Shown: in pieces, positions 1 through 64,000 of the stretch
Position numbering within the stretch: the stretch's first letter is position 1
How the letters are laid out: each line of letters starts with the position of its first letter
NCBI GenBank assembly: GCA_965214705.1
Contig: CBDCCI010000002.1
Coordinates: 544,001 to 608,000, forward strand
Direction: 5' to 3'
Length of the DNA: 64,000 nucleotides
Source of the DNA: Alphaproteobacteria bacterium
GTDB lineage: Bacteria > Pseudomonadota > Alphaproteobacteria > UBA828
The notes under the pieces: generated by a model
The model's database searches: none
What the model was told of the DNA's origin: nothing
Seen by the model: the letters and a program-made list of their open reading frames with translations, nothing else
Program-made: the position numbers and the translations under genes

Positions 1-373
1 ATGCCGGGGATCGGCGGCGATGGTGCGCAGGGTCTCGGCGACCGTCTTGAACAGGATGCCGAAGACGACCCTGCGGTTGCCGAAGCCGATGGCGGCGATC
101 TGGGCTGGCAGGGTGAAGACCGCGTGGAAGTAGGGCACCGGCAGGAGCTCGGCGGCGCGTGCCTCGCTCCATCGGTTGGCTGCCAACCCCTGGCAGCTCG
201 GGCAGTGGCGGTTGCGACAGGAATTGTAAAGCGGATGCTCGCGCCCGCAGCCCTCACAGGCGTAGATGTGCCCGCCGAGCACGGCGGTGCGGCGTAAGCG
301 GTACGCAGACCCCATACCGGAATCTGGCTTGACTACGACGGGGATTTCTTGAGGAGCGCCGTGAGCGCGCGAG

Positions 374-2116
374 TCATTTTGCCTCGGGCTGGAAGTTCCA
401 CGGCAGAAGCTCCTGGATGCCCGACTGCGGGTGGCCCTTGGCGATCTTCTCGAGCGTGCTCCGCATCCAGGCGTAGGGCTCGACGCCGTTCATCTTGCAG
501 GTCTCGATCAGCGAGGCGATGCGGGCCCAGGCTTGCGCACCCTCGTCGTTGCCGGCGAAGAGCGCGTTCTTGGCGGTGAGCTTCAGCGGCCGGATTCGGT
601 TTTCCACCAGGTTCGAGTCGATCTCGACACGACCGTCGTGCAGGAACTCCAGCAGCCCGTCCCACTGGTTGGCGATATAGGTCAGCTTCTCGCCGAGACG
701 CGAGCGCGGTGAGACGCGCGAGCGCTGCTCGTCGAGCCAGACACCGAAGGTGTTCACGATCGGCGCCGACTCCTCCCAACGGATCGCGCGGCGCTCCGCC
801 GGCGGCTTGCCCCGGATCTTCTTCTCGATCGCATAGAGCTTCGCGATCCGATTCAGACCGGCCAGCGCGATCGGCGATGCGCTCGAGTCGTATACCTCTT
901 TCAGCTTCCGTCTTACATGCGCCCAACAGAGGGCCCGCGTCACAGGGCCTTCCGCCCGGTCCGGCCGCGCCAGGATGTTGTGGCCCGAGTAGCCGTCGAG
1001 CTGCACCGTCCCCGAAAAGCCCTCCATAAGCTCGGCGCCATACTTGCCGCCGCGGCCGGGCGCATAGCGATAGACGACGCCCGGCGGGTCCGTGCCGCTC
1101 CAGTGGCGCTCGTCACGCACAAGGGTCCACATGTAGCCCGTCTTCGTCTTGCCCCGGCCCGGGTCGAGAACGCGGATCGTGGTCTCGTCCAGACCCAGGT
1201 GATCCGACTTCTTCAGCTCATCCTCCAGGCAAGCGACCACGGGGCGCAGGTGAAACGACGCCTGGCCCACCCACGTCGCCAGCGTCGCACGGTGAACCTC
1301 GATCCCCGAGCGCTCGTAGATCTGCGACTGGCGATAGAGCGGGCAATGATCGCCGTACTTCGCGATCAGCACCTGCGCCAGAAGAGCCTCGGTGGGAAGG
1401 CCGCCCTCGACCAGAGCGGCCGGCGCCGGCGACTGCACCACCCCGCCCCCCTTGCACTTGTTGCAGGCGTAGCGGGGGCGCACGGTCTCGATGACGGTGA
1501 ACTTCGCCGGCTCATAGTCCAGCCGCTCGCTGCGGTCCTCGCCGATCTTCGTCATCTCGCCGCAGCCGCAGGGGCACATGATCGTGTCCGGCTCGATCAC
1601 CTCCTCGCGCCGGTCGACCTGGGGCCCGAAGCGCACCCCGCTGCGCGACCCCCGGGAAGAGCGCCGCCGGCGCTTGCCGCCAGCCCCCTCGTCCTGCTCC
1701 TGGTCATCTGCCTCGGGCCGACCGCCGGCTTCAGCGATCGCCGCCCAAAACTCCTCGAACGTAAGCTGGCGCTCGTCCTCGCCGAGCTTCTCGGAGCGCG
1801 GACCGAACAGCGCCTTCCTGAGCTCCTTGTTGAGATGCTCAAGCCGGCTGATCTGCTCCGCGCTCTGCGCGTTCTCGGCCTCCAGCCGTGCCGCCCGCGC
1901 TTCCGCCGTCTGCCTCGCCGCCTCCGCCGCGCCGCGTGCCTGCTCCGCTTCGCATAGGGCTGCTTCCGTCGCCCGGCGCGCCGCGCGCTCGTCGTCAAGC
2001 TCCGCATGCAGGGCCGCCAGCGCCGCCGAAACCACCGCAGGCGACGGCGAACCGGCGCTGCTGAGGGGTGAGGGCGTGACCTTCGGCATGGGCCACCCCT
2101 TAATCCGATTCGCCAA
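374..2116 (-). CDS. tnpC: IS66 DDE transposase TnpC
   Basis: LFGPRSEK, CPCGC Zn ribbon, LDETT, CWAHVRRK and IDSNLVENRIR motifs; true start may be the downstream MPKV. Confidence 0.95.
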   Translation of the reverse strand: MANRIKGWPMPKVTPSPLSSAGSPSPAVVSAALAALHAELDDERAARRATEAALCEAEQARGAAEAARQTAEARAARLEAENAQSAEQISRLEHLNKELRKALFGPRSEKLGEDERQLTFEEFWAAIAEAGGRPEADDQEQDEGAGGKRRRRSSRGSRSGVRFGPQVDRREEVIEPDTIMCPCGCGEMTKIGEDRSERLDYEPAKFTVIETVRPRYACNKCKGGGVVQSPAPAALVEGGLPTEALLAQVLIAKYGDHCPLYRQSQIYERSGIEVHRATLATWVGQASFHLRPVVACLEDELKKSDHLGLDETTIRVLDPGRGKTKTGYMWTLVRDERHWSGTDPPGVVYRYAPGRGGKYGAELMEGFSGTVQLDGYSGHNILARPDRAEGPVTRALCWAHVRRKLKEVYDSSASPIALAGLNRIAKLYAIEKKIRGKPPAERRAIRWEESAPIVNTFGVWLDEQRSRVSPRSRLGEKLTYIANQWDGLLEFLHDGRVEIDSNLVENRIRPLKLTAKNALFAGNDEGAQAWARIASLIETCKMNGVEPYAWMRSTLEKIAKGHPQSGIQELLPWNFQPEAK

Positions 2117-2182
2117 TGCATGACCAGGGAAAAGTGCAGGCGGGACCGCGACCGAAATCTGCGGCCCCGCCTGCGTGCCGCC

Positions 2183-2533
2183 TCACTCCGCCGCCAGCGG
2201 GCGGCGAACCGGGCGGGCCTTCACCCGGCGCCAGTCCAGACCCTCGAAGAGGGCCTCGAACTGGCCCTTCGTAAGGCGCATCACACCATCCTCGATCCGA
2301 GGCCAGGCGAAGCGGCCCTGCTCCAGACGCTTGTAGGTCATCACCAGACCGCTGCCGTCCCACGCAAGGAGCTTGAGCCTGTCGCCGCGGCGCGAGCGGA
2401 AGATCACGATCACCCCGGAATAGATATCGAGGTCCAGCTCCCCCGCCGCCGTCGCCGCAAGCGCGTCGTGGCCGCGACGAAAATCAACCGGCCGCGTCGC
2501 CAACACGATGCGAAGCGAGGGGGCCGCGATCAT
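2183..2533 (-). CDS. tnpB: IS66 accessory protein TnpB
   Basis: VDFRRGHDAL, DRLKLLAWDGSG, YKRLEQGRFAWP. Confidence 0.95.
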   Translation of the reverse strand: MIAAPSLRIVLATRPVDFRRGHDALAATAAGELDLDIYSGVIVIFRSRRGDRLKLLAWDGSGLVMTYKRLEQGRFAWPRIEDGVMRLTKGQFEALFEGLDWRRVKARPVRRPLAAE

Positions 2534-2985
2534 GACGACGCCCGGCCCAGGCCCGAGGCCACCGCAACAATCCGATCGACCGCGCTCTCCACCGGAAGGC
2601 GAACGACCACGCCTAGCGCCTCGATCGCCACCGTCCGCTCGGACGTCACGCTATCAACCACCACGGGAACAAATGGCGGTGCAGAGCCACCAATCCGAGC
2701 GCCCGGAAGAGTTCCCTCCCGCGCGCGCCGCCGCCACTTGGTCAGGGTCGTATCGCTGACGCCATGGCGGCGCGCGACCGCCGCAACCGAAGAGCCCGGC
2801 TCAAAGCTCTCCGAGACAATCCGCGCCTTCTCATCGTCCGGCCAGCGTCGCATGGGGGCCGGCTCAGACGGAGCCGGGGCGGCTCCCTCAGAAGCTGGGA
2901 TCTCAACCGAAGCAACAGCGACACCGTCGCCAGATGCCAAAATCGAATCTGTCATCGCGATCTCTCCTGTGTGGCTCGTGGTCAA
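2530..2985 (-). CDS. tnpA: IS66 HTH protein TnpA
   Basis: RRWPDDEKARIVSESFEPGSSVAAVARRHGV HTH; ATGA overlap with tnpB. Confidence 0.9.
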   Translation of the reverse strand: MTTSHTGEIAMTDSILASGDGVAVASVEIPASEGAAPAPSEPAPMRRWPDDEKARIVSESFEPGSSVAAVARRHGVSDTTLTKWRRRAREGTLPGARIGGSAPPFVPVVVDSVTSERTVAIEALGVVVRLPVESAVDRIVAVASGLGRASS

Positions 2986-3180
2986 GGCGGAGAGTCAGCC
3001 CCGAAATCAGATCCGCTGGAAGTATGGGGGCCCGATACCGCTTACGGTGCGGCACGCCTCGATCGCAGCCATGACCTTGAGCCGGGCGGCGTCGATGCGC
3101 CCCTTGCAGCGCTCACGGAAAGCGAGGCCGGCGCGGCGGAAGATGTCCGCCACGCCGACGTTCTGGCGATCCACGCCGGA

Positions 3181-4056
3181 TCAGCGGCGAAGCAGCGGAA
3201 AGTCCGAGATGGGGTGATCGAGGCCCTCGAACATCCTGGCGGTGGAGCGCGCGTACTCGCGGGTCGTGTCCGCACGACGATGGCCGAGCATGTCGCGGAT
3301 CACCTCCATGTTGCCGCCCCGCTCATGAAGATGGGTGGCGGCCGAATGACGCAGGCAGTGGAAGGTGTGGCGGCTGTCGACGCCGGCCCGCTCGCGCGCC
3401 TTCTTGAAGGCCACGTGCAGGTCCCCTGTCCGGATGGGCACGTCGGGCGAGGCGCCATAGAAGAGCCAGCTCTCCGGCTCCGGCCAGATGTTCTTGTAGT
3501 AGCCGCGCAGGTAATGGATGACGGCTTCCGGCATCGGTGCCATCCTCTCGGTGCCGCCCTTGCCGGAAGGGATGTGTAGCAGCTTCTGGTCCGACTTGAT
3601 GTCGCCGATCTTGATGGCCACGGTCTCGGAGATGCGAAGCCCGACACCGTAGGCGGTGACGATGGCGGCGCGGTACCGGAGGTCGGGCGTTGCGAGGATG
3701 ATGCGCTCGACCTCCTCCTCCATGTGTCGCGGCAGCTTGCGGGGCTTCTTGCGGGCGCGCAGCCCGGCCACGCGCTCAGGGCATCCCAGGGTCTCGGCAT
3801 AGAAGAACTTCAGGGCGGCGACGGTGACGTTGGTCGTCGCCGGCTTCAGGCCGCGATCGATGCCGGACAGGACCCAGGCGCGCACCTGGTCGGCGTCGAG
3901 GTCGGCCGGCGAGGCCTTGTAGTGCTTGGCAAGCTGCGCGATCTCGCCGATGTAGATGGTCTGCGTGCTCTCGGCGAAGTTGGCGATGCGCATCTGGTCG
4001 ATCATGCGCTGGCGAAGAGGGCTGCCCGTTGTCCCCTCGGCTGTGGTCTCGGTCAT
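3181..4056 (-). CDS. Tyrosine recombinase (phage integrase family)
   Basis: GLRISE, GKG, HCLRH, LGH and EYA catalytic set; ATG at 4056 preceded by GGGAG. Confidence 0.92.
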   Translation of the reverse strand: MTETTAEGTTGSPLRQRMIDQMRIANFAESTQTIYIGEIAQLAKHYKASPADLDADQVRAWVLSGIDRGLKPATTNVTVAALKFFYAETLGCPERVAGLRARKKPRKLPRHMEEEVERIILATPDLRYRAAIVTAYGVGLRISETVAIKIGDIKSDQKLLHIPSGKGGTERMAPMPEAVIHYLRGYYKNIWPEPESWLFYGASPDVPIRTGDLHVAFKKARERAGVDSRHTFHCLRHSAATHLHERGGNMEVIRDMLGHRRADTTREYARSTARMFEGLDHPISDFPLLRR

Positions 4057-4288
4057 CGTCGATCTCCCGTGATCGCGACGGCGAGCCGCCGGACCGTTCC
4101 GACGACGGACCGTCTCGGGGATCGATGCTAACCACTGGTGATCGGGAACATGCCGGCCACTCGCCCGACCGGCGCTGCGCCAATGGACGCAATCTGAAGC
4201 GCGCGCGACACCTGCCAGCAGCGCACCCCGCACATCGAGGAAATGAACGAACGCTAGGCCGCCAACTCCGCGTAGCGGCTTCGTTCAA

Positions 4289-4502
4289 CTCCACATGGAT
4301 CCCGCGCCCGGCGCTCGCCTCCGTTCGAGAAAACCTCCGCCAGTCCCTCGATCGCCTGGCGCCTCCAGGCGCCGACTTGGTTCGGATGCACCTGGTGACG
4401 CGAGGCGATCTCTTGGAGCGTCCGATCCCCCCCAAGCGCCTCAAGCGCGATCTTCGCCTTCTGCTCCCCCGAAAACCTGCGTCGCTTGCCGCTGATCTGC
4501 AT
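4289..4502 (-). pseudogene. IS3-family OrfA, truncated by the YR + IS91-like element
   Basis: RRRFSGEQKAKIALEAL...IASRHQVHPNQVGAWRRQ HTH; GGAGGA SD; homology stops at the element end at 4288. Confidence 0.8.
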
Positions 4503-4654
4503 TCCTCCGTCAGACGGTGGAATACACCTTAACGCGTACCTCCGGTGCTATGACACTGATATAGCGTTGTTTTTTCTCTCTCGCAAAGGAGGATCGGAGC
4601 GGTTTTCAGAGCCGTTTCCGCCCCGGCTGCAACCGTCCAGGGGAGGAAAAGTAC

Positions 4655-5506
4655 ATGCCCACCGTCAAGCTCGACCAGCGCCGGGTCGATGCCCTGATAC
4701 CCCGCAAGTGCGCCTACGACGTGCGCGACAGGGACCTCAAAGGCTTCGGCCTGCGGGTCTGGCCGTCGGGAAAGAAGCGCTACTTCGTCCACAGCCAATA
4801 CGAGGGCCGGCGCGTCTGGAAGACCGTCGCCAGCGCCGAGAGCGCGAGCGCTGGCGAAGCCCGCGCGCGGGCATCCACGATGCTCGCCGCGATCCGGCTA
4901 GGCGGCGACGCGCGCCCGTCGCACGAGGAAGCCGTGTTCGAGGCCGTCGCCGACGAGGTCTTCACGCGCTACGCGCGAAACTGGAAGCCCGGAACCCTCA
5001 AGGTCAACCGGAACTACTACCGCAACCACATCCTGCCACGCTTCAAGGGCCGCCCGATCACCGGCATCGACAGCCGCGACGTTCGGCAGTGGTTCGCATC
5101 GCTCCACGCGACGCCCGCTGCAGCGGACCGGTCCGCTCCGATCCTGTCCGTCATCATGCGTCAGGCCGAGATCTACGGCTATCGCCCGGAAGGCAGCAAC
5201 CCGTGCAAGGGCATCAAGCGATACCGGCGCCAAGGGCGCGAACGGTTCCTGTCGGCGGCGGAGATGCGCAGCCTGGCTGCGGCACTCGGCCGCTTCGAGG
5301 CCGACCGTCCACAGCAGGTCGCCATCATCAGGCTGCTGTTGCTGACCGGGTGTCGCGGTAGCGAGGTTCGCACGCTGAAGTGGCGCTACCGGCGCGAGGG
5401 CAAGCTGTTCCTGCCCGATAGCAAGACCGGGCCGCGAACGGTCTGGCTGTCGTCCGCCGCTGGCGCGGTCCTGGACCGCGTACCGCAAACCGCAAGCTGG
5501 ATTTGA
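4655..5506 (+). pseudogene. Tyrosine integrase with arm-binding N-terminus, C-terminally truncated
   Basis: Paralog of 49422..50543 (GFGLRV, LLLTGCR, DSKTGPR); lacks HxxR/H/Y because the element starting at 5503 supplies the TGA. Confidence 0.87.
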
Positions 5507-5733
5507 ACGAAGCCGCTACGCGGAGTTAGCGGCGTAGAGTTCATTCATTTCCGAGGCGTCGCGGGTGCCGTTTGCCCTGTGCGTTCGCTTCCCGGTTGCG
5601 TCAGTGGCGCTCCGCCCGTCGAGTGGCGGATCCCCGGCAGCCTCCCGATCACCAGTGGTTAGCATCGACCCCTGCGACGGACCGTCGCCGGATCGGTCCG
5701 GCGGCGCGCCGTCGCGATCCAGGGAGATCGATA

Positions 5734-6612
5734 ATGACCGGGACCGCGTGCGACACGAACACCGTCACCCCTCTTCGCCAGCGCATGGAGGAGCAGCTCC
5801 GCATCGCCAATCTGGCCGCGAGCACGTCCAAGGCCTACATCTGCGAGATCAAGAACCTGGCCAGGTACTACGACGCCTCGCCGGACGAGCTCGACGCCGA
5901 GCAGGTGCGCCAGTGGTACCTGGGGCGGATCGACAAGGGGCTCAGTCCGGGCACGACCAACGTCTCCTTCGCCGCGCTGAACTTCCTCTACATCGACACA
6001 CTCGGCTGGCCTGACCACGTCGCCGGCCTGCGCTCCCGCAAGAAGCCCGGCAAGCTGCCGCGCTACATGTCGGAGCAGGAGGTCGAGCACCTCATCCTTG
6101 CGACGCCCGACCTCCGCCACCGTGCTGCCATTGTCACCGGCTATGGCGGCGGGCTCCGCATCTCCGAGACCTTGGCCATCAAGGTCGGCGACATCCTGTC
6201 GGAGAAGAAGCTGCTGCACATCCCCTCCGGCAAAGGCGGCACCGAGAGAATGGCACCGTTGCCGGACAGCGTCATCCACTACTTGCGCGCCTACTACAGG
6301 AACATCTGGCCGCGTCCGACGAGCTGGCTCTTCTACGGCGTCTCGCTCGACAGGCCCATCGCAACGGAGACCTTGCAGGCCGCCTTCAGGAGGGCGCGCG
6401 ACATTGCCGAGCTCGACCGCAGCTACACCTTCCATTGCCTGCGCCATTCGGCGGCGACCCATCTCCTCGAGCGCGGCGGCGATATCGAGGTGATCCGGGA
6501 CATGCTCGGCCATCGAAGCGCGAACACGACCCGTCACTACGCCCGCGTCACCGGCAAGATGTTCGAGGGCCTCGACCACCCGATCTCAGGCTTCGCAGCG
6601 TTGCGCAACTGA
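5734..6612 (+). CDS. Tyrosine recombinase
   Basis: GLRISE, GKG, HCLRH, LGH, RHYA; GGGAG SD before the ATG at 5734. Confidence 0.93.
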   Translation: MTGTACDTNTVTPLRQRMEEQLRIANLAASTSKAYICEIKNLARYYDASPDELDAEQVRQWYLGRIDKGLSPGTTNVSFAALNFLYIDTLGWPDHVAGLRSRKKPGKLPRYMSEQEVEHLILATPDLRHRAAIVTGYGGGLRISETLAIKVGDILSEKKLLHIPSGKGGTERMAPLPDSVIHYLRAYYRNIWPRPTSWLFYGVSLDRPIATETLQAAFRRARDIAELDRSYTFHCLRHSAATHLLERGGDIEVIRDMLGHRSANTTRHYARVTGKMFEGLDHPISGFAALRN

Positions 6613-6915
6613 CGGCGCGTGGAGGCCGAACGCGCGGGCGTGGCGGAGATCCTCCGCCGCGCCGGCGCCGCTTTCCGTGAGCGCCACAAAGGGCGCATCG
6701 ACGCCGCCCGGCTCAAGGTCATGGGCGCCATCGAGGCGTGCCGCACCGCCGTGCTCGGCGGCCACATGTACGCCTGCGAGGGCTGCGGGCGCGAGCATCC
6801 GCTCTTCAGATACCATGAGCACGGTGGCATCGAATCGCGTCTGGCAGTTAGAGAAGCTCGGAGAGAAGGCCAGCACCTTCTCTCCGAGCGGAATCGTCAA
6901 CAACGGAGTGGACGG

Positions 6916-8112
6916 ATGTCGGATGGTCCAGACACGACCGCGCTGACAGGCGCAAGTAGTAGCACGATTTATGTCGCGGTGGAGATCAGCCTCAAATCGT
7001 GGATTGTGGGCGTGCATTGCCCGGATGCCTCGGGTGGCAGCATCAGCATCCACACACTGGCTGCTGCCGACACGGCGGGACTGTTGGATCTCGTCGGGTC
7101 GGTGCGGGAACGGGTGGCGAGGGAGCTCGGCGCCCGTCCTCGGGTGATGCTGACCTACGAGGCGGGCTACGAGGGGTTCTGGCTGGCCCGCGATATCGAG
7201 CGCCGTGACGCGGAGATCGATATCTTCATGAACGATCCGGCGAGCCTGCGGGTGAACCGGCGCGCCAAGAAGAAAAAGACCGACCGCATCGACGCGAGGA
7301 GAATGGTTCGGGCTCTGAAGGCATGGGACCAAGGCGATTCGGAGGCCATGTCCTGGGTGCGCGTGCCCGACGTGGACCGGGAGGACGCCAAGCGCCTGCT
7401 GCGCGAGAGGGACACGCTGATCAGCGAGCGTACCCGCGTCAACAACCGGATCAAAGGGCTCTTGCAGTTGCACGGCATCTTCGATCTGGCGCCGCGCAAG
7501 CCGGACTTCCTCGAACGCCTCGCGGCCGCGCGGACGGGCTATGGGGCGCCGTTGCCGCCGCGGGCGCGTGCGGAGATCGAGAGGGCGGTGCGGATGCTTC
7601 GCCTGGTTGAGGACCATATCGAGATGATCGAGGCCGAGAAGAAGGCCCTGCTGAAGGCTGGCCGGAAAACCCAGGACGCGACCGACGGTGACGGGACGGC
7701 GATGATCGCGGCGCTTACGCGCATCCACGGCATCGGCCTCAATGACGCCACACTGCTGGCTGGCGAGGTGTTCTATCGGGACTTCCGCAATCGCCGGGAG
7801 TTGGGCAGCTGGGCCGGGTTGACGTCGGTGCCGTGGGCGAGCGGAGATGTCGACCACGATCTTGGCATCAGCAAGGCCGGCCCCTCGCATGTCAGGAAGC
7901 ACATGATCCAGATGGCCTGGCGCTGGTTGAAACTGCAACCGGAAAGCGCGATCACGAAGTGGTTCCATGCCTACGTCGCCAGGGATGCCGGTGGCGGGAG
8001 GGACCGGCGAGCGAGGAAGCGGGCGATCGTGGGGGTCGCGCGCAAGCTGCTGATCGCGCTGTGGCGCTATGCCACCCAGGGACTGGTGCCCGAGGGCGCC
8101 ATCGTCTCCTGA
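6916..8112 (+). CDS. IS110/IS1111 recombinase (DEDD RuvC-like)
   Basis: IYVAVEIS, YEAG, KTDRIDA, GIG, WAGL...ASG, GISKAG and ARKLLIALW motifs. Confidence 0.92.
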   Translation: MSDGPDTTALTGASSSTIYVAVEISLKSWIVGVHCPDASGGSISIHTLAAADTAGLLDLVGSVRERVARELGARPRVMLTYEAGYEGFWLARDIERRDAEIDIFMNDPASLRVNRRAKKKKTDRIDARRMVRALKAWDQGDSEAMSWVRVPDVDREDAKRLLRERDTLISERTRVNNRIKGLLQLHGIFDLAPRKPDFLERLAAARTGYGAPLPPRARAEIERAVRMLRLVEDHIEMIEAEKKALLKAGRKTQDATDGDGTAMIAALTRIHGIGLNDATLLAGEVFYRDFRNRRELGSWAGLTSVPWASGDVDHDLGISKAGPSHVRKHMIQMAWRWLKLQPESAITKWFHAYVARDAGGGRDRRARKRAIVGVARKLLIALWRYATQGLVPEGAIVS

Positions 8113-8460
8113 GGACAGCAGCCGAACGAACAGGAGAATACAGGAGGTTCCGACGTGGTCGGACGCGGCCGCGGAGGATGCCGGGCAAGGCGTGTGACCG
8201 GGCAAGAGTTGGGTCGCCGCTTGGCACCGTTCTACAGATGGGTCCCGCCTCCCGGAACGTCGTTACCGCTTGGATGCGGTATTGGGGTCACGGAGCCGGC
8301 AAGCGCCGGAGTTCCGAACCGGATAAGAGCTGAGCAGCGTGACGAATCGCTGCGTGGGAAGGACGTTCTGCCTGGCCATCAACCGCGGAAAACGGAAAAA
8401 GACTCGAAGGGGAGAACAGGAATGCCATTGACGTAGATGAAGCCGGGCCTTGCGGAGAGA
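8113..8460 (+). ncRNA. Putative seekRNA/bridge RNA of the IS1111 element
   Basis: Non-coding 3' region. GGCAAGAGTTG (8201-8211) matches the target bottom strand 10/11; CCGTTCTACA (8227-8236) matches the top strand 8/10; a short hairpin lies between them. RNA ends are approximate. Confidence 0.7.
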
Positions 8461-9833
8461 GCTCATAAGAACTCCTGCCGCAACCGCCACTGCCCCACCT
8501 GCCAGGGTCTCGCCGCCAACCTCTGGAGCGAGGAGCGCGCCGGGGACATCCTGCCGGTGCCCTACTTCCATGTGGTCTTCACCCTGCCCAAGGAGGTTGC
8601 CGCCATTGCCTTCTGCAACCGCAGGGTGGTGTTCGACATCCTCTTCCGGGCCGTCGCCGAGACCCTGCGCACCATCGCCGCCGATCCCCGCCACGGCGGC
8701 ATGCGCATCGGCGGCACCGCGGTCCTCCATACCTGGGATCAGAAGCTCCGCTTCCACCCGCACCTGCACGTGGTCGTGCCCAACGCGGGCTTCGACGTAG
8801 ACAGCGGCGAGTGGAAGACGGGGAGCACCACCTTCCTCGCCCCCGTCAAGGTCCTCGGCAGCCTGTTCCGCCGCCTCTTCCTCGAGGAGCTCGCCCGCGC
8901 CCACGGCCGGGGGGACCTGGAGTTCCACGGCACCCTCGCCCCACCTCGCCAATCCCGGCGAGTTCCACGCCACGCTTGCCGCCGCCCGGGCCAGGGACTG
9001 GGTGGTCTACGCCAAGCGGCCCTTCCGCGGGCCTGAGCAGGTCTTCCGGTACCTGTCGCACTACACGCACAGAATCGCCATCTCCGACAGCCGCATCGTC
9101 TCCTTCGACGGCGAGACGGTCTCCTTCCGCCACCGCAAGCCGAAGGCGCCGGGGCAGAGAAAGCCGCGCTACGGCATCGCCACCGTGAGCGCCGACGAGT
9201 TCATCCGCCGCTTCCTGATGCACGTCCTGCCGGACGGCATGCACCGCATCCGCTACTTCGGCATTCTCGCCAACGGCTGTCGCGCCAGCACGCTGGAGAG
9301 AGCACGCCAGACTCTCGGCGCCCTCGGCTGCGCCGTCCCCGAGGAAAGCGTGGGCGGCGCTCGGGCCGAGCCCGACGAAGAGACCGTGATCGACACCGCG
9401 CCCGTGGCCTGCCCCCACTGCGGCGGCGTCATGCGCCTCGTCCGCGAAATCCGCCGCCGCCATCAGCCCCGCTCGACGCGCGGTCCGCCGGCCGTGCCGC
9501 CGACCCACAGGGGGAAACCGTGAGACGCCCGCTCGCTTCGGCCCCGCGCAACGGCGCCAAAGCGCCGACGCACGACCGAACCTGTCTCCGCTTGGGCCGG
9601 GCTGACAGCCCTCGGCTCACACCCCGCTCAGTCCTCGCAGCGTGCGCCCGCATGCCTGCCGAAAGGCCGGCGCGAGCGTCGATCTCATGCGCAACTCTGC
9701 TGCCGGTGGATGCCTGTCAATCGGCTTTCAAAATTGACCCCCTATCGGCGTCCAAAATTGACCCCCCTGAGTGGTAAGCGGTATCGGGCCCCCATACTTC
9801 CAGCGGATCTGATTTCGGGGCTGACTCTCCGCC

Positions 9834-10289
9834 TTGACCACGAGCCACACAGGAGAGATCGCGATGACAGATTCGATTTTGGCATCTGGCGACGGTGTCG
9901 CTGTTGCTTCGGTTGAGATCCCAGCTTCTGAGGGAGCCGCCCCGGCTCCGTCTGAGCCGGCCCCCATGCGACGCTGGCCGGACGATGAGAAGGCGCGGAT
10001 TGTCTCGGAGAGCTTTGAGCCGGGCTCTTCGGTTGCGGCGGTCGCGCGCCGCCATGGCGTCAGCGATACGACCCTGACCAAGTGGCGGCGGCGCGCGCGG
10101 GAGGGAACTCTTCCGGGCGCTCGGATTGGTGGCTCTGCACCGCCATTTGTTCCCGTGGTGGTTGATAGCGTGACGTCCGAGCGGACGGTGGCGATCGAGG
10201 CGCTAGGCGTGGTCGTTCGCCTTCCGGTGGAGAGCGCGGTCGATCGGATTGTTGCGGTGGCCTCGGGCCTGGGCCGGGCGTCGTCATGA
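9834..10289 (+). CDS. tnpA: IS66 TnpA
   Basis: Protein identical to copy 1. Confidence 0.9.
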   Translation: MTTSHTGEIAMTDSILASGDGVAVASVEIPASEGAAPAPSEPAPMRRWPDDEKARIVSESFEPGSSVAAVARRHGVSDTTLTKWRRRAREGTLPGARIGGSAPPFVPVVVDSVTSERTVAIEALGVVVRLPVESAVDRIVAVASGLGRASS

Positions 10290-10636
10290 TCGCGGCCCCC
10301 TCGCTTCGCATCGTGTTGGCGACGCGGCCGGTTGATTTTCGTCGCGGCCACGACGCGCTTGCGGCGACGGCGGCGGGGGAGCTGGACCTCGATATCTATT
10401 CCGGGGTGATCGTGATCTTCCGCTCGCGCCGCGGCGACAGGCTCAAGCTCCTTGCGTGGGACGGCAGCGGTCTGGTGATGACCTACAAGCGTCTGGAGCA
10501 GGGCCGCTTCGCCTGGCCTCGGATCGAGGATGGTGTGATGCGCCTTACGAAGGGCCAGTTCGAGGCCCTCTTCGAGGGTCTGGACTGGCGCCGGGTGAAG
10601 GCCCGCCCGGTTCGCCGCCCGCTGGCGGCGGAGTGA
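10286..10636 (+). CDS. tnpB: IS66 TnpB
   Basis: Protein identical to copy 1. Confidence 0.95.
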   Translation: MIAAPSLRIVLATRPVDFRRGHDALAATAAGELDLDIYSGVIVIFRSRRGDRLKLLAWDGSGLVMTYKRLEQGRFAWPRIEDGVMRLTKGQFEALFEGLDWRRVKARPVRRPLAAE

Positions 10637-10702
10637 GGCGGCACGCAGGCGGGGCCGCAGATTTCGGTCGCGGTCCCGCCTGCACTTTTCCCTGGTCATG
10701 CA

Positions 10703-12445
10703 TTGGCGAATCGGATTAAGGGGTGGCCCATGCCGAAGGTCACGCCCTCACCCCTCAGCAGCGCCGGTTCGCCGTCGCCTGCGGTGGTTTCGGCGGCGCT
10801 GGCGGCCCTGCATGCGGAGCTTGACGACGAGCGCGCGGCGCGCCGGGCGACGGAAGCAGCCCTATGCGAAGCGGAGCAGGCACGCGGCGCGGCGGAGGCG
10901 GCGAGGCAGACGGCGGAAGCGCGGGCGGCACGGCTGGAGGCCGAGAACGCGCAGAGCGCGGAGCAGATCAGCCGGCTTGAGCATCTCAACAAGGAGCTCA
11001 GGAAGGCGCTGTTCGGTCCGCGCTCCGAGAAGCTCGGCGAGGACGAGCGCCAGCTTACGTTCGAGGAGTTTTGGGCGGCGATCGCTGAAGCCGGCGGTCG
11101 GCCCGAGGCAGATGACCAGGAGCAGGACGAGGGGGCTGGCGGCAAGCGCCGGCGGCGCTCTTCCCGGGGGTCGCGCAGCGGGGTGCGCTTCGGGCCCCAG
11201 GTCGACCGGCGCGAGGAGGTGATCGAGCCGGACACGATCATGTGCCCCTGCGGCTGCGGCGAGATGACGAAGATCGGCGAGGACCGCAGCGAGCGGCTGG
11301 ACTATGAGCCGGCGAAGTTCACCGTCATCGAGACCGTGCGCCCCCGCTACGCCTGCAACAAGTGCAAGGGGGGCGGGGTGGTGCAGTCGCCGGCGCCGGC
11401 CGCTCTGGTCGAGGGCGGCCTTCCCACCGAGGCTCTTCTGGCGCAGGTGCTGATCGCGAAGTACGGCGATCATTGCCCGCTCTATCGCCAGTCGCAGATC
11501 TACGAGCGCTCGGGGATCGAGGTTCACCGTGCGACGCTGGCGACGTGGGTGGGCCAGGCGTCGTTTCACCTGCGCCCCGTGGTCGCTTGCCTGGAGGATG
11601 AGCTGAAGAAGTCGGATCACCTGGGTCTGGACGAGACCACGATCCGCGTTCTCGACCCGGGCCGGGGCAAGACGAAGACGGGCTACATGTGGACCCTTGT
11701 GCGTGACGAGCGCCACTGGAGCGGCACGGACCCGCCGGGCGTCGTCTATCGCTATGCGCCCGGCCGCGGCGGCAAGTATGGCGCCGAGCTTATGGAGGGC
11801 TTTTCGGGGACGGTGCAGCTCGACGGCTACTCGGGCCACAACATCCTGGCGCGGCCGGACCGGGCGGAAGGCCCTGTGACGCGGGCCCTCTGTTGGGCGC
11901 ATGTAAGACGGAAGCTGAAAGAGGTATACGACTCGAGCGCATCGCCGATCGCGCTGGCCGGTCTGAATCGGATCGCGAAGCTCTATGCGATCGAGAAGAA
12001 GATCCGGGGCAAGCCGCCGGCGGAGCGCCGCGCGATCCGTTGGGAGGAGTCGGCGCCGATCGTGAACACCTTCGGTGTCTGGCTCGACGAGCAGCGCTCG
12101 CGCGTCTCACCGCGCTCGCGTCTCGGCGAGAAGCTGACCTATATCGCCAACCAGTGGGACGGGCTGCTGGAGTTCCTGCACGACGGTCGTGTCGAGATCG
12201 ACTCGAACCTGGTGGAAAACCGAATCCGGCCGCTGAAGCTCACCGCCAAGAACGCGCTCTTCGCCGGCAACGACGAGGGTGCGCAAGCCTGGGCCCGCAT
12301 CGCCTCGCTGATCGAGACCTGCAAGATGAACGGCGTCGAGCCCTACGCCTGGATGCGGAGCACGCTCGAGAAGATCGCCAAGGGCCACCCGCAGTCGGGC
12401 ATCCAGGAGCTTCTGCCGTGGAACTTCCAGCCCGAGGCAAAATGA
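10703..12445 (+). CDS. tnpC: IS66 TnpC
   Basis: Protein identical to copy 1. Confidence 0.95.
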   Translation: MANRIKGWPMPKVTPSPLSSAGSPSPAVVSAALAALHAELDDERAARRATEAALCEAEQARGAAEAARQTAEARAARLEAENAQSAEQISRLEHLNKELRKALFGPRSEKLGEDERQLTFEEFWAAIAEAGGRPEADDQEQDEGAGGKRRRRSSRGSRSGVRFGPQVDRREEVIEPDTIMCPCGCGEMTKIGEDRSERLDYEPAKFTVIETVRPRYACNKCKGGGVVQSPAPAALVEGGLPTEALLAQVLIAKYGDHCPLYRQSQIYERSGIEVHRATLATWVGQASFHLRPVVACLEDELKKSDHLGLDETTIRVLDPGRGKTKTGYMWTLVRDERHWSGTDPPGVVYRYAPGRGGKYGAELMEGFSGTVQLDGYSGHNILARPDRAEGPVTRALCWAHVRRKLKEVYDSSASPIALAGLNRIAKLYAIEKKIRGKPPAERRAIRWEESAPIVNTFGVWLDEQRSRVSPRSRLGEKLTYIANQWDGLLEFLHDGRVEIDSNLVENRIRPLKLTAKNALFAGNDEGAQAWARIASLIETCKMNGVEPYAWMRSTLEKIAKGHPQSGIQELLPWNFQPEAK

Positions 12446-12621
12446 CTCGCGCGCTCACGGCGCTCCTCAAGAAATCCCCGTCGTAGTCAAGCCAGATTCC
12501 GGTATGGGGTCTGCGTACCGCTTACCCTGAGTGGCACGTCGGAGGTTGTCCCGGTAGCCAATAGGGGGGTTCCTGTTGGCCCACCGGGGCAAGCGGGCCG
12601 CAGGGGAGGCCCGCGTTGGGG

Positions 12622-13350
12622 TCAGGAGCGGTTCTTGAAGCGCCAGCTCTCGTTGCCGGTCTCGATGATCTCGCAATGGTGAGTGAGCCGATCGAGCAGG
12701 GCCGTGGTCATCTTGGGGTCGCCGAAGACGGACGGCCACTCGCCGAAGGCGAGGTTGGTGGTGATGATGGTGGAGGTGCGCTCGTAGAGCCGGCTCATGA
12801 GGTGGAAGAGCATCTGCCCGCCGGTCTGAGCAAAGGGCAGGTAGCCGAGTTCGTCGAGGATGACGAAGTCGCGGCGGCCGAGCTGGTCTGCGGTGCGGCC
12901 CTGGCGTCCGGCGCGGACCTCGGCCTCGAGGTGGTTGACCAGGTCGACGACGTTGAAGTACCGGCCGCGCGCGCCCTTTCGGATGCAGGACCGCGCGGTG
13001 GCTGTGGCAAGATGGGTCTTGCCGGTGCCGGTACCGCCGACCAGGACGATGTTGCGCTTGCTCTCCAGGAAGCCGCCCGTGGCGAGCTCCCGGATCAGGG
13101 GCTCGTTGACCGGCGAGGCGGCGAAGTCGAAGTCGGCCAGCTCCTTGGCGGTGGGCAGCTTGGCGGAGGCCATCTGGTACTTGATCGAGCGCGCCTTCTT
13201 GTCGGCGATCTCGGCCTTCAGCAGCGCACCGATGATCTGTTGCACCGGGTGACGGCGCTTGAGGCCGTCGGCGAGGATGTCGTCGTAGACGGCGCGCATG
13301 CCGGCGAGCTTGAGCCGGGTCATCATCTCCAGCACCTCATGACGCTCCAT
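12622..13350 (-). CDS. istB: IS21 helper ATPase IstB
   Basis: Walker [19 protein letters not shown] and LDRLTHH. Confidence 0.95.
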
Positions 13351-14361
13351 GACCGGCCTCCCTCAGGCTGTCGTAGCGCTGACAATCGGCAACCGGGGTG
13401 TGGCGAAGCTGCAGGCGCTCGGGCGTCGGAATGTCTGCCGGCGGCGCCGGCTCACGCTGCCGGGCGAGGATGTTGAGCACGACGTCGGCACTGCAGACAC
13501 CAGCGGCCAGCGCCTCGGCACAGGCCGCGTCTACCGCCTCCAGCCCGTCCTCCAGCACCGCCGCGAGGATCCTCACGATCTGCCTGTCTCCGTCGTCGCG
13601 GCCGGAAAGCCGCACTCGCATGCGCCCCAGCGCGCCGGGCAGTTCCCAGCCCTTGAAGGGCGCGCCGTTGCGCAGCGCGCCGGGCTTGCGCGCCAGGATC
13701 GGCACGTAATGCCACGGATCGTAGGCGATCTCCCCGCGTCCGAAGCGCCGGGAGTGTTCGGCGACGCTCTCGCCATCCTGGCGGATGACGATCCGATCGG
13801 CATAGGCCCGCACATCCACCGGCCGGCCTACGGCGCGGGCGGCAACGCTGTAGTGGTTGTTGTCGAAGCGCACCAGGCAGGTCTTGGAGACAGACGCCTC
13901 GCTGGCATGGAAGCCGTCGAAGGGGCCGCGGTAGGCCATCAGGACGCGCCGCTCCTCCTCGAACACCTGCCACACCGTCTTGCCCGCAATCGTCGGATGC
14001 GGCCGCTTCTTGGCGTCCTCGATGCATCGATCCATAAGCCAGGCGTTGATCTCGTCGTAGGAGCAGCCCCGCGGGCTGGGCACGAACATGCGGCCGCGGA
14101 CGTGGTCTACCTGCTTCTCGACCTGACCCTTCTCCCACGCCGCGCCAGGCGTGCAGGCCACCGGCTCGACCAGATGATGCGAGCACATCTCAAGGAAGCG
14201 GCGGTTGAAGACGCGCTCCTTGCCCACGAACACTGTCTGCACCGCCGTCTTCATGTTGTCGTAGATGCCCCGGGTGCAGACCCCGCCGAAAAAGCGGAAG
14301 GCTCGTTCGTGCGCCTCGAACACCATCTCCTGACCTTCGCGGGGAAAGATCTGGACCAGAT

Positions 14362-15686
14362 CACTAGTGTCCCATTAAAACTACAATAGAATCAGTTGCT
14401 TATCTTCTTGGCTCTGGCCCACCGGGAGTGCCTCATGCGTAAGTAGCGCATTTAGCGGGATTTTTTCGAACAGGGTGAGGCTCAGGGTCTGGAGAATTGT
14501 GTAGAGGCTGGCGTCGAGTCTCAGCCTCTTCTTGATGATGGCGACCAGGACGTAGACGGAGACAGCGATCCAGATTTGTGTCTTTACGGCATTTTCGGAG
14601 GTGCCGAAGAATGCCTTGATGCGGAGGTTTTGCTTGATCCATTTGAAGAAGAGTTCGACCTGCCAGCGATAGCGGTACAACTCTGCGACGGTGAGGGGCG
14701 GAACGACAAAGTTGTTGGTCAGAAAGTTGAAGGTCTTGTTGGTTTCCGGATCTTTGTAGCCGACTCTACGGAGCGGCTTCGGGTAGCGTATTTTGCTCAT
14801 TTTGCCGGTCAAGACGATGGTCTGATCGCAACGCAGTCCGGCGTCTTTGTCGATGGTACGGGAGTATTGGCGCCGGTATTGCGTGTTGGCCTTTGCGCGG
14901 ATGATGAAGAAGCTTCCCGCCATGTCCAGGGTGTCGAGGCGCTTGAAGTCGAGGTAGGCGCGATCCATGATGTAGAAGGTGCCGGGCTCCGGAATGATCA
15001 TGTCCAGAACATTCACATCGCCGAGCTTGCCGTCGGAGATGTGAATGAAGGCCGGGATGCTGCCTTGTAGATCAAGGAGAGTGTGAAGGTTGACGGCCGA
15101 CTTGGTCGAGCGGAACAGAGCCCAGGGGAAGACCGACAGGCACAGATCGATGGTCGACGCGTCGAGAGCGTACACAGTATTGTCGAGTTGAAGTCCGAGG
15201 TCCTCGCCGGCATAGAGCGGGCGTGCGATGGCGATCAGTTCCTGGGCGTACTCGGCATAGATGCGCCAGTCGCGTTGCGCGTTGGCGTTCGCCAAAGTGT
15301 TGCGCGAGACCGTACCCCGAATGCCCATGTGATAAAGCTTGTTGTTTTGGGCGCGCAGACAAATCTCGATGTCGCGCAGACTTTCTCGATAGGACAACTG
15401 TGCGAAGGCCATGCAGAAAAACTGGCTCAGGCATGAGAACGATTTTACGTACCGATTTCCATCGTACTGTTCGACGCATTTGCGGAACGAATGCAGGGGC
15501 AGATGGTCCATCAGTTGCGAGAAAACAAGTTGTCCCGTGGACATGACCGGGCTCCCTCTGGATCGGAGCATCCAGCCTCGGCACTCGCGCTGGCCACTTC
15601 AAGTCGATAACAACGTGAAATGCCATTTAATCGCGCCTTGCCAATGACTTAACAAGGGTCGCGCCAATTTTCTTGGGACACTAGTG
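14362..15686 (-). mobile_element. IS4-family element
   Basis: TIR CACTAGTGTCCCA; 9-bp duplication GGACCAGAT. Confidence 0.95.
14381..15544 (-). CDS. IS4-family transposase
   Basis: ALDASTI, MDRAY and YRYRWQVELFFKWIKQ (YREK motif). Confidence 0.93.
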   Translation of the reverse strand: MSTGQLVFSQLMDHLPLHSFRKCVEQYDGNRYVKSFSCLSQFFCMAFAQLSYRESLRDIEICLRAQNNKLYHMGIRGTVSRNTLANANAQRDWRIYAEYAQELIAIARPLYAGEDLGLQLDNTVYALDASTIDLCLSVFPWALFRSTKSAVNLHTLLDLQGSIPAFIHISDGKLGDVNVLDMIIPEPGTFYIMDRAYLDFKRLDTLDMAGSFFIIRAKANTQYRRQYSRTIDKDAGLRCDQTIVLTGKMSKIRYPKPLRRVGYKDPETNKTFNFLTNNFVVPPLTVAELYRYRWQVELFFKWIKQNLRIKAFFGTSENAVKTQIWIAVSVYVLVAIIKKRLRLDASLYTILQTLSLTLFEKIPLNALLTHEALPVGQSQEDKQLILL

Positions 15687-16395
15687 GGACCAGATACATC
15701 CGGCTGTGGCACAGCCGAATGTGCGCCGCCTTCACCCGGGTCGTGGTGCCCGACAGAACCGCGTACTCGTGGCTCCAGTCGAACTGGTAGGCCTCGCCGG
15801 GATCGAAGACCAGCGGCACACAGGCCTGAGACGGCGTCAACAGCCGCCGCTGCCGCCGCCACGCCTTGGCATAGCGGCGTACCGCGTCATAGCCGCCCTC
15901 ATAGCCCAGCGCCGCAAGGCCCTCATGAAGCCGCAGAAGAGACAGCCGATCACGGCGCTTCTTCTTCTCGTTGGCCTCCAGTTGCCGCTCAAGCTCGTCC
16001 ACCCACGGCCCCAGCTTCGGCATCGGCTGGATCGCGCGCGCGTAGCTCGACGAGGTCTCGTCGCCGCGCAAAACCTTGCGCACCGTGTTCCGGGAAACCC
16101 TCAAATCCCGAGCGATCTTCTTGATCGGAACGCCCTTCACAAAATGATCCCGACGGATCCGTGCAATCGTCTCCACAGTCAGCATCTCCCCCTCACCTCG
16201 TCCGTCCAACGACGAGGCGGGTTCATGGTCACCAATCCAAGGGGGGTCAATTTTGGACGCCGATCACCCCCAAGAGGGGGTCACTTTTCCACGCTTAACA
16301 ACATACATAACGGCATGCCACGCTAAGAACACAATCCAGCAATCCCCCTGACTTCGACGGTTTGTTTTGGCTCAATTCGTGATCCGTGGGCATGA

Positions 16396-16527
16396 GCAGC
16401 CAGTTCACCAGCTTTGCCTTCACCGGGCGCCTGCAGGCGGCCGGCATCCGCATTTTGAGGGACGGCCGGGGCCGATACATGGACAACGTCTTCATCGAGC
16501 GGCTGTGGCGCTCGCTCAAGTACGAGG
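16396..16527 (+). pseudogene. IS3-family OrfB integrase-core fragment
   Basis: SQFTSFAF...DGRGRYMDNVFIERLWRSLKYE. Confidence 0.8.
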
Positions 16528-17168
16528 TCGGAGCGACGTCTGCGACCGTGTTCTCGTCCACGCCGTGCAGGCGGACCAGGGGTCGAGGACCACGAGGCGC
16601 GGTACGATGCGCTCCACGGTCTCCATTCCTGCGACGCCGCGATCCGCGGCCACGTCTTATGCTCGTTTCTGGGTGTTTGTCTCCCGCACTACTTAACGCT
16701 GGATTTCCCGGATTACTTGACGTGATCGCTGCCCGGATTTCGCAGATTGTTCGGTCTTTTCCGGATCGATGCGTAGGTGCTCATAGTGTCTGCGGGCGGC
16801 TCGGGCTCGCTGTCTGATTGAGTTGATGCGCCTTCTGACCTGACCGCCCCCCCCTTCGGGTCCATCCCTGTCATACCCGCACGCCCCTCGACGACGGGGG
16901 CGCGGAGAGCCCACGTTCTCGTCGCGACGCAGGCGCCGAAATGCACCCGCAACGCTCATGCTTCGTGGAAAAGTACCCCGCCCGCGGCGCTCATGCGCGA
17001 GTCGACATGCACGCTCGCCCGATAGTTCACGCTATGTTCGTGCCGTGCCCCTCCTCCTCTCCACCCCAGCCTCCCAACACAAACAAGCCCGCGCACAGGA
17101 CTCTTGCAAGGGGCTCTCTCTTGAACACTCTTGAACACTGAAAGAAGTGATCGTGCATAGACGGCCGC

Positions 17169-18281
17169 TCAGATGCTTGAGTACAATGCTTGATAGCGCT
17201 GTGACATTCTTTCCGCCGAGTACTTCTCTATGGCTCGTTTCCTGATTTGGTCCCTCGGCAGGTTCACGATAGTTGCCAAATAGTCCGTCAATGTACTTGC
17301 AACTGCATCGGGGGAATCGGACAAGGAGAAAATCTCTACGCTTCCAGAGGGCATTTCATCCTTTAATTCGAGATGGGGCTCTATGTCGGAAAGCACACAA
17401 GGAAGTCCCATTGACAGCGCTTCCAATACGGAATTCGGCAATCCTTCTCCTAAGGACGCACTCATGAAGAAATCGGAATCGCACAAATATTTTTGCACAT
17501 CGTTTTTGCCCTGATGCCCGACAAAAGATATTCCGCGGCCCTCGTAACCTGCAAGATCACTGTATTCTGGCCCGTCGCCGACAACGGTCAGTCGTGCAAT
17601 GCCGTTATCTAGTTTCTTGAAACTCTCGCACAAAAACCGAACATTCTTCCGAGGAATCAGTCGACCTACCGTCACGCCTCTAAAGTTCGAAATTGCTTTT
17701 GTACGCGCATTGACGATGATTTGGGACGGTTCTACTCCATTCGGGATTACCAGAGCGTCCTTCATACCGTAGCGTTGTTCATATTCAGCTTTCATCCAAT
17801 TTGAACAGCAGACAACATTGCTGCATTTTCTCAGAACTCGTACATGGCTTCTTGCCATGCATGCTCCAAGAGCTCTGCCGAACTCCAGGGGATAATCTAT
17901 ATCGGGTATGTTTCGGCACGTTGCAATCCAGCCGGTAGACCGGTTCAATGTCGATACGAGAGAGTCGCTTCGCCAACCGGAGCTATGTATCAGGTCTGGC
18001 TGGACTAATGAAATTACGTCTCGAAAGCGTTTCTTCAACAGAAATAGACCGAGCGTTCTACTCAGATTAATCGGGCATACCTTAACTGGTAGACGTTTAA
18101 CTTGGCCAACGAGAGAGTCATCGTTCCTTTCAGGAGAAAGAGTTATTATGGACACGTCGAATTTTTCATAATCGATATACCTCAAGATATTTGCTAGCTG
18201 AATAGATGGACCGCATCTCCAAAGTGTCGACAGCACATAAGCAACTTTGATTTTTCTGAGAGTGTTGGAACGGGCTGTCAT
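17169..18281 (-). CDS. GT4-family glycosyltransferase
   Basis: VGRLIPRKN, VGDGP, EGLPNSVLEALSMGLPCVLSD; visibly more AT-rich than its flanks. Confidence 0.9.
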   Translation of the reverse strand: MTARSNTLRKIKVAYVLSTLWRCGPSIQLANILRYIDYEKFDVSIITLSPERNDDSLVGQVKRLPVKVCPINLSRTLGLFLLKKRFRDVISLVQPDLIHSSGWRSDSLVSTLNRSTGWIATCRNIPDIDYPLEFGRALGACMARSHVRVLRKCSNVVCCSNWMKAEYEQRYGMKDALVIPNGVEPSQIIVNARTKAISNFRGVTVGRLIPRKNVRFLCESFKKLDNGIARLTVVGDGPEYSDLAGYEGRGISFVGHQGKNDVQKYLCDSDFFMSASLGEGLPNSVLEALSMGLPCVLSDIEPHLELKDEMPSGSVEIFSLSDSPDAVASTLTDYLATIVNLPRDQIRKRAIEKYSAERMSQRYQALYSSI

Positions 18282-19093
18282 GGGCCTTACTGTCCGTTCT
18301 ATGGTATAAGTGACAATTCCGGCTGCTGGGTGGGGATTGTCTGTCGCGCTGCGGCGCGGAACGAGCGAAGCTGATTTGAGCGGCCACGCATGGCGAACCT
18401 GACACACCCTGACAAACTCCACAATCCCGCCTTGGACTTGTGCGGCGTCTGTCACGGGCAATGACACGGCCCATGGAGAGCGCGGCATGTGCGGCATAGC
18501 CGGTTTTCTTGCAAGAGGACCTCTCACGTCGGAGGTAGCGTCCTCGATCGCCCATGAGATGGCGGACACAGTCGTGCATCGAGGTCCCGACGATGCTGGG
18601 GTCTGGCTGGATCTCGAGGCGGGAGTCGCTCTCGCGCATCGCCGTCTGGCCGTCGTCGATCTGTCGCCGGCCGGTCACCAGCCGATGCTGTCCGGTTCCG
18701 GGCGAAGGGTGATCGTCTTCAATGGCGAGATCTACAACCACCGGGAGCTCAGACGACGGCTCGACGCCCATCGTCAGAGCATCTTCTGGAGGGGGTATTC
18801 CGATACGGAAACGTTGCTGGCAGGCATCGAGTGTTGGGGATTGGAGGAGGCGTTGCGGGCATCCACCGGCATGTTCGCCTTTGCCCTCTGGGATCGCGGG
18901 GACAGGGCCCTCTATCTGGCCCGCGACCGGGTCGGCGAAAAACCGCTCTACTACGGTTGGCAGAACGGTGTGTTCCTGTTCGGGTCAGAGTTGAAGGCGC
19001 TCGCGGCGCATCCTGCGTTCGCGGGAGACATCGACAGAGGCGCGCTCGCCCTGCTCTTGCGCCACGGTTATGTTCCATCCCCTTGGTCCATTT

Positions 19094-21628
19094 CAGACTT
19101 CCTGACCTCTTGAGGTTGACGCTGCCGGGCGGCGTGCCGCAAACCCCTTGAAATCTGCCGCTTTTCGGCCGTTACGGGCCGATTTTCGGTGGCAGTCGCA
19201 GCCGGGTTCGTATATTTTAATATGACACTATATACGCGGCCTCAGCCATGCCCATGACCCTCCCACTGTGCCCCCCAGAGGCGGTTCCGATCGGCAACAG
19301 CTGCTTTGCTGTCCTGATCTCGGACGACACCTTCACCTACTTTTCCAACCTCGTTCCCTTCGACAGCCACCCCGCCGATGACCGTGCCGCCATGCTCATG
19401 CGGATCGGCCGGCTCGCGGTGATCAGCGCGGTCTCGCCGCAGCATCTGGCCGACGCGTTCTGTGTCTCGCGCTCGACCGTGCAGCGAGCACGGCGGCGCT
19501 ACCTGGCCGAGGGTGAAGCGGCGTTTCTGAAACCCCGGCGCGGCCGCGGGCCGTCGGTGTTCACGCCGGCGTTGGCCGAGAGGGCGACAGCGTTGCTGGA
19601 AGCGGGCCTGAGCGGCGCTGCGGTGGCCCGGGTTCTCGGCGTGTCGGTGGCGTCGGTCCACCAGTGGCGCCGGCGGGGGCTGATCGGCAAGGCGGTGAGC
19701 GGGCAGGAGCCCGCAGGCTCGGCCGTGGGTGCGCCATCCGAACGGCCTGTCGATAACGAGGCTGACGATGCGGGCCGGGCTGAGGCGAGCGACGCGCAGC
19801 CCTTGACGGAACCGGCGCAGAGCCGCTCACCAGGCCCCATCGACGCCGGGCCGCAGACCGATCGCAGCGCACGCGACCGGCGCGACCGGCAGGCGCCGAT
19901 GGGGCGCGCGACCTGCGATGTTTCGGGCCGGGTGCTGGCCAGTTGCGGGCAGGCGGGGCCGGTCGATCCGCAGTTCGGCAGCGCCGCCCGCGGGGTGCGC
20001 TCAGGTAGCGTTCTCACCGCCCTGCCGGCTCTGCTCAAGGAAGGCCTGCTGGCCGCGACCGAGGTCCTGCCACCGCTGCCGAAGGGCTATTACGGCCTGA
20101 ACACGCTCCTGCTCTTCCTCGCCTTCATGACCCTGGCGCGGGTGCGCAATCCCGAGAGCCTGCGCTACCAGCCGCCGGGCGAATGGGGCGCCATTCTCGG
20201 CCTCGACCGCTGCCCCGAGGTCAAGACGCTGCGGCGCAAGATCGCGCTGATCGCCAACGACGAGGCCGGCGTGCGGGCTTGGCAGCTCGCCCTTGCCAGG
20301 CGCTGGCAGGCCGACGAGCCGGAGCTCTGGGCGACGCTGGCCGTCGACGGGCACGTCAAGGTCTACGCCGGCCGCAAGGGACGCCTGCCGAAACACTTCG
20401 TCTCGCGCCAGAAGCTGTGCCTGCCGGCCAGCGCCAGCTACTGGATCAATGCCCTGGGCGGCAAACCCCTGCTCTGTCTGCACAAGACGCTGGATCCGAA
20501 GATGGTCGCCGCCATCGAAGCCGACGTGGTGCCGGCGCTGCAGGACCTCGGGATCGTCGATGCTCAGGCGCCGGACCTGACCGCAGAGGCGCCCGGCCAC
20601 CCCGCGCTCACCCTGGTCTTCGACCGCGAGGGCTGGAGCCCGGAGCTGTTCCGCCGGCTGGCGAGGCGCGGCATCGCCTGCCTGACCTGGCACAAGAACT
20701 TCAGCGGCGAGGATTGGCCGGTCGAGGACTTCAGCGCGACGACCGTTCCCATTCACGGACCGGCGACGAGCGGCACCGCCACCTTGCGGCTGGCCGAAAA
20801 GCCGGTGATGTTGCCGAACGGCTTCAGGGTGCGCCAGATCCGCCGCCTGCTGGACAACGGCCGCCAGATCCCCTTCATCGTCACCGATCCGCACAAACCG
20901 ATGGGCGAGGCCGCAGGCGCCATGGTCTCGCGCTGGTCGCAGGAAAACTTCTTCAAGTACATGCGCGACGAGTTCAACCTCGACGCCCTGCCGACCCACC
21001 AACTCGAGCCGCTCGCGCCCGACACCATGGTCGTCAACCCGCTCCGGCGGGCCTACGACAAGGCAATCCGCAGCGCCGAACGCCGGCTCGCCCGCCTGCG
21101 CAACCGGATCGCCGGCGCGGCCAGGAAAAAGAGGCCGACGGCGCAGCTCAGGAGCGAGGTCAGGGACCTCGAGGGCGCCCTCGAGATCGCCAAGGCCAGC
21201 CGCAGGAACGTGCCGAAGCACTGTCGGGCCGGCGACCTCGACGAAGACCGACAGCTCGATGCCCTGCCCTCACGCGACCGTCTCCTCCTCGACGTCATCC
21301 GCATGATCGCCTACCGCGCCGAAACCCGCATGATGCTCCCCGTCATGCAGGGACAAGGCAAGAAGCCTCATCCCCGGAAACTGCTTCAGGCTCTCATGGC
21401 CGCCGATGCCGACATCCTGCCGGACCCCGCCAACGGCGTTCTCCGGGTCCATATTCTCGGCCTCGCAAATGACGCCTGCGACCGCCAGATCGATGCCCTC
21501 CTGAGCGAGCTCAACGCCACCGAAACCGTCTTCCCCGGGACCGAACTGCGCATGCTCTACGAGGTCGCCGCAGCCCCGGAATCCACGCAAACCGCATCAC
21601 CCCAAATCAGCAGAGGTCAGGAAGTCTG
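19094..21628 (+). mobile_element. Unclassified IS with 17-bp TIRs
   Basis: Perfect TIR CAGACTTCCTGACCTCT; 5-bp duplication CATTT; removing it restores asnB PWSIYEG. Confidence 0.92.
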
Positions 21629-22619
21629 CATTTACGAAGGCGTTCGAAAGCTGCCGCCGGGCACGTACGTCAGGATGGCCGTCGGCGCTTCAGGCCAGCA
21701 TGCGGGCGAACTGACGGAACCGCGGCCGTACTGGTCTTTGCGGGACGTGATGACCGCGGGCCGGGCCGAACCGTTCGAGGGCGCTCCCGAAGAAGCGGTG
21801 GACGTCCTGAACGACCTGTTGCTGCGGGCGGTCCGCCGGCAGATGGCAGCGGACGTTCCGCTTGGCGCGTTCCTGTCCGGTGGGATCGATTCGTCGGCCG
21901 TCGTCGCATTGATGCAGGCGCAATCCACGCGGCCGGTGCGGACGTTCACCATCGGATTCGATGAAGTCGAATACGACGAAGCGCCGTACGCCAAGGCTGT
22001 GGCAAGCCATCTGGGAACCGAACATACGGAGTTGTACGTCTCGGCGCGCCAGGCGCTGGACGTCATTCCGCGCTTGCCGAATCTATTCGACGAGCCCTTT
22101 GCCGATGCCTCGCAGATCCCGACCTTTCTTGTCGCCGCGTTGGCGCGCCGGCAAGTGACCGTGGCCCTGTCCGGGAACGGTGGTGACGAGCTGTTCGGCG
22201 GCTATGATGATCGTTATTCTTTGACGTCACGAATATGGACGTCACGGCGCAGGCGCTGGATGTCCAACGTGCCGTTGCCGCTACGCCGCATCGGCGCGGG
22301 CACGATCCTGACGTTCGTCGCCCCGGAATCGCACACCACGTTGCCGGGCCGCTTGCTTCGCCGGCTACCCGCAGCTTATGGGCGGCGCTGGACACTTGGC
22401 AGGATCCGCAAGCTGGCGGCACTGGTCACCTGCCGGACACGGGAAGAGTTTTATTGGCGCAGCCTCTCGCACTGGCTGAATCCGGCCGTGATCGTCCGCG
22501 GAACTTCCTTACCCGAAACCGTTGTGAGCGAAGCTACAAGCTGCGCGGATGCGTTGGAATTCGCAGAGTGGATGATGGCAGCCGACACCCTGAGTTATAC
22601 CAAGCGCGTTCCAAATTGA
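19248..22619 (+). CDS. Putative DDE transposase (about 790 aa, N-terminal HTH) reading through its TIR into the AsnB synthetase domain
   Basis: VDGH, FDREG and RWSQENFFK acidic motifs; no stop before the right TIR (RGQEVC|IYEGVRKL). Confidence 0.8.
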   Translation: MPMTLPLCPPEAVPIGNSCFAVLISDDTFTYFSNLVPFDSHPADDRAAMLMRIGRLAVISAVSPQHLADAFCVSRSTVQRARRRYLAEGEAAFLKPRRGRGPSVFTPALAERATALLEAGLSGAAVARVLGVSVASVHQWRRRGLIGKAVSGQEPAGSAVGAPSERPVDNEADDAGRAEASDAQPLTEPAQSRSPGPIDAGPQTDRSARDRRDRQAPMGRATCDVSGRVLASCGQAGPVDPQFGSAARGVRSGSVLTALPALLKEGLLAATEVLPPLPKGYYGLNTLLLFLAFMTLARVRNPESLRYQPPGEWGAILGLDRCPEVKTLRRKIALIANDEAGVRAWQLALARRWQADEPELWATLAVDGHVKVYAGRKGRLPKHFVSRQKLCLPASASYWINALGGKPLLCLHKTLDPKMVAAIEADVVPALQDLGIVDAQAPDLTAEAPGHPALTLVFDREGWSPELFRRLARRGIACLTWHKNFSGEDWPVEDFSATTVPIHGPATSGTATLRLAEKPVMLPNGFRVRQIRRLLDNGRQIPFIVTDPHKPMGEAAGAMVSRWSQENFFKYMRDEFNLDALPTHQLEPLAPDTMVVNPLRRAYDKAIRSAERRLARLRNRIAGAARKKRPTAQLRSEVRDLEGALEIAKASRRNVPKHCRAGDLDEDRQLDALPSRDRLLLDVIRMIAYRAETRMMLPVMQGQGKKPHPRKLLQALMAADADILPDPANGVLRVHILGLANDACDRQIDALLSELNATETVFPGTELRMLYEVAAAPESTQTASPQISRGQEVCIYEGVRKLPPGTYVRMAVGASGQHAGELTEPRPYWSLRDVMTAGRAEPFEGAPEEAVDVLNDLLLRAVRRQMAADVPLGAFLSGGIDSSAVVALMQAQSTRPVRTFTIGFDEVEYDEAPYAKAVASHLGTEHTELYVSARQALDVIPRLPNLFDEPFADASQIPTFLVAALARRQVTVALSGNGGDELFGGYDDRYSLTSRIWTSRRRRWMSNVPLPLRRIGAGTILTFVAPESHTTLPGRLLRRLPAAYGRRWTLGRIRKLAALVTCRTREEFYWRSLSHWLNPAVIVRGTSLPETVVSEATSCADALEFAEWMMAADTLSYTKRVPN

Positions 22620-23407
22620 CTCACCGGCCCACTATGTTGTGGTGACGAGCTGGACCACCTCCATAGACTGTGGTGGTCGACTCACCAGCGTCGGAGGAGG
22701 ACGATGAGTGCGGCAACGCCGATAACCTGGACGGAACACACGGCGGACGAGGTCCATGAGCTGGCAAAGCACTGCGGGGACGCCAAGCAAGCCTCGCGCG
22801 CGCGTGCGATCGCGATGATCATGGATGGCGCGTCTCGTACGGAGGCGGCGCGGGCGCAGGGCATGGAGCTTCAAATCCTGCGCGACTGGGTGTTGCGCTA
22901 CAACGCGGAGGGCTTCGACGGCCTTGCGGATCGTCCTCGCGGCGGGAGCGAGGGCCGGTTGACGGAGGCGCAAATCGCCGAGGTCGGCGCGTGGCTCAAG
23001 GCGGGTCCCGATCTTGAGCGGGACGGGGTGACGCGCTGGCGGGTTCAGGACATCGTCGGGAAAATCGAGGAGGCCTTCGGGGTCATCTATACGGAGAGCG
23101 GCGCCCGTATGATGCTCCGGAGGGCCGGGTTTCGCTTTGTCTCGGGACGACCGGTCCACCCCAAAGCCGATCAAGAGCGGCAGAAGGAGTTCGTGACGGA
23201 CTTCGAGGCAACGTTGGCGTCGATGCTCAGCCCTGAGGCGCTGGCGGGTCCGATCGAGATCTGGTTCAAGGACGAAGCGCGCGTCGGCCAGAAGGGGATG
23301 ACGACGCGGGTGTGGGCGCATGGGAAGCAGCGTCCGCGCATCGTGCGCGACCATCGCTATGGCTACGTCTATCTGTTCGGCGCCACCTGCGCACAGCGCG
23401 GCGTCGG
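22598..23407 (+). mobile_element. IS630-family element, 3'-truncated (transposase starts at 22704)
   Basis: Begins at a TA in asnB; HTH WVLRYNAEG and WFKDEARVGQKG; joined directly to an asnB C-terminal segment. Confidence 0.82.
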
Positions 23408-23739
23408 CACAGTCTCGAGACGCGCGCACCACTCCTGGATCACCAGGTCATGGAATTCGTCTGGCGTTTGCCGTTGTCGTTCAGGATCCGCAGCAACGAG
23501 AGCAAATGGATCCTGCGGCAGGTGCTCTTCAGGTACGTGCCGATGCGGCTCGTCGATCGGCCGAAAGCGGGATTCGGTGTGCCGCTCGCCTCGTGGCTGC
23601 GTGGTCCTCTCCGGGACTGGGCGGAAGCCTTGCTCGACGAACGGCGGCTTCGGGAGGAGGGGTTTTTCGATCCCGCCCCGGTTCGCCAAACGTGGGGCGC
23701 ATTCCTGAGAGTGCACGATAATGCGGAGCAACGCCTCTG

Positions 23740-25899
23740 CCCAAGTTGGCACTTTTTCCGACCAGCCGAGCCTGTTCGAGCCAGTTTTGCGGCGCTGAAC
23801 CACTAGATGTTGGGGTTGGAGGACACCTGAGACCCACATTTGCCATTCGTGGTCCTGGAAGCCAATTGTGGGGCCAGGACTTTGGAGTTGAGTCGATATC
23901 CCTCTTGCCAGATGCCGCGAACGCCGTGTATGCGAAACAGGCATCGCAGAAACGGCGCCGCCATGTACATCAAGGCAACCAGGACACACACCGACAAGGC
24001 CGGCCAGCCGGTCCGAAGCCATCGCCTCGTGCTCGCCCAGCGCGTCGGCGACAAGGTGCGCCACAGGACGCTGCTCAATCTCGGCACCGACTATCCGGTG
24101 CCGCGCGAGAAGTGGAAGGCCGTCACCGAACTCGCCGAGGCGCTGCTTCACGGCAAGCCGCCGCTGTTCGAGGGCGAGGCGGATGTGCGGGCCGCAGCCG
24201 AGGACATCGTCGCCAAGCTCAGGGCCAGGGGGTTCCGCGTCGAGGCGATGCAGGAAGAGGCGCGCAAGCCCGACATCGCCACCGTCGACCTCGATACCCT
24301 GGAGCACGAGAACCCGCGCACGGTCGGCTGCGAGCGCCTGTGCCTCAAGGCCCTCGACGCCCTCGGCTTCGCCGAAATCCTCCACGGCCTCGACATCAAG
24401 GGCCGCGACGGGCGCATCGCCAGCGCGCTGATCGTCGCCAGGATGGTCCATCCCGCCAGCGAGCGTGATACCAGCCGCTGGCTCCGCCACGACAGCGCGG
24501 CCGCCGAGCTCCTGGGCCTGGAGGGCGACCGCAAGGCGCTGCGGCGCAAGACGCTCTACCGCATCGGCGACCTGCTCTGGCGCCACCGCGCCGCCATCCA
24601 GCGGGAGCTGTTCAACCGTGAGCGCGCACTGCTCGACCTGCCCGAGACGATCGCCTTCTACGATCTCACCAACGTCCACTACCACGGCCACACGGGCGGC
24701 GAGCTTCCCAGGTTCGGGCGCTCCAAGCAGAAGCGCGACGACTGTCCCCTCATCACGCTGGCGCTGGCGCTCGACGGCGCGGGCTTCCCGCGCAGTTGCG
24801 AGATCCTGCCGGGCAACGTGAGCGAGCCGGGCACGCTGCACGAGGCGCTGGCGCGGCTCGAGGCGGTGTGCGGCGGCACGGCGCCGAAGCCCACGGTGGT
24901 CATGGACGCGGGCATCGCCACCGAGAAAAACATCGCGTGGCTGGGCGAGCAGGGCTACGACTGGATCGCGGTCAGCCGCGGTGCCAGGCCTGCGCCGCCC
25001 GAGGGCGGACCCGAGGCCCTGCTGATCACCAGCGCGCGCCACGAGGTGCGGGCCTGGCGGCTTGCCAGCGAGGACGGCGAGGCGCGGCTCTACGTCGTCA
25101 GCGAGGGCAAGAAGAAGGCCGAGAACGCGATCATCGGCCTGAGGCGGAACCGCTTCGAGGCGGCGCTGGAAAGGCTCCACGGCGGCCTTGCGGTCAAGGG
25201 CCGCCTCAAGCGCTACGACAAGGTGCTGGAGAGCATAGGCCGCCTCAAGCAGCGCTTCTCCGCCGTCGCCAGGCACTACGAGATCACGGTCGAGAGGGCG
25301 AAAACCGGCCCCAATGCCACCGCCGTGCGCTTCAAGCGCAGGCCGCGATACGACGAGGCCGATGAGGGCGCCGGTGCCTATGTGCTGCGCACCAGCCACG
25401 TCGACTGGGACATCGAGACGGTCCTGCGGACGTACTGGCGGATCACGGATATCGAGGCGACATTCCGGAGCCTGAAATCCGAGCTCGGCCTTCGCCCGAT
25501 CTGGCACCAGCTCGACCGGCGCATCGCGGCCCACCTGCTGATCGCCGTGCTGGCCTACCACGCCGTGCATCTGATCCGTACCCGGCTGGCCGCGCGCGGC
25601 ATCCACAAGTGCTGGGCGTCGATCCGCGAGAGCATGCGGACCTGGGTGCGGATCACCACGCGCCTGCGCCAGACCGACGGCACCTTGATCGTCAACCGCC
25701 AGGACACGCGCCCGGCCGCCGAGGTTGCCGCAATCTCCTCGGCGGCGGGCGTGGACCCCGCCATCCACCGCACGAGGACCCGTCTGATGAGCTGACAGAA
25801 TCTCACAAAATGTGGGGCCATGTTGGAATCGACCGAGAAAAATATCGCGTTGAATCAAACCAATAGGGAACACAGGCAGCGGAAAAGTGCCAACTTGGG
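23740..25899 (+). mobile_element. IS1634-like element
   Basis: TIR CCCAAGTTGGCACTTT; 4-bp duplication TCTG; removing it restores QRLWNIL. Confidence 0.9.
23963..25795 (+). CDS. IS1634-family transposase
   Basis: FYDLT, GRSKQKRDD, VMDAG, IEATFRSLKSELGLRPIWH. Confidence 0.88.
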   Translation: MYIKATRTHTDKAGQPVRSHRLVLAQRVGDKVRHRTLLNLGTDYPVPREKWKAVTELAEALLHGKPPLFEGEADVRAAAEDIVAKLRARGFRVEAMQEEARKPDIATVDLDTLEHENPRTVGCERLCLKALDALGFAEILHGLDIKGRDGRIASALIVARMVHPASERDTSRWLRHDSAAAELLGLEGDRKALRRKTLYRIGDLLWRHRAAIQRELFNRERALLDLPETIAFYDLTNVHYHGHTGGELPRFGRSKQKRDDCPLITLALALDGAGFPRSCEILPGNVSEPGTLHEALARLEAVCGGTAPKPTVVMDAGIATEKNIAWLGEQGYDWIAVSRGARPAPPEGGPEALLITSARHEVRAWRLASEDGEARLYVVSEGKKKAENAIIGLRRNRFEAALERLHGGLAVKGRLKRYDKVLESIGRLKQRFSAVARHYEITVERAKTGPNATAVRFKRRPRYDEADEGAGAYVLRTSHVDWDIETVLRTYWRITDIEATFRSLKSELGLRPIWHQLDRRIAAHLLIAVLAYHAVHLIRTRLAARGIHKCWASIRESMRTWVRITTRLRQTDGTLIVNRQDTRPAAEVAAISSAAGVDPAIHRTRTRLMS

Positions 25900-25937
25900 T
25901 CTGGAACATCCTGATGTTCCAGGCATGGCTGGAACGT

Positions 25938-27269
25938 TCACCCGCTGCCGAGCGCGGCGCGGAATGCCCGCCAGGCGGAGACCGCGTCGCCGGGTCGCGG
26001 CAGCCAGATTGAGAGCCAGCCCATTCCAGTCGCTCTTCCGAACGCCGCCGCGAGAAGGAGGAATCGGCAGCTCATGCCGAGGGTCAGCCCCCAGGCCGCG
26101 GCTTCGACGCCGACCGCCGGATAGAGCGCGGGAATCGCAATGAGGTTCGCTACCAAGCCCAAGGAGACAGCCCAGGAAACGACGCCCGGACGGTCGATGG
26201 CCTTGAAATAGGTTCCAAGTATGCCGGCGCAGGCGTTGGCGAGCACTCCGGGGGCGACGATCCACAGCAGCGGGACCGCCGGCAGGAAGGCCTCCGAGAA
26301 CAGGATCCGGACCAGCGGCTCGCTTACCGCCAGCACGGCGAGACTCGCGACCGCGGTGCCGCACAAGACGACGCGCAGGCAGAGCGTCGTCAGTTCCGGG
26401 CGGCCGCTGCCGGCGATGCGGGGCAGCAGCGCGTTGCCGACCGCGTCCGAGATCATTTTCAGCCGGAACACGAGAGCGCTCGCGGTTGCGAACAGGCCGA
26501 TTTCCGTCTGGCTTGCGAACAGCCCGAGAATGAGAACCCCCGCGCTCATCTCCAGCGCGCCGCCTAGGCCCGCGGGATGGAACCGCAGGCCATAGCCGAC
26601 GATACGCGCGGAAGGGGCGTGGAACGGATTGGCCAGAACCAGCCCGTGACGTCGCCGCAGGAGCCGCGCGCACAAGGCTATCGTGCAGCCATGCGCGGCA
26701 ATGACCGCCGCGACGGCGCCGTCCACCCCCAGCCGCCCGGCCCAGAGGAGGACCAGCAGAATGAGGATGTTCACGGCGACATGCAGCAGGGAGAACGCCG
26801 CGAGATGTCCGAAGCGCCGTAGCGCGGCGAGTTGGCGCTCCATGGCCATTGAGAACGCCATGACGGGAACCAGGGCGAGCGCCACGTAGAACGAGCGCGT
26901 CTCGGCCTGCTGGAAGAACGTCATCTCGCTGTGGACGAACGGAGCCGCCAGTGCGATCGCGAAGACCCCGCCGGCGAGGCAGATCGCCAAGGCGGCGCAG
27001 ACGCCTTCCGAGACGGTCGCCTGATTCGTCATGACAAAATATTGCGCGCCTTCTCGCGCCCCCGGCGTGAAGAGCACGCCGAGAACACCTGCGAACACCA
27101 CGCACAGGGCGAAGCTGCCTCGTCCTTCCGGCAACAGCGTGTAGGCCAGAATACTCTGGATCGCGAGGCCGAAGATGACCTTGCCGACACCGGTCGCGAA
27201 CACGATGGCTGTGTCCCGTCCGCCGCTCGTGCGCGGATCGGGCGGCCTGTCCGGCTCTTGCGGCGTCAT
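25938..27269 (-). CDS. Wzx-like oligosaccharide flippase
   Basis: About 440 aa with many hydrophobic segments; LLPEGRGSFAL early motif; last gene of the glycosyltransferase operon. Confidence 0.8.
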   Translation of the reverse strand: MTPQEPDRPPDPRTSGGRDTAIVFATGVGKVIFGLAIQSILAYTLLPEGRGSFALCVVFAGVLGVLFTPGAREGAQYFVMTNQATVSEGVCAALAICLAGGVFAIALAAPFVHSEMTFFQQAETRSFYVALALVPVMAFSMAMERQLAALRRFGHLAAFSLLHVAVNILILLVLLWAGRLGVDGAVAAVIAAHGCTIALCARLLRRRHGLVLANPFHAPSARIVGYGLRFHPAGLGGALEMSAGVLILGLFASQTEIGLFATASALVFRLKMISDAVGNALLPRIAGSGRPELTTLCLRVVLCGTAVASLAVLAVSEPLVRILFSEAFLPAVPLLWIVAPGVLANACAGILGTYFKAIDRPGVVSWAVSLGLVANLIAIPALYPAVGVEAAAWGLTLGMSCRFLLLAAAFGRATGMGWLSIWLPRPGDAVSAWRAFRAALGSG

Positions 27270-27282
27270 GGCTTCGACAGCA

Positions 27283-28533
27283 CTATCGCCTCGCCAGCTT
27301 CCGGAACAGCGCGACGTAGGCCTCGGCGGCCTTTTCGGGGGAGAAGTCGGCGGCGCGGCGCGTAAGCGCTTCCTCCGTCGGGTGAGCGCCGCGCAGCGTC
27401 TCGACCAGTGCCCGCGCCAGCGCCGGCGCGTCGCCCACCGGCGGCAACTCGCCCCAATCCCCAAGGATCTCGCGCGGACCGTAGGGCGTGTCGGTGCTGA
27501 CCACCGGCGTGCCGCAGGCCAGTGCCTCGATGACCACGGTCGGCAGACCCTCCCAGCGCGAGGACAGCGCGAGCAGCCTCGCCCGCCGCATGTAGCGGAA
27601 CGGGTTCTCGTCGAAGTCCACGAAGCCGAGGTCTTCCTCCGCGCCATGGCCCCTCGCCAGGGACTTGAGCCTTTGCCGGTAGGGGGCCGAGAGCTTGCCG
27701 AGGATAACCAGCCGCGCGTTCACCTCGCGCCGCGCCAAACCGAACGCCTCCACCAAGGTGGGGTGGTCCTTCTGCCGCGCCTCACGCCCGACGCTCAGGA
27801 TCACCGGCGGCTCGCCGTCCGCGAACCACGGATGCGTGACTTCCTCCCGCGCCAGGCGCCATATGCTGTCGGCAGGGATGGGGTTGTAGATAGCGTGGAC
27901 ACGACCGGCGTCCACGCCCACGAACCGCCGCACGGACTCCGCCACGCCCCTGGACACCGATACCACGGCGTCGGCCAGCGGATAGAGCGTCCGGGCCGCC
28001 GCCCGCCAATGCGGCGCATAGCCGGCGGCAACATTGTTGCGCACTGTGATCACCGTCGGGACGGCCCGGCCCGTCAGTTCGGCGGCGCAGACCGCAATGG
28101 CGTTGGGGCCCATATTCGCCGACACCAGCACATCGGGACGTTCCTCGCGAAGGTAGCGGGCCAGAACATGGGCGTAGGGATAGACGGAGCGCATGCCGCT
28201 GCCGCGTATGACCGGTATGCCGGGATGCTTCCGGGCGAGAGCCAGCCAGTCGCGCGCGGCGCCGACGGGGTTGACGGTCATTGCTTCCACCTCGATTCCT
28301 GCCCGCTGAAGCTCCCGCAAATACGCCCTGTCTGTGCCGGGAACCCGCGCCCGCCAGACACGCATTCCACCGGGTATCGCCGCCAGGTAGTCTCCTGCGA
28401 ACCGGGGGATCACCAAGTCCACCCGATATCCTCGTTCGATGAGTGACCGCGCCAAGCGGAGAATGTTGCGCTCCGCTCCGCCGCCGGCCAGACTGGTCAG
28501 CAGGAAGCAGACATGGAGTTTGACCGACCTCAC
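27283..28533 (-). CDS. GT4 glycosyltransferase, paralog 1
   Basis: GGGAER, VGR...QKD, WEGLPTVVIEALACGTPVVSTD; GTG start overlaps the upstream TGA. Confidence 0.92.
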   Translation of the reverse strand: MRSVKLHVCFLLTSLAGGGAERNILRLARSLIERGYRVDLVIPRFAGDYLAAIPGGMRVWRARVPGTDRAYLRELQRAGIEVEAMTVNPVGAARDWLALARKHPGIPVIRGSGMRSVYPYAHVLARYLREERPDVLVSANMGPNAIAVCAAELTGRAVPTVITVRNNVAAGYAPHWRAAARTLYPLADAVVSVSRGVAESVRRFVGVDAGRVHAIYNPIPADSIWRLAREEVTHPWFADGEPPVILSVGREARQKDHPTLVEAFGLARREVNARLVILGKLSAPYRQRLKSLARGHGAEEDLGFVDFDENPFRYMRRARLLALSSRWEGLPTVVIEALACGTPVVSTDTPYGPREILGDWGELPPVGDAPALARALVETLRGAHPTEEALTRRAADFSPEKAAEAYVALFRKLARR

Positions 28534-29029
28534 CGCGCGCGTTCCCTCACCAACTCCTCGAACAGCGCGACGTAGGCCTCGGCGGCTTTTTCGGGGGAGA
28601 AGTCGGCGGCGCGGCGCGTAAGCGCTTCCTCCGTCGGGTGAGCGCCGCGCAGCGTCCCGACCAGCGCCCGCGCCAGCGCCGGCGCGTCGCCCACCGGCGG
28701 CAGATCGCCCCAACCCCCAAGGATCTCGCGCGGGCCGTAGGGCGTGTCGGTGCTGACCACCGGCGTGCCGCAGGCCAGTGCCTCGATGACCACCGTCGGC
28801 AGACCCTCCCAGCGCGAGGAGAGCGCGAGCAGCGCCGCCCGCCGCATGTAGCGGAACGGGTTCTCGTCGAAGTCCACGAAGCCGAGGTCTCCCTCCACGT
28901 CATGGCCCCGCGCCAGGGACTTGAGCCTTGCCCGGTAGGGTGCCGAGAGCCGGCCGAGGATGACCAGTCGCGCGTTCGCCTCCCGCCTCGCCAGCCCGAA
29001 CGCTTCCACCAGGGTGGGGTAGTCCTTTT

Positions 29030-30695
29030 GTAACTGCCCAGGTCGCTTACTGAGGTGATTCCGGTGTTGGGGAGTTCTTGCCCGGTAGGCTCACGCGCAC
29101 TTGACGGTGGCGATGAGTTGGTCCGATGGGCTGATCAGGGCTTCGATGATGTTCCAGCCCTGCTTTCTGGCGGTGGTGATCACGCTGCGCAGGATGGCGA
29201 AGTTCTCGGCCCCCTTTGCGGATCGGAAGCCGCCGGAGATCTTCTGGCGCAGCTTCATCATCCGCAGGTCGCGCTCGGCCTCGTTGTTGGTAAACGCCAC
29301 TTCGGGGTCGGTCAGGAAGCGGAGAACCGCGCATTTTCGATCGCGCAGGCGCAGGGCGAGGTTGTGGCCGATCCGCCGCTTCTTGCGTCCCCGCTTTCCG
29401 GGCTTGGGAGGCGAGAGCGGCGGCTGGCTCTCGTGGAAGGCCAGCGCCTCGGCAATGATCTCGTCGTATCGGCGCTCGATCAGCGCCACAAGCGTCGCCG
29501 GAACGGCGATATCCTTGTCCTGCGCGATCCGGGCGGCGCGATTGGCCCGGCGCAGGAGCTGCTGCATGCGTCCGGCCCAGCCTTCCCCTTCGATGTCCAC
29601 CAGCGCCTGCAACTCCCGCAGGTGGTGGGCGTTGCACAAGCCGTGCTCCACCCCCTCCAACGTGAAGTACGGCTTCCAGTGATCGTGAACGACGATACCG
29701 GAAACACCCAAGAGCAGGTCGCCGCGCTTGGCGCTGACCCGGAATGCCGCCAGATGCGGCGTGCAGATCACATGGAGCCACTGCGTTTGCCCGCCAATCC
29801 GGAACCCGGTCTCGTCGAGGTGCTTCACCCGCGCCGTGCCCGCCGCAAGCTCCTGTATGTGGGTGGCAACTCCCCGCAGCCGATCGGCCGCCCTCTCGCT
29901 CATCGCCGCCAGTGTCGCAGCCGTCACCGGCGCGCCGAACAGCTCCGCCATCACCTGCGACAGCCGGTCCTCCGGCAGGAAGTGGGCGTGCTGAAGGTAG
30001 ACCGCCACGCCTGCAATGCGCGACCCGTACTGCACCGGTGCCGACACCCCCTCGGGGAACGCTGCACGGGTCAGCGTGCCGCAATGCCCGCAGCACTTGG
30101 CATGCGCCCGGTGCTCGGTCACCTCCAGCGCACGCGCCTCGGGCAGGTCGAAGACCTGGCGGGCGTGCGACACCCCTGCCGTGGCCGCCGCCGACAGGGA
30201 CGAACCGCATCCCTCGCAGGCAGCCGGAACGTGGTTCTCCACCCGGTCCGGGTGATCCGTGCGGCGCAACGTCTCGCCCTTGTGGCCGGGCTGACCGCCC
30301 GGCTTGCGCCCCGATTTGCCCCGCTGGCTTTGGGTCCGCCGCTTGGCCCTCGGCTTCTTCAACCCATCGCTCGACGGCGGCTTGGCGCTGTTGCGACTGC
30401 TCAGTCCGAGACGGCGTTCCAACTCCTCGATACGCTCGACAAGACGCGTGTTTTGTTCCTCCAGCCGCGCATTCTGCTGCCGAAGCCAGGCGTTCTCCTC
30501 CTCCAGGCGAGCGATCTTCTGCTCGGAACTTTCGGGCCGTGCCCCCGTTGAAGGGCCGCGCGGCGACTCGGGATTGCTCATGTCGTTGTTGAGTCATTTT
30601 CCGAAACTTCCGTCAACCCCCTCGTGTCAACTCCAAACTGGCCGTGCCTCAACCCCAAGGTTCAAAATGACAAATCAGACAACCTGGGCAGTTAC
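29030..30695 (-). mobile_element. IS66-family element, single-ORF (ISBst12-like) type
   Basis: TIR GTAACTGCCCAGGT; 8-bp duplication GTCCTTTT. Confidence 0.93.
29091..30581 (-). CDS. IS66-family transposase
   Basis: SRNSAKPPSSD, GGQPGHKG, LDETG, CNAHHLREL, TNNEAERDLR. Confidence 0.93.
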   Translation of the reverse strand: MSNPESPRGPSTGARPESSEQKIARLEEENAWLRQQNARLEEQNTRLVERIEELERRLGLSSRNSAKPPSSDGLKKPRAKRRTQSQRGKSGRKPGGQPGHKGETLRRTDHPDRVENHVPAACEGCGSSLSAAATAGVSHARQVFDLPEARALEVTEHRAHAKCCGHCGTLTRAAFPEGVSAPVQYGSRIAGVAVYLQHAHFLPEDRLSQVMAELFGAPVTAATLAAMSERAADRLRGVATHIQELAAGTARVKHLDETGFRIGGQTQWLHVICTPHLAAFRVSAKRGDLLLGVSGIVVHDHWKPYFTLEGVEHGLCNAHHLRELQALVDIEGEGWAGRMQQLLRRANRAARIAQDKDIAVPATLVALIERRYDEIIAEALAFHESQPPLSPPKPGKRGRKKRRIGHNLALRLRDRKCAVLRFLTDPEVAFTNNEAERDLRMMKLRQKISGGFRSAKGAENFAILRSVITTARKQGWNIIEALISPSDQLIATVKCA

Positions 30696-31450
30696 GTCCT
30701 TTTGGGCCGCCTCGCGCCCGACGCTCAGAATCACCGGCGGCTTGCCGTCCGCGAACCACGGATGCGTGACTTCTTCCTGCGCCAACCGGCGTATGCTGTC
30801 GGCGGGTACGCCGGTGTAGATGGTGCGAACGCGCGCGGTGTCCACCCCCAACGATCGCCGTACGGAGTCGCCCACGCCTCTGGACACCGCCACCACCGCG
30901 TCGGCCAGCGGATAGAGCGTCCGAGCAGCGGCCAGCCACTCCGGCGTATAGTCGGCGACGACGTTGGTGCGCACCGTGACCACCACCGGAACGGCCCGGT
31001 CCGTCAGCTCCGCGGCGCAGACCGCGGCGGTGTCGGCGCCCGGCAGCGCCGACACCAGCACATCAGGGCGCGCCTCACGAACGTACGTCGCGATCATGTA
31101 TGCATACGCATAGACGCGGTGACGACTTCGAACGGGTAGGTTGAAGTCTTTCCCGGCGAGAGCCAGCCAAGTGCGGGCGACACCGATGGGGTTGACGGTC
31201 GTCGCTTCCACCTCGACTCCCGCCTGCTGCACCTCCCGCAGCAGCTTCCTGTCGGTGCCGGGAAGCCGCGCCCGATAAACGCGCATTCCGCTGGGGACCG
31301 CGGCCCGGTAGTCTCCCGCGAATTTGGGGATCACCAGATCCGCCCGATGTCCGCGCTCGATGAGCGACCGCGCCAAGCGGAGAATATTGCGCTCCGCCCC
31401 GCCGGCGTTCAGGCTGGTGAGCATGAAGCCGACATGGAGTTTACCCGATC

Positions 31451-32701
31451 TCACCGCGCGCGTTCCCTCACCAACTCCTCGAACAGCGCGACGTAGGCCT
31501 CGGCGGCCTTTTCGGGGGAGAAGTCGGCGGCGCGGCGCGTAAGCGCTTCCTCCGTCGGGTGAGCGCCGCGCAGCGTCTCGACCAGTGCCCGCGCCAGCGC
31601 CGGCGCGTCGCCCACCGGCGGCAACTCGCCCCAATCCCCAAGGATCTCGCGCGGACCGTAGGGCGTGTCGGTGCTGACCACCGGCGTGCCGCAGGCCAGT
31701 GCCTCGATGACCACGGTCGGCAGACCCTCCCAGCGCGAGGACAGCGCGAGCAGCCTCGCCCGCCGCATGTAGCGGAACGGGTTCTCGTCGAAGTCCACGA
31801 AGCCGAGGTCTTCCTCCGCGCCATGGCCCCTCGCCAGGGACTTGAGCCTTTGCCGGTAGGGGGCCGAGAGCTTGCCGAGGATAACCAGCCGCGCGTTCAC
31901 TTCGCGCCGCGCCAGCCCGAACGCCTCCACTAGCGTGGGGTGGTCCTTCTGCCGCGCCTCACGGCCGACGCTCAGGATAACCGGCGGCTCGCCGTCCGCG
32001 AACCAGGGGTGCGAGACCTCTTCCTGCGCCAGGCGCCATATGCTGTCGGCAGGGACGGGGTTGTAGATGGTGCGAACGCGCTCGGCGTCCACCCCCAACG
32101 ATCGCCGCACGGCCTCGCCCACGCCCCTGGACACCGCCACCACCGCGTCGGCCAGCGGATAGAGCGTCCGGGCAGCGGCCAGCCACTCCGGCGCATAGCT
32201 GGCGGCGACGTTGTTGTGCACCGTGACCACCACCGGAACGGCCCGGTCCGTCAGCTCCGCGGCGCAGACCGCGGCGGCGTCGGCGCTCGCCAGCGCCGAC
32301 ACCAGTACATCGGGACGCGCCTCGCAGAGGTAACGGCTCAGAATGTGGACGGAAGCATAGAGAGAGCGCTTGCGCCGAACCCGTACACCAGGGTGCTTCC
32401 GGCCGAGAACCAGCCAGAGCCATGCGACCCTGACCGGGTTCACGCCAAGCGTCGTTACCTCTACGCCCGACCGTTGAATTTCGCGCAAGAAGGTCCTGTC
32501 GGTGTGAGGAAGCCGCCCCCGATACAGCCGCACTCCACGCGGAATTGCGGCCTTGTAGTCTCCCGCGAAGCAGGGGATCACCAGGTCAACCCGGTGTCCG
32601 CGCTCGATGAGCGATTGCGCCAAGCTCAGAATGATGCGCTGCGCACCGCCGCCGCCCAGGTTGGGCAGCACGAACCCGACATGGAGTCTGCCGTCGGCCA
32701 A
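31451..32701 (-). CDS. GT4 glycosyltransferase, paralog 3
   Basis: GGGGAQR; C-terminal domain essentially identical to paralog 1. Confidence 0.92.
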   Translation of the reverse strand: MADGRLHVGFVLPNLGGGGAQRIILSLAQSLIERGHRVDLVIPCFAGDYKAAIPRGVRLYRGRLPHTDRTFLREIQRSGVEVTTLGVNPVRVAWLWLVLGRKHPGVRVRRKRSLYASVHILSRYLCEARPDVLVSALASADAAAVCAAELTDRAVPVVVTVHNNVAASYAPEWLAAARTLYPLADAVVAVSRGVGEAVRRSLGVDAERVRTIYNPVPADSIWRLAQEEVSHPWFADGEPPVILSVGREARQKDHPTLVEAFGLARREVNARLVILGKLSAPYRQRLKSLARGHGAEEDLGFVDFDENPFRYMRRARLLALSSRWEGLPTVVIEALACGTPVVSTDTPYGPREILGDWGELPPVGDAPALARALVETLRGAHPTEEALTRRAADFSPEKAAEAYVALFEELVRERAR

Positions 32702-32704
32702 CGG

Positions 32705-35700
32705 TCACGCCTTCGCAGGGCGTCGGGCACCGGCGCCGCGCACCGCCCCTATCGCGACGCTCAACCCGGCGAGAAACATGAACGCTTCCTCGCCGAGCAG
32801 ATGCGCGAAGGTCATGCAGTACAGAACGATGACGATGACCCAGGCCACGGTGGCATCCCGGGCAAGCGATTTCGGCGCTACCCATTGTGTGCGCAGAAGC
32901 AAGACGATGGCGGACAGAAACAGAAGCAGAGGGACGATACCGGCCTCTCCCAGCAACATAATGAACAGATTGTGAGGGTCGGGCAGCGCGCCGCTCCATG
33001 TGACGGGGGCGCCCTTCAGGTATTTCAGCGCCCTCAGACCGTGACCGAAGACGGGCGCCTCCATGGCCTTCTCGAATCCCAGCCTCCAAAGCAGCGGTCT
33101 GTCCTTCGCCAGGGCGGCGCAGATGAAGCCGTCATCGATATCGTGGCTGCGCAGACCGTACAGCTCCCACGGCATGCAGTCCTGGAAATCGTTATCGGCG
33201 ACAGCCAGCGAGAGACGCTTGATACCGGCCAATTCGGGCGGGACGGAACCGGTGAGACGGTTGTCGGCCAGCCACAGTTGCCCGAGATTCGACAGATTGG
33301 CGATCTCCCGCGGGATGGGACCCATCAGGCGGTTGTCGCCAAGCGACAGCATGGTCAGACGGGTCAGGTTCCCCAGTTCCGGTGGAATGGGGCCGGTGAG
33401 TCGGTTGCCGTCGAGCCGCAGCAGATGGAGATGGGCCAGCTCGCCCAGCTCCGGGGGGATCCGCCCGGTCAGGTTCATGTCCCGCAAGTCCAGTGCGATG
33501 ATGCGATGCCCTCGACCGATGGTGACGCCCTGCCAGGACGCGACGGGGTGAGCGTAGCTCCAGTTCAGCGCCGCGTCGCCGGCCAAGGTGTCGCGCATGC
33601 GCATCAGACGCGCGCCGTCTTCGAAAAGGCCCGGTTTGGTCCAGGGCGAAGGATCGCAGAGCAGATCGGCGGAATCCAGATCGTTGTGCCGTACCTGCGC
33701 TGCTCGCGCCGTAGCCGGAAGGCAGTCGGCAAACGCGTTGCCGCCCAGACGGAGGACCGCAAGATGAGCCCACCGGTCGAGAGCCTCGCGGAGTGCTCCG
33801 TGCAAACGATTGTTCTCGAGCCGCAGCTCCTCCAGACGCGACAGGTTGCCAAGCTGCGGATGGACGTCGCCCGTCAAGATGTTGTTCTCCAGCGCGAGCA
33901 CCCGCAGACCGGTCAGTGTGGTCAGTCCCTGCGGGATGCCGCCAGTGAGTTCGTTGCCGCCAAGACGCAACGAAACGAGTGCCTGCAACGCGCTCAGTTC
34001 CGGCGGGATCTCGCCGGTCAGCGCGTTGTTTTCCAGTACCAGCGTCCGCAGCCCGGTCAGGGTGCCCAGTTCCGGAGGGATCGGTCCCGCAAGCCGGTTG
34101 TTGCCAAGACGCAGAACGGCAAGGGCGTCCAGAGCCGACAGCTCTGCGGGAATCCGCCCGTTCAGTCCCATGTGCGACAGAGCCAGGGCGACGACCCGCG
34201 GCCCTTCCGCGGCCTCGCCGGCGATGTTGGGCATCCCGACGGTGACACCCCGCCAATAGCCGATGGGGACCGCGTCGCTCCAGTTTAGTTGGACGTCGCC
34301 GGCCAGCACGTCCCGAGCGGCTAACAACGTGGCGCAGTCGTCATACAGGCGCGGCAGTGCTTCGAGGAGGGAGTGGCAGAGCAGGTTCCGGCCGAGAACC
34401 CGACCGCGACCCTGCGCCCGGAGTTCGCCAGCCGCATCGTCATCGTCCAGGCGCAACGCTGGCAGCGCGGCCACAGAGGGCGGTGCGGGGCCGCTCAGAC
34501 GGTTCCCGCTCAGCCACAGGTCGGTGAGCCTCGACAGCTTGCCCAGTTCCGGCGGCACGGAACCGGCCAGGAGGTTGCCGCTCAATGCCAGCATGCGCAG
34601 ACCGGCGAGGTTGCCGAGCTCGGGCGGGATGTCGCCGGCAAGCCGATTGCGGCCCAGGCGCAGGGAGGCGAGTCCGGCAAGCTGCCCCAACTCCGCGGGG
34701 ATGCGTCCGTTCAAACCCATTTGCGTCAGATCCAGCGCCGTCACGCGGCCGCGCGAGCGATCCACCGCGACACCCTGCCAGTCGTCGACCGGCACATCGC
34801 GGCGCCAGTTGAGCGGCGCATCCCCGGCGAGGCTGTCTCTCACCGTCAGCAAGAGGGTGCAATCGGCGAGCAGGCCCGGATCGATTTTCTTCGGCCGGCA
34901 GAAAACCGGCCCGTCGAGGTCATGGTCGGCAATCTCGTGGAGCGCCGGCGGGAAGGGGCGGTTCAGGTCGTTGCCGGCGAGGCGCAGGAAGAAGAGATTG
35001 CCCAGTCCTTCCAGTTCCGGCGGTACGGGGCCGGCGAGCCGGTTATGGCTCAGGTCCAGAGCGACGAGGCCGCCCAATTCGCCGAGTTCCGCGAACAGGC
35101 GCCCGTTCAGTCCCGCGCGCGGCAATGCCAGTGCGGTCACGCGCTTCGGCGAGCCGCCGACGGTGACGCCCTGCCAGAACTCGATGGGGATGTCCTCGCT
35201 CCAGTCAAGCGCCGCGCCGCCGGCCAGGATGTCCTTGTTCGCCAGCAGAAGGCCGCAGTCGGCTTGCAGATCGGAAGTGACGCTGGAGGAAGGTCGACAG
35301 AACAGGCGCCTTACCGCATCCGGACGATCTCGGTTCATGCGGCGGTCCGCCGCCTGCGCCGCCTCTGCATCGTCGAGCGACCGACGATGGCGCAGATCGT
35401 GGAGGTCCAGGTCGTGGCTCGCGATCCGGTAGAGACGCCGCGGATAGGGGCGTTCCAGATCGTTGCCGGAGAGACGTATCAAGGTCAGCTTCTCCAGCCC
35501 TTCGAGTTCCGGCGGCACGGGGCCGGTCAGGCGGTTGTGCTTCAGCCACAACTCCCTGAGATGCGACAGTTTCCCCAGTTCCGGCGGAATCGGGCCGCTC
35601 AAGGCGTTGAAGGAGAGCACCAGCCGCTCCAGGTCGGACAGCTCTCCCAGTTCGGGAGGCACCGGGCCGGTCAGCCGGTTGCGATTGAGATGCAGCGAAA

Positions 35701-35908
35701 CAAGCCGGTCCAGTCCGCCCAACGCTGGCGGGATGCGCCCGTTCAGACCTGACTTGGACAGGTCGAGCCTCGTCACCCGCTCCGGCGAGCCGCCGACGGT
35801 GACGCCCTGCCAGAACTCGATGGGGATGTCCTCGCTCCAGCCGAGCGGCGCATCGCCGGCGAGGATGTCCCTCGCCGCCAACAGGAGCGCGCAATCGGCG
35901 CGCAAACC
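32705..35908 (-). CDS. C-terminal fragment: five LRR modules plus the ligase C-terminus
   Basis: 1066-aa ORF; in frame with the middle fragment once the IS66 is removed (PGLRADC). Confidence 0.85.
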   Translation of the reverse strand, partial: GLRADCALLLAARDILAGDAPLGWSEDIPIEFWQGVTVGGSPERVTRLDLSKSGLNGRIPPALGGLDRLVSLHLNRNRLTGPVPPELGELSDLERLVLSFNALSGPIPPELGKLSHLRELWLKHNRLTGPVPPELEGLEKLTLIRLSGNDLERPYPRRLYRIASHDLDLHDLRHRRSLDDAEAAQAADRRMNRDRPDAVRRLFCRPSSSVTSDLQADCGLLLANKDILAGGAALDWSEDIPIEFWQGVTVGGSPKRVTALALPRAGLNGRLFAELGELGGLVALDLSHNRLAGPVPPELEGLGNLFFLRLAGNDLNRPFPPALHEIADHDLDGPVFCRPKKIDPGLLADCTLLLTVRDSLAGDAPLNWRRDVPVDDWQGVAVDRSRGRVTALDLTQMGLNGRIPAELGQLAGLASLRLGRNRLAGDIPPELGNLAGLRMLALSGNLLAGSVPPELGKLSRLTDLWLSGNRLSGPAPPSVAALPALRLDDDDAAGELRAQGRGRVLGRNLLCHSLLEALPRLYDDCATLLAARDVLAGDVQLNWSDAVPIGYWRGVTVGMPNIAGEAAEGPRVVALALSHMGLNGRIPAELSALDALAVLRLGNNRLAGPIPPELGTLTGLRTLVLENNALTGEIPPELSALQALVSLRLGGNELTGGIPQGLTTLTGLRVLALENNILTGDVHPQLGNLSRLEELRLENNRLHGALREALDRWAHLAVLRLGGNAFADCLPATARAAQVRHNDLDSADLLCDPSPWTKPGLFEDGARLMRMRDTLAGDAALNWSYAHPVASWQGVTIGRGHRIIALDLRDMNLTGRIPPELGELAHLHLLRLDGNRLTGPIPPELGNLTRLTMLSLGDNRLMGPIPREIANLSNLGQLWLADNRLTGSVPPELAGIKRLSLAVADNDFQDCMPWELYGLRSHDIDDGFICAALAKDRPLLWRLGFEKAMEAPVFGHGLRALKYLKGAPVTWSGALPDPHNLFIMLLGEAGIVPLLLFLSAIVLLLRTQWVAPKSLARDATVAWVIVIVLYCMTFAHLLGEEAFMFLAGLSVAIGAVRGAGARRPAKA

Positions 35909-35988
35909 GTAAGCGGTACGCAGACCCCATACCGGAATCTGGCTTGACTACGACGGGGATTTCTTGAGGAGCGCCGTGAGCGCGCGAG

Positions 35989-37731
35989 TCATTTTGCCTC
36001 GGGCTGGAAGTTCCACGGCAGAAGCTCCTGGATGCCCGACTGCGGGTGGCCCTTGGCGATCTTCTCGAGCGTGCTCCGCATCCAGGCGTAGGGCTCGACG
36101 CCGTTCATCTTGCAGGTCTCGATCAGCGAGGCGATGCGGGCCCAGGCTTGCGCACCCTCGTCGTTGCCGGCGAAGAGCGCGTTCTTGGCGGTGAGCTTCA
36201 GCGGCCGGATTCGGTTTTCCACCAGGTTCGAGTCGATCTCGACACGACCGTCGTGCAGGAACTCCAGCAGCCCGTCCCACTGGTTGGCGATATAGGTCAG
36301 CTTCTCGCCGAGACGCGAGCGCGGTGAGACGCGCGAGCGCTGCTCGTCGAGCCAGACACCGAAGGTGTTCACGATCGGCGCCGACTCCTCCCAACGGATC
36401 GCGCGGCGCTCCGCCGGCGGCTTGCCCCGGATCTTCTTCTCGATCGCATAGAGCTTCGCGATCCGATTCAGACCGGCCAGCGCGATCGGCGATGCGCTCG
36501 AGTCGTATACCTCTTTCAGCTTCCGTCTTACATGCGCCCAACAGAGGGCCCGCGTCACAGGGCCTTCCGCCCGGTCCGGCCGCGCCAGGATGTTGTGGCC
36601 CGAGTAGCCGTCGAGCTGCACCGTCCCCGAAAAGCCCTCCATAAGCTCGGCGCCATACTTGCCGCCGCGGCCGGGCGCATAGCGATAGACGACGCCCGGC
36701 GGGTCCGTGCCGCTCCAGTGGCGCTCGTCACGCACAAGGGTCCACATGTAGCCCGTCTTCGTCTTGCCCCGGCCCGGGTCGAGAACGCGGATCGTGGTCT
36801 CGTCCAGACCCAGGTGATCCGACTTCTTCAGCTCATCCTCCAGGCAAGCGACCACGGGGCGCAGGTGAAACGACGCCTGGCCCACCCACGTCGCCAGCGT
36901 CGCACGGTGAACCTCGATCCCCGAGCGCTCGTAGATCTGCGACTGGCGATAGAGCGGGCAATGATCGCCGTACTTCGCGATCAGCACCTGCGCCAGAAGA
37001 GCCTCGGTGGGAAGGCCGCCCTCGACCAGAGCGGCCGGCGCCGGCGACTGCACCACCCCGCCCCCCTTGCACTTGTTGCAGGCGTAGCGGGGGCGCACGG
37101 TCTCGATGACGGTGAACTTCGCCGGCTCATAGTCCAGCCGCTCGCTGCGGTCCTCGCCGATCTTCGTCATCTCGCCGCAGCCGCAGGGGCACATGATCGT
37201 GTCCGGCTCGATCACCTCCTCGCGCCGGTCGACCTGGGGCCCGAAGCGCACCCCGCTGCGCGACCCCCGGGAAGAGCGCCGCCGGCGCTTGCCGCCAGCC
37301 CCCTCGTCCTGCTCCTGGTCATCTGCCTCGGGCCGACCGCCGGCTTCAGCGATCGCCGCCCAAAACTCCTCGAACGTAAGCTGGCGCTCGTCCTCGCCGA
37401 GCTTCTCGGAGCGCGGACCGAACAGCGCCTTCCTGAGCTCCTTGTTGAGATGCTCAAGCCGGCTGATCTGCTCCGCGCTCTGCGCGTTCTCGGCCTCCAG
37501 CCGTGCCGCCCGCGCTTCCGCCGTCTGCCTCGCCGCCTCCGCCGCGCCGCGTGCCTGCTCCGCTTCGCATAGGGCTGCTTCCGTCGCCCGGCGCGCCGCG
37601 CGCTCGTCGTCAAGCTCCGCATGCAGGGCCGCCAGCGCCGCCGAAACCACCGCAGGCGACGGCGAACCGGCGCTGCTGAGGGGTGAGGGCGTGACCTTCG
37701 GCATGGGCCACCCCTTAATCCGATTCGCCAA
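35989..37731 (-). CDS. tnpC: IS66 TnpC
   Basis: Protein identical to copy 1. Confidence 0.95.
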   Translation of the reverse strand: MANRIKGWPMPKVTPSPLSSAGSPSPAVVSAALAALHAELDDERAARRATEAALCEAEQARGAAEAARQTAEARAARLEAENAQSAEQISRLEHLNKELRKALFGPRSEKLGEDERQLTFEEFWAAIAEAGGRPEADDQEQDEGAGGKRRRRSSRGSRSGVRFGPQVDRREEVIEPDTIMCPCGCGEMTKIGEDRSERLDYEPAKFTVIETVRPRYACNKCKGGGVVQSPAPAALVEGGLPTEALLAQVLIAKYGDHCPLYRQSQIYERSGIEVHRATLATWVGQASFHLRPVVACLEDELKKSDHLGLDETTIRVLDPGRGKTKTGYMWTLVRDERHWSGTDPPGVVYRYAPGRGGKYGAELMEGFSGTVQLDGYSGHNILARPDRAEGPVTRALCWAHVRRKLKEVYDSSASPIALAGLNRIAKLYAIEKKIRGKPPAERRAIRWEESAPIVNTFGVWLDEQRSRVSPRSRLGEKLTYIANQWDGLLEFLHDGRVEIDSNLVENRIRPLKLTAKNALFAGNDEGAQAWARIASLIETCKMNGVEPYAWMRSTLEKIAKGHPQSGIQELLPWNFQPEAK

Positions 37732-37797
37732 TGCATGACCAGGGAAAAGTGCAGGCGGGACCGCGACCGAAATCTGCGGCCCCGCCTGCGTGCCGCC

Positions 37798-38148
37798 TCA
37801 CTCCGCCGCCAGCGGGCGGCGAACCGGGCGGGCCTTCACCCGGCGCCAGTCCAGACCCTCGAAGAGGGCCTCGAACTGGCCCTTCGTAAGGCGCATCACA
37901 CCATCCTCGATCCGAGGCCAGGCGAAGCGGCCCTGCTCCAGACGCTTGTAGGTCATCACCAGACCGCTGCCGTCCCACGCAAGGAGCTTGAGCCTGTCGC
38001 CGCGGCGCGAGCGGAAGATCACGATCACCCCGGAATAGATATCGAGGTCCAGCTCCCCCGCCGCCGTCGCCGCAAGCGCGTCGTGGCCGCGACGAAAATC
38101 AACCGGCCGCGTCGCCAACACGATGCGAAGCGAGGGGGCCGCGATCAT
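37798..38148 (-). CDS. tnpB: IS66 TnpB
   Basis: Protein identical to copy 1. Confidence 0.95.
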   Translation of the reverse strand: MIAAPSLRIVLATRPVDFRRGHDALAATAAGELDLDIYSGVIVIFRSRRGDRLKLLAWDGSGLVMTYKRLEQGRFAWPRIEDGVMRLTKGQFEALFEGLDWRRVKARPVRRPLAAE

Positions 38149-38600
38149 GACGACGCCCGGCCCAGGCCCGAGGCCACCGCAACAATCCGATCGACCGCGC
38201 TCTCCACCGGAAGGCGAACGACCACGCCTAGCGCCTCGATCGCCACCGTCCGCTCGGACGTCACGCTATCAACCACCACGGGAACAAATGGCGGTGCAGA
38301 GCCACCAATCCGAGCGCCCGGAAGAGTTCCCTCCCGCGCGCGCCGCCGCCACTTGGTCAGGGTCGTATCGCTGACGCCATGGCGGCGCGCGACCGCCGCA
38401 ACCGAAGAGCCCGGCTCAAAGCTCTCCGAGACAATCCGCGCCTTCTCATCGTCCGGCCAGCGTCGCATGGGGGCCGGCTCAGACGGAGCCGGGGCGGCTC
38501 CCTCAGAAGCTGGGATCTCAACCGAAGCAACAGCGACACCGTCGCCAGATGCCAAAATCGAATCTGTCATCGCGATCTCTCCTGTGTGGCTCGTGGTCAA
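38145..38600 (-). CDS. tnpA: IS66 TnpA
   Basis: Protein identical to copy 1. Confidence 0.9.
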   Translation of the reverse strand: MTTSHTGEIAMTDSILASGDGVAVASVEIPASEGAAPAPSEPAPMRRWPDDEKARIVSESFEPGSSVAAVARRHGVSDTTLTKWRRRAREGTLPGARIGGSAPPFVPVVVDSVTSERTVAIEALGVVVRLPVESAVDRIVAVASGLGRASS

Positions 38601-38660
38601 GGCGGAGAGTCAGCCCCGAAATCAGATCCGCTGGAAGTATGGGGGCCCGATACCGCTTAC

Positions 38661-40262
38661 CGCAAACCGGGATTGTCGGCGGGAGCGGCGGGGCAGGGCG
38701 CGTCCCTGCCGGCGACCGCGCGCAGCTCGGGAGGGAGGAAACCGGTCAGGCGGTTGCCGCTCAGCCAGAGCTTCCTGAGGCTCGACAGCTTCGCCAGTTC
38801 CGCAGGGACGGGGCCGGTCAGGGCATTGTTGGCAAGCCCGAGCCTTTCCAGGTCGGTCAGTTTCCCCAGCTCGGGTGGAATGGCGCCGGTCAGCGCATTG
38901 CTGTCGAGCACCAGGGACCGCAAGCCGGCGAGATGCCCAAATGCCGCGGGTACGCGCCCCCTCAGCCCCGTTCGGGGCAGCTCCAGCGCAATGACACGAC
39001 CTTCCGGACCGCCCACGGTCACACCTTGCCATAAGCCGATAGGGACCGCCGCGTGCCAGTCGAGCGGCGCGCCGCCGGCCAGCGTGTCCTTCGCCGCCAG
39101 CAGCGTCGTGCAGTCCTCGAACAACGCGGGGCTGGTTCGCGGCGGCGGCAGGCAGAGCACGAGGCGGCCGAGATCGTGGTCAGGGACATCGAACAGCGCC
39201 GGCGGAACAGGGCCGGTCAGGCGGTTCTCTCTCAACCACAAGGCCCTGAGCCGGGGGAGTCGTGCCAGTTCCGCAGGGACGGTGCCAGTCAGGGCGTTGC
39301 GATCCAGGCTCAAGTCGCGCAGGTGGACGAGTTGTCCCAACTCCGGCGGAATCGAACCGGTGAGCCGATTGGCGGCCAAGTTCAACGAGACGAGGCCGTC
39401 CAGCCTGCCGAGGCTCGGGGGAATGCGTCCGTTCAGCCCTTTCCCGTACAGATCCAGCGCGATGACACGACCTTCCGGACCGCCCACGGTCACGCCTTGC
39501 CATAAGCCGATGGGGACCGCCGCGTGCCAGTCGAGCGGGGCGCCGCCGGCCAGCGTGTCCTTCGCCGCCAGCAGCCGCGTGCAGTCGCCGAACAACGCGG
39601 GGCTGGTTCGTGGTGGCGGCAGGCAGAGCACGAAGCGGCCGAGATCGTGGTCAGGGACATCGAACAGCGCCGGCGGAACAGGGCCGGTCAGGCGGTTCTC
39701 TCTCAACCACAAGGCCCTGAGCCGGGGGAGTCGTGCCAGTTCCGCAGGGACGGTGCCGGTCAGGGCGTTGCGATCCAGGGCCAAGACGCGCAGGTCGACG
39801 AGTTGTCCCAACTCCGGCGGAATCGAACCGGTGAGCCGATTGGCGGCCAGGTTCAACGAGACGAGGCCGTCCAGCCTGCCGAGTTTCGGGGGAATGCGTC
39901 CGTTCAGCCCTCTCCCGTACAGATCCAGCGCGATGACACGACCTTCCGGACCGCCCACGGTCACGCCTTGCCACAAGCCGATGGGGACCGCCGCGTGCCA
40001 ATCGAGCGGCGCGTCACCGGCCAGCGTGTCCTTCGCCGCCAGCAGCGTCGTGCAGTCCTCGAACAACGCGGGGCTGGTTCGAGGCGGCGGCAGGCAGAGC
40101 ACGAAGCGGCCGAGATCGTGGTCGGCGACGGTATTGATTTCGGGAGGAATGGAGTCGAAGTCGTTGCCCCAGAGACGCAGGACGGACAGCCGGAGCTCTC
40201 CGATAGCGGCCGGGACAGGGCCGGTCAAGCGGTTGCCTTGCAACCACAACGGGCTCGAGGTT
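38661..40262 (-). CDS. Middle fragment: three LRR modules
   Basis: 530-aa ORF with three DCTxLLAAKDTLAG...WQGVTVGGPEGRVIAL caps. Confidence 0.85.
38980..40123. repeat. Near-identical 471-bp tandem repeat (about 2.4 units)
   Basis: CAGGGACATCGAACAGCGCC at 39181 and 39652; 157-aa period in the protein. Confidence 0.85.
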
Positions 40263-40350
40263 CTTGAGCTGTAAGCGGTACGCAGACCCCATACCGGAAT
40301 CTGGCTTGACTACGACGGGGATTTCTTGAGGAGCGCCGTGAGCGCGCGAG

Positions 40351-42093
40351 TCATTTTGCCTCGGGCTGGAAGTTCCACGGCAGAAGCTCCTGGATGCCCG
40401 ACTGCGGGTGGCCCTTGGCGATCTTCTCGAGCGTGCTCCGCATCCAGGCGTAGGGCTCGACGCCGTTCATCTTGCAGGTCTCGATCAGCGAGGCGATGCG
40501 GGCCCAGGCTTGCGCACCCTCGTCGTTGCCGGCGAAGAGCGCGTTCTTGGCGGTGAGCTTCAGCGGCCGGATTCGGTTTTCCACCAGGTTCGAGTCGATC
40601 TCGACACGACCGTCGTGCAGGAACTCCAGCAGCCCGTCCCACTGGTTGGCGATATAGGTCAGCTTCTCGCCGAGACGCGAGCGCGGTGAGACGCGCGAGC
40701 GCTGCTCGTCGAGCCAGACACCGAAGGTGTTCACGATCGGCGCCGACTCCTCCCAACGGATCGCGCGGCGCTCCGCCGGCGGCTTGCCCCGGATCTTCTT
40801 CTCGATCGCATAGAGCTTCGCGATCCGATTCAGACCGGCCAGCGCGATCGGCGATGCGCTCGAGTCGTATACCTCTTTCAGCTTCCGTCTTACATGCGCC
40901 CAACAGAGGGCCCGCGTCACAGGGCCTTCCGCCCGGTCCGGCCGCGCCAGGATGTTGTGGCCCGAGTAGCCGTCGAGCTGCACCGTCCCCGAAAAGCCCT
41001 CCATAAGCTCGGCGCCATACTTGCCGCCGCGGCCGGGCGCATAGCGATAGACGACGCCCGGCGGGTCCGTGCCGCTCCAGTGGCGCTCGTCACGCACAAG
41101 GGTCCACATGTAGCCCGTCTTCGTCTTGCCCCGGCCCGGGTCGAGAACGCGGATCGTGGTCTCGTCCAGACCCAGGTGATCCGACTTCTTCAGCTCATCC
41201 TCCAGGCAAGCGACCACGGGGCGCAGGTGAAACGACGCCTGGCCCACCCACGTCGCCAGCGTCGCACGGTGAACCTCGATCCCCGAGCGCTCGTAGATCT
41301 GCGACTGGCGATAGAGCGGGCAATGATCGCCGTACTTCGCGATCAGCACCTGCGCCAGAAGAGCCTCGGTGGGAAGGCCGCCCTCGACCAGAGCGGCCGG
41401 CGCCGGCGACTGCACCACCCCGCCCCCCTTGCACTTGTTGCAGGCGTAGCGGGGGCGCACGGTCTCGATGACGGTGAACTTCGCCGGCTCATAGTCCAGC
41501 CGCTCGCTGCGGTCCTCGCCGATCTTCGTCATCTCGCCGCAGCCGCAGGGGCACATGATCGTGTCCGGCTCGATCACCTCCTCGCGCCGGTCGACCTGGG
41601 GCCCGAAGCGCACCCCGCTGCGCGACCCCCGGGAAGAGCGCCGCCGGCGCTTGCCGCCAGCCCCCTCGTCCTGCTCCTGGTCATCTGCCTCGGGCCGACC
41701 GCCGGCTTCAGCGATCGCCGCCCAAAACTCCTCGAACGTAAGCTGGCGCTCGTCCTCGCCGAGCTTCTCGGAGCGCGGACCGAACAGCGCCTTCCTGAGC
41801 TCCTTGTTGAGATGCTCAAGCCGGCTGATCTGCTCCGCGCTCTGCGCGTTCTCGGCCTCCAGCCGTGCCGCCCGCGCTTCCGCCGTCTGCCTCGCCGCCT
41901 CCGCCGCGCCGCGTGCCTGCTCCGCTTCGCATAGGGCTGCTTCCGTCGCCCGGCGCGCCGCGCGCTCGTCGTCAAGCTCCGCATGCAGGGCCGCCAGCGC
42001 CGCCGAAACCACCGCAGGCGACGGCGAACCGGCGCTGCTGAGGGGTGAGGGCGTGACCTTCGGCATGGGCCACCCCTTAATCCGATTCGCCAA
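40351..42093 (-). CDS. tnpC: IS66 TnpC
   Basis: Protein identical to copy 1. Confidence 0.95.
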   Translation of the reverse strand: MANRIKGWPMPKVTPSPLSSAGSPSPAVVSAALAALHAELDDERAARRATEAALCEAEQARGAAEAARQTAEARAARLEAENAQSAEQISRLEHLNKELRKALFGPRSEKLGEDERQLTFEEFWAAIAEAGGRPEADDQEQDEGAGGKRRRRSSRGSRSGVRFGPQVDRREEVIEPDTIMCPCGCGEMTKIGEDRSERLDYEPAKFTVIETVRPRYACNKCKGGGVVQSPAPAALVEGGLPTEALLAQVLIAKYGDHCPLYRQSQIYERSGIEVHRATLATWVGQASFHLRPVVACLEDELKKSDHLGLDETTIRVLDPGRGKTKTGYMWTLVRDERHWSGTDPPGVVYRYAPGRGGKYGAELMEGFSGTVQLDGYSGHNILARPDRAEGPVTRALCWAHVRRKLKEVYDSSASPIALAGLNRIAKLYAIEKKIRGKPPAERRAIRWEESAPIVNTFGVWLDEQRSRVSPRSRLGEKLTYIANQWDGLLEFLHDGRVEIDSNLVENRIRPLKLTAKNALFAGNDEGAQAWARIASLIETCKMNGVEPYAWMRSTLEKIAKGHPQSGIQELLPWNFQPEAK

Positions 42094-42159
42094 TGCATGA
42101 CCAGGGAAAAGTGCAGGCGGGACCGCGACCGAAATCTGCGGCCCCGCCTGCGTGCCGCC

Positions 42160-42510
42160 TCACTCCGCCGCCAGCGGGCGGCGAACCGGGCGGGCCTTCA
42201 CCCGGCGCCAGTCCAGACCCTCGAAGAGGGCCTCGAACTGGCCCTTCGTAAGGCGCATCACACCATCCTCGATCCGAGGCCAGGCGAAGCGGCCCTGCTC
42301 CAGACGCTTGTAGGTCATCACCAGACCGCTGCCGTCCCACGCAAGGAGCTTGAGCCTGTCGCCGCGGCGCGAGCGGAAGATCACGATCACCCCGGAATAG
42401 ATATCGAGGTCCAGCTCCCCCGCCGCCGTCGCCGCAAGCGCGTCGTGGCCGCGACGAAAATCAACCGGCCGCGTCGCCAACACGATGCGAAGCGAGGGGG
42501 CCGCGATCAT
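42160..42510 (-). CDS. tnpB: IS66 TnpB
   Basis: Protein identical to copy 1. Confidence 0.95.
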   Translation of the reverse strand: MIAAPSLRIVLATRPVDFRRGHDALAATAAGELDLDIYSGVIVIFRSRRGDRLKLLAWDGSGLVMTYKRLEQGRFAWPRIEDGVMRLTKGQFEALFEGLDWRRVKARPVRRPLAAE

Positions 42511-42962
42511 GACGACGCCCGGCCCAGGCCCGAGGCCACCGCAACAATCCGATCGACCGCGCTCTCCACCGGAAGGCGAACGACCACGCCTAGCGCCTCG
42601 ATCGCCACCGTCCGCTCGGACGTCACGCTATCAACCACCACGGGAACAAATGGCGGTGCAGAGCCACCAATCCGAGCGCCCGGAAGAGTTCCCTCCCGCG
42701 CGCGCCGCCGCCACTTGGTCAGGGTCGTATCGCTGACGCCATGGCGGCGCGCGACCGCCGCAACCGAAGAGCCCGGCTCAAAGCTCTCCGAGACAATCCG
42801 CGCCTTCTCATCGTCCGGCCAGCGTCGCATGGGGGCCGGCTCAGACGGAGCCGGGGCGGCTCCCTCAGAAGCTGGGATCTCAACCGAAGCAACAGCGACA
42901 CCGTCGCCAGATGCCAAAATCGAATCTGTCATCGCGATCTCTCCTGTGTGGCTCGTGGTCAA
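42507..42962 (-). CDS. tnpA: IS66 TnpA
   Basis: Protein identical to copy 1. Confidence 0.9.
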   Translation of the reverse strand: MTTSHTGEIAMTDSILASGDGVAVASVEIPASEGAAPAPSEPAPMRRWPDDEKARIVSESFEPGSSVAAVARRHGVSDTTLTKWRRRAREGTLPGARIGGSAPPFVPVVVDSVTSERTVAIEALGVVVRLPVESAVDRIVAVASGLGRASS

Positions 42963-43022
42963 GGCGGAGAGTCAGCCCCGAAATCAGATCCGCTGGAAGT
43001 ATGGGGGCCCGATACCGCTTAC

Positions 43023-44315
43023 CTTGAGCTTCGCCAACTCCGGCGGGATGGCCCCGGTCAAGGCGTTGAGGCCGAGATGCAGATACTCGAGGCTCGCCAG
43101 ATTTCCCAGCTCGGGCGGAATGCGACCGGTGAGCCGATTGCGTCCAAGGGACAGCGAAACGAGGCGGTCCAGGCGGCCAAGATCCGGGGGGATACGGCCG
43201 TTCAATCCAAGTCCCGCCAGATCCAGCCCGGTGACGCGTCCCTCCGGGCCTTCCACCGTCACGCCCTGCCAGCCGTTGACGGGCACGGTGCGGCTCCAGT
43301 TGAGGGCAATGTCTCCGGCCAGGATGTCCCTCGCCGCCAGCAGTACGGCGCAGTTCGCGCCAGGATTGGCGGTCGGCGAAGGGTCGCAGAACAGCTTCCT
43401 CTCAAGCATGTCGCCGGAAACGTTCCGCAACATCGACCACTGGGACAGACCGTCGGAGAATGCCGCAACGCCGACGAAGCCTGCAATCCCGACAAATCCT
43501 GTGGCGGCCAAAGCCAGGACGAAGGCCCTTGGTTTGCCGCGGACATTGATCAACAGGAACAAAACCATCAACGCACCGAGTATGACCAACGCGGTTCTGG
43601 ACGCCGACCCCAGGCTTGCGGCGACGCCGGCGGCCAGGCCCAGCCAACCGAGCGTGCGCGGCCCGCCATTGGTCAGGAACGCCGCGGCGAGTCCCACCGT
43701 CATGCAGGCGACCAAGCCGGCGTTGTTGGGCTCGGTGAAAGCACCGGTCAGGCGGAATGGAATTCTGTAAGGCGCCAGGATGCCGAGATCGCGCAGAATC
43801 GGCGAAGCGAGAATGATGACGCAGCTCGAAATCAGGACGACAAGCACGCCCTGCAACAACCGGTCGGTGCCGACTCGTTCCAGCACCGCGCGGCCACCGA
43901 CTGCGGCAGCCACGAACACACCAAAACCAAGGACCATAAATCGCAGTGTCCCAGCCGTGCCCGGCCGCCAGTCCGCCTCGTCCATCACGGCAAAGCCGAT
44001 CGCCAGATAGGATGCCACCGCACCGAGCAACAACACGCCGGGCATTCCGCCCACTGTGCTCAGGACAGAGAGGCGTGAGCCGGACTTCCGCCAGGCAAAC
44101 AAGCATCGAATTCCAACCAGGCCCACCAGGATGACTATGCATGCCATGGTCGCCCGTGCGATGACGCCTACGACTTGCGGCATCCCCCAAAGATGCAGTT
44201 CCCGCGCGCCGGTCAGAGCGATGACAGCCAACGTCCAGAACGCGACCGCGATCAGCGCGGTCTGGAGCGCCTCGCTTCGGCGCAGCAGCAAGACTGGATG
44301 TCTGAACAGGAACAT
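43023..44315 (-). CDS. N-terminal fragment: multi-TM ligase-like domain plus the first LRR module
   Basis: Several hydrophobic helices, then NCAVLLAARDILAG...WQGVTV and LRRs. Confidence 0.85.
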
Positions 44316-44630
44316 TTTCTGGATCTGAGGGGCCGACGCTCAAAAATGAATACTAACCCGAAATTGAGGTGTGTGCGCTGGCGTTTTGCCGTGAAAATGT
44401 CTGGGATCGGCGCAAACCAAGTCGTTGCGACGCTGGGGTCCATCCGGCGGCGGCAGTTCACCGTCGGCAACAGGCGCCCGGTTGGGTGGCTACGAGCGGT
44501 AGACTTCCCCGATGTGGCCCGAAGTCGGCCTCCGCCTGAGCGCGTCTACATTTTCATTCTACGGGGTGGCCGAGCCGCCGGCCATGAAAGTTATCGACAG
44601 CGCGCCGCTGATCCAGCTAAAGCCCCAAGA

Positions 44631-46977
44631 TTACGTTTCATACTGCACCTCACTACTCCCTTGGTCGGCAAGATCGGGGAAACGTCCCTGTCTTGGGCTT
44701 GGCCCTGGTTGTTCGGTCGGTGGTGGATCGAGGATTTCGTACAGGTATCGGGGTCTGTCGCTGTAGGCGTGTGCGCGCAGCAGCCCGGCCTTGTGCCATC
44801 TGTAGACCGTCGTGTCGGACACCCCGAATCGGTCGGCGATTTCCAGGGCCGTCAACAGACCGCGTTCGCGCAGTCGATCATGGCGGGACTTGAGAGCGTA
44901 GTTGTCCCGGACCACCTTCACCGATATCGGGTCGAAGGCGTGGCCGTGTCCGGTTCGGTACCCGCGCTGGTTGAGAATCGCTGCGATCTCGCCATCGGTG
45001 TGATCGTTCATCAGCCTGTCGACCTCGGCGACGACCTCGTCGCTGGTCTTGATGAGCTGGGAAGGGTGAGGGTCCGGCGTCCAGGCGATCTGTCGGGTCG
45101 CGCCGCCGCGCAGCCGCACTCCCAGGCTCCGCGTGGCCTTGGTCAGGGTCACGTCCTCGATCAGCAGCCGCGCCATCCGCTTGCGCTCGCGGTGCGGCGT
45201 CGCCGGATCGTTCCACAGGCGGGGGAAGTCGCTGGCCAGGGCGAGGATTCGCTCGCGTTGCGCGTCGTCCAACCCCTGGCCCGGTTCGGCGCGGCTGCGC
45301 TCGCGCTCGCGCTGGGCCTCGTCGAGTGCGCGAAGCTTCGCGTTCCACTCCGCCTCCAGCACGTCGGCCACCATCCGGTTGTCGGGATGGGTCTGCATGA
45401 ACCGCTGGCGCGCCAGGTCGGCTTCCTCGCGGGCGCGCTGCACCCGCTGAGCGCGCCACAGATCCGCCTCTCCGGCGCGCGCGGCGAGTTCGTCCTGCAC
45501 CTGCAACGCGACGTCCAGCGTGAGCGGTGTCATCAGCTCGACCAGCAGCGCGCCAACCGCCCGGTCGATGGCGCCGCCGGATATGCTCTGGCAATTCTCC
45601 GCGCTCGCCGTCTCGACCCTTTCGCGATTGCACAGGTAATGGGGGCTTTGTTGCCCTTTTGCGGTTCGGTAGCGCACCGTCATGTTCCTGCCGCACACGC
45701 CGCAGATCGCCAGGCCCTGCAGCAGCGCAGACCCTTCGCGCGGGGCGCCGCGTCGCTGCGCTGCGGCGTGCGCCTGGGCATTGTCCCGGAGCTGGCGCTC
45801 ATTCTGCTCGAAGCGCTCCCAGGTGATGTAGCCCGGGTGGGCATCGCGCAGCAGCACCGTCCATTCCTCTCGCGGAACGCTTCTGGTCTCGATACCGCCG
45901 CCGGGACGGCGCCGGCTGCGGCTGCGCCCGTACGCGAAAGCGCCGGCGTATCGCGGGTTGTGCAGAAGCCCCCGCGCGCGCGAACCTCAGGGGCTTCCAA
46001 TGCAGCTCACCGCTGTGGGGCCCGCCTTGAGGACGGTACGGAAACAGCAGCTTCTCGTTGTTGAAATGCCTGACCGTGGCGCTGGCCGAGCCGGTCCGCG
46101 CGAAGGTGTCGAATATCAGGCGCAGGCTGTGCTGCACCTGCTCGTCGGGGTCGAGCACCACCTGGCCGAGCGGGTCGTAGACCAGCCCCACCGGCAGCGG
46201 CACCTTCAACTCCCCGCGCTTGGCCTTGGCCAGCACTCCGCCACGCAGCCGGATGCGCATCATATGCAGCTCCGCTTCCGACATGGTCCCTTTGAGCCCG
46301 AGCAGGAGCCTATCGTTGAAGTCGCCGGGGTCGTAGACACCGTCCTCGTCGAGGATGAGCGTCTCGCTCAGGGCGCAGATCTCAAGCAGGCGGTGCCAGT
46401 CTCAGACTTCCTGACCCCGAGCTGGAAAGGTGTGGGCGGTCCCTATAGTCATGATCTTGAGGTTGCACACAAATCTCGTCTCCCTGGGCCTCGCGGCTCC
46501 GTGCGGCACGGCGGCCGCCAGAAATTTTGAGTTGATACGGAACGTCTTGCCGGAGCCACCCGCCGCAACCGGAAAGCCGCAGAAACTGGCGCTTTCGTCT
46601 CGTCTCGCTGGCCGGATCTCCACGCAAACCGTGTCACCCAAAATTATCAGAGGTCAGGAAGTCTGAGTCTGTGGAGTTGCGCGCGAGGCGGCTGACCTCA
46701 AGCCCGAGCACGATCCCGGCCCGGCCCATGCCGACCTCGGCGACCAGATGCTGGAATCCCTCGCGGTCGGCGTCGGCACCGGAGAGACCGAGGTCTTTGT
46801 CGATCACGACGATGCTCTCGGTCGGCCAGCCAGCGCCACGGCCCGCTCCCGCAGCGCGTACTGGCGGCGCGTACTCTCGCCATGGTCGAGCACCTGGCGC
46901 TGGGTAGACTGACGCACGTACAGATAGGCATCGCGGCTCAGGTGGCTCGCGGCCACCTTCTGGTGAGCGGTGTTCAT
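44631..46977 (-). pseudogene. Large serine recombinase with MITE insertion and frameshifts
   Basis: YLYVRQST catalytic motif, MSEAELH, CGVCG Zn ribbon, ends EVQYET; frame breaks near 46830 and 45975. Confidence 0.88.
46403..46665 (+). mobile_element. 263-bp MITE related to the element at 19094-21628
   Basis: TIR CAGACTTCCTGACC; 5-bp duplication AGTCT; its 3' ~45 bp resemble the parent's right end. Confidence 0.9.
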
Positions 46978-47276
46978 GCTGCTTCCCTCCCCATATGACC
47001 CCTGAGCATGGCGATCAAAACGTCGATCGCCGACGTCTCGACCCCGGTGGGCAACGGCCCGGGCGAGGCCCCCGCACGCACAGCGATCGTCGGAGCGGGC
47101 AGTTCGGCGAAGGCATGCAGCCAGGCCGCGACGCCGCGCAGCGCCACTACGGCGAGCCCGTGGCGATCGTCGCCGGCGCCGGGCTCGACGGCATGACGGC
47201 GCATCCGCTCGTAACCGTGCCCGTAGGCGGAATGTTCCGCCGCGGGGAGCGCGGCGCATGGCGGGCGGCGCATCAT
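46974..47276 (-). CDS. Hypothetical protein of the serine recombinase element
   Basis: YERMRRHA...GLAVVALRGVAAW; homolog of 52841..53134; ATGA-coupled on both sides. Confidence 0.75.
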   Translation of the reverse strand: MMRRPPCAALPAAEHSAYGHGYERMRRHAVEPGAGDDRHGLAVVALRGVAAWLHAFAELPAPTIAVRAGASPGPLPTGVETSAIDVLIAMLRGHMGREAA

Positions 47277-47734
47277 CGGCGTTTTTTTCCCCGCGCGATG
47301 GCGCGATCTATGCTGCTGCGATGGATCGAGATGCCGAAGCGTTCGCGCACCAGCTCGACCAGCGCGGCGGCGGTCAACTCCGGCTGCTTGCTCTTCGCCG
47401 TCTGCAACGCCTCGACCACCTCGTCGCTGAGCTTGTGCGCACGCCGCGGTCCCGGCCGGTCCGGCAGCAGGCCCGGCAACCCGCCAGCCTCCCAGGCGCG
47501 CTGCGCTTGATACCAGGTGGGCCGCGAGACGCCGAAGCTGGCGGCAGCGTGGCTCACCGGCACGCCATCCTCGCGCACCCGGCGCAGCATCTCGTACCTG
47601 ACCTGGAGCAGGTCGCGCGGGTCGAAGAACGGGTTCGACAGGAACAGCTCGTCGCGCACCGCCTCCGCGCGCGGGTTCAGGCAGCCGTGCTGCTTGAGGG
47701 AGCGAGACTTGGCGTCGGCGGGGCGTCTGGCCAT
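47273..47734 (-). CDS. HTH protein of the serine recombinase element
   Basis: FFDPRDLLQVRYEMLR, FGVSRPTWY, GPRRAHKL; homolog of 52383..52844. Confidence 0.85.
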   Translation of the reverse strand: MARRPADAKSRSLKQHGCLNPRAEAVRDELFLSNPFFDPRDLLQVRYEMLRRVREDGVPVSHAAASFGVSRPTWYQAQRAWEAGGLPGLLPDRPGPRRAHKLSDEVVEALQTAKSKQPELTAAALVELVRERFGISIHRSSIDRAIARGKKRR

Positions 47735-47916
47735 CGCGCGGGCTCCGTGGGGAAAGGAATGTAAATATATTTATACAACATCCCAGAGCGCAATCAACCC
47801 CCTTCTGCCTGCCTGTCACCGAAAACACGCGGAAATGTCGCACATATGCGTCACTCCTTGCCGTCTTCCCGGCCGCCGCGACACCCTGTTCCCGCCATGC
47901 ATACGCAAAAACATTC

Positions 47917-48267
47917 TTACACATGCGGCAAAATCTCCTTGACAGTCCCCGCCCCACCCTCGGCCTCCCTGCCGGCACGGCCGGCCCCCTCCAGGCCGGC
48001 CAGCAATGACCCCAGCGCGAGCAGATCAGACACCCGAAACGCCGACCGGCCCGACCCCACCCGCACAAACGGATCCTCGCAGGCAACGCTGGTCCAGCCT
48101 CGCCGTATGCTGCGCAGCACGCCGTCATCTCCCGTGTAATGCACCAACTCCACTCCCATCACCGACTTGATCTCGACCAGTGGGAACTCACGGCCGTGAA
48201 GCGGATGAAACGGGTGCGTCACCCGGACGAGCTGCCGCTCGACGCATCCGAGGGGTGCAGTTGAGGG
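47917..48267 (-). CDS. Small VTHPFHP-motif protein (DUF5372-like), lacking its own ATG
   Basis: VTHPFHPLHGREF...WTS...DPFV...GRSAFR; homolog of 51851..52201. Confidence 0.7.
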   Translation of the reverse strand, partial: PSTAPLGCVERQLVRVTHPFHPLHGREFPLVEIKSVMGVELVHYTGDDGVLRSIRRGWTSVACEDPFVRVGSGRSAFRVSDLLALGSLLAGLEGAGRAGREAEGGAGTVKEILPHV

Positions 48268-49418
48268 CCCAGTCCCATGATCGTGGCGACGGCCTTTCCG
48301 ACCCTCTCGGCGGCGGCTTCGATGTCGCGGTCGCCGAGGTGGGCGTAGCGGAGCGTCATGCGCGAATTGGAGTGGCCAAGCAGGCGGGAGACGACAGGGA
48401 CCGGCACGCCGTTCATGACCGCGTGGCTCGCCACGGTATGGCGCAGGTCGTGAAGCCGGCAGTCCTCGATGCCGGCCTTGCGGCGGACCCGGTACCAGAG
48501 AGAGAGTTCGGACCCGCGCGGCCGCGACGGATGGCGCGGCGAAGGGAACACGAAGCGGCTTTCTCCCCGCTTCTGGCGGTCCAGGATGCTCCTGGCCTGG
48601 GCGTTGAGGGGAACCTTTCTCGGCCCGGTCTTGCTGTCGGCAAGCATCAGCGCGCCGCTCTGGACCTCGGACCAGCGGAGCCCGGCGATTTCTCCCCTGC
48701 GGCATCCGGTGAGAAGCAGCAGGCGGATAATGTCGGCCTGCGGCCTGAACCGCTCTCCCCGCTTGGCCTCTTCGTCGAGGACGGCGTGAAGACGCGCGAT
48801 CTCCTCGCGCGACAGGAAGCGCGTCATCGGCGGCCGGCGGTTGGGCGCGATGCCCTGCGCGGGGTTGCTGTCGAGGAGGCCGCGGGCGATGGCGAGGTTG
48901 AAGATCGAGCGAAGCAGCTTGAGCGCGTTGTTGGCGTTGCCGGGCGCGGTGCGGCTGAATGCGTCGAACCAGCGCCTGACCTGCGCAGGCGTTATGCGCT
49001 CGAGCGGGGTCGCGCCGAAGGCGGGGAGGAGGCGGGTATCGAGCAGGCAGGCATAGGACTTCCCGGTCGCGGGCTTGCAGCGCCCGAAAATCGCCTCCTT
49101 CCATGGACCCTCCACGAACTCGCGGCACAGGGGGGCGGCGGGCGCCGGACGGACGGGCTTGTCCGTCTCCGGGCTTGCCCGGCGCTCATGGCACTCCCGC
49201 CGCGCCTCCTCCACGGTCCTGGTCGAGACCGGGCCGAGGGAGACGCGCCTGGAGCGCCCCCCGGCGTGCTCCAGCAGAACCCAGGTCTTTCCGCCGCTCG
49301 GACGGACCCGGACCCCGAGGCCGGGCACGCTCTTGTCCCAGACGGCATACTCCCGCGCGCGGGGGCGGAGACCGGCGACGGCGTCGTCGGTGAGCTTCCT
49401 GCGTTCCCTTGCCGGCAC
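48219..49418 (-). CDS. Tyrosine integrase, second of a tandem pair; C-terminal tail runs into the serine recombinase element
   Basis: LLLTGCR, DSKTG, HDLRH, LLGH, LRYAH. Confidence 0.92.
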   Translation of the reverse strand: MPARERRKLTDDAVAGLRPRAREYAVWDKSVPGLGVRVRPSGGKTWVLLEHAGGRSRRVSLGPVSTRTVEEARRECHERRASPETDKPVRPAPAAPLCREFVEGPWKEAIFGRCKPATGKSYACLLDTRLLPAFGATPLERITPAQVRRWFDAFSRTAPGNANNALKLLRSIFNLAIARGLLDSNPAQGIAPNRRPPMTRFLSREEIARLHAVLDEEAKRGERFRPQADIIRLLLLTGCRRGEIAGLRWSEVQSGALMLADSKTGPRKVPLNAQARSILDRQKRGESRFVFPSPRHPSRPRGSELSLWYRVRRKAGIEDCRLHDLRHTVASHAVMNGVPVPVVSRLLGHSNSRMTLRYAHLGDRDIEAAAERVGKAVATIMGLGPQLHPSDASSGSSSG

Positions 49419-49421
49419 GGC

Positions 49422-50543
49422 TCAGCTCCCCAGCACGGCGCCGATGGTCTCGGCGGCCTGCCGCGTCATCGCGTCGGCCGGGTGGGCATACTTGAGGGTG
49501 GTCCCCGGATCGGCATGTCCGAGCAGTCTGCCGATGGCGAGCACGGTCTCGCCATCGCGCAGCGCGATGCTGGCATGGGTATGCCGGAGATCGTGAAGAC
49601 GGGCGTCGCCGAGATCGGCCTCCGCCCGGATGCGCCACCAGAAGCTGTCCAGCCAGTGTTCGCAGTGCGCGCGTCCGGTATGCGGCGACGGAAAGACCCA
49701 ACGGCCGGTCCGCGCGATGCCGTCGAGGACGGCCCGCGCGGGCGCGGACAGCCATACGGTCCGGGGGCCGGTCTTGGAGTCGCGCAGGAACAGGCGGCCC
49801 TCGCGGTAGTCGGACCAGCGGAGCGTCAGGATCTCGCTCTTGCGGCATCCGGTCAGCAGGAGCAGGCGGATCGCGGCGACCTGCCCCGGACACGCCTCGG
49901 CGTGCGCCGCGAGCGCCCGGGAGAGCCTCCGGATCTCGTCGTCCGACAGGAACCGCTCGCGCCCCTTGCGGCGGTATCGCCGGATGCCCCGGCAGGGGTT
50001 GGAGCCCTCGGGCCGCAGCCCCATCCGTTCCGCCCCCTTCATGACGACGGAGAGGATCGGCATGGACCTGTCGGCGGCGGCCGGCGTGGCGGCCAGCGAG
50101 GCGAACCAGTCGCGCACCTCGCGCCGGTCGATATCGGCGACATTGCGCCCCGCGAAATGGGGCATGATCTGCTTGCGGAGGTAGCCCCGGTTGACACCGA
50201 GCGTGCGCGGCTTCCATGTCCGCTCGTACTGCCGGAATACGGTCTCCGCGACGGCCTCGAAGAGCGCCTCCTCGGGACGGGGCGGCGCGGTGTCGCCCCG
50301 CCTGATCGCGGCCAGCATCCCGCTCGCGCGCGAGCGCGCCTCGATCACGCCGACCGCCTCGGCGTCTCCGACGATCTTCCACACTCGTTTGCCGCGATGC
50401 TGGCAGTGGACGAAGAAGCGCTTGCCGCCCGAGGGCAGCACCCGGACGCCGAAGCCCTTGAGCTTGCCGTCGCGGACGTCGCGGGCCGTGCTGCGGGGCT
50501 TGAGCGCCCCGATGCGGGCGTCGGTGAGGTTGGTTTTGGGCAT
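49422..50543 (-). CDS. Tyrosine integrase, first of a tandem pair
   Basis: GFGVRV arm domain, LLLTGCR, HDLRH, LLGH, LKYAH. Confidence 0.92.
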   Translation of the reverse strand: MPKTNLTDARIGALKPRSTARDVRDGKLKGFGVRVLPSGGKRFFVHCQHRGKRVWKIVGDAEAVGVIEARSRASGMLAAIRRGDTAPPRPEEALFEAVAETVFRQYERTWKPRTLGVNRGYLRKQIMPHFAGRNVADIDRREVRDWFASLAATPAAADRSMPILSVVMKGAERMGLRPEGSNPCRGIRRYRRKGRERFLSDDEIRRLSRALAAHAEACPGQVAAIRLLLLTGCRKSEILTLRWSDYREGRLFLRDSKTGPRTVWLSAPARAVLDGIARTGRWVFPSPHTGRAHCEHWLDSFWWRIRAEADLGDARLHDLRHTHASIALRDGETVLAIGRLLGHADPGTTLKYAHPADAMTRQAAETIGAVLGS

Positions 50544-50662
50544 ATCCTCTCTCCCGGTTGCGATTGCAGCCGGGGAACCGGGCGTTGACCGATCCGTCCG
50601 GATGCAACAAGATGCGGGAGAAAAAGCGACCCTCTGTCAGATACTTAGCACCGCAGGTGCGC

Positions 50663-51024
50663 CGCACGGTGTGGCCCTCGAGCACGGCGCGGTGGCCGAT
50701 ATTGGCGGCGATTGTCGATTTGCCGACGCCGTTGGGGCCGACCAGGACGACGTTGGCGGCCTCGTTGAGGAAGTCGAGGCTCATGAGGTCCTCGACAGCC
50801 ATGCGGTCGCAACGCCTGGGCCACGCCCAGTCGAAGTCGGCGAGCGGCTTGAACTTCCCGAGGCGGGCATCGGCGAGGCGGCGCTTGAGGCTGCGGCTGC
50901 GCCGCTCTTCCTCTTCCCAGGCGATGAGGGTGGGCAGCCAGTCGGTCTCGCCGACGTCGTCCCAGTGGGCGACGAGGCCGTGCAGGCCGAGAGCGCGGGC
51001 ACGATCCATGAGGGTGTCGGTCAT
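50663..51024 (-). pseudogene. istB: IstB of a second IS21, truncated
   Basis: LADFDWAW and GPNGVGKS; breaks after EGHTVR. Confidence 0.85.
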
Positions 51025-51850
51025 TCTTCGCTGTCCTCCTCTTCTGCTTCGCCGGCCAGGTCGTCGTACTCCGTCAGGTCGTGGTCGCGGACGGCGATGT
51101 CGCGCACCTTCGGGTCCTTGGGCAGGTCGACCGGGATGGGCGGGGGCTTGCCCCGCTGTTCGCGGCGCCGGGTGAGGCTCAGGCGCACGGCGTTGGGATG
51201 GGGGACACCGCGCTGCAGGGTTTCGTCGATGCCCGCCTCGAGCTCGGCGGCACCGTACTTGTCGAGCAGGCGCAAGAGCGCTGCGACGATGGAACCGAGA
51301 TGGCCGCCGCGTTTGGCGGCGTCGGCGAGCAGTTGCTCGCTGTTGGGCGCGGCCCGGACCAGACGATCCTGGCCGCGCAGGCGCCGGGCACGCCGCTTCT
51401 TCCTGGCCAGTTCGTCGATGTGCTCGGGGTTTTCGACAGGGATCCCCTTGTCGAAGCTGCGCGGATGCGTGGCGATGACGTCGGCGCCGTCGAGAATGCG
51501 CACCTCGTCGAGCGTGGCGAGGACGACGAGGGTGCGCTTCACGTGGGTGTGGGGCACGGAATAATCGTTGCTGTCGAACCTGGCGTAGGGGGTCTTGCCG
51601 ATGGTGACCTCGACCCGCTCGTCGGCGGGGAAACGGTCGTCGGGCAGCCCGATGAGGGAGCTGCGCTCCTTGTCGAAGGCCTCGCGCACGGTGATGGAGC
51701 GGTTCTCGGGCCAGGGGCGGTCGGCGGCGATGCCCTCGCACCAGGCCTCGGCCTGGGCGTTGAGATCGTCGATGTCGCGCCACTCTCGGGCGGCGAAGAA
51801 GCTCTCGCGGACGTAGCGGATCGCCCGCTCCACGCGTCCCTTGGACCAAG
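51021..51850 (-). pseudogene. istA: IstA C-terminal part of a second IS21
   Basis: KGRVERAIRYVRESF and FDSNDYSVP; 5' part missing. Confidence 0.85.
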
Positions 51851-52201
51851 CATTTAACTGCACTCGATCCACAGCATGAGGGTCGAACCTTTCGGGTGAC
51901 GCACCCGTTTCATCCCCTCCACGGACGGGAGTTCGAGCTTCTTCAGAGCCGGGTGTGCCGGGGGATAGAACGGGTGGATTACGTCGACGGGGACGGGGTG
52001 GTGCGTTCCCTCACAGCGGCGTGGACCAGTGCTGGGGCCAAGGATCCCTTCGTCATCGTCGCGTCTGGTCGCTCGGCCTTTCGGCTTCCGGATCTGCTGG
52101 CTCTGGCTGCACTGTTGGATGGCCTGCACGAGGATGGTTTGTTTGGGAGTAGCGCTGGCGGTGGCAGCGGCACTGTAAAGAGTATTACGCCGCATGTGTA
52201 A
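51851..52201 (+). CDS. Small VTHPFHP-motif protein (DUF5372-like), lacking its own ATG
   Basis: Frame open from the element end: HLTALDPQHEGRTFRVTHPFHP. Confidence 0.7.
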   Translation, partial: HLTALDPQHEGRTFRVTHPFHPLHGREFELLQSRVCRGIERVDYVDGDGVVRSLTAAWTSAGAKDPFVIVASGRSAFRLPDLLALAALLDGLHEDGLFGSSAGGGSGTVKSITPHV

Positions 52202-52320
52202 GATATATTTTGCCCAATGCGTTGGAGCGCCCTTCCCCTTTCCGGCAAACTGTCTTGTCTATATCGGGCGTTGTTCATACAGATTCTTCAGATCACGAGA
52301 AGAACTGAGGCAGGACCAGC

Positions 52321-52348
52321 TTGACACCGCATATGATTGCGGCATAAT
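52321..52348 (+). promoter_or_regulatory. Candidate sigma70 promoter for the HTH-hypothetical-recombinase operon
   Basis: TTGACA-16-CATAAT with inverted repeat CCGCA/TGCGG in the spacer; copy A has TTGATT-16-TATAAA at the equivalent place. Confidence 0.55.
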
Positions 52349-52382
52349 ATTCCTTACATTCGTTGCAGATGGAGGCCACCCC

Positions 52383-52844
52383 ATGGCCAGACGTTCAGCC
52401 GATGCAAAGACCGATGCCCTCAAGCAGCATGGCTGTCTGAACCCGCGTCCCGACGCGGTTCGCGACGAGCTGTTCCTGTCCAACGCATTCTTCGATCCGC
52501 GCGACCTGCTCCAGGTCAAGTACGAGATGCTGCGCCGTGTGCGCGAAGACGGCGTGCCCATCAGCCGTGCCGCTGCGAGCTTCGGCGTCTCGCGGCCCAC
52601 CTGGTACCAGGCACAGCTCGCCTTCGAGGCAGGCGGCCTGCCGGCGCTGTTGCCGCACCGGCGCGGCCCCCGGCGAGCCCACAAGCTCAGCGACGAAGTG
52701 GTCGAGGCGTTGCGCGCGGCAAAGAGCGAACAGCCGGAACTCAGCACCCGCGAGCTGGTCGACCTCGTGCGCGAGCGCTTCGGCCTGCGGGTCCATCGCC
52801 GCAGCATCGAACGCGCGCTCGCGCGGGGAAAAAAACGCGCATGA
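52383..52844 (+). CDS. HTH protein
   Basis: GGAGG SD; homolog of 47273..47734. Confidence 0.85.
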   Translation: MARRSADAKTDALKQHGCLNPRPDAVRDELFLSNAFFDPRDLLQVKYEMLRRVREDGVPISRAAASFGVSRPTWYQAQLAFEAGGLPALLPHRRGPRRAHKLSDEVVEALRAAKSEQPELSTRELVDLVRERFGLRVHRRSIERALARGKKRA

Positions 52845-53134
52845 CGCCGACACCGCTGGCGCTTCCGTTGACGCATTCGGCGTATGCGCAGGGCTACGAG
52901 CAGATGCGCCGCCACGCGCTCGAGCCCGGCACGCCGCTCGACCGACAGGGGCTCGCCGTGATGGTACGGCGCGGCATCGCCGCCTGGCTGTTCGTGTCCG
53001 CCGAGCTGCCCGCCGCGCCTGCCGGCGTGTGCGCGGGCGCGTCGCCCAAGGCACTGCCCGCCAGGGTCGAGAGGCCGGTGATCGACATTCTTCTCGCGAT
53101 GGTCAAAGTCCACATGGAAGGGGAGTTGGCATGA
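52841..53134 (+). CDS. Hypothetical protein
   Basis: YEQMRRHA...GIAAW; ATGA-coupled. Confidence 0.75.
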   Translation: MTPTPLALPLTHSAYAQGYEQMRRHALEPGTPLDRQGLAVMVRRGIAAWLFVSAELPAAPAGVCAGASPKALPARVERPVIDILLAMVKVHMEGELA

Positions 53135-53860
53135 GTACTGCCCATCAGAAGGTGAGCACGAGCCACCTGAGCCGCCATGCCTATCTGTACGTGCGTCAGT
53201 CCACCCCGCGCCAGGTGTACGAGAATGGCGAGAGCACGCTCCGCCAGTACGCCCTGCGCGAACGGGCCGTCGCTCTGGGCTGGCCGACCGAGAGCATCGT
53301 CGTGATCGATAGCGATCAGGGGCTATCCGGCGCCGACAGAGACCGTGAGGGCTTCAAGCATCTGGTTGCCGAGGTCGGCATGGGTCGGGCCGGGATCGTG
53401 CTCGGCCTCGAGGTGTCCAGGCTCGCGCGCAACTCCACCGAGTGGTGCCGGCTGGTCGAGATCTGCGCCCTGAGCGAGACGCTGATCCTCGATGAAGACG
53501 GCGTCTACGATCCCGGCGACTTCAACGATAGGCTCCTGCTCGGGCTGAAAGGGACGATGTCGGAGGCGGAGCTCCATTTGCTGCGCGCCCGGCTGCGCGG
53601 CGGAATCCTCAATCGAGCCAAACGCGGCGAGTTGAAGATGCCGCTGCCACTGGGGCTGGTGTACGACCCGCTCGATCGTGTGGTTCTCGATCCCGATGCG
53701 CAGGTTCAACACAGCCTCAGGCTGCTCTTCGACACCTTCACCCGCACCGGCACGGCCTGCGCCACGGTGAAGCACTTCCGTGACGAAGGACTGCTCTTTC
53801 CCCGCCGGCCGCGCAGCGGACCGCACAAGGGTGAGCTGCATTGGCAGCCGCTCAAAGGTT

Positions 53861-53902
53861 AAGGGTTGGGCAGGCTCTCTCTCGAGAGCCTGCCCAACCC
53901 TT
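53861..53902. repeat. Perfect 19-bp-arm hairpin at the element's 3' end
   Basis: AAGGGTTGGGCAGGCTCTC-tctc-GAGAGCCTGCCCAACCCTT. Confidence 0.92.
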
Positions 53903-54164
53903 TTGAACGAAGCCGCGGGCCACGAGAGGCGAAGTTGAGCTATGTGGAAAGTGCGCTGATGTCAGCGTCAGGCGGCATCCACCGGCAGCAGAGTTGCGCA
54001 TAAAATCGACGCTCGCGCCGGTCTTTCGGCAGGCATGCGGGCGCACGCTGCGAGGACTGAGCGGGGTGTGAGCCGAGGGCTGTCAGCCCGGCTCAAGCGG
54101 AGACAGGTTCGGTCGTGCGTCGGCGCTTTGGCGCCGTTGCGCGGGGCCGAAGCGAGCGGGCGTC

Positions 54165-55406
54165 TCACGGTTTCCCCCTGTGGGTCGGCGGCAGCGCCGG
54201 CGGGCCGCGCGTCGAGCGGGGCTCATGGCGGCGGCGGATTTCGCGGACGAGGCGCATGACGCCGCCGCAGTGGGGGCAGGCCACGGGCGCGGTGCCGATC
54301 TCGGGCTCTTCGTCGGGCTCGGCCCGAGCGCCGTCCACGCTTCCCTCGGGGGCGGCGCAGCCGAGGGCGCCGAGAGCCTGGCGTGCTCTCTCCAGCGTGC
54401 TGGCGCGGCAGCCGTTGGCGAGGATGCCGAAGTAGCGAATGCGGTGCATGCCGTCCGGCAGGACGTGCCTCAGGAAGCGGCGGATGAACTCGTCGGCGCT
54501 CACGGTGGCGATGCCGTAGCGCGGCTTTCTCTGCCCCGGCGCCTTGGGCTTTCGGTGGCGGAAGGAGACCGTCTCGCCGTCGAAGGAGACGATGCGGCTG
54601 TCGGAGATGGCGATCCTGTGCGTGTAGTGCGAGAGGTACCGGAAGACCTGCTCAGGCCCGCGGAAGGGCCGCTTGGCGTAGACCACCCAGTCCCTGGCCC
54701 GGGCGGCGGCAAGCGTGGCGTGGAACTCGCCGGGATTGGCGAGGTGGGCGAGGGTGCCGTGGAACTCCAGGTCCCCCCGGCCGTGGGCGCGGGCGAGCTC
54801 CTCGAGGAAGAGGCGGCGGAACAGGCTGCCGAGGACCTTGACGGGGGCGAGGAAGGTGGTGCTCCCCGTCTTCCACTCGCCACTGTCTACGTCGAAGCCC
54901 GCGTTGGGCACGACCACGTGCAGGTGCGGGTGGAAGCGGAGCTTCTGATCCCAGGTATGGAGGACCGCGGTGCCGCCGATGCGCATGCCGCCGTGGCGGG
55001 GATCGGCGGCGATGGTGCGCAGGGTCTCGGCGACGGCCCGGAAGAGGATGTCGAACACCACCCTGCGGTTGCAGAAGGCAATGGCGGCAACCTCCTTGGG
55101 CAGGGTGAAGACCACATGGAAGTAGGGCACCGGCAGGATGTCCCCGGCGCGCTCCTCGCTCCAGAGGTTGGCGGCGAGACCCTGGCAGGTGGGGCAGTGG
55201 CGGTTGCGGCAGGAGTTGAAGAGCGGATGCTCGCGCCCGCAGCCCTCGCAGGCGTACATGTGGCCGCCGAGCACGGCGGTGCGGCACGCCTCGATGGCGC
55301 CCATGACCTTGAGCCGGGCGGCGTCGATGCGCCCTTTGTGGCGCTCACGGAAAGCGGCGCCGGCGCGGCGGAAGATCTCCGCCACGCCCGCGCGTTCGGC
55401 CTCCAC
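54165..55406 (-). CDS. IS91-family (Y2/HUH) transposase
   Basis: NSCRNRHCPTC, LHTW...HPHLH, YLSHY, RIRYFG, C-terminal CPHCG. Confidence 0.93.
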   Translation of the reverse strand: MEAERAGVAEIFRRAGAAFRERHKGRIDAARLKVMGAIEACRTAVLGGHMYACEGCGREHPLFNSCRNRHCPTCQGLAANLWSEERAGDILPVPYFHVVFTLPKEVAAIAFCNRRVVFDILFRAVAETLRTIAADPRHGGMRIGGTAVLHTWDQKLRFHPHLHVVVPNAGFDVDSGEWKTGSTTFLAPVKVLGSLFRRLFLEELARAHGRGDLEFHGTLAHLANPGEFHATLAAARARDWVVYAKRPFRGPEQVFRYLSHYTHRIAISDSRIVSFDGETVSFRHRKPKAPGQRKPRYGIATVSADEFIRRFLRHVLPDGMHRIRYFGILANGCRASTLERARQALGALGCAAPEGSVDGARAEPDEEPEIGTAPVACPHCGGVMRLVREIRRRHEPRSTRGPPALPPTHRGKP

Positions 55407-55412
55407 GCGCCG

Positions 55413-56291
55413 TCAGTTGCGCAACGCTGCGAAGCCTGAGATCGGGTGGTCGAGGCCCTCGAACATCTTGCCGGTGACGCGGGCGTAGTGACGGGTCGTG
55501 TTCGCGCTTCGATGGCCGAGCATGTCCCGGATCACCTCGATATCGCCGCCGCGCTCGAGGAGATGGGTCGCCGCCGAATGGCGCAGGCAATGGAAGGTGT
55601 AGCTGCGGTCGAGCTCGGCAATGTCGCGCGCCCTCCTGAAGGCGGCCTGCAAGGTCTCCGTTGCGATGGGCCTGTCGAGCGAGACGCCGTAGAAGAGCCA
55701 GCTCGTCGGACGCGGCCAGATGTTCCTGTAGTAGACGCGCAAGTAGTGGATGACGATGTCCGGCAACGGTGCCATTCTCTCGGTGCCGCCTTTGCCGGAG
55801 GGGATGTGCAGCAGCTTCTTCTCCGACAGGATGTCGCCGACCTTGATGGCCAAGGTCTCGGAGATGCGGAGCCCGCCGCCATAGCCGGTGACAATGGCAG
55901 CACGGTGGCGGAGGTCGGGTGTCGCAAGGATGAGGTGCTCGACCTCCTGCTCCGACATGTAGCGCGGCAGCTTGCCGGGCTTCTTGCGGGAGCGCAGGCC
56001 GGCGACATGGTCAGGCCAGCCGAGTGTGTCGATGTAGAGGAAGTTCAGCGCGGCGAAGGAGACGTTGGTCGTGCCCGGACTGAGCCCCTTGTCGATCCGC
56101 CCCAGGTACCACTGGCGCACCTGCTCGGCGTCGAGCTCGTCCGGCGAGGCGTCGTAGTACCTGGCCAGGTTCTTGATCTCGCAGATGTAGGCCTTGGACG
56201 TGCTCGCGGCCAGATTGGCGATGCGGAGCTGCTCCTCCATGCGCTGGCGAAGAGGGGTGACGGTGTTCGTGTCGCACGCGGTCCCGGTCAT
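55413..56291 (-). CDS. Tyrosine recombinase
   Basis: Near-identical to 5734..6612; full R-K-H-R-H-Y set. Confidence 0.93.
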   Translation of the reverse strand: MTGTACDTNTVTPLRQRMEEQLRIANLAASTSKAYICEIKNLARYYDASPDELDAEQVRQWYLGRIDKGLSPGTTNVSFAALNFLYIDTLGWPDHVAGLRSRKKPGKLPRYMSEQEVEHLILATPDLRHRAAIVTGYGGGLRISETLAIKVGDILSEKKLLHIPSGKGGTERMAPLPDIVIHYLRVYYRNIWPRPTSWLFYGVSLDRPIATETLQAAFRRARDIAELDRSYTFHCLRHSAATHLLERGGDIEVIRDMLGHRSANTTRHYARVTGKMFEGLDHPISGFAALRN

Positions 56292-58027
56292 TATCGATCT
56301 CCCTGGATCGCGACGGCGCGCCGCCGGACCGATCCGGCGACGGTCCGTCGCAGGGGTCGATGCTAACCACTGGTGATCGGGAGGCTGCTGGGGATCCGCC
56401 ACCCGACGGGCGGAGCGCCACTGACGCAACCGGGAAGCGAACGCACAGAACAAACGGCACCCGCGACGCCTCGGAAATGAATGAACTCTACGCCGCTAAC
56501 TCCGCGTAGCGGCTTCGTTCAAGCTCTATCGGGTGCTGGAGGTGCTGCACAACCCACGATACGCCGGCGCCTTCGCGTTCGGGCGCCACTGCCACCGTCG
56601 GCGTCCCGGTGGCGGTGTTGAAGTGAAGCGGCTCGCGCGCGAGGAATGGACCGTGCTGCTCCCCGACGCGCACCCGGGCTATATCTCCTGGGAGCGCTTC
56701 GAGGCCAATCAGCGCCAGCTCCGGGACAACGCTCAGGCCTATGGCGTGCCCCGGCGCAGCGCTCCACGCGAAGGGCCGGCGCTGCTCCAGGGCCTGGCCC
56801 TCTGCGGGGTTTGCGGCGACCGCATGACCGTGCGCTACCACACCCGCCGGGGGCGGCAGGTGCCGGACTACATGTGCCAGCGGGAAGGCATCGATACGGC
56901 GAGCCGGATATGCCAGCAAATCGCCGGTGCCGGTATCGACCGGGCAATCGGCGAACTGCTGGTCGAGTTGATGACGCCGGTCGCGCTGCAAGTGGCATTG
57001 GAGGTACACGCCGAACTTTCCGCGCGTGCTGAAGAGGTCGACGCCTGGCGTGCCCAGCAGGTGCAGCGCGCCCGCGAAGAGGCTGATCTGGCGCGCCAGC
57101 GCTTCATGCAAACCCATCCCGAGAACCGCATGGTGGCCGACGTGCTGGAGGCGGAATGGAACGCCAAGCTTCGTGCTCTGGACGAGGCACAGCGCGATCT
57201 CGATCATCGCCGCGCCGAGCAGAGCCACGAGCTCGGGGAGCAGCAACGCCAACGAGTCCTCGCGCTGGCGACGGACTTTCCGCGCTTGTGGAACGACCCT
57301 GCAACGCCGTACCGCGAGCGCAAGCGGATCGCGCGATTGCTGATCGAGGACGTGACCCTGGTCAAGGGCAAGGATCTCCGCCTGGGAGTGCGCCTTCGAG
57401 GCGGAGCCACCCGCCAGCTCGTCATCGAGCCCGAGGCGCCGGCGTGGCAGCGTTACAAGACCCCGCCCGAGGTCATTGCCCAGATCGACGAGCTACTCGA
57501 CGATCACACCGACGCCGAGATCGCAACGATCCTCAATGAACGGGGATGCCGGACTGGCTATGGCGCCCCCTTTCGAGCGCTGCGCGTGCAGGCAATCCGC
57601 GGCGACTACAAGCTTAAATCACGCTACGACCGACTGCGCGCCCGCGGCTTGTTGACCGTCGACGAAATGGCCACCAGGCTCGCGGTCTCGACCACGACGA
57701 TCAAGAAGTGGCGCGAGATCGGGCTGCTGAGCGGACACGTCTACAACGACAAGGGCAGCTATCTCTATGAAATGCCCGACAACCCGCCGACCAAGCAACA
57801 AGGCCGAAAGCGCGTATAGAGCGCTCAACCCCAACATCGTGTGCCAACCGACTAATGAGGTGCAATATGAAGCGTAGCCCTTAGCTTTCGCATGTAACAC
57901 GGTCTGGAGTTTCTGAACTTTGTCTGACCCTGTTAGGTTCTCACCAGTGGTCACGCCTTGCTCCCTTTCCATGCTGTTCTCGAACCAGGGCTCCTTTCCT
58001 CCACCGGAATTACTCGGCTTCTGCGGT

Positions 58028-60051
58028 GTCGGGTCGGAGGAGGCGCCCCGCGAGGCTAGCCTCCGTCCGCCGCTCAAACGGCCCGTACGGTTTTCCCGTA
58101 AGCCGCTTTCACAAAGGTGTCTCAACGAAGGTTCAAGGACGGAACCAGTGAGATCAGGCGAACAAGCCCGTATTCGTCGATCAGCTTGCGCTCCGGCAAC
58201 TGTTTCCAGCCAGCGTTGCGCCAGCGCTTGCGACGATGCGACCAGAGCCGCCGCACGATCCAGCCGTCAAGCTGGTGGAAGAGCCCGCGGACGTGGGCCT
58301 TGCAATAGTATTGGCCCCATCCCCGAATGATCGGGTTGATCTCGTCAATCAGCTCCTGCGTGCTGACAGGAGCCTTGCGCCGGGTACGCTGGCGAATCTG
58401 GTCCTTGAAGTGCCGGATGGATTTCTCACGCGGAACCGCGTAGCGCGCTCCCCCGCGAACCCCGCTCTTGATCTTGGAGGACGACAGCCGGAGAGGCCGC
58501 TCGCCCTGCTTGATCTTGTAGCCGAGGAACTCAAACCCGTGCCTGACATGGACAATGCGGGTCTTCCCGGCGTTGAGGGACACACCCAGCTTTGCCAGAA
58601 TCCGCCTGGCCGTCTCCAGTGCTGCGCGGGCTTCCCCGCGTGTGCGGCACGTGATCAGCCAATCATCGGCGTATCGCGTTAGTCGATAGCCGCGACGACG
58701 CATTTCCCAATCGAACGGGGTCAGCAAGATATTGCTGAGCAGCGGTGAAACGATGCCGCCCTGCGGAGTGCCCTGTTCGGTCGGCAGCCTCTTACCGTCG
58801 GCCACCACCCCGGCCGTGAGCATCTGCCTGAGCAGACCTAATACCCGGCCATCCGAGACTCGCTGGTTGACGAGTTCGAGGAGCTTTTCGTGGTCCACGG
58901 ACCCGAAAAAGTCTTTCAAATCCGCATCGAGAACCCACTCGTTGCCCTCGTCCAGTTCCCTCCATATCTTGCGTAACGCTCCATGGGCAGACCTTCCTTG
59001 CCGGTACCCGTAGTTGGCATCGTCGAACACCGGCTCGAAGATCGGTTCCAGCCGGTTCAGCAGCGCCTGCTGGCACACCCGGTCGTAGATTGTCGGGATG
59101 CCGAGCGGGCGGAACTTCCCCGGCTGGCCCGCCTTGGGGATCAGGCATTGGAGAACCGGCTGCGGGTGATACTCACCGTCCCGCAACTCCCGGTGCAGGC
59201 GATCGAGATTTGCATCCAGCGATGCCTCGAACGCCGCTAAATCCTCTCCGTCCACGCCACCGGCACCCCGGTTGCGCTTCACCTTTTCCCAGGCCACCTC
59301 AAGGTTCTTCCGCTTGTACACCTTGTCCACCAGTGAGTGGACCTTCCTGTCACCCGCCGGGTTGATCCAGTCGATGAGTCTCCTCGGGCCATGATGTCCG
59401 GGTCTTTCGCTCAAGGAACTTGTCCGCGTCATGGTCCTTACTCACTCATCGCTGTCTCTCGCCGACCACCTCTGCCAACCGACTTCCCCGGCCCACACGG
59501 CCGCCGCTCGCGCGGTCACCCGGCTTTCGCCGGGCTTCAGGTACTATTCGGTTGTCCGATTGCTCGCCGCGCATCCTTTCCCATTTCGCCTTTCGGCTTA
59601 TAGGGTCCGTTATCCCGGTGCCACCCGAGAACGCGGCGAGCCCTCCTGGGGTCACGTCCAGATCTTCCGTACCGTGCCGCTCGCAAACACCTTGGTGCGA
59701 CGGGTGGGTAAGAACGCCTTCGCCGCCATAGTGCCGGCTCGACCTTGCCCCGTCTTTGGCCGACCGATTCATCATGGGGTGGCCCCCTCGATTACGGCCC
59801 GGTACTTCTCCGCAAGCCCTTCAGATTCCACCTCGCGGTGGACACCCTGCCTTCCGGTTGTCTTTCGACAGTGGACCAACTTAGCTCCTCCCTTGGCTGT
59901 CTCCGCCGTTTCCGGCTTCGTGCCCGTTTAGAGTTTCGCTTATCGGCTCACTCCGGCCAGTGACGAATTACCCCCACTTTTGGATATGGCGCCCCTTACC
60001 CGAGCGCCAGTGGGACTTGAACCCACCTGATCTGGGCGCTGCCCAGCACAC
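58028..60051 (-). mobile_element. Inner, apparently complete group II intron
   Basis: 5' GTGTG; domain V GAAAGCGGCTTACGGGAAAACCGTACGGGCCGTTT; 3' ...CCGACCCGAC; candidate EBS1 ACTATG at 59727-32. Confidence 0.88.
58122..59432 (-). CDS. ltrA: Group II intron reverse transcriptase/maturase, no endonuclease domain evident
   Basis: GAGGVDG, RPLGIP, GTPQGG, RYADD, FEFLG, IRGWGQYY. Confidence 0.95.
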   Translation of the reverse strand: MTRTSSLSERPGHHGPRRLIDWINPAGDRKVHSLVDKVYKRKNLEVAWEKVKRNRGAGGVDGEDLAAFEASLDANLDRLHRELRDGEYHPQPVLQCLIPKAGQPGKFRPLGIPTIYDRVCQQALLNRLEPIFEPVFDDANYGYRQGRSAHGALRKIWRELDEGNEWVLDADLKDFFGSVDHEKLLELVNQRVSDGRVLGLLRQMLTAGVVADGKRLPTEQGTPQGGIVSPLLSNILLTPFDWEMRRRGYRLTRYADDWLITCRTRGEARAALETARRILAKLGVSLNAGKTRIVHVRHGFEFLGYKIKQGERPLRLSSSKIKSGVRGGARYAVPREKSIRHFKDQIRQRTRRKAPVSTQELIDEINPIIRGWGQYYCKAHVRGLFHQLDGWIVRRLWSHRRKRWRNAGWKQLPERKLIDEYGLVRLISLVPSLNLR

Positions 60052-60514
60052 ACTACGAGCCCATCCGCCACCCTGCCGGCCCAGCCTGCCCCTCACGGGG
60101 TTCCGGTTGGTGTGTGCGCACCGCCGACAGGGCTTCCCGTGTTGCTACCTCATTCCTCTTGCATGCATGCCAGCGTCAATACCCCGGCGGGTGCGAGCCG
60201 GTGCATGTATCGCTCTCTTCCCGGTCGCCAGCGGCCTTCCCCTTTTCCGCGCAGGGTCGACACCCGCATTGCCCTTTTCGAGGCCTGCTCGACGTTCGCT
60301 CTCGCTCCGGCCTGCATGCTCGCTGAGCCGCCTGAAGCGGCCCTTCTTGCCAAAGTGCTTCAATCCATGTCGTTGCCTCCATGAACCGCTCTGGCTGCTA
60401 CCAGCTGGAGCGATAGTTGCTGAGCGGGATTTGCACCCGCTGAAATGAGGCGCCCTTTCACGGCGCACGCGGAAGTCGGGTTATGGTGCCCAGAACCCGA
60501 AGGACGGATCAGCC

Positions 60515-60853
60515 ATGGCGACGGTGATCAGAGCCGATTTGGCGGCGGCGGTGTGCGAGGAGGCCGGTCTGCGCAAGCGCGACGCGGCCGAGCTGGTGGA
60601 CATGCTGGTCGAGGCGATCTGCGAGCGGCTGGCGGCAGGGGAGCCGGTCGGGATCTCGGGCTTCGGCAGCTTCTCGGTGCGCGACAAGAGGGAGCGCACC
60701 GGACGCAATCCCAGGATCGGGGAGGAGGCGCCGATCGCGGCCCGGCGGGTGGTGACCTTCCGGGCGTCCGCGAAACTGAAGGCGCGCGTGACGGCGGCGA
60801 TGGCCGGCGCGGCGGACGGCGCGCAAGCCGCCGGCAGGGGCGAAGCTGTATAA
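60515..60853 (+). CDS. Integration host factor/HU-family DNA-binding protein (IhfA-like)
   Basis: ISGFGSFSVRDKRERTGRNP...RRVVTFRAS. Confidence 0.9.
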   Translation: MATVIRADLAAAVCEEAGLRKRDAAELVDMLVEAICERLAAGEPVGISGFGSFSVRDKRERTGRNPRIGEEAPIAARRVVTFRASAKLKARVTAAMAGAADGAQAAGRGEAV

Positions 60854-60891
60854 TCTTTATGGAGTTTCGAGTCGGCTGAGGAACCGGGACA

Positions 60892-61179
60892 ATGGATGGA
60901 ACATCATCGGCTGGGATCGACGAGAGCGCGTTGACGAAGGGCCAGCTGCGCAAGCTTCGCGCGTTGCGCAAGTCGATTGGCAACGGGATCGCGGAGCGCG
61001 CTTTCGCGGAGTGGCTGGCGTCACAGCCTGCGACGGGAGCCAGGTCCGACGGCAACGCGGCGACGATCGTCGACACACTGTGGCCGCTCGTTCAGCAGGG
61101 CACGCTGGCGATTCCGCGCGGCGGCTACCTGATCAGGCGCGGGCGGGGCCGCATTATCGTCGAGGCGGCTAAGCCGTAG
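60892..61179 (+). CDS. Hypothetical protein
   Basis: 95-aa ORF with protein-like composition, co-directional with the IHF gene. Confidence 0.65.
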   Translation: MDGTSSAGIDESALTKGQLRKLRALRKSIGNGIAERAFAEWLASQPATGARSDGNAATIVDTLWPLVQQGTLAIPRGGYLIRRGRGRIIVEAAKP

Positions 61180-61398
61180 AGCGCCGGTTTGTCCGTCGGG
61201 TCCCTAAGCCTGCTTCTTCTGGAAGATCCTCCTGGCCTGGACCCTGCGGATGCGCGGGAGCCGGTGGTCCCTGTCTTGACCGGCTCCCGCGTGCTTGTCG
61301 GCGCCGGCCGCGATCGCCCGCGCGCATCTCGTGTCGGGGCAGCCCACGGTAGGAAGCGCTCTCGCCGATGGCGCGCGGCCGGGATGTGAGGCCGGCGC

Positions 61399-62214
61399 CT
61401 ACCACGACGTCAGCGCGGCCATGGGGGAGGCGTCGGTGACGATTTCGACGTCCTCCGGATCGAGCCTGGCGAACGCGAGGCATGCCGCCACCTCGGCGGG
61501 ATTGTCGTAGGTCCCGTGATCGCGGCTCGTGGCGATCTCGATGACGGTGTACCGGGTCGCCGTCACGGGCAGCCCGCGATGCTCGGAAGAGCGCATCCGG
61601 GACCGGCGGGCGCAGGCCTCGCAAGCCGAGGCGGCTCCCGACCAGGCTCCGCACTTTTCACAGAGATTCCTGGCGCGGCGGCGCGCGTACCGCTTGCGGT
61701 CCCGGGCGTTCTTCTCCGCGCGCGGCGTCCGCGCGGCTTCCGTCGCCGCGCAACGGCGGCAGCGCGACGCGCCCGCCGGCGCCGTGCCGCTGCAGCGCAC
61801 GCAACAGCCGGCGGCGCGGCGCTCTTCGTAGATTTCCCGCTCGCGGACGCGTCTCGCGTCGCCGCAAGCTGCGCACACCGCGGCGCCCTCGGCGGCGGGC
61901 TGGCGTCCGCACGCCGTGCAGGTTCCCGCCTCGCGCCGGGCGCGATGGCGATCCCTGCCCCGATCGCGGCTGTCACGCCGGCGGGTCTCGACGCACCGGC
62001 CGCCGTAGAGCTTCCCGGCTGCCTTGCCCGCGGCATAGCGGGCGCGCTCGGCCCTGCGCTTCTTCTCGCCGCATTCGGCGCAAAGCCGGCGTTCGGGCGC
62101 CATCGGGCGCACGCCGCATCTGGGGCACAGGCCGCGCGCGGTCCGGTCGGCGGCCCGCCGGCGGTGGCGTTCGCGATCGAGCGCGCGGCCCCGGTCGGGG
62201 TCTGCATAGGACAT
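61399..62214 (-). CDS. Hypothetical Cys/Arg-rich protein with repeated CxxC pairs
   Basis: Four paired units: CPRC/CAEC, CTAC/CAAC, CVRC/CRRC, CEKC/CEAC. Confidence 0.7.
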   Translation of the reverse strand: MSYADPDRGRALDRERHRRRAADRTARGLCPRCGVRPMAPERRLCAECGEKKRRAERARYAAGKAAGKLYGGRCVETRRRDSRDRGRDRHRARREAGTCTACGRQPAAEGAAVCAACGDARRVREREIYEERRAAGCCVRCSGTAPAGASRCRRCAATEAARTPRAEKNARDRKRYARRRARNLCEKCGAWSGAASACEACARRSRMRSSEHRGLPVTATRYTVIEIATSRDHGTYDNPAEVAACLAFARLDPEDVEIVTDASPMAALTSW

Positions 62215-62300
62215 GATCGGCGAGCCTCGCTGCAAGGGTCGGGTCGGACGGAGGGCGGCGGCCGGGGCGCCCCGTTGGGGACGCCCCGGCCCGGCCGGCC

Positions 62301-62618
62301 CTACCGATGCCTGCCGCTGGCGAAGAGCCCGGTCGCGAGGTCTCCATACATTTGCACGCCGCCGGCGAGCTCGACCCCGGTGGCCACGATGATCTCGTCG
62401 CGCTCGGGCCGCAGCCGCTGAACGGCGCGCAGGCTCATCACCTTCCGCGCCTCCTTGCGCGCACCCTTCGATCCCCTGGCCGGGCGCCAGGGCCGGATCT
62501 GGCCCTGGTAATCCGACTTGTACCTCTCGACGACGTAGCGCGCGTCGTCGAGACCGCGACCGAAGAAGTGGGTGAGAAAGGTCCGGGCGCTCCCCTGGAT
62601 GCCGCCTGATGTCCGCAT
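62301..62618 (-). CDS. Hypothetical protein
   Basis: GGAGG SD then MRTSGGIQGSARTFLTHFF. Confidence 0.5.
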   Translation of the reverse strand: MRTSGGIQGSARTFLTHFFGRGLDDARYVVERYKSDYQGQIRPWRPARGSKGARKEARKVMSLRAVQRLRPERDEIIVATGVELAGGVQMYGDLATGLFASGRHR

Positions 62619-62804
62619 GATGCCGCCTCCCGCGGGCTGGTTGGTGGAAACGGCAGGACAGCCTCTCTCCGCGAGCCCGACCCCGCCGCGCCCCCGTCCC
62701 GGCCAGGCTCTACCTCCCGGCGGCGCGCAGGCACGGCGGGCGGCGAAGGCGAGGGATGCGGCCGGCGGGATGCCGGCACTTCCGAACATTGATAAGGTGG
62801 AGGG

Positions 62805-63568
62805 ATGTCCGGGCGGGGAGCTGCCGGTCGGGCGACGGCTGAGAGGCAGCCCGACCTGTTCGACGATCGTGGCCTGACAGACGCAGGCGGCGTCATCGCG
62901 ACGGCCGCCCCGGAGGCGCCTCCTGACGCCGCCGGGCTTTCTGACGCGGCGCTGATCGGGTTGCTGCCGCAGGCGACGATGTCAAACGCAGAGGCGCTGT
63001 GTTCCGAGGTGGCGTCGCGCAGGCTGACGGCGGCAGTGCCCGCGCTGGAGAGCCTGTGGCGGCGTTTCGCCGGGTTCGGATTGCGCATGCCGCTGGTGGA
63101 GCAACGCGCAGTTCTGGACACGCTCGCGCGGCTTGAGGACGCGCGGGCCTGCTCGGTCCTGAGGGGGATCGTGCTGTCGAAGGACCTTTCTGCTTCGCTT
63201 ATGCCGGCGGCCATGCGCGCGGCGGCGGAGGCGGCGCTGTCCCTGCCCGCAGGATTCGTCGCTCCGCTTCTTGCCCACGAGGACGAGGCAGTGCGGGCTG
63301 CCTCGTATGCGCTGGCGCCGAGGGCCGGGGTTCCGGTTGAGCTGCTTCGCGAGGGGCTGAGCGATTCATCGGCCCCGGTGCGGCGTCTGGCGGCGATCGC
63401 CCTGGGCATCGCCGGGGACGCCGCAGAACGTGGCTCCCCTCGTGGCGGAACTCGCATGCGAGCCGTCGGAAAAGGTGATCGAGGCGCTGACGATGATCGG
63501 GGATGAGGACGCAATCGTTCATCTCGGGCGGTGCGCCGATAATCATCCTGCGCTCGCGGAGAGCTGAT
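62805..63568 (+). pseudogene. HEAT-repeat-like protein with a disrupted 3' end
   Basis: LLAHEDEAVRAAS and LSDSSAPVRRLAAIALG; frame shift near 63430, with KVIEALTMIGDEDAIVHLG in another frame. Confidence 0.6.
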
Positions 63569-63905
63569 CCAGCTTGCCAAGAACTTGCGCGAGGCCGACG
63601 CCCGCGGCGAAGCGTTAAGACTGAGTGAAGACGAGTTCGCCTTCTACGACGCGCTCGAGACTGGTGACAGTGCCGTGAGCGTGCTCGGTGATGACACGCT
63701 TCGCGGCATCGCTCGCGAGCTAGTGGAGACTGTGCGCGGCAACGTCACCATCGACTGGACCCTGCGCGAGAACGTCCGCGCCAATCTCCGCCGTCCGGTC
63801 AAGCGTATTCTCCGCAAACACGGCTACCCGCCCGACAAGCAGGAGAGGGCGACGCGCACCGTGCTCGAACAGGCCGAGGTCCTCTCTTCCCTTTGGGCCG
63901 CCTGA
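63563..63905 (+). pseudogene. hsdR: Type I restriction subunit HsdR, C-terminal fragment
   Basis: ELIQLAK...[12 protein letters not shown]...[11 protein letters not shown]...LRKHGYPPD; no upstream helicase domain. Confidence 0.82.
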
Positions 63906-64000
63906 GTCTTTGTACGAGGACACGTGCCAAGAGAACGACCATCCTCCGGTCTCGGTAACGCACGTGGTCCAACGCATCATTCATCGAGGGGCCGGGTCCA

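Follow-up and report, generated by a model that had tools for sequence, protein, structure and literature searches.

An apparently intact IS1111-type insertion sequence within an IS91-like transposase gene and its predicted site-selecting guide RNA

Within the 64,000-nucleotide stretch of DNA analyzed here (the window), the transposase gene of an IS91-like rolling-circle element is interrupted by a second insertion sequence (IS), which raises the question of how the intruder selects its site. Judging from its sequence, the segment 6808-8469 is an apparently intact IS1111-type IS, and it very probably chooses its insertion site by means of RNA. This reading rests on (i) the anatomy of the element, (ii) its site specificity, (iii) the covariation of putative guides with targets and with element ends and (iv) conserved RNA pairing. 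By analogy with the family (PMC11187229 and PMC11208160), the RNA would be produced and bound by the recombinase, the element would pass through a circle and it may still be active. The element is of a known kind, and what is notable about it is the self-consistent habit of an IS that targets another IS.

The boundaries of the element were defined by comparing the filled site with a precise empty site, which was found where the initial annotation had placed an empty copy, near 55217 (Table 1). Subtracting the empty from the filled site leaves exactly the IS, in one orientation, without a target duplication and with a single A common to target and IS at both junctions. Contigs from three public runs link 6807 straight to 8470, omitting 1662 bases, and in three public studies the assembled contigs include the IS as well as the exact empty joint. 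The X5 contig over the left junction was not counted as bridging because its IS91 side comprises only 29 letters. All coordinates and strings of the initial annotation proved correct, including the limits of the IS, GGTAT at 8278-8282 and ATAAGAG at 8323-8329.

The subterminal inverted repeat is perfect over 6 bp, with 8 of 13 positions matching when it is extended; the repeats of relatives span 7 bp (ATGGGGC or ATGAGGC). The non-coding sequence amounts to 108 nt upstream of the transposase gene (6808-6915) versus 357 nt downstream of it (8113-8469). The proposed membership of the IS1111 family is supported by the terminal extensions of 7 and 3 bp, by the 3' non-coding region and by the guide segments, of which the top-strand complement comes first. 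Inspection by eye suggested that a promoter might span the circle junction (TTGCGG, 17 nt, TACCAT).

The product of the recombinase gene matches the NCBIfam model NF033542 (IS110 family RNA-guided transposase) with 174.5 bits for a cut-off of 140, over profile positions 13-341 of 343, as well as PF01548 (31.1, cut-off 29) and PF02371 (45.8, cut-off 21.3), in line with an N-terminal RuvC-like DEDD domain and a C-terminal PF02371 domain. Residues E23, E82, D123, D126 and S309-G310 are invariant among nine aligned relatives, and the first acidic residue is a glutamate instead of an aspartate in all nine. E23 and E82 are tentatively taken as the first two residues of the catalytic tetrad on the basis of motif positions. 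The KTDxxDA and SG regions align to ISCro4, and a profile of the clade matches the ISCro4 (9t56) and IS621 (8wt6) transposases with E values of 3.8e-9 and 1.6e-7, respectively. Searching the PDB with the single transposase sequence returned no match, neither the ISCro4 nor the IS621 structure being found. Counted from the ATG at 6916, the protein has 398 residues and its relatives have 385-398, outside the 330-350 residues quoted for IS1111.

Table 1. Coordinates of the IS, its predicted RNA modules and the IS91-like host and target sequences within the window
Feature	Position	Strand	Remarks
Host IS91-like element	5503-9714	+	Tyrosine recombinase gene (5572-6612) and HUH-Y2 transposase gene
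Whole IS1111-type element	6808-8469	+	1662 bp, AGATACC...CATAAG; filled versus empty site
Left terminal extension AGATACC, 7 bp	6808-6814	+	Filled/empty comparison; AG, donor core; ATACC, stretch that the donor loop is predicted to read
Left subterminal inverted repeat ATGAGC	6815-6820	+	Pairs with GCTCAT at 8461-8466
Transposase/recombinase gene	6916-8112	+	398 aa if the start is ATG 6916
Target-binding loop module (predicted)	8188-8250	+	Outer stem 8188-8199/8241-8250, distal stem 8212-8214/8226-8228; RNAalifold consensus, 15 elements
T guide (predicted) GGCAAGAGUU	8201-8210	+	Complementary to the top strand of the right target half AACTCCTGCC, 9/10
B guide (predicted) UUCUAC, then invariant AG	8230-8237	+	Same sense as the left target half CTCTTC-AA
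Donor-binding module (predicted)	8253-8370	+	Closed by a long stem, 8253-8261/8362-8370
Donor guide (predicted) CGGUAUU	8277-8283	+	Complementary to the IS left end (AG)ATACC
Donor guide (predicted) GAUAAGAG	8322-8329	+	Same sense as the right end CATAAG plus AG of the left end (circle junction)
Right subterminal repeat GCTCAT and 3-bp right extension AAG	8461-8469	+	
Intact IS91-like transposase	54166-55397	-	410 aa; Zn_Tnp_IS91 residues 8-99, Y2_Tnp 141-331
Empty target site CCGCTCTTCAACTCCTGCC	55208-55226	-	Once in the window, 0.02 expected; within the intact IS91-like transposase gene

The IS divides the host transposase gene into a first part (6619-6807) and a second part beginning at 8470, and the sequences on either side of it match positions 1-48 and 47-90 of the Zn_Tnp_IS91 profile; the same copy also carries a frameshift in its Y2 domain. 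The intact IS91-like transposase matches PF14319 with 104 bits and PF04986 with 184.4 bits. In the interrupted copy, the insertion point splits the zinc-finger codons P-L-F|N-S-C. Both motifs that had been read at this site, PLFNSC (55185-55226) and PLYNSC (193-234), were found on the minus strand of the window. In this genome the IS91 gene is also interrupted by group II introns (RVT_1 and GIIM), which lie 11-13 bp upstream of the site used by the IS.

The site preference extends to the whole genome, which holds 21 copies of the IS family, 18 of them contiguous and three interrupted by an IS66-family element. Nineteen of the 21 occupy position 1584 of the IS91-like reference, in a single orientation, which supports the proposal that the IS is a parasite of a rolling-circle element. 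The other two are inserted in IS21 istB genes, so that the expectation of an IS91 zinc-domain site for all copies was borne out for the 19 and is refined, not refuted, by the two. The IS91-like element itself is present in roughly 90-100 copies, about one in five of which carries the IS, and about 68 identical IS91 sites are still empty.

How many insertion events these 19 occupied copies represent depends on whether most of them descend from one or a few insertions that were spread by gene conversion, or by rolling-circle transposition in trans with the IS inside. Such a history would agree with the sequence identity among the IS91 copies (99.8-100%) and with the 14 IS copies that are mutually identical, but not with the presence of four IS variants at the same site (100/99%, 96%, 92% and a 97/92% mosaic), nor with the recurrence of the 96% variant in an IS91 relic that is truncated and divergent. 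The genome has more than 60 intact IS91 transposase genes able to act in trans, and the SNP haplotypes look recombinant, yet 13 IS91 haplotypes are represented among the 17 occupied copies that retain both halves, at least five of these haplotypes being identical to those of empty copies, and two insertions lie outside IS91, at guide-matching sites. We consider this history distinctly unlikely, and it would leave the RNA-guided origin of the first events intact. Homologous recombination, in place of transposition, could account for some of the spread between IS91 copies that are nearly identical.

The candidate guide RNA lies in the 3' non-coding region and is predicted to fold into a target-binding and a donor-binding module. 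Its RNAalifold consensus, built from 15 elements, comprises 41 pairs, with 98.0% of cells paired versus 33-47% when the partner is slid, and with compensatory changes in 11 pairs versus one to three in the slid controls. Two pairs of the stem that closes the donor module change from UA to CG in 7 of the 15 sequences. Hypervariability in this otherwise conserved scaffold alignment is confined to the guide blocks. The T guide (top-strand complement) is located 5' of the B guide (top-strand sense), and both cover the crossover A. An Rfam scan of the whole window detected no bridge or seek RNA family, and its only match was a group II intron (60300-60442). A contig from an RNA library of one study covers 7546-8375 with 53 differences in 830 positions and ends five bases past the last stem; it may stem from DNA carry-over.

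The two guide segments that had been proposed from the sequence fared differently when set against chance. The first, GGCAAGAGTTG at 8201-8211, matches the bottom strand of the target at 10 of 11 positions, and such matches number four in the window compared with 1.29 expected over 128 kb; the other three correspond to the target, to its right half and to a single unrelated site. The second, CCGTTCTACA at 8227-8236, was correctly quoted, but its 8/10 agreement is by itself at chance level (101 window matches versus 88 expected), and three of its letters, CCG, belong to the invariant scaffold of all relatives. Both matches nonetheless exceed chance because their place is fixed in a conserved RNA scaffold and because they covary with the flanks of relatives. 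Scored over 16 positions, 14 cognate guide/target pairs agree at 11-14, and 176 non-cognate pairs agree at 5.58 on average (sd 1.55, maximum 11). The two distributions meet only at 11/16, the lowest score of the cognate pairs (2 of 14) and the highest of the non-cognate pairs (2 of 176). Three further pairs from other genera also fit, bringing the total to 17.

Sequence changes among relatives support the assignment of 8201-8236 to target guides, since these blocks change exactly where the flanks change, both in a sister copy that is 86% identical and in about 15 further relatives. In the sister copy (G000:C3:483684), GGCAAGAG is replaced by AATAGGCG and TCTAC by TCCAT, and this copy occupies a different target, which matches its changed guides. 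The donor guides likewise track the IS ends in all 15 aligned elements: GGATAAGAG accompanies the right end CATAAG and GGATAAAAG accompanies CATAAA, and relatives with ATCC(T) in place of ATACC at the left end carry CGGGAU in place of CGGUAU in the RNA. GGTAT and ATAAGAG, which the initial annotation had matched to the predicted circle junction, lie within these donor guides.

We regard it as extremely improbable that the agreement of the non-coding region with the flanks arises from chance or composition and that the protein alone chooses the target. The chance-level score of the left match would be expected in that case, as would the fold of the single sequence 8113-8469, which is unremarkable and no better than that of shuffles (z = -1.37). 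By contrast, chance would account neither for cognate and non-cognate scores that barely touch, nor for hypervariability confined to the guide blocks, nor for the covariation of donor guides with element ends. RNA guidance has moreover been demonstrated experimentally for the family (PMC11187229).

The IS91 site agrees with the guides at 13 of 16 positions, one of the three differences being a U-G wobble, and its core is AA versus AG in the donor. UUCUAC in the B guide is identical to CTCTTC at four of six positions, with one U-G wobble in addition, and the AG that follows it reads the core. The same three differences recur at every IS91 insertion, in agreement with the mismatch tolerance put forward initially. 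Mismatch count alone does not predict site use, because two genomic sites with only two differences from the ideal target and about 20 others with three are unoccupied. None of eight variant IS91 sites (PLYNSC, PLSNSC and others) is occupied, which indicates that the guide reads one DNA variant and not the protein motif. The ideal PFYNSC-type target was not found at one mismatch or fewer in this genome. The ideal target yielded three one-mismatch matches in 48 other genomes of the order, versus two for the reversed control, none of them inside an IS91 gene. One one-mismatch match to the ideal target sits in a Rieske-type CPHRG motif.

The imperfect fit bears on a further explanation, in which some other sequence shaped the guide. 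The IS91 site, which differs from it at 3 of 16 positions, would then be an off-target, or a second-best target acquired recently, and would be used frequently only because it exists in about 90 copies. The original target of the guide could have been the IS21 istB Walker-A codons GGCAAGAGTTGG (G-K-S-W) or an IS91 variant reading PFYNSC, and the searches described above argue against the latter both in this genome and in 48 other genomes of the order. At the istB site the T guide matches 10 of 10 positions, or 12 of 12 with two scaffold bases included, and one copy with identical guides sits there, but the left guide matches only 2/6 at the occupied istB 12-mer and the summed match is 12/16 for istB versus 13/16 for IS91. 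The sister element with re-written guides is likewise located in an istB gene; however, CCAACTCTTGCC was found 22 times in the genome and only one further copy, split by an IS and not among the 22, is occupied. Weighing these observations, we find such an origin somewhat unlikely.

Among relatives, the T guide is displaced with respect to the crossover by -1 to +2 nt, and the istB site of the sister element requires a 1-nt shift. A two-base A-R core fits most relatives, since the right flank begins with AG in members of the B/C clade and with AA in those of the A family. No one rule for core and register covers the T guides of all relatives, as registers from -1 to +2 remain, and the shifts are only partly explained by extra C-G pairs that lengthen the distal stem.

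Our data point to the following model of insertion. Transcription of the 3' non-coding region, probably jointly with that of the transposase gene, would yield a structured RNA of about 180 nt (8188-8370) that comprises two programmable modules. Within the target module, the T guide would pair with the top strand on the right side of the crossover and the B guide, UUCUAC-AG, with the bottom strand on its left side. In the donor module, CGGUAU (8277-8282) and GAUAAGAG would hold the abutted circle ends ...CATAAG|AGATACC... The recombinase, with its putative acidic tetrad E-E-D-D and its serine, would then exchange strands at the shared A. The sequence addressed in this way would be CTCTTC|AACTCCTGCC, the codons P-L-F|N-S-C in the zinc-binding domain of the IS91-like rolling-circle element, and the insertion target predicted for the transposase and its non-coding region is CTCTTCAACTCCTGCC.

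Relatives of the element are found in or adjoining IS21 istB, IS110, IS4/5 and IS630 genes. We tentatively suggest, as a possibility of rather less than even standing, that the element belongs to an IS1111-type clade in which the guides have been changed time and again so as to read constrained codons in the transposition genes of other elements. Such codons would include those of the zinc finger of IS91, of the Walker-A box and the C-terminus of IS21 IstB, of the C-terminal domain of the IS110 family and of a DDE domain of IS4/5, and the clade would consist of natural RNA-guided parasites and inactivators of other IS. Under this equally tentative reading, about a fifth of the IS91-like family of some 100 copies would have been knocked out, and group II introns would have converged on the same 30-bp stretch. 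The element would also operate with a non-cognate core (AA versus AG) and with 3/16 guide differences, which hints at looser rules than those reported for IS621.

Close relatives are few in the collections searched. Representative genomes contain four loci, only one of which is close (a MAG, 86% amino acid identity). Within the order, 12 of 49 genomes match at E ≤ 1e-40, with no identity above 55% except in this genome, and in the class 3 of 400 other genomes match at E ≤ 1e-90, with at most four candidates scored per genome. The DNA of the IS retrieved five records from a plasmid collection, with coverage of 21% or less and no close relative, and a metagenome scan for the IS right end gave 0 matches. 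In the literature we found no report of an IS1111/IS110 element in an IS91 transposase gene, and ISfinder or the supplement of PMC11187229 may already catalogue the element or its target.

These findings leave the known mechanism unchanged. They provide a natural data set on an RNA-guided IS whose target is a multicopy selfish element, with 19 occupied sites, about 68 identical empty ones and variant sites that are spared, to which the sister element re-addressed to another IS gene adds a further case. They also outline a possible route by which one IS family curbs another. The roughly 17 natural guide/target pairs on one scaffold, which include wobble pairs, a mismatched core and a shifted register, are relevant to the rules of specificity and off-target insertion in IS1111-type systems, on which less work has been done than on IS621.

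Site-specific insertion into another mobile element has precedents, as IS4321 and IS5075 target the terminal repeats of the Tn21 family, IS1383 targets the repeats of IS1384 and another IS1111 group targets attC. The element described here resembles them in entering a multicopy sequence of another mobile element at a specific site. Those elements target non-coding terminal repeats or recombination sites, whereas the present one enters conserved codons inside a transposase gene, as its relatives do in other IS families, and therefore disrupts the gene. Group II introns and homing endonucleases also home into conserved coding motifs. The analogy with them lies in a target that is read by a nucleic acid or is highly specific, and that is kept constant by selection on the protein. 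The chemistry differs, being DNA-circle recombination here and reverse splicing or double-strand-break repair there, and, unlike a group II intron, the insertion cannot be spliced out and therefore kills the host gene.

The closest parallels are the seekRNA-bearing IS1111 elements described by Siddiquee et al. 2024 (PMC11187229). The family has 7-bp left and 3-bp right extensions beyond its subterminal repeats, which usually measure 11-13 bp (PMC11187229) or 7-17 bp (PMC11208160), and the IS1111 seekRNA carries the top-strand complement 5' of the bottom-strand complement, with matches that overlap on the target (PMC11187229). Like ISEc11, ISXne4, ISKpn4, ISPst6 and ISPa11, our element encodes a transposase of the DEDD type, downstream of which lies a long 3' non-coding region, and it shares with the seekRNA elements the 7/3-bp extensions, the single orientation without target duplication, and a pair of short RNA segments that are arranged in the same order and whose matches overlap on the target (PMC11187229). 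Compared by description and not by sequence, it differs from them in its 6-bp perfect repeat (usually 11-13 bp), its 398-residue transposase (330-350 quoted) and the glutamate at the first acidic position (PMC11187229). Its target is the coding sequence of the transposase of another IS, whereas the seekRNA elements are described at REP, attC or short linear sites (PMC11187229). With the bridge recombinases IS621 and ISCro4 (Durrant et al. 2024, PMC11208160), it shares a short core common to donor and target and a putative catalytic Ser-Gly in the C-terminal domain. It departs from both in its core (A-R, AG in the donor and AA in the target, versus CT), in the location of the RNA at the right instead of the left end and in the reversed order of the guides (PMC11208160). 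Finally, close relatives appear to have been naturally re-directed by replacement of guide segments, here as in ISEc11 and ISXne4 (PMC11187229).

The window element is a 1662-bp insert (6808-8469) in the transposase gene of an IS91-like element, with the left junction ...CCGCTCTTC|AGATACCATGAGC... and the right junction ...GAGCTCATAAG|AACTCCTGCC.... The uninterrupted site CCGCTCTTCAACTCCTGCC has a single further occurrence in the window, at 55208-55226 on the reverse strand, within an intact copy of the same gene, whose 410-aa product carries Zn_Tnp_IS91 (residues 8-99) and Y2_Tnp. The insert is the exact difference between the filled and the empty site, without target duplication, and the crossover shares a single A. 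As the gene fragments on its two sides match Zn_Tnp_IS91 profile positions 1-48 and 47-90, the zinc-binding domain is split between F63 and N64 of P-L-F|N-S-C. All coordinates of the initial annotation were correct.

The transposase scores 174.5 bits against NF033542, 'IS110 family RNA-guided transposase' (curated cut-off 140). In an alignment with eight relatives (37-88% identity), E23, E82, D123, D126 and S309-G310 are invariant, the first acidic position being a glutamate in all nine proteins. The single sequence matched no solved structure; the nine-sequence profile matched the ISCro4 (9t56, E 3.8e-9) and IS621 (8wt6, E 1.6e-7) transposases over the C-terminal domain. A 357-nt non-coding region lies 3' of the gene. 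The reading frame of the first 63 IS91 transposase codons continues across the 108-nt IS left end into the IS1111-type ORF with no stop codon on the way (6619-8112, +), and most occupied copies have this 499-aa open frame. Judging from the open frame, a fusion protein could be made by read-through from the IS91 promoter; that a 36-codon linker stays open is no surprise in DNA this GC-rich.

The 3' regions of all copies and relatives have a scaffold in common, described by the regular expression ...G[TA]G[TC]G[AG]CCG-(10 nt)-GGG...CCG-(6 nt)AG-A[TA]GGG. The 10-nt and 6-nt blocks vary between elements and are the sole hypervariable parts of this conserved stretch (15 elements aligned with MAFFT). 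In the RNAalifold structure they face each other across one internal loop, between the outer and distal stems. Standard pairs fill 98.0% of the cells in the 41 consensus pairs; sliding the 3' partner by 1-3 columns lowers this to 33-47%. Changes on both sides occur in 11 pairs, compared with 1-3 in the slid controls. Folding of the window sequence alone was uninformative (z = -1.37).

The two blocks correspond to the flanks. The first, GGCAAGAGUU (8201-8210), is complementary to the right flank AACTCCTGCC at 9/10 positions; the second, UUCUAC (8230-8235), has the same sense as the left flank CTCTTC (4/6, with one difference permitting a U-G wobble), and the invariant AG following it spans the crossover. 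In the sister copy, an 86%-identical relative, the blocks have changed from GGCAAGAG to AATAGGCG and from TCTAC to TCCAT, and its flanks (GTCCAC|ACGCCTAT) agree with the altered blocks. Fourteen cognate guide/target pairs from the source genome, congeners and one MAG score 11-14 of 16, against a mean of 5.58 (sd 1.55, maximum 11) for 176 non-cognate combinations; three more pairs, from other genera, also fit. Relative to the crossover, the first block varies in register between -1 and +2 nt. Where the register is +1 or +2, the first block ends in one or two C residues, which may account for these registers if they extend the distal stem; such an extension does not account for the -1 shift required by the site of the sister element. 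Two further sub-families of the clade in the source genome (groups B and C, ~55% amino acid identity) have the same scaffold and different guides. In group C1 the left guide match is perfect, and the right flank matches the right guide at only 5/10.

Two further segments, which the initial annotation had matched to the predicted circle junction, occupy homologous positions of the second module. In 15/15 aligned elements a CATAAG right end goes with GGAUAAGAG and CATAAA with GGAUAAAAG; left end AGATACC accompanies CGGUAU, and AGATCC(T) accompanies CGGGAU. Covarying with the IS ends in this way, the donor segments would read the abutted circle ends ...CATAAG|AGATACC.... Right flanks of the sister clade start with AG, as does the IS, which gives a two-base core. 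The right flank starts with AA in the window's family, which putative wobble pairs could accommodate, both at the U-U with which the first guide ends and at the A-G behind the second guide. Guide/target scores and donor-end covariation support, within the reach of sequence analysis, the RNA-guided IS1111 interpretation of the initial annotation.

Features of the window element and related loci. Coordinates without prefix are those of the window, which is G000:C3:544001-608000; G000, source genome; C1-C3, its contigs; L-numbers, analysed loci.
Feature	Location	Property	Context or method
IS110-family transposase ORF	6916-8112 (+)		NCBIfam NF033542, Pfam PF01548 + PF02371
Left terminal extension		7 bp, AGATACC	outside subterminal inverted repeat
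Right terminal extension		3 bp, AAG	outside subterminal inverted repeat
Subterminal inverted repeat		ATGAGC/GCTCAT	6 perfect bp
Outer stem, target module	8188-8199 with 8241-8250		RNAalifold
Small distal stem, target module	8212-8214 with 8226-8228		RNAalifold
Closing stem, second module	8253-8261 with 8362-8370	nine pairs	RNAalifold
IS copy outside IS91	G000:C3:428447	99% identical, same guides	istB Walker-A codons
IS copy outside IS91 (sister)	G000:C3:483684	86% identical	istB C-terminal motif
Empty variant IS91 site		PLYNSC, CCGCTTTACAATTCCTGT	3 copies
Empty variant IS91 site		PLSNSC	2 copies
Empty variant IS91 site		CTGTTC...TCGTGC	2 copies
Empty variant IS91 site		CTTTTC	1 copy
Group B	G000:C1:1327134, C1:2642223, C3:618310		inside C-terminal domain of another IS110-family transposase gene
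Group C	G000:C1:4108028, C3:1762712, C3:526355, C3:533389
Pfam match beside relatives' junctions	L002, L019	IstB_IS21	at junction
	L036	IstB_IS21	~100 bp from junction
	L031	DDE_Tnp_1
	L066, L068	Transposase_20	both from another IS110-family gene
	L058	DEDD_Tnp_IS110	within 600 bp
	L061	DDE_3	within 600 bp
	L010	Peptidase_S24	downstream of IS91 relic; unrelated to transposition
	L025	Methyltransf_11	unrelated to transposition
Group II intron-type inserts in IS91-like copies	G000:C1:791409-795525 (L070), G000:C3:1609612-1615235 (L071)

BLAST of the IS against the source genome returned 18 full-length copies in one piece and three more as fragments. The insertions had been expected at IS91 zinc-domain sites: 19 of the 21 copies occupy a single IS91 position, all in the same orientation, and the other two lie in IS21 istB genes. 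The very abundant host element (2.62 kb) carries a tyrosine recombinase gene and an HUH-Y2 gene. At >95% identity, 73 copies are uninterrupted at the site (66 full length). Reference position 1584 is where 17 left halves end and 18 right halves start. When translated, 68 sites give PLFNSC from the exact target DNA and 18 more give AHK-NSC, the IS right end fused to the IS91 gene; one additional occupied copy continues behind the IS with TACTCC in place of AACTCC. None of the eight variant sites is occupied.

Because the IS91 copies are 99.8-100% identical to one another, some of the spread may be due to gene conversion, or to in-trans mobilisation of an IS91 copy carrying the IS inside. Comparison of the copies nevertheless argues for repeated insertion: the 17 occupied copies with both halves found fall into 13 IS91 SNP haplotypes (element-edge variants ignored), at least five of them identical to those of empty copies; the site is occupied by four IS sequence variants; and the 96% variant also lies within a divergent, truncated IS91 relic at C1:2837886.

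Individual copies have further peculiarities. The three fragmented copies are each broken by an IS66-family element of ~2.75 kb (G000, C3:1715128-1717879 (L069), C3:687934-690689 and C2:520096-522847). At L069, the only interrupted copy examined, it encodes a full IS66-family transposase, giving three nesting levels, IS66 in IS1111-type in IS91-like. One empty, otherwise intact IS91-like copy reads CTCTTC-AG-AACTCC, the two extra bases being the first two of the IS, and another lacks AAC (CTCTTCTCCTGCC). Both could be excision scars; the AG form differs from what simple exchange at the shared core would leave. At G000:C1:1873053-1874866 a 165-bp 3' piece of a divergent (85%) relative sits immediately after an IS copy and ahead of the IS91 flank, and at G000:C1:4025031 only 9 nt of IS91 sequence (CCGCTCTTC) separate the IS from unrelated DNA on its left; both appear to be occupied sites that were rearranged. 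Thirteen bases at the distal 3' end of the window copy (8388-8400, AAACGGAAAAAGA region), outside the conserved RNA, are missing from all other copies and from a contig of one public run (X5).

The guides imply an 'ideal' site, TTCTAC|AACTCTTGCC, that would encode F-Y-N-S-C. The IS91 site departs from it by three mismatches, in line with the tolerance proposed in the initial annotation. The IS91 site might be an abundant second-best rather than the 'intended' target, which we consider rather unlikely. At ≤1 mismatch the ideal site is absent from the source genome, and in 48 other genomes of the order it was matched three times with one mismatch (reversed control, two), never in an IS91 gene. 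Two unrelated genomic sites with two mismatches and about 20 others with three are all empty. The first guide plus two scaffold bases matches the istB Walker-A codons at 12/12; this 12-mer occurs 22 times, and just one further copy, split by the IS, is occupied, with the second guide matching 2/6. Thus the imperfect site is used heavily and the half-perfect site rarely.

For the relatives, we ran a Pfam scan of the open frames beside their junctions (60 frames, 18 loci, threshold 1e-5); no family was found at L027, L029, L067, L065, L048, L037, L040 and L045. One small clade hits five IS families, IS91 included; such a picture is favoured both by survivorship, since insertions in selfish DNA do no harm, and by ascertainment. 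Members of the IS1111 family are known to insert into portions of other mobile elements (Tn21 repeats, IS1384 repeats, attC). Our literature search, limited to sources other than supplements and ISfinder, turned up no published case of an IS1111 or IS110 insertion within the transposase gene of an IS91 element. Inserts of 4-5.6 kb that encode group II intron reverse transcriptases (RVT_1 + GIIM) interrupt at least two IS91-like copies 11-13 bp upstream of the site used by the IS1111-type element (reference positions 1571-1573), and two further left halves end there; thus a second kind of RNA-guided element homes into the same ~30-bp zinc-finger stretch. Window 60300-60442 (-) also has an Rfam match to a group II intron domain.

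In three public runs, each from a separate study, contigs carry the IS, mostly as the 96% variant, as well as the precise empty joint 6807>8470, and the depth of the IS is well under that of IS91. A metatranscriptome contig spans 7546-8375 with 53 differences and ends five bases past the last stem; as the contig of a single library that may contain DNA, it hints at transcription weakly at best. Elsewhere the element is rare: we found no close relatives among plasmids and metagenome contigs and one 86% relative in a MAG, and ~55%-identity relatives occur in 11/48 other genomes of the order and 3/400 sampled genomes of the class.

The window element belongs to the IS1111/seekRNA-bridge RNA kind, and its mechanism is not new. 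Its interest lies in a target made of constrained codons of another transposase, with about a fifth of roughly 90 copies hit, in natural re-addressing within the clade to other IS genes, and in the mismatches tolerated at the used site. Its 6-bp perfect repeat and 398-aa protein are outside the ranges quoted for the family. Its end layout is the one described for the IS1111 family by Siddiquee et al. (PMC11187229). Its guide order and overlap on the target are those reported for IS1111 seekRNAs, with the top-strand complement first and the two target matches overlapping.

Follow-up and report, generated by a model that had tools for sequence, protein, structure and literature searches.

The question raised by this locus is what kind of protein was encoded by a set of interrupted reading frames in which motifs of membrane-bound glycan ligases stand on either side of leucine-rich repeats (LRRs) of the plant receptor type, and what such an enzyme would do with them. 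The window, that is, the whole 64,000-nucleotide stretch analysed here, comes from an alphaproteobacterial genome, and an earlier note made from its sequence had proposed an O-antigen ligase or Wzy-like enzyme with nine LRR modules in its large external loop.

A gene interrupted by two IS66 copies and a frameshift

Positions 44315–32705 of the minus strand correspond to one gene, split by two IS66 copies and a net +1 frameshift (Table 1). The two copies are 2752 bp each, lie in the same direction, are 100% identical to one another and encode proteins matching HTH_Tnp_1, TnpB_IS66 and DDE_Tnp_IS66; genome-wide, 31 full-length copies were counted at ≥99% identity, copy 2 among them. An 8-bp target duplication flanks each copy; the two duplications differ, and the insertions were therefore independent events. 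Removal of copy 1 restores the frame, and when each IS and one copy of its duplication were deleted by script, the middle and C-terminal pieces shared one 1610-codon frame, relative to which the N-terminal piece was one base out. An uninterrupted paralog of 2031 aa, 93–97% identical to the window pieces, is present on contig C1 of the same genome. At the frameshift site its protein reads ...KNLEELWLQGN, and the CCCG of the window in place of its GAG bears out the earlier note, which had reconstructed an ORF of about 2030 aa by removing two IS66 copies and an extra base near 40250. In run X3, one contig lacks one base at 40253, and in X1 and X2 there are contigs that run from 40250 to 43023 with no IS and 11 intervening letters; a precise excision of the IS from the window would leave 12. 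Two independent IS66 insertions plus the +1 frameshift have inactivated the window copy, which is a pseudogene and a dead paralog of a membrane glycan transferase.

Table 1. Features of the locus, listed in window coordinates
Feature	Position	Strand	Description
Two tandem tyrosine integrases	48219..50543	-	Upstream of the cassette; Phage_integrase and Arm-DNA-bind_3 on both
N-terminal piece	43031..44315	-	428 aa; ORF and translation, motifs; 93.5% aa identity to paralog residues 1–428
IS66 copy 2	40271..43022	-	2752 bp, within the module-1 LRRs; duplication CTTGAGCT at 40263–40270 and 43023–43030
Frameshift site	40250..40253	-	CCCG against GAG in the intact paralog (coding strand); net +1 by alignment
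Middle piece	38669..40249	-	527 aa, end of module 1 and modules 2–4; 93.2% aa identity to paralog residues 436–962
IS66 copy 1	35909..38660	-	2752 bp, in the linker before cap 5; duplication CGCAAACC at 35901–35908 and 38661–38668
C-terminal piece	32705..35908	-	1066–1067 aa; 96.8% aa identity to paralog residues 963–2030
GT4 glycosyltransferase 1	31451..32701	-	416 aa, frame intact; Glycos_transf_1 E 8.4e-29, Glyco_transf_4 E 2.2e-22
GT4 glycosyltransferase 2	28530..31454	-	Split by a 1667-bp IS66-family element at 29030–30696 (borders from BLAST) into an N-domain (~30697–31454) and a C-domain (28530–29029); Glyco_transf_4 on 30675–31634, DDE_Tnp_IS66 on 29091–30581, Glycos_transf_1 on 28530–29090
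GT4 glycosyltransferase 3	27283..28533	-	Open frame; aa sequence 77% identical to that of the third GT4 at the intact locus
Polytopic membrane protein, presumed Wzx-like flippase	25938..27269	-	aa sequence 92% identical to that of the 440-aa protein at the intact locus

Membrane core and predicted fold

In the N-terminal piece, nine predicted transmembrane (TM) helices, with RLTGAFTEPNNAG at residue 188 and SRT at residue 239, lead to the first Cys pair, to cap 1 and to the LRRs with which module 1 begins, and the C-terminal piece runs from modules 5–9 through the catalytic loop (R..LW, FGHG, PHN, GEAG; found as LLWRLG, FGHG, PHN and GEAG at residues 939–987) into three further TM helices. The hydrophobic helices are arranged 9 + 3, both termini are basic, and the loop extends from 291 to 1942. 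Both ends match Pfam Wzy_C, the N-terminal piece over profile positions 3–70 (E 8.1e-4) and the C-terminal piece over 82–149 (29.3 bits, E 8.3e-7); in a genome search the N half fell on positions 2–72 and the C half on 81–149, and the intact paralog reached 36.6 bits against a cut-off of 31.7, in two stretches. The same profile was matched by 42 of the 43 insert-free relatives (400–480 aa).

The Arg of R..G.F..PN, the Ser-Arg of SRT, the Arg of R..LW and the His-Asn are invariant or ≥90% conserved in A1 and A3. Passages of PMC10920833 and PMC3643930 name two Arg and one His for WaaL and PglL, the latter giving the Wzy_C Arg, Arg and His as common to both enzymes; these three correspond to the conserved Arg/His of the LRR-carrying family.

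The fold was assessed on a natural one-module homolog, P0094, which is only 46% identical over the N-terminal region. Its model (pLDDT 85.7, pTM 0.83) had WaaL 7TPJ as top match (VIA-align Z 22.0, rmsd 5.1, 353 of 403 residues aligned, model range 13–570), followed by FtsW (Z 14.4), and Foldseek returned 7TPG (E 3.6e-4). The N- and C-terminal parts of P0094 are confidently predicted to fold as one WaaL-like 12-helix domain, in keeping with the single ligase-type domain envisaged in the earlier note, and a plant-receptor-like LRR module is placed in the TM9–TM10 loop. For a 1157-aa homolog (74% identical) pTM was 0.42, with pLDDT below 50 in the catalytic loop (residues 1019–1082), and all of the best 50 Foldseek matches were plant LRR receptor ectodomains.

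This is a Wzy_C-family protein of the WaaL-type 12-helix fold; the conserved active-site Arg and His lie in its long TM9–TM10 loop, which has gained nine tandem modules between the arginines of SRT and R..LW. The Wzy_C/WaaL character previously read from the flanking motifs is in line with both the Pfam and the structural matches. The resemblance to WaaL (7TPG, 7TPJ; CAZy GT121) lies in the shared Pfam family Wzy_C, the 12 TM helices, the long periplasmic loop near the C terminus and the Arg, Arg and His, but sequence identity is only about 14%, a profile search of PDB sequences gave no matches, the loop here bears about 1600 aa of LRR modules, and the gene sits in a mobile glycosyltransferase/flippase cassette rather than an LPS-core locus. 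Fold and motifs do not tell a polymerase from a ligase, and the NCBIfam matches were weak and below threshold both for a repeat-unit polymerase model (TIGR04370, 18.6 bits, cut-off 40) and for a model of a putative O-glycosylation ligase (TIGR03097, 17.8 bits, cut-off 188).

The LRR modules of the loop

Nine cap motifs are present in the window pieces (one in the N-terminal, three in the middle and five in the C-terminal piece, the ninth without Cys), the number of capped modules that had been proposed to lie between the Wzy_C motifs. Each module is built of a Cys-pair linker, a plant-type N-cap and three to seven plant-type 24-residue LRRs, and each cap is preceded by a Cys pair, the first pair being invariant or nearly so in 57 homologs. 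A strict pattern found 29 LRR units, which is an undercount; Pfam LRR_1 matched the middle piece at E 2.4e-39 and the C-terminal piece at 1.9e-51, and LRRNT_2 was absent from a scan of the intact paralog at E up to 1.

The single module of P0094 aligns to the N-terminal cap and first LRRs of BRL2, SERK2, FLS2, PGIP and ERL1 (Z 9–12, rmsd 2.0–3.3 Å, 27–33% identity, about 100 residues), so that the repeats are of the plant-specific class in structure (Foldseek and structural alignment) as well as in sequence, as had been suggested. Like the ectodomains of plant LRR receptors (SERK/BAK1, ERL1, FLS2, BRL2, PGIP), they have 24-residue LxxLxLxxNxLTGxIPxxLG repeats after a helical N-cap; unlike them, nine short capped modules stand in series within a bacterial membrane enzyme, no kinase is present and the Cys pair of the cap lies before the helix. 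The LRR regions of Xanthomonas XopAE, XopAC and XopL (NCBIfam) are of the same class and were matched at E 1e-14 to 8e-36, but below threshold (51–124 bits against cut-offs of 450–600) and in the LRR region only, and our protein is an integral membrane enzyme, not an effector. A Wzy_C core combined with a protein-binding repeat scaffold also occurs in Wzy_C_2/TPR architectures, in which, however, the TPRs form a C-terminal extension and do not interrupt the catalytic loop.

The glycan cassette

As previously noted from the sequence, the gene heads a layout of three glycosyltransferases and a flippase, here three GT4 genes and a protein of about 12 hydrophobic segments (hydropathy), the presumed flippase, which has no Pfam match, SpoVB appearing only at E 0.1; the second glycosyltransferase of the window is split by another IS. 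The window and the intact locus (L011) share the order GT4, GT4, GT4, 12-TM protein; at the intact locus, the third GT4 matches Glycos_transf_1 and Glyco_transf_4, the same integrase pair lies directly upstream of the paralog (at 13452–15728) and a convergent AsnB-like amidotransferase lies beyond the 12-TM gene. GT4 genes likewise follow the Wzy-LRR gene at L015 and L016. The ORFs scanned around the intact locus showed no initiating transferase, exporter or Wzz. Like a gene for a Wzy repeat-unit polymerase (BP-Pol families, CAZy clan GT-C1), the LRR-carrying gene is the sole one of Wzy_C type beside the glycosyltransferases and the flippase-like protein of its cassette. [quoted passage not shown]

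Possible functions

On balance, we consider it probable that the window holds an inactivated Wzy_C-core paralog with an LRR-loaded loop, derived from a horizontally spreading glycan cassette. The most likely role of the family is to serve that cassette as polymerase or ligase, with a periplasmic LRR scaffold. The GT4 enzymes would build an undecaprenyl-pyrophosphate-linked oligosaccharide, which the 12-TM protein would flip and the Wzy_C core would transfer at the periplasmic face, and the ~1600-aa LRR array may form a binding scaffold directly over the active site, with an acceptor, a partner or the chain as it grows as its putative targets. Acting as a ruler, selecting acceptors and self-glycosylation, as raised in the earlier note, would be hypothetical roles. 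We tentatively regard the role of repeat-unit polymerase of the cassette as the most likely one for the core; with less confidence, a ligase that attaches the glycan to some acceptor different from lipid A-core, perhaps a protein, is conceivable. A protein O-oligosaccharyltransferase of the PglL/PilO kind whose array docks periplasmic acceptors, or which glycosylates its own linkers, appears unlikely. It would account for a protein-binding scaffold, as LRRs are, beside the acceptor-activating His loop and for inter-module linkers such as CLPPPRTSPALFEDC, which are of low complexity and rich in Pro, Ser and Thr, and it agrees with the Arg, Arg and His that PglL shares with WaaL and with the presence of another Wzy_C gene in the LPS-core context of the genome. 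However, PglL_A (PF15864) was not matched in any Pfam scan, no pilin or other obvious target gene was seen among the neighbours scanned (window, L011, L015, L016), and the cassette resembles the Wzx/Wzy repeat-unit type, which needs a polymerase, no other candidate for which was seen around the intact locus.

That the protein would be the LPS O-antigen ligase of its host, joining O-antigen to lipid A-core, is highly improbable, even though the closest structure is that of WaaL and Pfam calls the family 'O-antigen ligase'. WaaL is the only solved family member among the matches, and the match therefore shows the fold and not the function; elsewhere in the genome, an ordinary 420-aa Wzy_C gene directly follows a GT9 heptosyltransferase and is the likelier LPS ligase. 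A housekeeping ligase would also be at odds with a gene that is multi-copy and mostly broken in the genome, adjacent to integrases, and whose N-terminal piece was unmatched in all 40 relatives searched (20 of the same genus). It is very unlikely, too, that the array lacks a specific ligand and serves as a spacer, or arose by neutral expansion of a tandem repeat in an insertion-tolerant loop. The equivalent loop of relatives is either empty or filled by one LRR module, by four Ig-like repeats (SCAB-Ig match) or by inserts without assignment, and modules 2–4 are recent, near-identical tandem duplicates of 157 aa (471 bp; direct repeats at 79–95% DNA identity). Between orthologs, the LRR positions of the concave face belong to the most variable ones, so that no conserved binding surface is evident, and comparison with the paralog gave a dN/dS of 0.76 for the loop as against 0.37 for the membrane core, a value that includes the pseudogene lineage. 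On the other hand, dozens of genomes keep open frames for forms of about 2000 aa with 9–10 modules, on contigs several Mb long, and conservation is strong in the caps, the Cys pairs and the framework residues of the LRRs. Contact with a eukaryotic host, raised in the earlier note, is the least probable reading: the repeats and caps do resemble plant receptor ectodomains, and the genome has a large IS expansion, which is typical of recent host restriction, but the loop faces the periplasm by topology in a bacterium with LPS-core genes and is not on the cell surface, which makes direct contact unlikely in a diderm.

Homologs and probable horizontal spread of the cassette

A search for intact homologs, as the earlier note had suggested, returned beside the paralog 80 further database proteins (1117–3555 aa) with the same N-terminal membrane region, all 80 matching LRR families and 69 of them Wzy_C. 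No description of an LRR-carrying Wzy_C enzyme was found in the literature searched, which agrees with the remark that no described example was known, but the architecture itself is common in sequence databases. The N-terminal membrane core is 71–77% identical in four MAGs labelled, in their record titles only, as Gammaproteobacteria, Alphaproteobacteria, Bryobacterales and Nitrospirales, while RpoB is 60–77% identical to the same four; these identities, the adjacent integrases and the lack of a match to the N-terminal piece in the 40 relatives searched suggest that the cassette spreads horizontally. One of the homologs, P0031, is fused to GT4 domains.

A broken gene copy and its intact paralog

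Within a region of 61-71% G+C (1-kb windows), three long minus-strand frames, 44315-42984, 40249-38657 and 35905-32705, are parts of a single protein. When each IS and one copy of its target duplication were taken out by script, the middle and C-terminal pieces joined into one frame of 1610 codons, while the N-terminal piece stayed one base off frame even with both IS elements removed, as the earlier note had reported for a base near 40250. At 40250-40253 the window reads CCCG where the intact paralog aligns with GAG, the paralog protein running ...KNLEELWLQGN across the site. Nine cap motifs are distributed over the pieces as 1 + 3 + 5, together with at least 29 leucine-rich repeat (LRR) units, and all the motifs that the earlier note had named are present, its description of IS66 copies, frameshift, motifs and modules being correct in every detail. 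The window copy is a decayed paralog, a pseudogene, in an IS-crowded genome. A search of public runs listed no RNA dataset for the N-terminal stretch.

Several loci were recovered when the 7.9-Mb genome was searched with the N-terminal piece, including an uninterrupted frame of 2031 aa on contig C1 (see table). A Wzy_C family search of the genome gave five C-halves and three N-halves of the Wzy-LRR kind, plus two ordinary Wzy_C genes; the whole Wzy-LRR gene is present at only one locus, and within the genome the cap-plus-LRR part of the query matches nowhere outside loci of this family. IS copies lie near the 1507-aa frame at C1:2493589-2496343 and 2498039-2500790 (BLAST). A C-terminal fragment stands beside an IS66 copy at both C1:1-4100 and C2:702261-707103, and the ends of C1 and C2 seem to fall within these repeats. 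Intact homologs, on whose existence the earlier note had made its proposal depend, were thus found, namely the 2031-aa paralog and 80 long database proteins, and because they exist the reading of the window gene as an artefact or chimera was dropped.

The N-terminal, middle and C-terminal window pieces are 93.5%, 93.2% and 96.8% identical to the intact paralog in protein sequence, with dS of 0.03-0.08. Between window 32705-44315 and the intact frame, one of the two lineages being a pseudogene, dN/dS is 0.37 in the membrane core, 0.76 in the LRR loop and 0.97 in modules 2-4, a pattern for which relaxed constraint, diversifying change and gene conversion between the near-identical modules are possible explanations. 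In contigs from two public sequencing runs (X1 and X2) covering window 39900-43400, position 40250 is joined to 43023 and the IS is absent. The junction has 11 letters, versus 12 in a precise IS-free join of the window, so the frame is restored (NLEEL or NLKEL). One X1 contig has no mismatch to the window flanks over 109 + 311 bases, and a contig from a third run (X3) is short of one base at 40253. IS-free, in-frame alleles are therefore present in public data; such contigs report presence and not frequency, and the broken state may be polymorphic.

Insertion sequences and mobile-element debris

The hallmarks of IS66 elements are three ORFs (an HTH TnpA, TnpB and a DDE TnpC), inverted repeats at the termini and target duplications of 8 bp, and the two 2752-bp elements interrupting the window gene are IS66 copies by these features. 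They are in direct orientation and identical end to end, and each codes for HTH_Tnp_1 (E 3.2e-15), TnpB_IS66 (E 9.4e-34) and DDE_Tnp_IS66 (E 1.1e-96) proteins between the termini GTAAGCGGTA...TACCGCTTAC. The 8-bp target duplication is CGCAAACC around one copy and CTTGAGCT around the other; since the duplications differ, the copies represent two independent insertions and not one composite transposon. IS expansion in this genome is large. The 2752-bp IS66 is present in 31 full-length copies at ≥99% identity (10 on C1, 6 on C2, 15 on C3), and a 2161-bp IS with a DDE_Tnp_1 transposase in 36 (≥99% identity). The window itself apparently carries four copies of the IS66 transposase frame, as judged from ORF composition.

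The AsnB-like amidotransferase gene, intact in L011:188-2245 (the locus of the intact paralog), appears to have been truncated in the window by a mobile element, and window 22001-22598 is 94.8% identical to C1:491161-491758 (BLAST). The recombinase-type frame listed in the table is missing from the corresponding position of the intact locus and seems to be another remnant of mobile elements.

Locations of Wzy-LRR gene copies, integrases and mobile-element features in the window and its genome (C1-C3, contigs of the window's genome; L011, locus of the intact paralog)
Feature	Location	Strand
IS-expansion stretch, 2752-bp IS66 copy	window 35909-38660	
IS-expansion stretch, 2752-bp IS66 copy	window 40271-43022	
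IS-expansion stretch	window 374-2182	
IS-expansion stretch	window 10637-12445	
IS-expansion stretch, 2161-bp IS	window 23740-25900	
Integrases	window 48219-50543	
Transposase_29 domain joined to C-terminal part of asparagine-synthase-like amidotransferase, 1132-aa frame	window 19221-22619	+
Recombinase zinc-ribbon and HTH-domain frame, between Wzy-LRR start and integrases	window 44631-45857	-
Uninterrupted 2031-aa frame	C1:497255-503350 = L011:7255-13350	
1507-aa frame running into another IS66	C1:2489072	
Copy with stop codons	C1:452629	
C-terminal fragments	C3:523585-525456; C2 end; C1 start	

A family of Wzy_C proteins with loop inserts

The intact paralog scores 36.6 bits in two stretches against Pfam Wzy_C (PF04932), above the whole-protein gathering cut-off of 31.7 bits; the window C piece alone reaches 29.3 bits (profile 82-149), and an E value of 8.1e-4 was obtained for the N piece over profile 3-70. 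Because profile positions 2-72 fall in the N half and 81-149 in the C half, the LRR array splits the Wzy_C domain. A word-indexed search restricted to proteins of 1117-3555 aa returned 80 proteins in that length range that are 51-89% identical to the N-terminal region, many of them on contigs of 3-6 Mb; in precomputed annotation all 80 carry LRR families and 69 carry PF04932. In an exhaustive search, the 335-aa N-terminal membrane region matched 119 cluster representatives. These relatives include insert-free proteins of 400-480 aa (e.g. P0109 and P0110), with a continuous Wzy_C domain in 42 of 43, forms with a single LRR module (P0094, P0101, P0107, P0108, P0113 and P0139) and a four-module form (P0099). 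At the same loop point, four Ig-like repeats with a SCAB-Ig match are found in P0114, and nine proteins have inserts with no Pfam match (P0100, P0106, P0117, P0129, P0130, P0134, P0153, P0168 and P0181). The Wzy_C loop is a hot spot for accessory periplasmic domains. The frame L017:9938-11680 was grouped with the relatives bearing other inserts at this point.

The kind of enzyme, Wzy_C with a WaaL fold, is known, yet the LRR architecture is abundant in databases and unnamed. The earlier note had known of no described example, and indeed no description of a Wzy_C, O-antigen ligase or polymerase protein with an LRR insert was found in the literature searched, the supplementary seed lists and family tables of PMC10920833 lying outside that search; such proteins may already have a place in a CAZy family. 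Cluster look-up for 10 homologs gave neither names nor accessions, and the Protein Atlas gave as a lead only O-antigen-ligase-like clusters, at a score of 0.84, under the 0.9 level. A profile of 43 insert-free relatives had zero matches among PDB sequences at E up to 1, WaaL being reached by fold searches only. Sub-threshold matches to TIGR03088, TIGR03108 and TIGR03097 hinted at an exosortase link, which was dropped, no Exosortase_EpsH being found in the genome.

The plant-type LRR array

In each module, a linker bearing two Cys residues spaced 12-14 residues apart is followed by a helical cap (pattern C..LL...D.LAG...W...P...WQGV) and then by three to seven 24-residue repeats. The first of these Cys pairs varies little or not at all across 57 homologs, which would fit an oxidising, periplasmic location. 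The plant-specific LRR class has the 24-residue consensus LxxLxLxxNxLTGxIPxxLG, and the assignment of the repeats to it in the earlier note was borne out: the period is 24 aa (72 bp), framework positions 1, 4, 6, 9, 11, 13, 16 and 19 are 92-98% conserved among orthologs, and the best 50 Foldseek matches of the model of the 1157-aa homolog P0008 are all plant LRR receptors. In this family, capped LRR modules of plant type are part of a bacterial membrane enzyme. Variability is highest at positions 2, 3, 5, 7 and 8, on the concave face, and at 21, 23 and 24; entropy per repeat position revealed no conserved concave binding face, in a comparison where non-orthologous modules may have been aligned with each other.

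In structural alignment, the one LRR module of P0094 matches the cap and opening repeats at the N terminus of BRL2, SERK2, FLS2, PGIP and ERL1 (Z 9-12, rmsd 2.0-3.3 Å, identity 27-33%), its cap aligning from N-terminal residues 26-34 of the plant ectodomains onward. Pfam LRRNT_2 (PF08263), the plant LRR N-cap, gave no match on the intact paralog at E up to 1. In NCBIfam searches, the LRR regions of three Xanthomonas families, XopAE, XopAC and XopL, were matched below threshold; identity with these type III effectors was rejected, the best match reaching 124 bits in the LRR region only, versus cut-offs of 450-600 bits, and the similarity is one of repeat class only.

Fold, topology and catalytic residues

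By hydropathy, the intact paralog has nine helices followed by a loop (291-1942) and a further three helices, with both termini basic, the same layout as that given for WaaL in passages of PMC10920833. For fold modelling, two natural, unaltered homologs were used in place of the 2031-aa protein. The AlphaFold2 model of P0008 (74% identical) is confident in the LRR modules, has pLDDT below 50 in the catalytic loop (1019-1082) and has pTM 0.42; since its fold search was filled by LRR matches, it is uninformative on the membrane core. The model of P0094 (582 aa, one module, 46% identical) has pLDDT 85.7 and pTM 0.83, and its best match among 48,161 chains is WaaL 7TPJ, at Z 22.0 and rmsd 5.1 Å with 353 of 403 residues aligned over residues 13-570 of the model. 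Next come the SEDS polymerases FtsW and RodA (Z 12-14), and Foldseek ranks WaaL 7TPG at the top (E 3.6e-4). As modelled for P0094, and by the hydropathy of the paralog, the protein is predicted to have the WaaL-type fold, i.e. GT-C with 12 TM helices, the last three preceded by a long periplasmic loop. Given the match of P0094 to WaaL, the N- and C-terminal parts form one ligase-type domain around the insert. The earlier note, which had asked for TM topology and AlphaFold analyses and had staked its proposal on the two parts folding together, is supported by these results.

In WaaL and PglL the key residues are two Arg and one His on periplasmic loops (in sections of PMC3643930 and PMC10920833), the catalytic residues of E. 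coli WaaL being R215, R288 and H338 (PMC3643930, likewise in part). The Arg of SRT, the Arg of R..LW and the His of HN all occur in the window pieces, and in two alignments of homologs (A1 and A3) they are either invariant or conserved to at least 90%. From their order and spacing, they are probably the counterparts of the WaaL/PglL Arg, Arg and His.

The cassette and its probable horizontal spread

The intact locus consists of two tandem tyrosine integrases, the Wzy-LRR gene, three GT4 glycosyltransferase genes and a gene for a 440-aa membrane protein that has about 12 hydrophobic segments and matches no family, beyond which lies a convergent AsnB-like amidotransferase gene. Gene order in the window is the same. 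There, the first glycosyltransferase gene is intact, the second is interrupted by a 1667-bp IS66-family element, the third and the membrane protein gene have open frames, and the amidotransferase shares a fused frame with a transposase. The order of three glycosyltransferases and a flippase proposed in the earlier note therefore holds at both loci, the last gene being a putative flippase recognised by its segments and not by family. In two other loci the Wzy-LRR gene is followed by a pair of neighbouring GT4 genes with a third lying 1.2 kb beyond (L015), or by three adjacent GT4 genes (L016).

The N-terminal piece was unmatched in all 40 relatives searched, 20 of them of the same genus. Its core is nevertheless 71-77% identical in four MAGs titled Gammaproteobacteria, Bryobacterales, Alphaproteobacteria and Nitrospirales, labels taken from the record titles only, for which RpoB identity to the window's genome is 77%, 65%, 65% and 60-69%, in the same order. 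The membrane core is thus conserved as much as RpoB, or more. Extreme divergence is a known trait of this enzyme family, and parts of PMC10920833 cite identities down to 16% within one species. Conservation at the level of RpoB in so divergent a family, together with the adjacent integrases, points to horizontal transfer, and the Wzy-LRR cassette appears to spread across phylum boundaries.

Proposed function of the Wzy-LRR protein

Wzy, WaaL and PglL enzymes decide the bacterial surface glycan, and their choice of chain length or acceptor is still poorly understood. From the fold and motifs demonstrated here we infer the reaction: the Wzy-LRR protein would serve a mobile Wzx/Wzy-type cassette as its Und-PP-glycan transferase. 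It could well be the polymerase, a reading we hold tentatively at a little under an even chance, on the grounds that nothing else in the cassette is a candidate polymerase and that a ligase candidate lies elsewhere in the genome. The gene's setting is compatible with a Wzy polymerase of Und-PP repeat units, for which one would expect the only Wzy-type gene of a Wzx/GT cassette. TIGR04370 matches an insert-free relative weakly (18.6 bits versus a cut-off of 40). That ligase candidate is an ordinary 420-aa Wzy_C gene (C3:1158711-1159973; L021:6711-7973) directly after a GT9 heptosyltransferase gene, and it is likely the housekeeping LPS ligase, a likelier one than Wzy-LRR. Its presence argues against the Wzy-LRR protein acting as WaaL in joining Und-PP-O-antigen to lipid A-core, as do the multiple copies of the Wzy-LRR gene, its position beside integrases and the lack of matches in the 40 relatives. 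The second ordinary Wzy_C gene (744 aa) lies on C2 amid transposases and a group II intron reverse transcriptase.

It could also be that the protein is a ligase to another acceptor, possibly a protein, which we regard as possible and somewhat doubtful. An LRR scaffold next to the acceptor-activating His would be in keeping with such a role; however, PglL_A (PF15864) gave no Pfam match in the window pieces, in the intact paralog or in 21 relatives, and no pilin-like family or target gene was found among the neighbours scanned. Such adjacency is not obligatory, a pilin or other target gene being next to PglL in 21 of 31 cases according to portions of PMC3643930.

Whether polymerase or ligase, the LRR array would leave the membrane after TM9 and re-enter the catalytic helices before TM10, so that both of its ends would be anchored over the active site. 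By this topology the array must face the periplasm, and direct contact with a eukaryotic host, as suggested in the earlier note, is therefore unlikely. We may speculate, at low probability, that the array is a built-in co-polymerase or ruler in the periplasm, or else an acceptor gate, of a self-contained, phylum-crossing cassette, replacing a Wzz-type partner, the number and sequence of modules setting glycan chain length or target. Wzz/PCP (PF02706) was found neither in this genome (98.5% complete) nor in three of four other carriers (G041-G044), by a search that was positive in 8 of 14 known genomes used as control; this is compatible with a ruler, a weak hint from few genomes. The other repeat domains in the same loop of relatives are also compatible with a ruler or gate. 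Natural module numbers among relatives are 0, 1, 4-5 and 9-10, and the series of inserts (none, one LRR module, nine or ten, Ig-like), at a point near the catalytic Arg and His, provides a direct handle on the role of the periplasmic loop.

Further variants of the gene were observed. In a MAG labelled Gammaproteobacteria, L014:10001-21003 contains three tandem Wzy-LRR genes of 831 aa, 1176 aa and at least 1579 aa (2059-aa open frame), and P0031 and P0082 (2230 and 2236 aa) are natural fusions of Wzy-LRR with the GT4 domains PF13579, PF13439, PF00534 and PF13692.

Follow-up and report, generated by a model that had tools for sequence, protein, structure and literature searches.

In IS911, IS30, tandems of IS21, IS110/IS1111, and Tn4451 (TnpX), the junction of the element ends joins a -35 and a -10 element into a circle-specific promoter, and the circle-only products of such junctions drive the next step. 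The circles of IS110/IS1111 are mentioned in PMC11187229. In mycobacteriophage BPs and its relatives, attP lies within a gene whose product differs between the integrated and the free form and thereby reports the state of the element, according to the account in PMC4557955. In the SSV-type "suicidal" integrases of archaeal viruses and plasmids, att is inside the gene of the tyrosine recombinase itself, which integration splits and excision rebuilds, an arrangement that the review in PMC8371274 calls exclusively archaeal. Elements at mutS of Vibrio splendidus 12B01 are reported to supply a promoter and a translation start to the interrupted host gene (PMC5296598). Published recombination directionality factors (RDFs) of large serine recombinases (LSRs) are predicted, in the reports cited, to bind at the zinc-ribbon/coiled-coil junction of the recombinase (PMC12286644; PMC5814800; bioRxiv 10.1101/2025.01.03.631226).

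The element analyzed here (copy A) is situated in a window of 64,000 nucleotides (positions 544,001 to 608,000 of contig CBDCCI010000002.1) from an Alphaproteobacteria bacterium assembly (GCA_965214705.1). As in the LSR-RDF systems of phiC31 (gp3), Bxb1 (gp47), and SPbeta (SprB), its family has a recombinase of Resolvase, Recombinase, zinc-ribbon, and coiled-coil parts, a palindromic attP of ~46 bp, and a small unrelated candidate cofactor, DUF5372, whose docking at the zinc-ribbon/coiled-coil junction is predicted here. However, the gene of this cofactor is cut by attP and can be complete only in the excised form, whereas known RDFs are encoded by genes that stay uninterrupted in the prophage, the state that requires them, and the logic of the present arrangement points to action in the opposite direction. 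In addition, the element is a 3.3-kb multicopy IS-like element and not a phage, and its recombinase carries an extra MerR/excisionase-type helix-turn-helix (HTH) domain. As in the integration-dependent immunity of BPs, attP is in a gene other than that of the recombinase, and the product would report the state of the element (PMC4557955), with both products presumably existing in cells. In BPs, however, a tyrosine integrase exchanges the 3' end of the repressor gene, and translation occurs from both versions (103 versus 136 residues; PMC4557955), whereas here a serine recombinase would remove the 5' end (Shine-Dalgarno [SD] sequence, start, and five codons), which leaves the integrated gene without any translation start. 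The SSV-type elements likewise have att inside an element gene that is split by integration and restored by excision (PMC8371274), but copy A is not of this type: its bacterial serine recombinase gene is whole with respect to att, with the stop (44631-44633) 5 nt before the crossover (44626-44627), and an accessory gene is split instead. Joining of the ends would create a circle-only expression signal, as in the IS911 and Tn4451 type, but a junction promoter can be rejected, with a conserved promoter-like block wholly inside the element and ends that hold an SD plus start and a coding body, respectively; the joining would instead complete a reading frame and supply it with a ribosome-binding site. 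Finally, the integrative elements at mutS of Vibrio (PMC5296598) also carry an outward translation start at one end, but that of the present element meets no host frame and fits its own gene on the far side of the junction.

Ends and gene content of copy A

Copy A spans positions 44628 to 48277 of the window (3,650 nt, minus strand). Its ends were set by comparison with paralogous sites of this genome that are empty at three places (C1:~503460, C1:~2485940, and C3:~510593); the comparison reveals TGGG as common to attL and attR. The same 3,650-nt skip is also present in contigs of three of four public runs. The crossover TG is the exact center of a 30-nt spacer separating two 8-bp arms, GGTGCAGT and ACTGCACC, that form an exact inverted repeat (Table 1). 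The attP site is an imperfect palindrome of ~46 bp with a 2-bp crossover, within the 40 to 50 bp and with the inverted symmetry of LSR sites, and the crossover is identical in attL, attR, and attB without a longer target duplication, as in other LSR elements. The right end reads GAGG-TGCAGT-ATG-AAA-CGT-AAT-C on the minus strand (plus-strand positions 44629-44651), and its outward ATG overlaps the end of the recombinase gene (TAA, 44633-44631), whose last codons, E-V-Q-Y-E-T-stop, cross the att arm and give an 11-nt overlap. At the left end, the DUF5372 body starts directly past the crossover and is without an ATG, SD, or promoter of its own; its conserved domain starts from a V codon (GTG, 48222-48220). 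In the joined frame, the right end contributes M-K-R-N-L and the left end G-T-G-P-S-T-A-P-L-G-C-V-E-R-Q-L-V-R, followed by V-T-H-P-F-H-P, and the crossover falls between codons 5 and 6.

The SD, outward ATG, overlap, and arms listed in the first-pass annotation of this DNA are all present, and the VTHPFHP gene, as stated there, has no ATG between the element end and the conserved domain, where the sole candidate start is the GTG, without an SD core. The element ends given there and the join at a shared C were off by 10 to 12 nt, as judged from the empty sites; the in-frame join survives this correction, with a true junction longer by four codons. Two caveats attached to it, that the crossover was off-center and that only 1 nt was shared, no longer apply, since TG is central in the spacer and 4 nt are common to both ends. 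DUF5372 had also been labeled the first gene; it is better described as the last gene of a circular operon, the order of which would be promoter-HTH-orf100-recombinase-DUF5372.

Table 1. Positions of features of copy A, its target gene, and copy B in the window
Feature	Position	Strand	Basis or remark
attR, right end of copy A	44624..44651	-	empty sites
attR SD GAGG	44648-44651 (+ strand CCTC)	-	
attR arm GGTGCAGT	44642-44649	-	
attR outward-facing ATG	44641-44639	-	then AAA CGT AAT CTT
attR crossover dinucleotide TG	44627-44626	-	inside TGGG 44627-44624
Large serine recombinase gene, decayed	44631..46977	-	ORF pieces, Pfam
266-nt MITE-like insertion in recombinase gene	46402..46667	.	repeat family D15
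orf100, small gene	46974..47276	-	0 Pfam families
153-aa helix-turn-helix protein	47273..47734	-	HTH_32, HTH_23, HTH_28, HTH_29
Promoter-like site TTGATT, 16 nt, TATAAA	47770..47797	-	read by eye
DUF5372 gene body, 119 codons + stop	47917..48276	-	PF17342
attL, left end of copy A	48254..48277	-	arm, half-spacer, crossover
attL arm ACTGCACC	48261-48254	-	in-frame reading T-A-P; 15-nt half-spacer; crossover TG 48277-48276
Target gene, tyrosine integrase, attB at 3' end	48278..49418	-	Phage_integrase, Arm-DNA-bind_3
Copy B, ~75-80% identical to A	51841..57882	+	crossover TT at 51841-2 and 57881-2
Copy B DUF5372 body	51843-52201	+	
Copy B left arm ACTGCACT	51857	+	
Copy B promoter	52321-52350	+	
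Copy B HTH	from 52384	+	
Copy B recombinase	from 53132	+	interrupted by ~2.7-kb IS, about 53852-56525
Copy B right arm GGTGCAAT	57859	+	outward ATG 57867

The promoter-like site of copy A sits past the stop of DUF5372 and ahead of the HTH gene and is followed by GGAG and the HTH ATG. A promoter tool returned no site in copy A; the block TTGAT..N17..ATAAAT..TTACATTC..GGAG is conserved in a 22-row alignment, and the promoter of copy B reads TTGACA-16-CATAAT (11/12). The HTH protein resembles the N-terminal DNA-binding part of IS630/IS481 transposases, with matches (IS630, 1.7e-17; IS481, 8.1e-15) that are both under the cutoff and cover the N-terminal part only. The orf100 ATG overlaps the HTH stop, and the orf100 stop overlaps the recombinase ATG (ATGA in both cases); orf100 is kept in related elements, and its homolog in the related element L001 has no family match in Pfam or NCBIfam. 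The recombinase gene of copy A is disrupted by two or more frameshifts (around 46830 and 45990) as well as by the 266-nt insert, leaving ORF pieces at 46804-47259, 46634-46807, 45799-46284, and 44631-45857, the last of which encodes Zn_ribbon_recom (PF13408, 5.3e-10) and HTH domains. Other strains have an extra C behind 46829 in contigs of public runs. The intact L001 recombinase has the LSR architecture, Resolvase (PF00239, 9.7e-20), Recombinase (PF07508, 1.1e-18), and Zn_ribbon (PF13408, 7.1e-10), followed by the extra MerR/excisionase-type HTH at the C terminus. The 266-nt insertion is missing from copy A2 (query 1834-2099 absent in C1:1814209-1817917), corresponds to joints skipping 268 to 293 nt in public-run contigs, and has a 98% copy elsewhere in the genome (C3:3022297-3022559).

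A DUF5372 reading frame split between the element ends

The geometry of copy A (arms, spacing, and frame) is repeated in 44 distinct related elements from several phyla, a recurrence that excludes chance for all three. This comparison indicates that the att site is inside the DUF5372 gene, with the SD, ATG, and five codons at the opposite element end from the gene body. End joining restores the frame across the homologous elements, a check proposed in the first-pass annotation, giving an open in-frame junction ORF in 44/44; over codons 1 to 23, stops occur in 0/44 elements in frame 0, versus 39/44 and 44/44 in the other two frames. The outward start is kept in all 37 elements of a first set, as ATG in 36 and as GTG in one (L036), and the SD core is found 6 nt 5' of it in 21 of 22 elements, compared with 1 of 22 for the internal V codon. 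Among 33 loci, the LSR stop ranges from -22 to +8 relative to the ATG, with the crossover at +14/+15, and in 31 of them it lies at -4, +1, or +8, which supports the coupling to the recombinase suggested earlier. Thirteen codons separate the arm from the domain in every case that has the N-terminal region, and this linker length is invariant, whereas the adjoining intergenic region varies from 176 to 220 nt. At the predicted position, attL agrees with attR in the central dinucleotide in 35 of the 37 testable elements of the first set and in 20 of the 22 of a second set; this dinucleotide differs by lineage (TG, TT, TC, CG, AC, AG, CT, GG, AT, GA, and CA). The right-end motif is kept in 38 of 52 sources of the first set and in at least 120 metagenome stretches; it occurs without DUF5372 in 3 of the 28 metagenome contigs having sufficient upstream sequence, and a recognizable right end was not found within 7 kb in six of the 14-kb loci.

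The att site could instead merely adjoin DUF5372, with translation in the integrated state from the GTG, another start, or read-through from the flank, and with the outward ATG, GAGG, and frame as by-products of a recombinase-binding site. The arms and 30-nt spacer are conserved as DNA regardless, and the frame conservation, the M-K-R and S-T-A codons, and GAGG may partly serve recombinase binding. Linker codons 14 to 23 are without codon periodicity (1.15/1.13/1.16) and unconserved as protein, save for a hydrophobic residue two codons before V, and a circle junction was not seen in the contigs and assemblies searched. The V/I position is GTG in 19 of the 44 elements, including all copies in the window and its genome, so that a degree of internal initiation is conceivable in the lineage of the window. 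However, the codons GTA (8), GTC (8), ATC (5), ATA (2), and GTT (2) put a non-start there in 25/44 elements, no in-frame ATG, GTG, or TTG lies inside the element between the crossover and the V/I codon in 23/44, and several elements are start-free for another 15 to 35 codons within the conserved domain. The contrary case named in the first-pass annotation, in which the internal GTG is the translation start, cannot hold family-wide. The near absence of an SD core before V, the distribution of stops among the three frames, the fixed linker beside a variable intergenic region, and the change from ATG to GTG in L036, which keeps a start, also speak against the adjoining site, and a general fusion of DUF5372 to a host ORF is impossible because the flanks vary in orientation and frame. 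We consider this explanation unlikely; the crossover between codons 5 and 6, the 44 open junctions, and the SD and start data favor an att site within the gene, as had been proposed for copy A.

DUF5372 and its predicted contact with the recombinase

The DUF5372 protein of copy A matches PF17342 above the gathering score (E value, 1.7e-19; 70 bits versus a cutoff of 25), with residues 16 to 91 aligned to positions 1 to 76 of the 78-position model, and third-position variation in its domain is of the coding type (0.45/0.42/0.87). No mention of DUF5372 or PF17342 was found in the literature searched. The structure model shows an SH3-like barrel and then helices, with the first modeled strand (residues 13 to 16) upstream of the GTG. 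Complex prediction for the L001 LSR and its DUF5372 protein, built on our own alignments, gave a score of 0.74, the best of three controls reaching 0.00; the runs agreed in at least 65% of contacts, and the partner pLDDT was at least 66. Of 80 solved complexes, 58 reached this mark, as did 2 of 110 mismatched pairs. The predicted interface involves LSR residues 335 to 340, 392 to 412, 476 to 516, and 521 to 540 and DUF5372 residues 21 to 26 and 68 to 95, which hold most of the invariant residues of the family. DUF5372 is predicted in this model to bind the LSR at the zinc-ribbon/coiled-coil junction, and a prediction that passes its controls lends some weight to the earlier suggestion of a candidate directionality or integration factor.

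Targets, copies, and distribution

About 40 paralogous integrase 3' ends are present in the genome. The empty paralogs of the target integrase end with A-T-I-M-G-L-stop, and the insertion of copy A replaces the stop, extending the protein by 16 residues (ORF to 48219) in a frame that differs from the DUF5372 frame. In copy B, the joined frame is also open and in frame. Copies A and B are both broken. Two copies without interruption, B2 (C1) and B3 (C2), match copy B with 99.9% identity; B2 and B3 show 100% identity over 3,373 nt, although their flanks share only 92%, and the near-identity of these three sequences points to recent activity. DUF5372 is present at 8 places in this genome, and one MAG has as many as six loci; the element is carried by at least 120 metagenomic stretches, and two contigs (L075 and L031) are each equal to one element. 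The MAG labels comprise Alpha-, Gamma-, and Deltaproteobacteria, Acidobacteria, Nitrospinaceae, Thermodesulfobacteriota, and Longimicrobiales. In most cases the target is a transposase gene that runs antisense to the element, and the elements insert preferentially into such genes of other mobile elements.

These insertions bear on whether the outward SD and ATG serve the integrated state by restarting an interrupted or downstream host gene. Start-supplying elements of this kind have been reported at mutS in Vibrio (PMC5296598), and copy A is inserted inside a gene. However, the outward ORF of integrated elements has a median of 29.5 aa and is at most 50 aa in 38 of 56 distinct flanks (16 aa in copy A and 5 aa in copy B), and the usual target is antisense. 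In copy A, the outward frame differs from that of the integrase, of which the target is the last two codons, and a comparison of insertions showed no regular pattern in which the outward start is fused in frame to the target gene. Such a restart is highly improbable.

Proposed mechanism and implications

The best explanation, which we regard as probable, is that the element is an LSR element with a DUF5372 gene completed on the circle and encoding a cofactor of the LSR. Copy A would be a decayed member of an IS-like family of 3.3 to 3.7 kb that is moved site-specifically by the LSR, with an attP of two inverted 8-bp arms, 30 nt apart around the 2-bp crossover, within the DUF5372 coding sequence. 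In the integrated state, the internal promoter would drive HTH-orf100-LSR, with gene pairs joined by the ATGA overlaps, the terminal SD-ATG would yield only a short flank-dependent peptide (16 aa in copy A), and the DUF5372 body would remain at the other end without promoter, SD, or start. Excision would join the ends and place DUF5372 last in a circular operon, translationally coupled to the LSR, and the circle would produce a DUF5372 protein of ~124 aa. This protein may dock on the zinc-ribbon/coiled-coil junction of the LSR, the site of RDFs, and its role would most likely be that of an "I am a circle" cofactor that biases the LSR to integration or blocks further excision.

Expression of DUF5372 from the circle is what we infer from the arrangement of the ends; excision to a circle and reintegration are indicated indirectly by the empty paralogous sites, the identical copies in different flanks, and the single-element contigs. 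The search for the junction that the first-pass annotation had called for gave no circle junction in the assemblies and contigs looked at: the attP pattern had 0 matches in metagenome contigs and 0 in genome contigs, no left end followed a right end among 80 metagenomic right ends, no circle junction was present in the element's own genome, and no joint going back was present in contigs of four runs. Contigs drop rare forms, so the missing junction is weak evidence.

If the split is real, DUF5372 could still be an ordinary excision-promoting RDF, with a rare first excision and then a burst in trans on other copies. The predicted binding site is that of the RDFs described in PMC12286644, and the elements are multicopy. 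However, the first excision would take place without the factor, and a circle making both the recombinase and an integration-blocking factor could not reintegrate and, being nonreplicating, would be lost. We therefore regard an excision-promoting role as very unlikely; since a canonical RDF made only by the circle would block reintegration, DUF5372 must either act in an unusual direction or have another role. More tentatively, and with considerable doubt, DUF5372 may be a "reverse" directionality factor tied to element topology and the family a hyperparasite. DUF5372 would then switch the recombinase from excision to integration at the zinc-ribbon/coiled-coil hinge or, alternatively, displace a factor for excision, for example orf100 or the HTH protein, and integration would break the gene again, resetting the switch. 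The elements would home to a fixed position in the catalytic core of rve-type transposase genes that belong to other elements, with tyrosine integrase genes as homes in the window's lineage.

A translational split start would be an added way for mobile elements to sense the integrated versus the free state. Large serine recombinases are genome-engineering tools that are still without good direction control, and if DUF5372 controls direction, this widespread compact recombinase element would contain a compact, self-resetting directionality switch for them. DUF5372, a Pfam family of unknown function, also gains a concrete testable role. Its gene models are systematically truncated because the true start would be 3.3 kb away at the other element end: the N-terminal motif was not found in 63 of 120 homologs, most of which are given a start at an internal Met that lies ~21 residues inside the domain, and the GTG was chosen as the start in 46 of the 120.

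Ends of copy A and the joined reading frame

The right end of copy A reads as the first-pass annotation had quoted it, with GAGG, the arm GGTGCAGT and then ATG AAA CGT AAT C, where the ATG overlaps the last codons of the large serine recombinase (LSR) gene. The inverted arm ACTGCACC is present at the left end, and the DUF5372 frame there contains no ATG 5' of the conserved V-T-H-P-F-H-P, as had been claimed. To set the ends, the region was compared by BLAST with the genome it comes from, and the two element ends (attL and attR) were then aligned with empty sites. BLAST identified three paralogues in the same genome, 95 to 97% identical, in which the 3' end of the flanking tyrosine-integrase gene is uninterrupted. 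In the alignment, TGGG is common to the empty site and to both junctions, attL and attR, which places copy A at window positions 44628-48277, a length of 3,650 nt. A serine-integrase attP that recombines at 2 bp would be expected to have inverted arms and a central crossover, and in the joined form of copy A the 8-bp arms lie 30 nt apart with the T|G of TGGG exactly central. The join proposed earlier had the right frame but was placed 12 nt off; since 12 nt equals four codons, the corrected join leaves the frame unchanged. In this frame, the right end provides M-K-R-N-L and the left end provides G-T-G-P-S-T-A-P-L-G-C-V-E-R-Q-L-V-R, followed by V-T-H-P-F-H-P, with the crossover falling between codons 5 and 6.

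The LSR gene of copy A is split into at least four ORF pieces and is dead, with a MITE-like insertion of 266 nt lying within it. The MITE-like element has a 98% copy elsewhere in the genome (C3:3022297-3022559), and end matches of 47 nt occur at several further places, with window positions 21569-21628 also related to it.

Genes and insertion of copy A (window coordinates)
Feature	Position	Strand	Remarks
DUF5372 gene body	48276-47917	minus	PF17342, 70 bits
HTH protein	47734-47273	minus	153 aa
orf100	47276-46974	minus	100 aa, without family match
LSR gene	46977 to 44631	minus	
MITE-like insertion	46402-46667		

Crossover and open frame in related elements

Two sets of related elements were compared. 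Set 1 started from the protein, by a profile of DUF5372 homologues, and was blind to the right end; it comprises 47 loci from MAGs of several phyla and, with the five own-genome copies, 52 sources. Both ends were found in 38 of the 52 and the left end only in 12 (six truncated contigs and six without a recognisable right end within 7 kb), and the N-terminal region is absent in 2. Symmetry predicts the crossover at 15 nt from each arm, and the dinucleotide there is shared by attL and attR in 35 of the 37 elements that could be tested; the two mismatches (L023 and L025) are copies within one multi-copy genome. The dinucleotides vary by lineage (TG, TT, TC, CG, AC, AG, and CT), which marks a 2-bp crossover rather than a fixed motif. 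The joined frame is open in all 37 elements; 36 of them have ATG as the outward start, and L036 has GTG. Within one MAG (L020, L023-L027, and L041), the crossover nucleotides vary between copies (CG, TT, CT, and AG), and in two copies the dinucleotide at one end does not match that at the other, a pattern that points to flank swapping between copies or some crossover tolerance.

Set 2 started from the right-end motif, which is present in at least 120 metagenome stretches, 80 of which were examined; 28 contigs extend 3.2 kb or more upstream. The left end was recognized by pattern in 22 of these, and inspection showed the same geometry in three others; DUF5372 is absent from 3 of the 28 contigs. 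The dinucleotide agrees in 20 of 22 elements, and the joined frame is open in 22 of 22. The check suggested in the first-pass annotation, that joining the ends restores the frame across homologues, was borne out in the 44 distinct junction ORFs of the two sets, all of which have a stop-free joined frame. Within codons 1 to 23, stops occur in 0/44 joined frames, compared with 39/44 and 44/44 in the other two frames.

The alternative is that DUF5372 is translated from the internal GTG. Gene callers start 46 of 120 DUF5372 homologues at GTG, and the N-terminal motif was not found in 63 of the 120; for most of these the called start is an internal Met some 21 residues inside the domain. For the family, the more diverse set 2 settled the question against the internal GTG, as the V/I codon is GTC, GTA, ATC, ATA, or GTT in 21 of 22 elements and GTG in only one. 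From the crossover to the V/I codon, 23 of the 44 junction ORFs have no in-frame ATG, GTG, or TTG, and several of those elements have no in-frame start for 15 to 35 more codons of the conserved domain. The callers' GTG and internal Met starts are thus explained by the many elements that have no in-frame start before the V/I codon. The first modelled β-strand (residues 13 to 16 of the 116-aa translation) lies upstream of the GTG.

A caveat to the coding argument is that the arms and spacer are DNA sites, so that the 30-nt spacing and some of the codons (M-K-R and S-T-A) may be held for recombinase binding. No codon periodicity was found in the linker (codons 14 to 23), whose sole kept feature is a hydrophobic residue two codons 5' of V; the linker behaves as a length-fixed, stop-free adaptor rather than a conserved peptide. 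Within the DUF5372 domain itself, variation is of the normal coding type (0.45/0.42/0.87).

Start signals and gene order

Of 22 distinct elements in set 1, 21 have an SD core (GAGG or GGAGG) 6 nt 5' of the outward start, and 1 has such a core before the V codon. The LSR stop falls at one of three positions relative to the outward ATG, namely, +8 (15 loci), +1 (9 loci), or -4 (7 loci), in 31 of the 33 loci; L002 and the broken L030 deviate. The +1 position is an ATGA overlap with the outward ATG, and the coordinates show that ATGA overlaps also link HTH to orf100 and orf100 to the LSR inside the element. In the alignment, the stretch from the DUF5372 stop to the start of the HTH gene contains a conserved block, TTGAT-N17-ATAAAT...TTACATTC...GGAG. 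The promoter scan gave a promoter-like site in copy B, TTGACA-16-CATAAT (11 of 12); the promoter and terminator scan of copy A gave 0 sites, and its promoter was taken by eye from the alignment of related elements. The circle would form a unit in the order promoter, HTH, orf100, LSR, and DUF5372, and the chromosomal form is the same unit permuted, with DUF5372 severed from its promoter, SD, and start.

When the element is integrated, the outward start leads into a flank-dependent peptide of 16 aa in copy A and 5 aa in copy B. The median length over 56 distinct flanks is 29.5 aa, by which a role of the outward start in serving a host gene, as in the mutS elements (PMC5296598), was rejected.

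Search for the circle and signs of mobility

The circle pattern (right arm and ATG, 24 N, left arm) had 0 matches in the metagenome contigs and 0 in the genome contigs, and none of the 80 metagenomic right ends examined was followed by a left end. A looser regular expression gave no circle junction in the own genome, and the Logan contigs of four public runs contained no joint going back from the right end to the left. As no junction appeared in the pattern scans, metagenomic right ends, own genome, or run contigs, excision and circle-specific translation are inferred. Contigs of three of the four public runs have a 3,650-nt skip with four ambiguous letters, the shorter side being only 26 letters; it was rejected as evidence of excision, as paralogous empty sites may account for it. 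Indirect signs of mobility are the empty paralogous sites of the copy A target, the 100% identity over 3,373 nt of B2 and B3 (further own-genome copies), whose flanks are only 92% alike, the 99.9% identity of copy B to B2, and contigs equal to exactly one element (L075, 3,399 nt; L031, 3,333 nt).

The DUF5372 protein and its predicted contact with the recombinase

The DUF5372 model (pLDDT 72) comprises an SH3-like barrel (residues 13 to 55) followed by helices. A PDB sequence search gave chance-level matches only, Foldseek gave no match at an E value of ≤0.001, and NCBIfam gave no match for DUF5372 or orf100. VIA-align matched a generic SH3/KOW/Tudor-like barrel (Z 5.0 to 5.7, a range common for unrelated matches), and the Atlas search returned mostly DUF5372 clusters and one unnamed cluster (score 0.91). 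The complex predicted for the intact recombinase of the related locus L001 and its DUF5372 scored 0.74, compared with 0.00 for the best of three controls; at least 65% of the contacts agree between runs, and the partner pLDDT is at least 66. Of 80 solved complexes, 58 attain this mark, as do 2 of 110 mismatched pairs; these counts are only rough given the use of own alignments. The predicted contacts on the recombinase are residues 335 to 340 (zinc ribbon), 392 to 412 and 476 to 516 (both legs, coiled-coil base), and 521 to 540. Those on DUF5372 are H-P-F-H-P-L (residues 21 to 26) and residues 68 to 95, regions that contain 13 of the 19 invariant columns of the family. The predicted interface includes D-P-F and G-R-S-A-F-R on DUF5372 and hinge residues near 398 to 408 and 488 to 516 on the recombinase. 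Published recombination directionality factors are predicted to bind at this zinc-ribbon/coiled-coil junction as well (PMC12286644). In this model, DUF5372 looks like a directionality-type cofactor. The layout suggests the direction, namely, a factor favouring integration or shutting off excision; this role is proposed because a canonical recombination directionality factor, if synthesized from the circle alone, would hinder re-integration.

The recombinases of the family have an additional C-terminal MerR/excisionase-type helix-turn-helix following the coiled coil, present in L001 (8288-10360, recombinase residues 618 to 657) and at window positions 44700-44850. It scores 1.7e-06 for MerR and 1.2e-05, below the cut-off, for TIGR01764 'excise'. 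To our knowledge, the usual LSR layout has no such C-terminal domain.

Comparison with known systems

Junction promoters form in IS circles and Tn4451, and lambda sib retroregulation is a known system of similar logic. Phage BPs, with its integration-dependent immunity, has attP within the 3' part of a repressor gene (PMC4557955), and SSV-type integrases split their own gene (PMC8371274). The logic of the DUF5372 element resembles all four, and it differs from them in that a serine-recombinase attP parts a ribosome-binding site and start from an accessory protein predicted to bind the recombinase. The literature searched, with subscription journals and supplementary files outside it, has no mention of DUF5372 or PF17342, and a search for serine-recombinase circles, start codons, and reconstituted genes within the same limits gave no such case.

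Distribution and targets

The element is a compact IS-like LSR element. PF17342 is sporadic, occurring in 6 of 301 genomes of the class, including the own genome, where it is found at eight places. The target of the A lineage is the last codons of a multi-copy tyrosine-integrase gene, and this target is common to A2 (another own-genome copy), two fragments, L004, and L029. Two tandem tyrosine-integrase genes lie at window positions 48219-50543 (minus strand; 399 and 373 aa; Phage_integrase and Arm-DNA-bind_3). The 3' 215 nt of the first have about 40 paralogous matches over the three contigs of the genome, which indicates that the tyrosine integrase is a highly repeated element. This gene supplies the attB of the A lineage, and the insertion of copy A makes the integrase 16 residues longer.

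Most other lineages occupy a single fixed position within the DDE transposase genes of other mobile elements, in antisense orientation. Among 30 open frames chosen by eye from the 56 distinct right flanks (L048-L127), 21 match Pfam rve (E ≤ 0.001), and most matches stop at model position 101 to 102 of 102, with the last residues directly at the crossover. The elements resemble parasites that home to the catalytic cores of other elements. Motifs at the crossover in these flanks include ...GNPYD|, ...RPxxPRD|, ...SPWQ|, and ...SPQA|. Copy B (left flank 51780-51842) and its twins (C1:~21250 and C2:~22220) lie in IS21 IstA, directly before K-G-R-V-E-R.

Copy B and neighbouring repeats

Paralogous IstA genes match the left flank of copy B up to TT. 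The right flank (57883-58020) is different DNA, and the IstA continuation adjoins B2 and B3 and is found in four intact paralogues; the IstA paralogues were therefore rejected as an empty site for copy B. This difference indicates a rearrangement of the copy B locus that followed insertion, perhaps through recombination of one element copy with another. A second IS of about 2.7 kb interrupts the copy B recombinase gene at 53852-56525 and is piecewise 97 to 100% identical to window positions 5503-6808 and 8470-9714, in the opposite orientation. A fourth, divergent copy (C3:63417, ITHPFHP) was dropped as an independent test, its recombinase being cut by a 2,753-bp IS.

The 2,753-bp IS has four 100%-identical copies in the window (294-3045, 9773-12525, 35909-38661, and 40271-43023). 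Two genes carry an identical tail (...GIGPPYFQRI) contributed by the end of this IS: the gene at 42984-44315 and the recombinase gene of the fourth DUF5372 element (C3:~66196). The ORF at 42984-44315 (minus strand), which is cut by this IS, has plant-type leucine-rich repeats at its end (...LTGRIPPELGNL...). At window positions 33231-44315, 471-nt and related repeats (families D1-D3 and D8) form long arrays; the region has the appearance of a large repeat-protein gene broken up by IS insertions.

Follow-up and report, generated by a model that had tools for sequence, protein, structure and literature searches.

The window analysed here is a stretch of 64,000 nt, and near its right end, between two TT dinucleotides, lies a defective member (copy B) of a 3.3-3.4-kb family of mobile elements moved by a large serine recombinase (LSR). 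The family carries four co-directional genes in the order DUF5372, HTH, small ORF, LSR. In copy B the DUF5372 gene body (51843-52201, plus strand; stop codon 52199-52201) has no SD sequence, and the only start codon of its own is a GTG at 51896; the frame from 51851 is open up to the stop. The product matches DUF5372 (PF17342) at 78.2 bits against a cut-off of 25 (E 4.8e-22, model positions 1-77 of 78). Upstream of the HTH gene is a sigma-70-like internal promoter (52321-52348, plus strand; TTGACA, 16 nt, CATAAT) that matches 11 of 12 positions. In 23 of 30 lineages the 260 nt past the DUF5372 stop hold a promoter-like site with a score of 9 or more out of 12, spaced much alike in most of them. 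The HTH gene (52383-52844, plus strand) encodes 153 aa with matches to Pfam HTH_32/29/28/23; its orthologue at the related locus L002 has a likeness, short of the NCBIfam cut-offs, to the DNA-binding N-terminal part of IS630/IS481 transposases. The small ORF (52841-53134, plus strand; 97 aa) overlaps the genes on both sides and had no match in Pfam, NCBIfam or PHROGs.

The LSR gene of copy B is interrupted by an IS91-like insertion. Its N-terminal part (53131-53859, plus strand) contains the catalytic resolvase domain (Pfam Resolvase, E 8e-20), and its C-terminal part (56533-57819, plus strand; stop codon 57817-57819) contains the recombinase domain, the zinc ribbon and a C-terminal HTH (Recombinase 6.5e-11, Zn_ribbon_recom 2.8e-06, weak HTH_17). 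These three domains, a resolvase catalytic N-terminus, a recombinase domain and a zinc ribbon, are the combination found in LSRs; they were the only Pfam matches above cut-offs in either part, with HTH_17 and MerR_1 weak. The intact L002 orthologue matched a PHROG integrase (6.3e-53) and, in the PDB, SPbeta SprA (3.9e-10). Two genes lie in the insertion (53860-56522, minus strand, left boundary approximate), one for a Y2 transposase (54165-55406) and one for a tyrosine recombinase (55413-56453); the Pfam matches are Y2_Tnp, Zn_Tnp_IS91 and Phage_integrase. Further copies of the insertion lie in the window at 5503-9714 and 1-4288.

The window holds a second copy of the same element, copy A (44626-48277, minus strand), which is 74-80% identical to copy B at the nucleotide level. 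It has a TG core (48277-48276 and 44627-44626) and sits 7 nt before the stop codon of a tyrosine integrase gene. An insertion of about 270 bp (about 46400-46670) breaks the copy's recombinase gene, and the frame is interrupted elsewhere too. Because the recombinase gene is broken in both copies, neither can move unaided. The same element, with the same four genes in the same order and a TT core, is present on plasmid pNGR234a of Sinorhizobium fredii NGR234 (NC_000914.2, 33989-37258), where it is inserted antisense into a transposase gene between PQAK and GRVER. There the genes are annotated as 'DUF5372 family protein', 'helix-turn-helix domain-containing protein', 'transposase' (at the position of the small ORF) and 'recombinase family protein'. 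The mobile element is unannotated, and our literature search found no paper on it.

Homology to 80 related loci, together with an empty site from a Sinorhizobium plasmid, places the crossover of copy B. By both, the core is the TT at 51841-51842 (attL), 14 nt from the left inverted repeat, and at 57881-57882 (attR). The left (P') arm (51843-51863, plus strand) consists of a 14-nt spacer and the 7-bp repeat ACTGCAC (51857-51863). The right (P) arm (57857-57880, plus strand) consists of an SD-like GAGG (57857-57860), the repeat GTGCAAT (57860-57866), an ATG (57867-57869) and a further 11 nt. Across the family the site spans 44 bp (GTGCAGT, 14 nt, 2-bp core, 14 nt, ACTGCAC) and is symmetric about the core, the left-arm 7-mer being the reverse complement of the right-arm 7-mer; the 14+2+14 spacing was identical in every concordant junction compared.

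The core dinucleotide differs between lineages (TT, CG, AC, TC, TG, CT, TA and CC) and matches from left to right within them. When the anchors were picked blind to the core, the left and right dinucleotides were the same in 35 of 45 distinct insertions; 10,000 shuffles gave 11.3 on average and never more than 21. The 10 discordant insertions were mostly wrong right-anchor picks, but those at loci L024 and L026 stay discordant. The empty site comes from S. americanum, whose ISNCY transposase gene is unbroken across the pNGR234a insertion point; TT is the sole run shared in this comparison and there is no target duplication. The same 2-bp core at both junctions without a target-site duplication is a feature of LSR elements. 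Nine copies in two MAGs have identical ends, with the sequence diverging immediately outside; one of them lies reversed in the same target family, in keeping with its palindromic CG core. No intact attachment site (circle or tandem junction) was found in the window or at the 83 related loci (L001-L083).

The left flank of copy B is the C-terminal part of an IS21-family istA gene (51024-51840, minus strand; Pfam Mu-transpos_C_2), which starts exactly at KGRVER and matches another IstA in the window (BLASTP E 5e-16). The right flank (57883-58027, minus strand) is part of an outer group II intron, namely domain IV and the start of the RT gene, which is cut off at AKAK. The first 30 RT codons are at 57972-57883, and over 97% of its length the piece shares 71% identity with the beginning of annotated ltrA genes. 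The intron is part of a twintron, and the outer intron resumes at 60052-60468. Copy B thus has a canonical target half on its left, istA read antisense between T and KGRVER, and another half on its right, the RT gene read antisense after AKAK. TT-core lineages repeatedly target one motif, the DNA around the catalytic-Glu codon of DDE transposases, on its antisense strand. A sequence-only reading of this DNA had taken the two flanks as unrelated, which they are, and had drawn from them a rearrangement and a loose target specificity. The flanks do point to a rearrangement; loose specificity is only half right, given the repeated use of one DDE-transposase motif by TT-core lineages. By hand count the RT half-site matches the usual right half-site at 5 of 9 positions. 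In the simplest account, copy B would be the remnant of homologous recombination between two directly repeated copies, with the intervening DNA deleted. It is unlikely that a single insertion into an existing istA/RT junction, or a deletion made by the recombinase, gave these flanks instead. Nested insertions and truncated genes crowd the window, and a half-site agreeing at those positions might serve a single insertion, but a pre-existing junction that recreated a usable site would be an extra coincidence. In serine-integrase chemistry, attL x attR recombination between two copies removes both or leaves a tandem pair, so that a deletion by the recombinase would not yield one chimeric copy.

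When the right end of copy B is joined to its left end at the TT core, an ORF is assembled in frame. The right end supplies the ATG and, in its last 11 nt, codons 2-4 and two bases of codon 5, and the left arm supplies codons 6-12. The ORF is four codons longer than in the sequence-only reading, which had placed the Val of VTHP at residue 20; the Val of VTHPFHP is residue 24 in both copy A and copy B. The central claim of that reading was borne out and holds family-wide: joining right to left gives an SD-ATG-led DUF5372 ORF in the same register in both copies. Among 30 curated lineages the junction frame was open in all, and stops occurred in the other two frames in 27 and 28. With unbiased anchors all 36 junction sequences were in frame with 0 stops, and the other two frames were stopped in 31 and 28. 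The lengths of the junction ORF vary by whole codons only (29 and 31 against the usual 30). At the right end 28 of the 30 lineages have ATG as start codon and two have GTG, and an SD-like run precedes it in all 30. In 11 of the 30 the TGA stop of the LSR gene overlaps the ATG (ATGA). Since the position in the left arm that mirrors the ATG is TCA in 24 of 36 junctions, the ATG is not explained by arm symmetry. Part of the frame conservation could come from the geometry of the site, because recombinase binding would itself demand a fixed 14+2+14 spacing.

The best overall explanation, to which we give a probability of about three in four, is that this is an LSR element whose attachment site lies inside the 5' end of its DUF5372 gene, so that the gene would be whole only on excision. 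On this explanation the integrated element would carry the SD sequence and the opening 14 nt of the ORF, start codon included, at its right end, and about 119 codons at its left. The DUF5372 gene, split by the element's own joining site, would have its start codon and be translatable only on the excised circle or in a tandem dimer. Transcripts from the promoter ahead of the HTH gene would cross the LSR gene and then the joint; neither a terminator-like nor a promoter-like site was found between 57300 and 57900. The overlap of the LSR stop with the DUF5372 start in many lineages suggests that translation of the two may be coupled. Against this explanation, none of the 120 database homologues listed, 110 of them with the motif, carries the 23-residue N-terminus of the junction type.

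Could the SD-ATG and the open frame at the right end be by-products of a recombinase binding site, with DUF5372 starting at an internal GTG and made in the integrated state? The 7-mer adjoining the ATG is clearly a binding-site repeat, the Pfam model begins at the Val codon, and 46 of the 110 motif-bearing homologues listed are called from it. Copies B and A both carry GTG there, and in copy B a GAGGG lies 12 nt before it, so these two integrated copies might make a protein from an internal start. Across lineages, however, a conserved internal start is absent from the gene: the Val codon is GTG in 11 of 30 and GTC, GTA, GTT, ATC or ATA in 19, and in 22 of 30 the stretch from the core to the Val codon lacks an in-frame ATG, GTG or TTG. 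Binding-site by-products would also leave unaccounted for an ATG without a mirror in the left arm, replaced by GTG alone in two of 30 lineages, overlapped by the LSR stop in 11, and followed by a frame free of stops in all 30, while the other two frames are stopped in 27 and 28. We consider this improbable.

It is slightly more improbable that DUF5372 is expressed in the integrated state from starts or transcription of the target gene, in dependence on the insertion site and not on excision. Some database proteins do begin at an ATG in the flank; six of them, for instance, have 20 residues ahead of the Val. The N-termini are heterogeneous, however, with more than 25 lengths before the Val among the 110 motif-bearing proteins listed; TT-core lineages lie antisense to the target gene, so no sense transcription would enter from it; and the conserved SD-ATG at the far end is left unexplained.

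Hardly credible, and rejected here, is the crossover proposed by the sequence-only reading, in which boundaries at 51851 and 57879 were the recombination points and 57879 was joined to 51852 through a single shared C: the quoted end letters exist (GAGG, the ATG followed by AAG CGT AGC C, and C AT TTA ACT GCA from 51851) and that join is in frame and open, by luck, because it is 12 nt off the true join, but a serine recombinase requires an identical 2-bp core at both junctions, which it lacks, and sharp-ended homologous copies reach beyond it by 9-10 nt on the left and 2-3 nt on the right, the symmetry of the attachment site centres on TT, and the relative's empty site breaks at the equivalent TT. 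The overlap at AGC that had been feared as an alternative was checked and is not the crossover site either.

The AF2 model of DUF5372 (mean pLDDT 77) is a five-strand SH3-like barrel with helices. Foldseek gave a best E-value of 0.013 and none at or below 0.001, and there was no sequence match in the PDB and no match in the atlas. DUF5372 may act as a cofactor specific to the circle and tip the recombinase towards integration, or may otherwise report the excised state, with the odds against this. More tentative still is the joint proposal that DUF5372, made only on the circle, turns the recombinase from excision to integration and that TT-core lineages hunt transposons. If it were true, DUF5372 would serve as directionality factor for the very reaction that gates its gene. 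The TT-core lineages would integrate antisense into DNA for the catalytic-Glu motif (..K/N-G/A-x-V/I-E..) of DDE transposases, and such an insertion would disable the host IS and give the element a safe, mobile landing site.

Several known systems make an element gene depend on the joined ends. IS3-family elements have junction promoters in the circle, and the LSR element Tn4451 (TnpX) is said to have a circle-specific promoter, reportedly from work by Lyras and Rood in 2000. If our reading holds, the present element is like these, Tn4453 included, in that joined ends in the circle would switch on an element gene. To our knowledge, the directionality factors of serine integrases are not split by an attachment site. 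SPbeta SprA is the closest solved relative of the LSR, and here too small accessory proteins adjoin the recombinase; unlike SprB-type directionality factors, the DUF5372 gene is split by the attachment site, and no likeness to solved proteins was detected in the searches above.

ICEclc and ICEKp1 are described as having circle-specific promoters that turn on an element gene (PMC13023037), a likeness of the same kind. In the Tn4451 and ICEclc type a promoter is assembled or placed upstream of the recombinase gene, whereas here a coding sequence and a ribosome-binding site would be assembled for a gene other than the recombinase gene. The joint lies downstream of the recombinase gene and is not a promoter for it, in contrast to TndX/TnpX, and unlike the Tn4451 type the recombinase operon has its own internal promoter. 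DUF4368, found in 63% of recombinases of the TndX-like clade (10.1101/2021.11.05.467528), was not among the Pfam matches of either LSR part at E up to 0.01.

A parallel in the split gene itself is with the 'suicidal' tyrosine integrases of the SSV1 type from archaeal viruses and plasmids, which have the attachment site within an element gene that is whole only when circular (PMC8371274). That review takes the split gene to be a built-in directionality control and places such recombinases only in archaea (PMC8371274). As in the SSV1 type, integration would split an element gene at its internal attachment site. The SSV1 type, however, splits the tyrosine recombinase itself, whereas here the site lies in the DUF5372 gene, a small accessory gene cut after codon 5, the recombinase is a serine recombinase left whole, and the hosts are mostly bacteria.

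Earlier examples are recombinase genes that are split, in archaea, and promoters formed at the joint, in bacteria; our literature search found no description of an element family with the present gene switch. Excision bringing a whole translation start to an accessory gene would be a new form of state-dependent expression. It would also explain the ragged or missing annotated starts of DUF5372 genes, the true start being 3.3 kb away at the element's other end. With four genes in 3.4 kb, a 44-bp site and a copy in the laboratory strain NGR234, the element would offer a compact system for studying how a serine recombinase chooses its direction. A preferred target in the catalytic motif of other transposases is relevant to competition among mobile elements and may help to explain part of the IS decay in the window. 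The family is spread over many bacterial phyla and some archaea. In multi-copy genomes, identical copies at differing sites imply past movement.

Copy B (51841-57882, plus strand) carries four co-directional genes in the ORF map and the Pfam scan. The first is a DUF5372 reading frame (51843-52201, plus strand; Pfam PF17342, 78.2 bits), in which the start of the Pfam model coincides with the Val of the VTHPFHP motif. It is followed, on the same strand, by the gene for an HTH protein (52383-52844), a 97-codon ORF of no family (52841-53134) and the gene for a large serine recombinase (LSR), divided between 53131-53859 and 56533-57819. An IS91-like element lies between these two LSR parts; its own genes, for a Y2 transposase and a tyrosine recombinase, run on the opposite strand. 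Further IS91-like copies are located at window 5503-9714 and 1-4288. The former, which also encodes a tyrosine recombinase and a Y2 transposase, is apparently interrupted too, and its 497-codon ORF (6619-8109) fuses Zn_Tnp_IS91 with IS110-family transposase domains. Copy A (about 44626-48277, minus strand) shares 74-80% nucleotide identity with copy B. Its LSR frame is broken as well, with an insertion of about 270 bp (approximately 46400-46670) and ORF pieces of 57 and 408 codons. This insert has terminal inverted repeats and is MITE-like; the only resemblance to it in the window is a 47-bp fragment at 21582-21628.

The two DUF5372 copies were used as queries in a genome scan with one genome per species. 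The scan matched 210 stretches, of which 123 encoded a relative and 80 were retained as loci. A 3.39-kb relative is present in nine copies in two related MAGs, with identical ends and unrelated adjoining sequence outside them. One of the nine lies in the same target-sequence family in the reverse orientation, which fits a palindromic CG core at a single fixed position. At the right end, a 7-bp repeat adjoining the start codon (GTGCAGT; GTGCAAT in copy B) is followed by 14 nt, two bases and then the flank. The left end has the same two bases, 14 nt and the reverse-complement repeat ACTGCAC. Once assembled, the site would measure 44 bp. This two-base core is TT in copy B (51841-42 and 57881-82) and TG in copy A (48277-76 and 44627-26). 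It varies by lineage (TT, CG, AC, TC, TG, CT, TA, CC), yet is equal at both ends of one copy. In several lineages, among them loci L010 and L002 and copy A (minus strand, about 48255-48225), the left arm of the attachment site is followed on its inner side by a short imperfect palindrome, within the N-terminal extension of DUF5372; copy B has no obvious one.

Core concordance was tested with anchors picked blind to the core. Of the 82 motif sites examined, a left anchor could be set at 77 and a right anchor at 51, with both present at 50. The core was concordant in 35 of 45 distinct flank pairs, compared with a mean of 11.3 and a maximum of 21 in 10,000 shuffles; when only pairs with at least one non-TT side were counted, 19/29 agreed. 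The ten discordant pairs were mostly wrong right-anchor picks within the LSR gene. In the comparison of the end layouts, two loci from one MAG with at least five copies, L024 and L026, remain discordant. They have an identical right flank despite the disagreement of their cores from end to end, a pattern which suggests that flanks were exchanged between copies, as proposed below for copy B.

A 2-bp core and the absence of a target duplication are the signature of integration by serine recombinases. Plasmid pNGR234a of S. fredii NGR234 (NC_000914.2) has copies of the element that seem to be intact. The copy studied there is inserted in an ISNCY-family transposase gene, and an uninterrupted homologue in S. 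americanum is the empty site, reading straight through the insertion point. The junctions share TT only and there is no target duplication, which confirms the end geometry and bears this signature. No intact attachment site, as a circle or tandem junction, was found in the window or in any of the loci.

With these ends, the right end supplies the SD, the ATG and 11 more bases, the TT core ends codon 5 and opens codon 6, and the left end carries the frame onward as W T K H L T A and so on (frame 2 translation). The Val of VTHPFHP is thus residue 24 in both copies A and B. The sequence-only reading had proposed an ORF restored by excision, with this Val at residue 20. The letters that it quoted are all present (GAGG at 57857-60, ATG at 57867, left end from 51851) and its in-frame register stands; part of the observation is confirmed and part of the interpretation supported, once the boundaries and the residue number are corrected. 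Its join across a shared C is refuted by the sharp ends of the relatives, the repeat and core layout, the concordance test and the S. americanum empty site, and the same evidence rules out the alternative AGC overlap, which would yield a stop. The proposed ORF was four codons short, and its frame came out right only because the join sat 12 nt from the true one.

The same assembly is found across the family. With the unbiased anchors, 36/36 junction sequences are in frame, with no stop in that frame versus 31 and 28 with stops in the other two. We also compiled a curated set of 39 distinct insertions in 30 lineages, from which anchor scores above 3, discordant cores, duplicate flanks and the spurious right anchors of L019, L026 and L044 were excluded; because it was filtered for concordance, this set is no test of core concordance. 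In its 30 lineages, stops occur in 0, 27 and 28 for the three frames. At the right end, 28 lineages start with ATG and two with GTG, in all 30 cases behind an SD-like run. Where a junction ORF departs from the usual 30 codons, the change is one of whole codons (29 or 31). The left-arm triplet mirroring the ATG is TCA in 24/36, so the ATG is no mirror image. In 11/30 lineages the LSR stop overlaps the right-end ATG as ATGA. Such a stop/start overlap is the usual mark of coupled translation between neighbouring genes, and in this element it would have a meaning only where LSR, the last gene, and DUF5372, the first, become neighbours. The frame-keeping split of the DUF5372 gene between the two ends is a real and conserved phenomenon.

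Initiation at the Val codon itself was considered as a family-wide alternative. The Val codon is GTG in only 11/30 lineages, and in 22/30 the stretch from the core to this codon is free of in-frame ATG, GTG and TTG, so that an internal GTG start was rejected as a general rule. Among the database matches listed, the motif is present in 110 of 120 homologues. Gene calls begin at the Val codon in 46 of these 110; in the remainder the N-terminus takes more than 25 lengths, with some starts in flank DNA. None of the 110 has the 23-residue N-terminus of the junction type. These choices of the gene callers reflect the lack of a conserved internal start in DUF5372.

A strong sigma-70-like promoter is predicted between DUF5372 and the HTH gene (52321-52348, 11/12 matches). 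A promoter-like site with at least 9/12 matches lies within 260 nt past the DUF5372 stop in 23/30 lineages, in most of them about equally far from it. Window 57300-57900 showed neither a terminator-like nor a promoter-like site. We infer that, in an integrated copy, the body of DUF5372 lacks promoter, SD and start alike. Transcripts of an integrated copy would run from the HTH gene through the small ORF and the LSR into the flank. In the circle, these transcripts would read on through the joint and into DUF5372, which is there a complete gene.

The AF2 model of DUF5372 (73-sequence alignment; mean pLDDT 77, pTM 0.52) has an SH3-like barrel of five strands at residues 13-55, with helices after it. 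The top Foldseek matches in PDB were SH3/KOW-like barrels, ribosomal eS4, NdhS and PsaE (best E 0.013), with no match at E ≤0.001. A profile search of PDB gave none below E 0.78, PHROGs and NCBIfam gave no match, and the protein atlas gave no usable match. If the excised form alone makes a protein, the best use of that protein would be to meet a need of this form, and we propose that DUF5372 may be a cofactor favouring integration or blocking renewed excision. It might instead be an excision factor, given in trans by the circle to resident copies. The proposed role as integration cofactor or excision block would echo a review in which the splitting of integrase genes is read as a built-in control of directionality (PMC8371274).

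The LSR was characterized from L002, the locus with an intact orthologue (673 aa). It matched a PHROG integrase (6.3e-53) and, in PDB, SPbeta SprA (3.9e-10); matches to XisF and CcrA were both under the NCBIfam cut-offs. Its C-terminus resembles an excisionase/MerR-like HTH with weak E-values. DUF4368 was not detected by Pfam in either LSR part of copy B at E up to 0.01, which places the enzyme outside the TndX-like multi-targeting clade of Durrant et al. The 27 intact LSRs from the loci share 51-83% identity with that of L002. According to the record titles, the hosts include Alpha-, Gamma- and Deltaproteobacteria, Acidobacteriota, Planctomycetota, Chloroflexota, Actinomycetota, Gemmatimonadota, a Syntrophomonadaceae bacterium and two archaea. 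DUF5372 matches were also found in 29 plasmid records of cultured bacteria, 11 of them Sinorhizobium, the others including Caballeronia, Streptomyces, Paraburkholderia and Rhodococcus.

Circle-specific promoters are known in IS3-family elements, and one is reportedly present in Tn4451 (TnpX). They are also described for ICEclc and ICEKp1 (PMC13023037). In contrast to all of these, the joint here supplies a ribosome-binding site and a start codon. Split recombinase genes are known for SSV-type tyrosine integrases, which according to the review are confined to archaea (PMC8371274). Here the enzyme is instead a serine recombinase and the split gene an accessory one. Searchable literature on LSR circle junctions, reconstituted ORFs, NGR234 and transposase-gene targets held no description of this element family. 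It also had no paper in which 'DUF5372' appears, and a prior description is possible in subscription journals and supplements, which lay outside its scope.

Most reconstructed targets of the TT-core lineages encode, on the opposite strand, the catalytic-Glu motif of DDE transposases (for example ..SPQAKGRVERA, ..RKGKVES, ..DNAMAESF, ..NVFIERL and ..NLNPYSE). In L001-L080 and the window, these motifs are IS3-, IS21-, IS481/ISNCY- and IS630-like. The TT-core lineages thus integrate antisense into transposase genes, and they appear to target other transposons. The TG-core group, which includes copy A, is found in sense orientation close to where tyrosine integrase genes have their 3' end, and the CG-core group in a repeated gene in either orientation. 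Copy A is inserted 7 nt ahead of the stop in the first of two tandem tyrosine integrase genes of the Arm-DNA-bind_3 type (48219-50543, minus strand), which lie between copy A and an IS21 remnant. L036, L073 and L077 occupy the equivalent position in similar integrase genes.

The flanks of copy B are unrelated to each other, as the sequence-only reading had noted. The left flank is a canonical half-site, an IS21-family istA on the minus strand (Pfam Mu-transpos_C_2) starting exactly at KGRVER. The other IS21 copy in the window was unusable as an empty-site reference, being too divergent (no nucleotide similarity, only 34% protein identity). The right flank is not the remainder of istA. A DNA search matched it to the beginning of annotated group II intron RT genes (71% identity, 97% of the flank aligned), and the alignment extends as far as codons ..LHAKAK, where the element begins; a 30-residue peptide from this flank found no match in the plasmids or loci. 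A Buttiauxella plasmid intron is collinear with window 60052-60468 and 57879-58027, so that the intervening 2,024 bp (58028-60051) are a second intron nested in the first. With breakpoints set by this collinearity, the twintron (57883-60468, minus strand) consists of an outer group II intron (60052-60468 and 57883-58027), with an Rfam D1-D4 match at 60300-60442, and an inner intron (58028-60051) with its own RT gene (58122-59432).

The 5' half of istA and about 430 codons of the outer RT are missing at copy B, which is a chimeric, disabled copy of the element. The simplest account is that a copy within istA recombined with a second, directly oriented copy within the RT gene. By hand count, the RT site and the usual right half-site agree at 5/9 positions. 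A single insertion into a pre-formed istA/RT junction is the alternative, but it requires one extra coincidence.

Other mobile elements are present in the window. Four ORFs of equal length (580 codons) lie at 374-2116, 10703-12445, 35989-37731 and 40351-42093; the first, the only one scanned, has IS66-family transposase domains. Leucine-rich-repeat ORFs between the 580-codon copies (32708-35905, 38660-40249 and 42987-44315) look like pieces of interrupted genes. A 1,123-codon ORF in 19248-22616 combines HTH, Transposase_29 and asparagine synthase domains and has the appearance of an asparagine synthase gene into which a transposon has inserted; an ORF with a glutamine amidotransferase domain lies just upstream (18487-19110).
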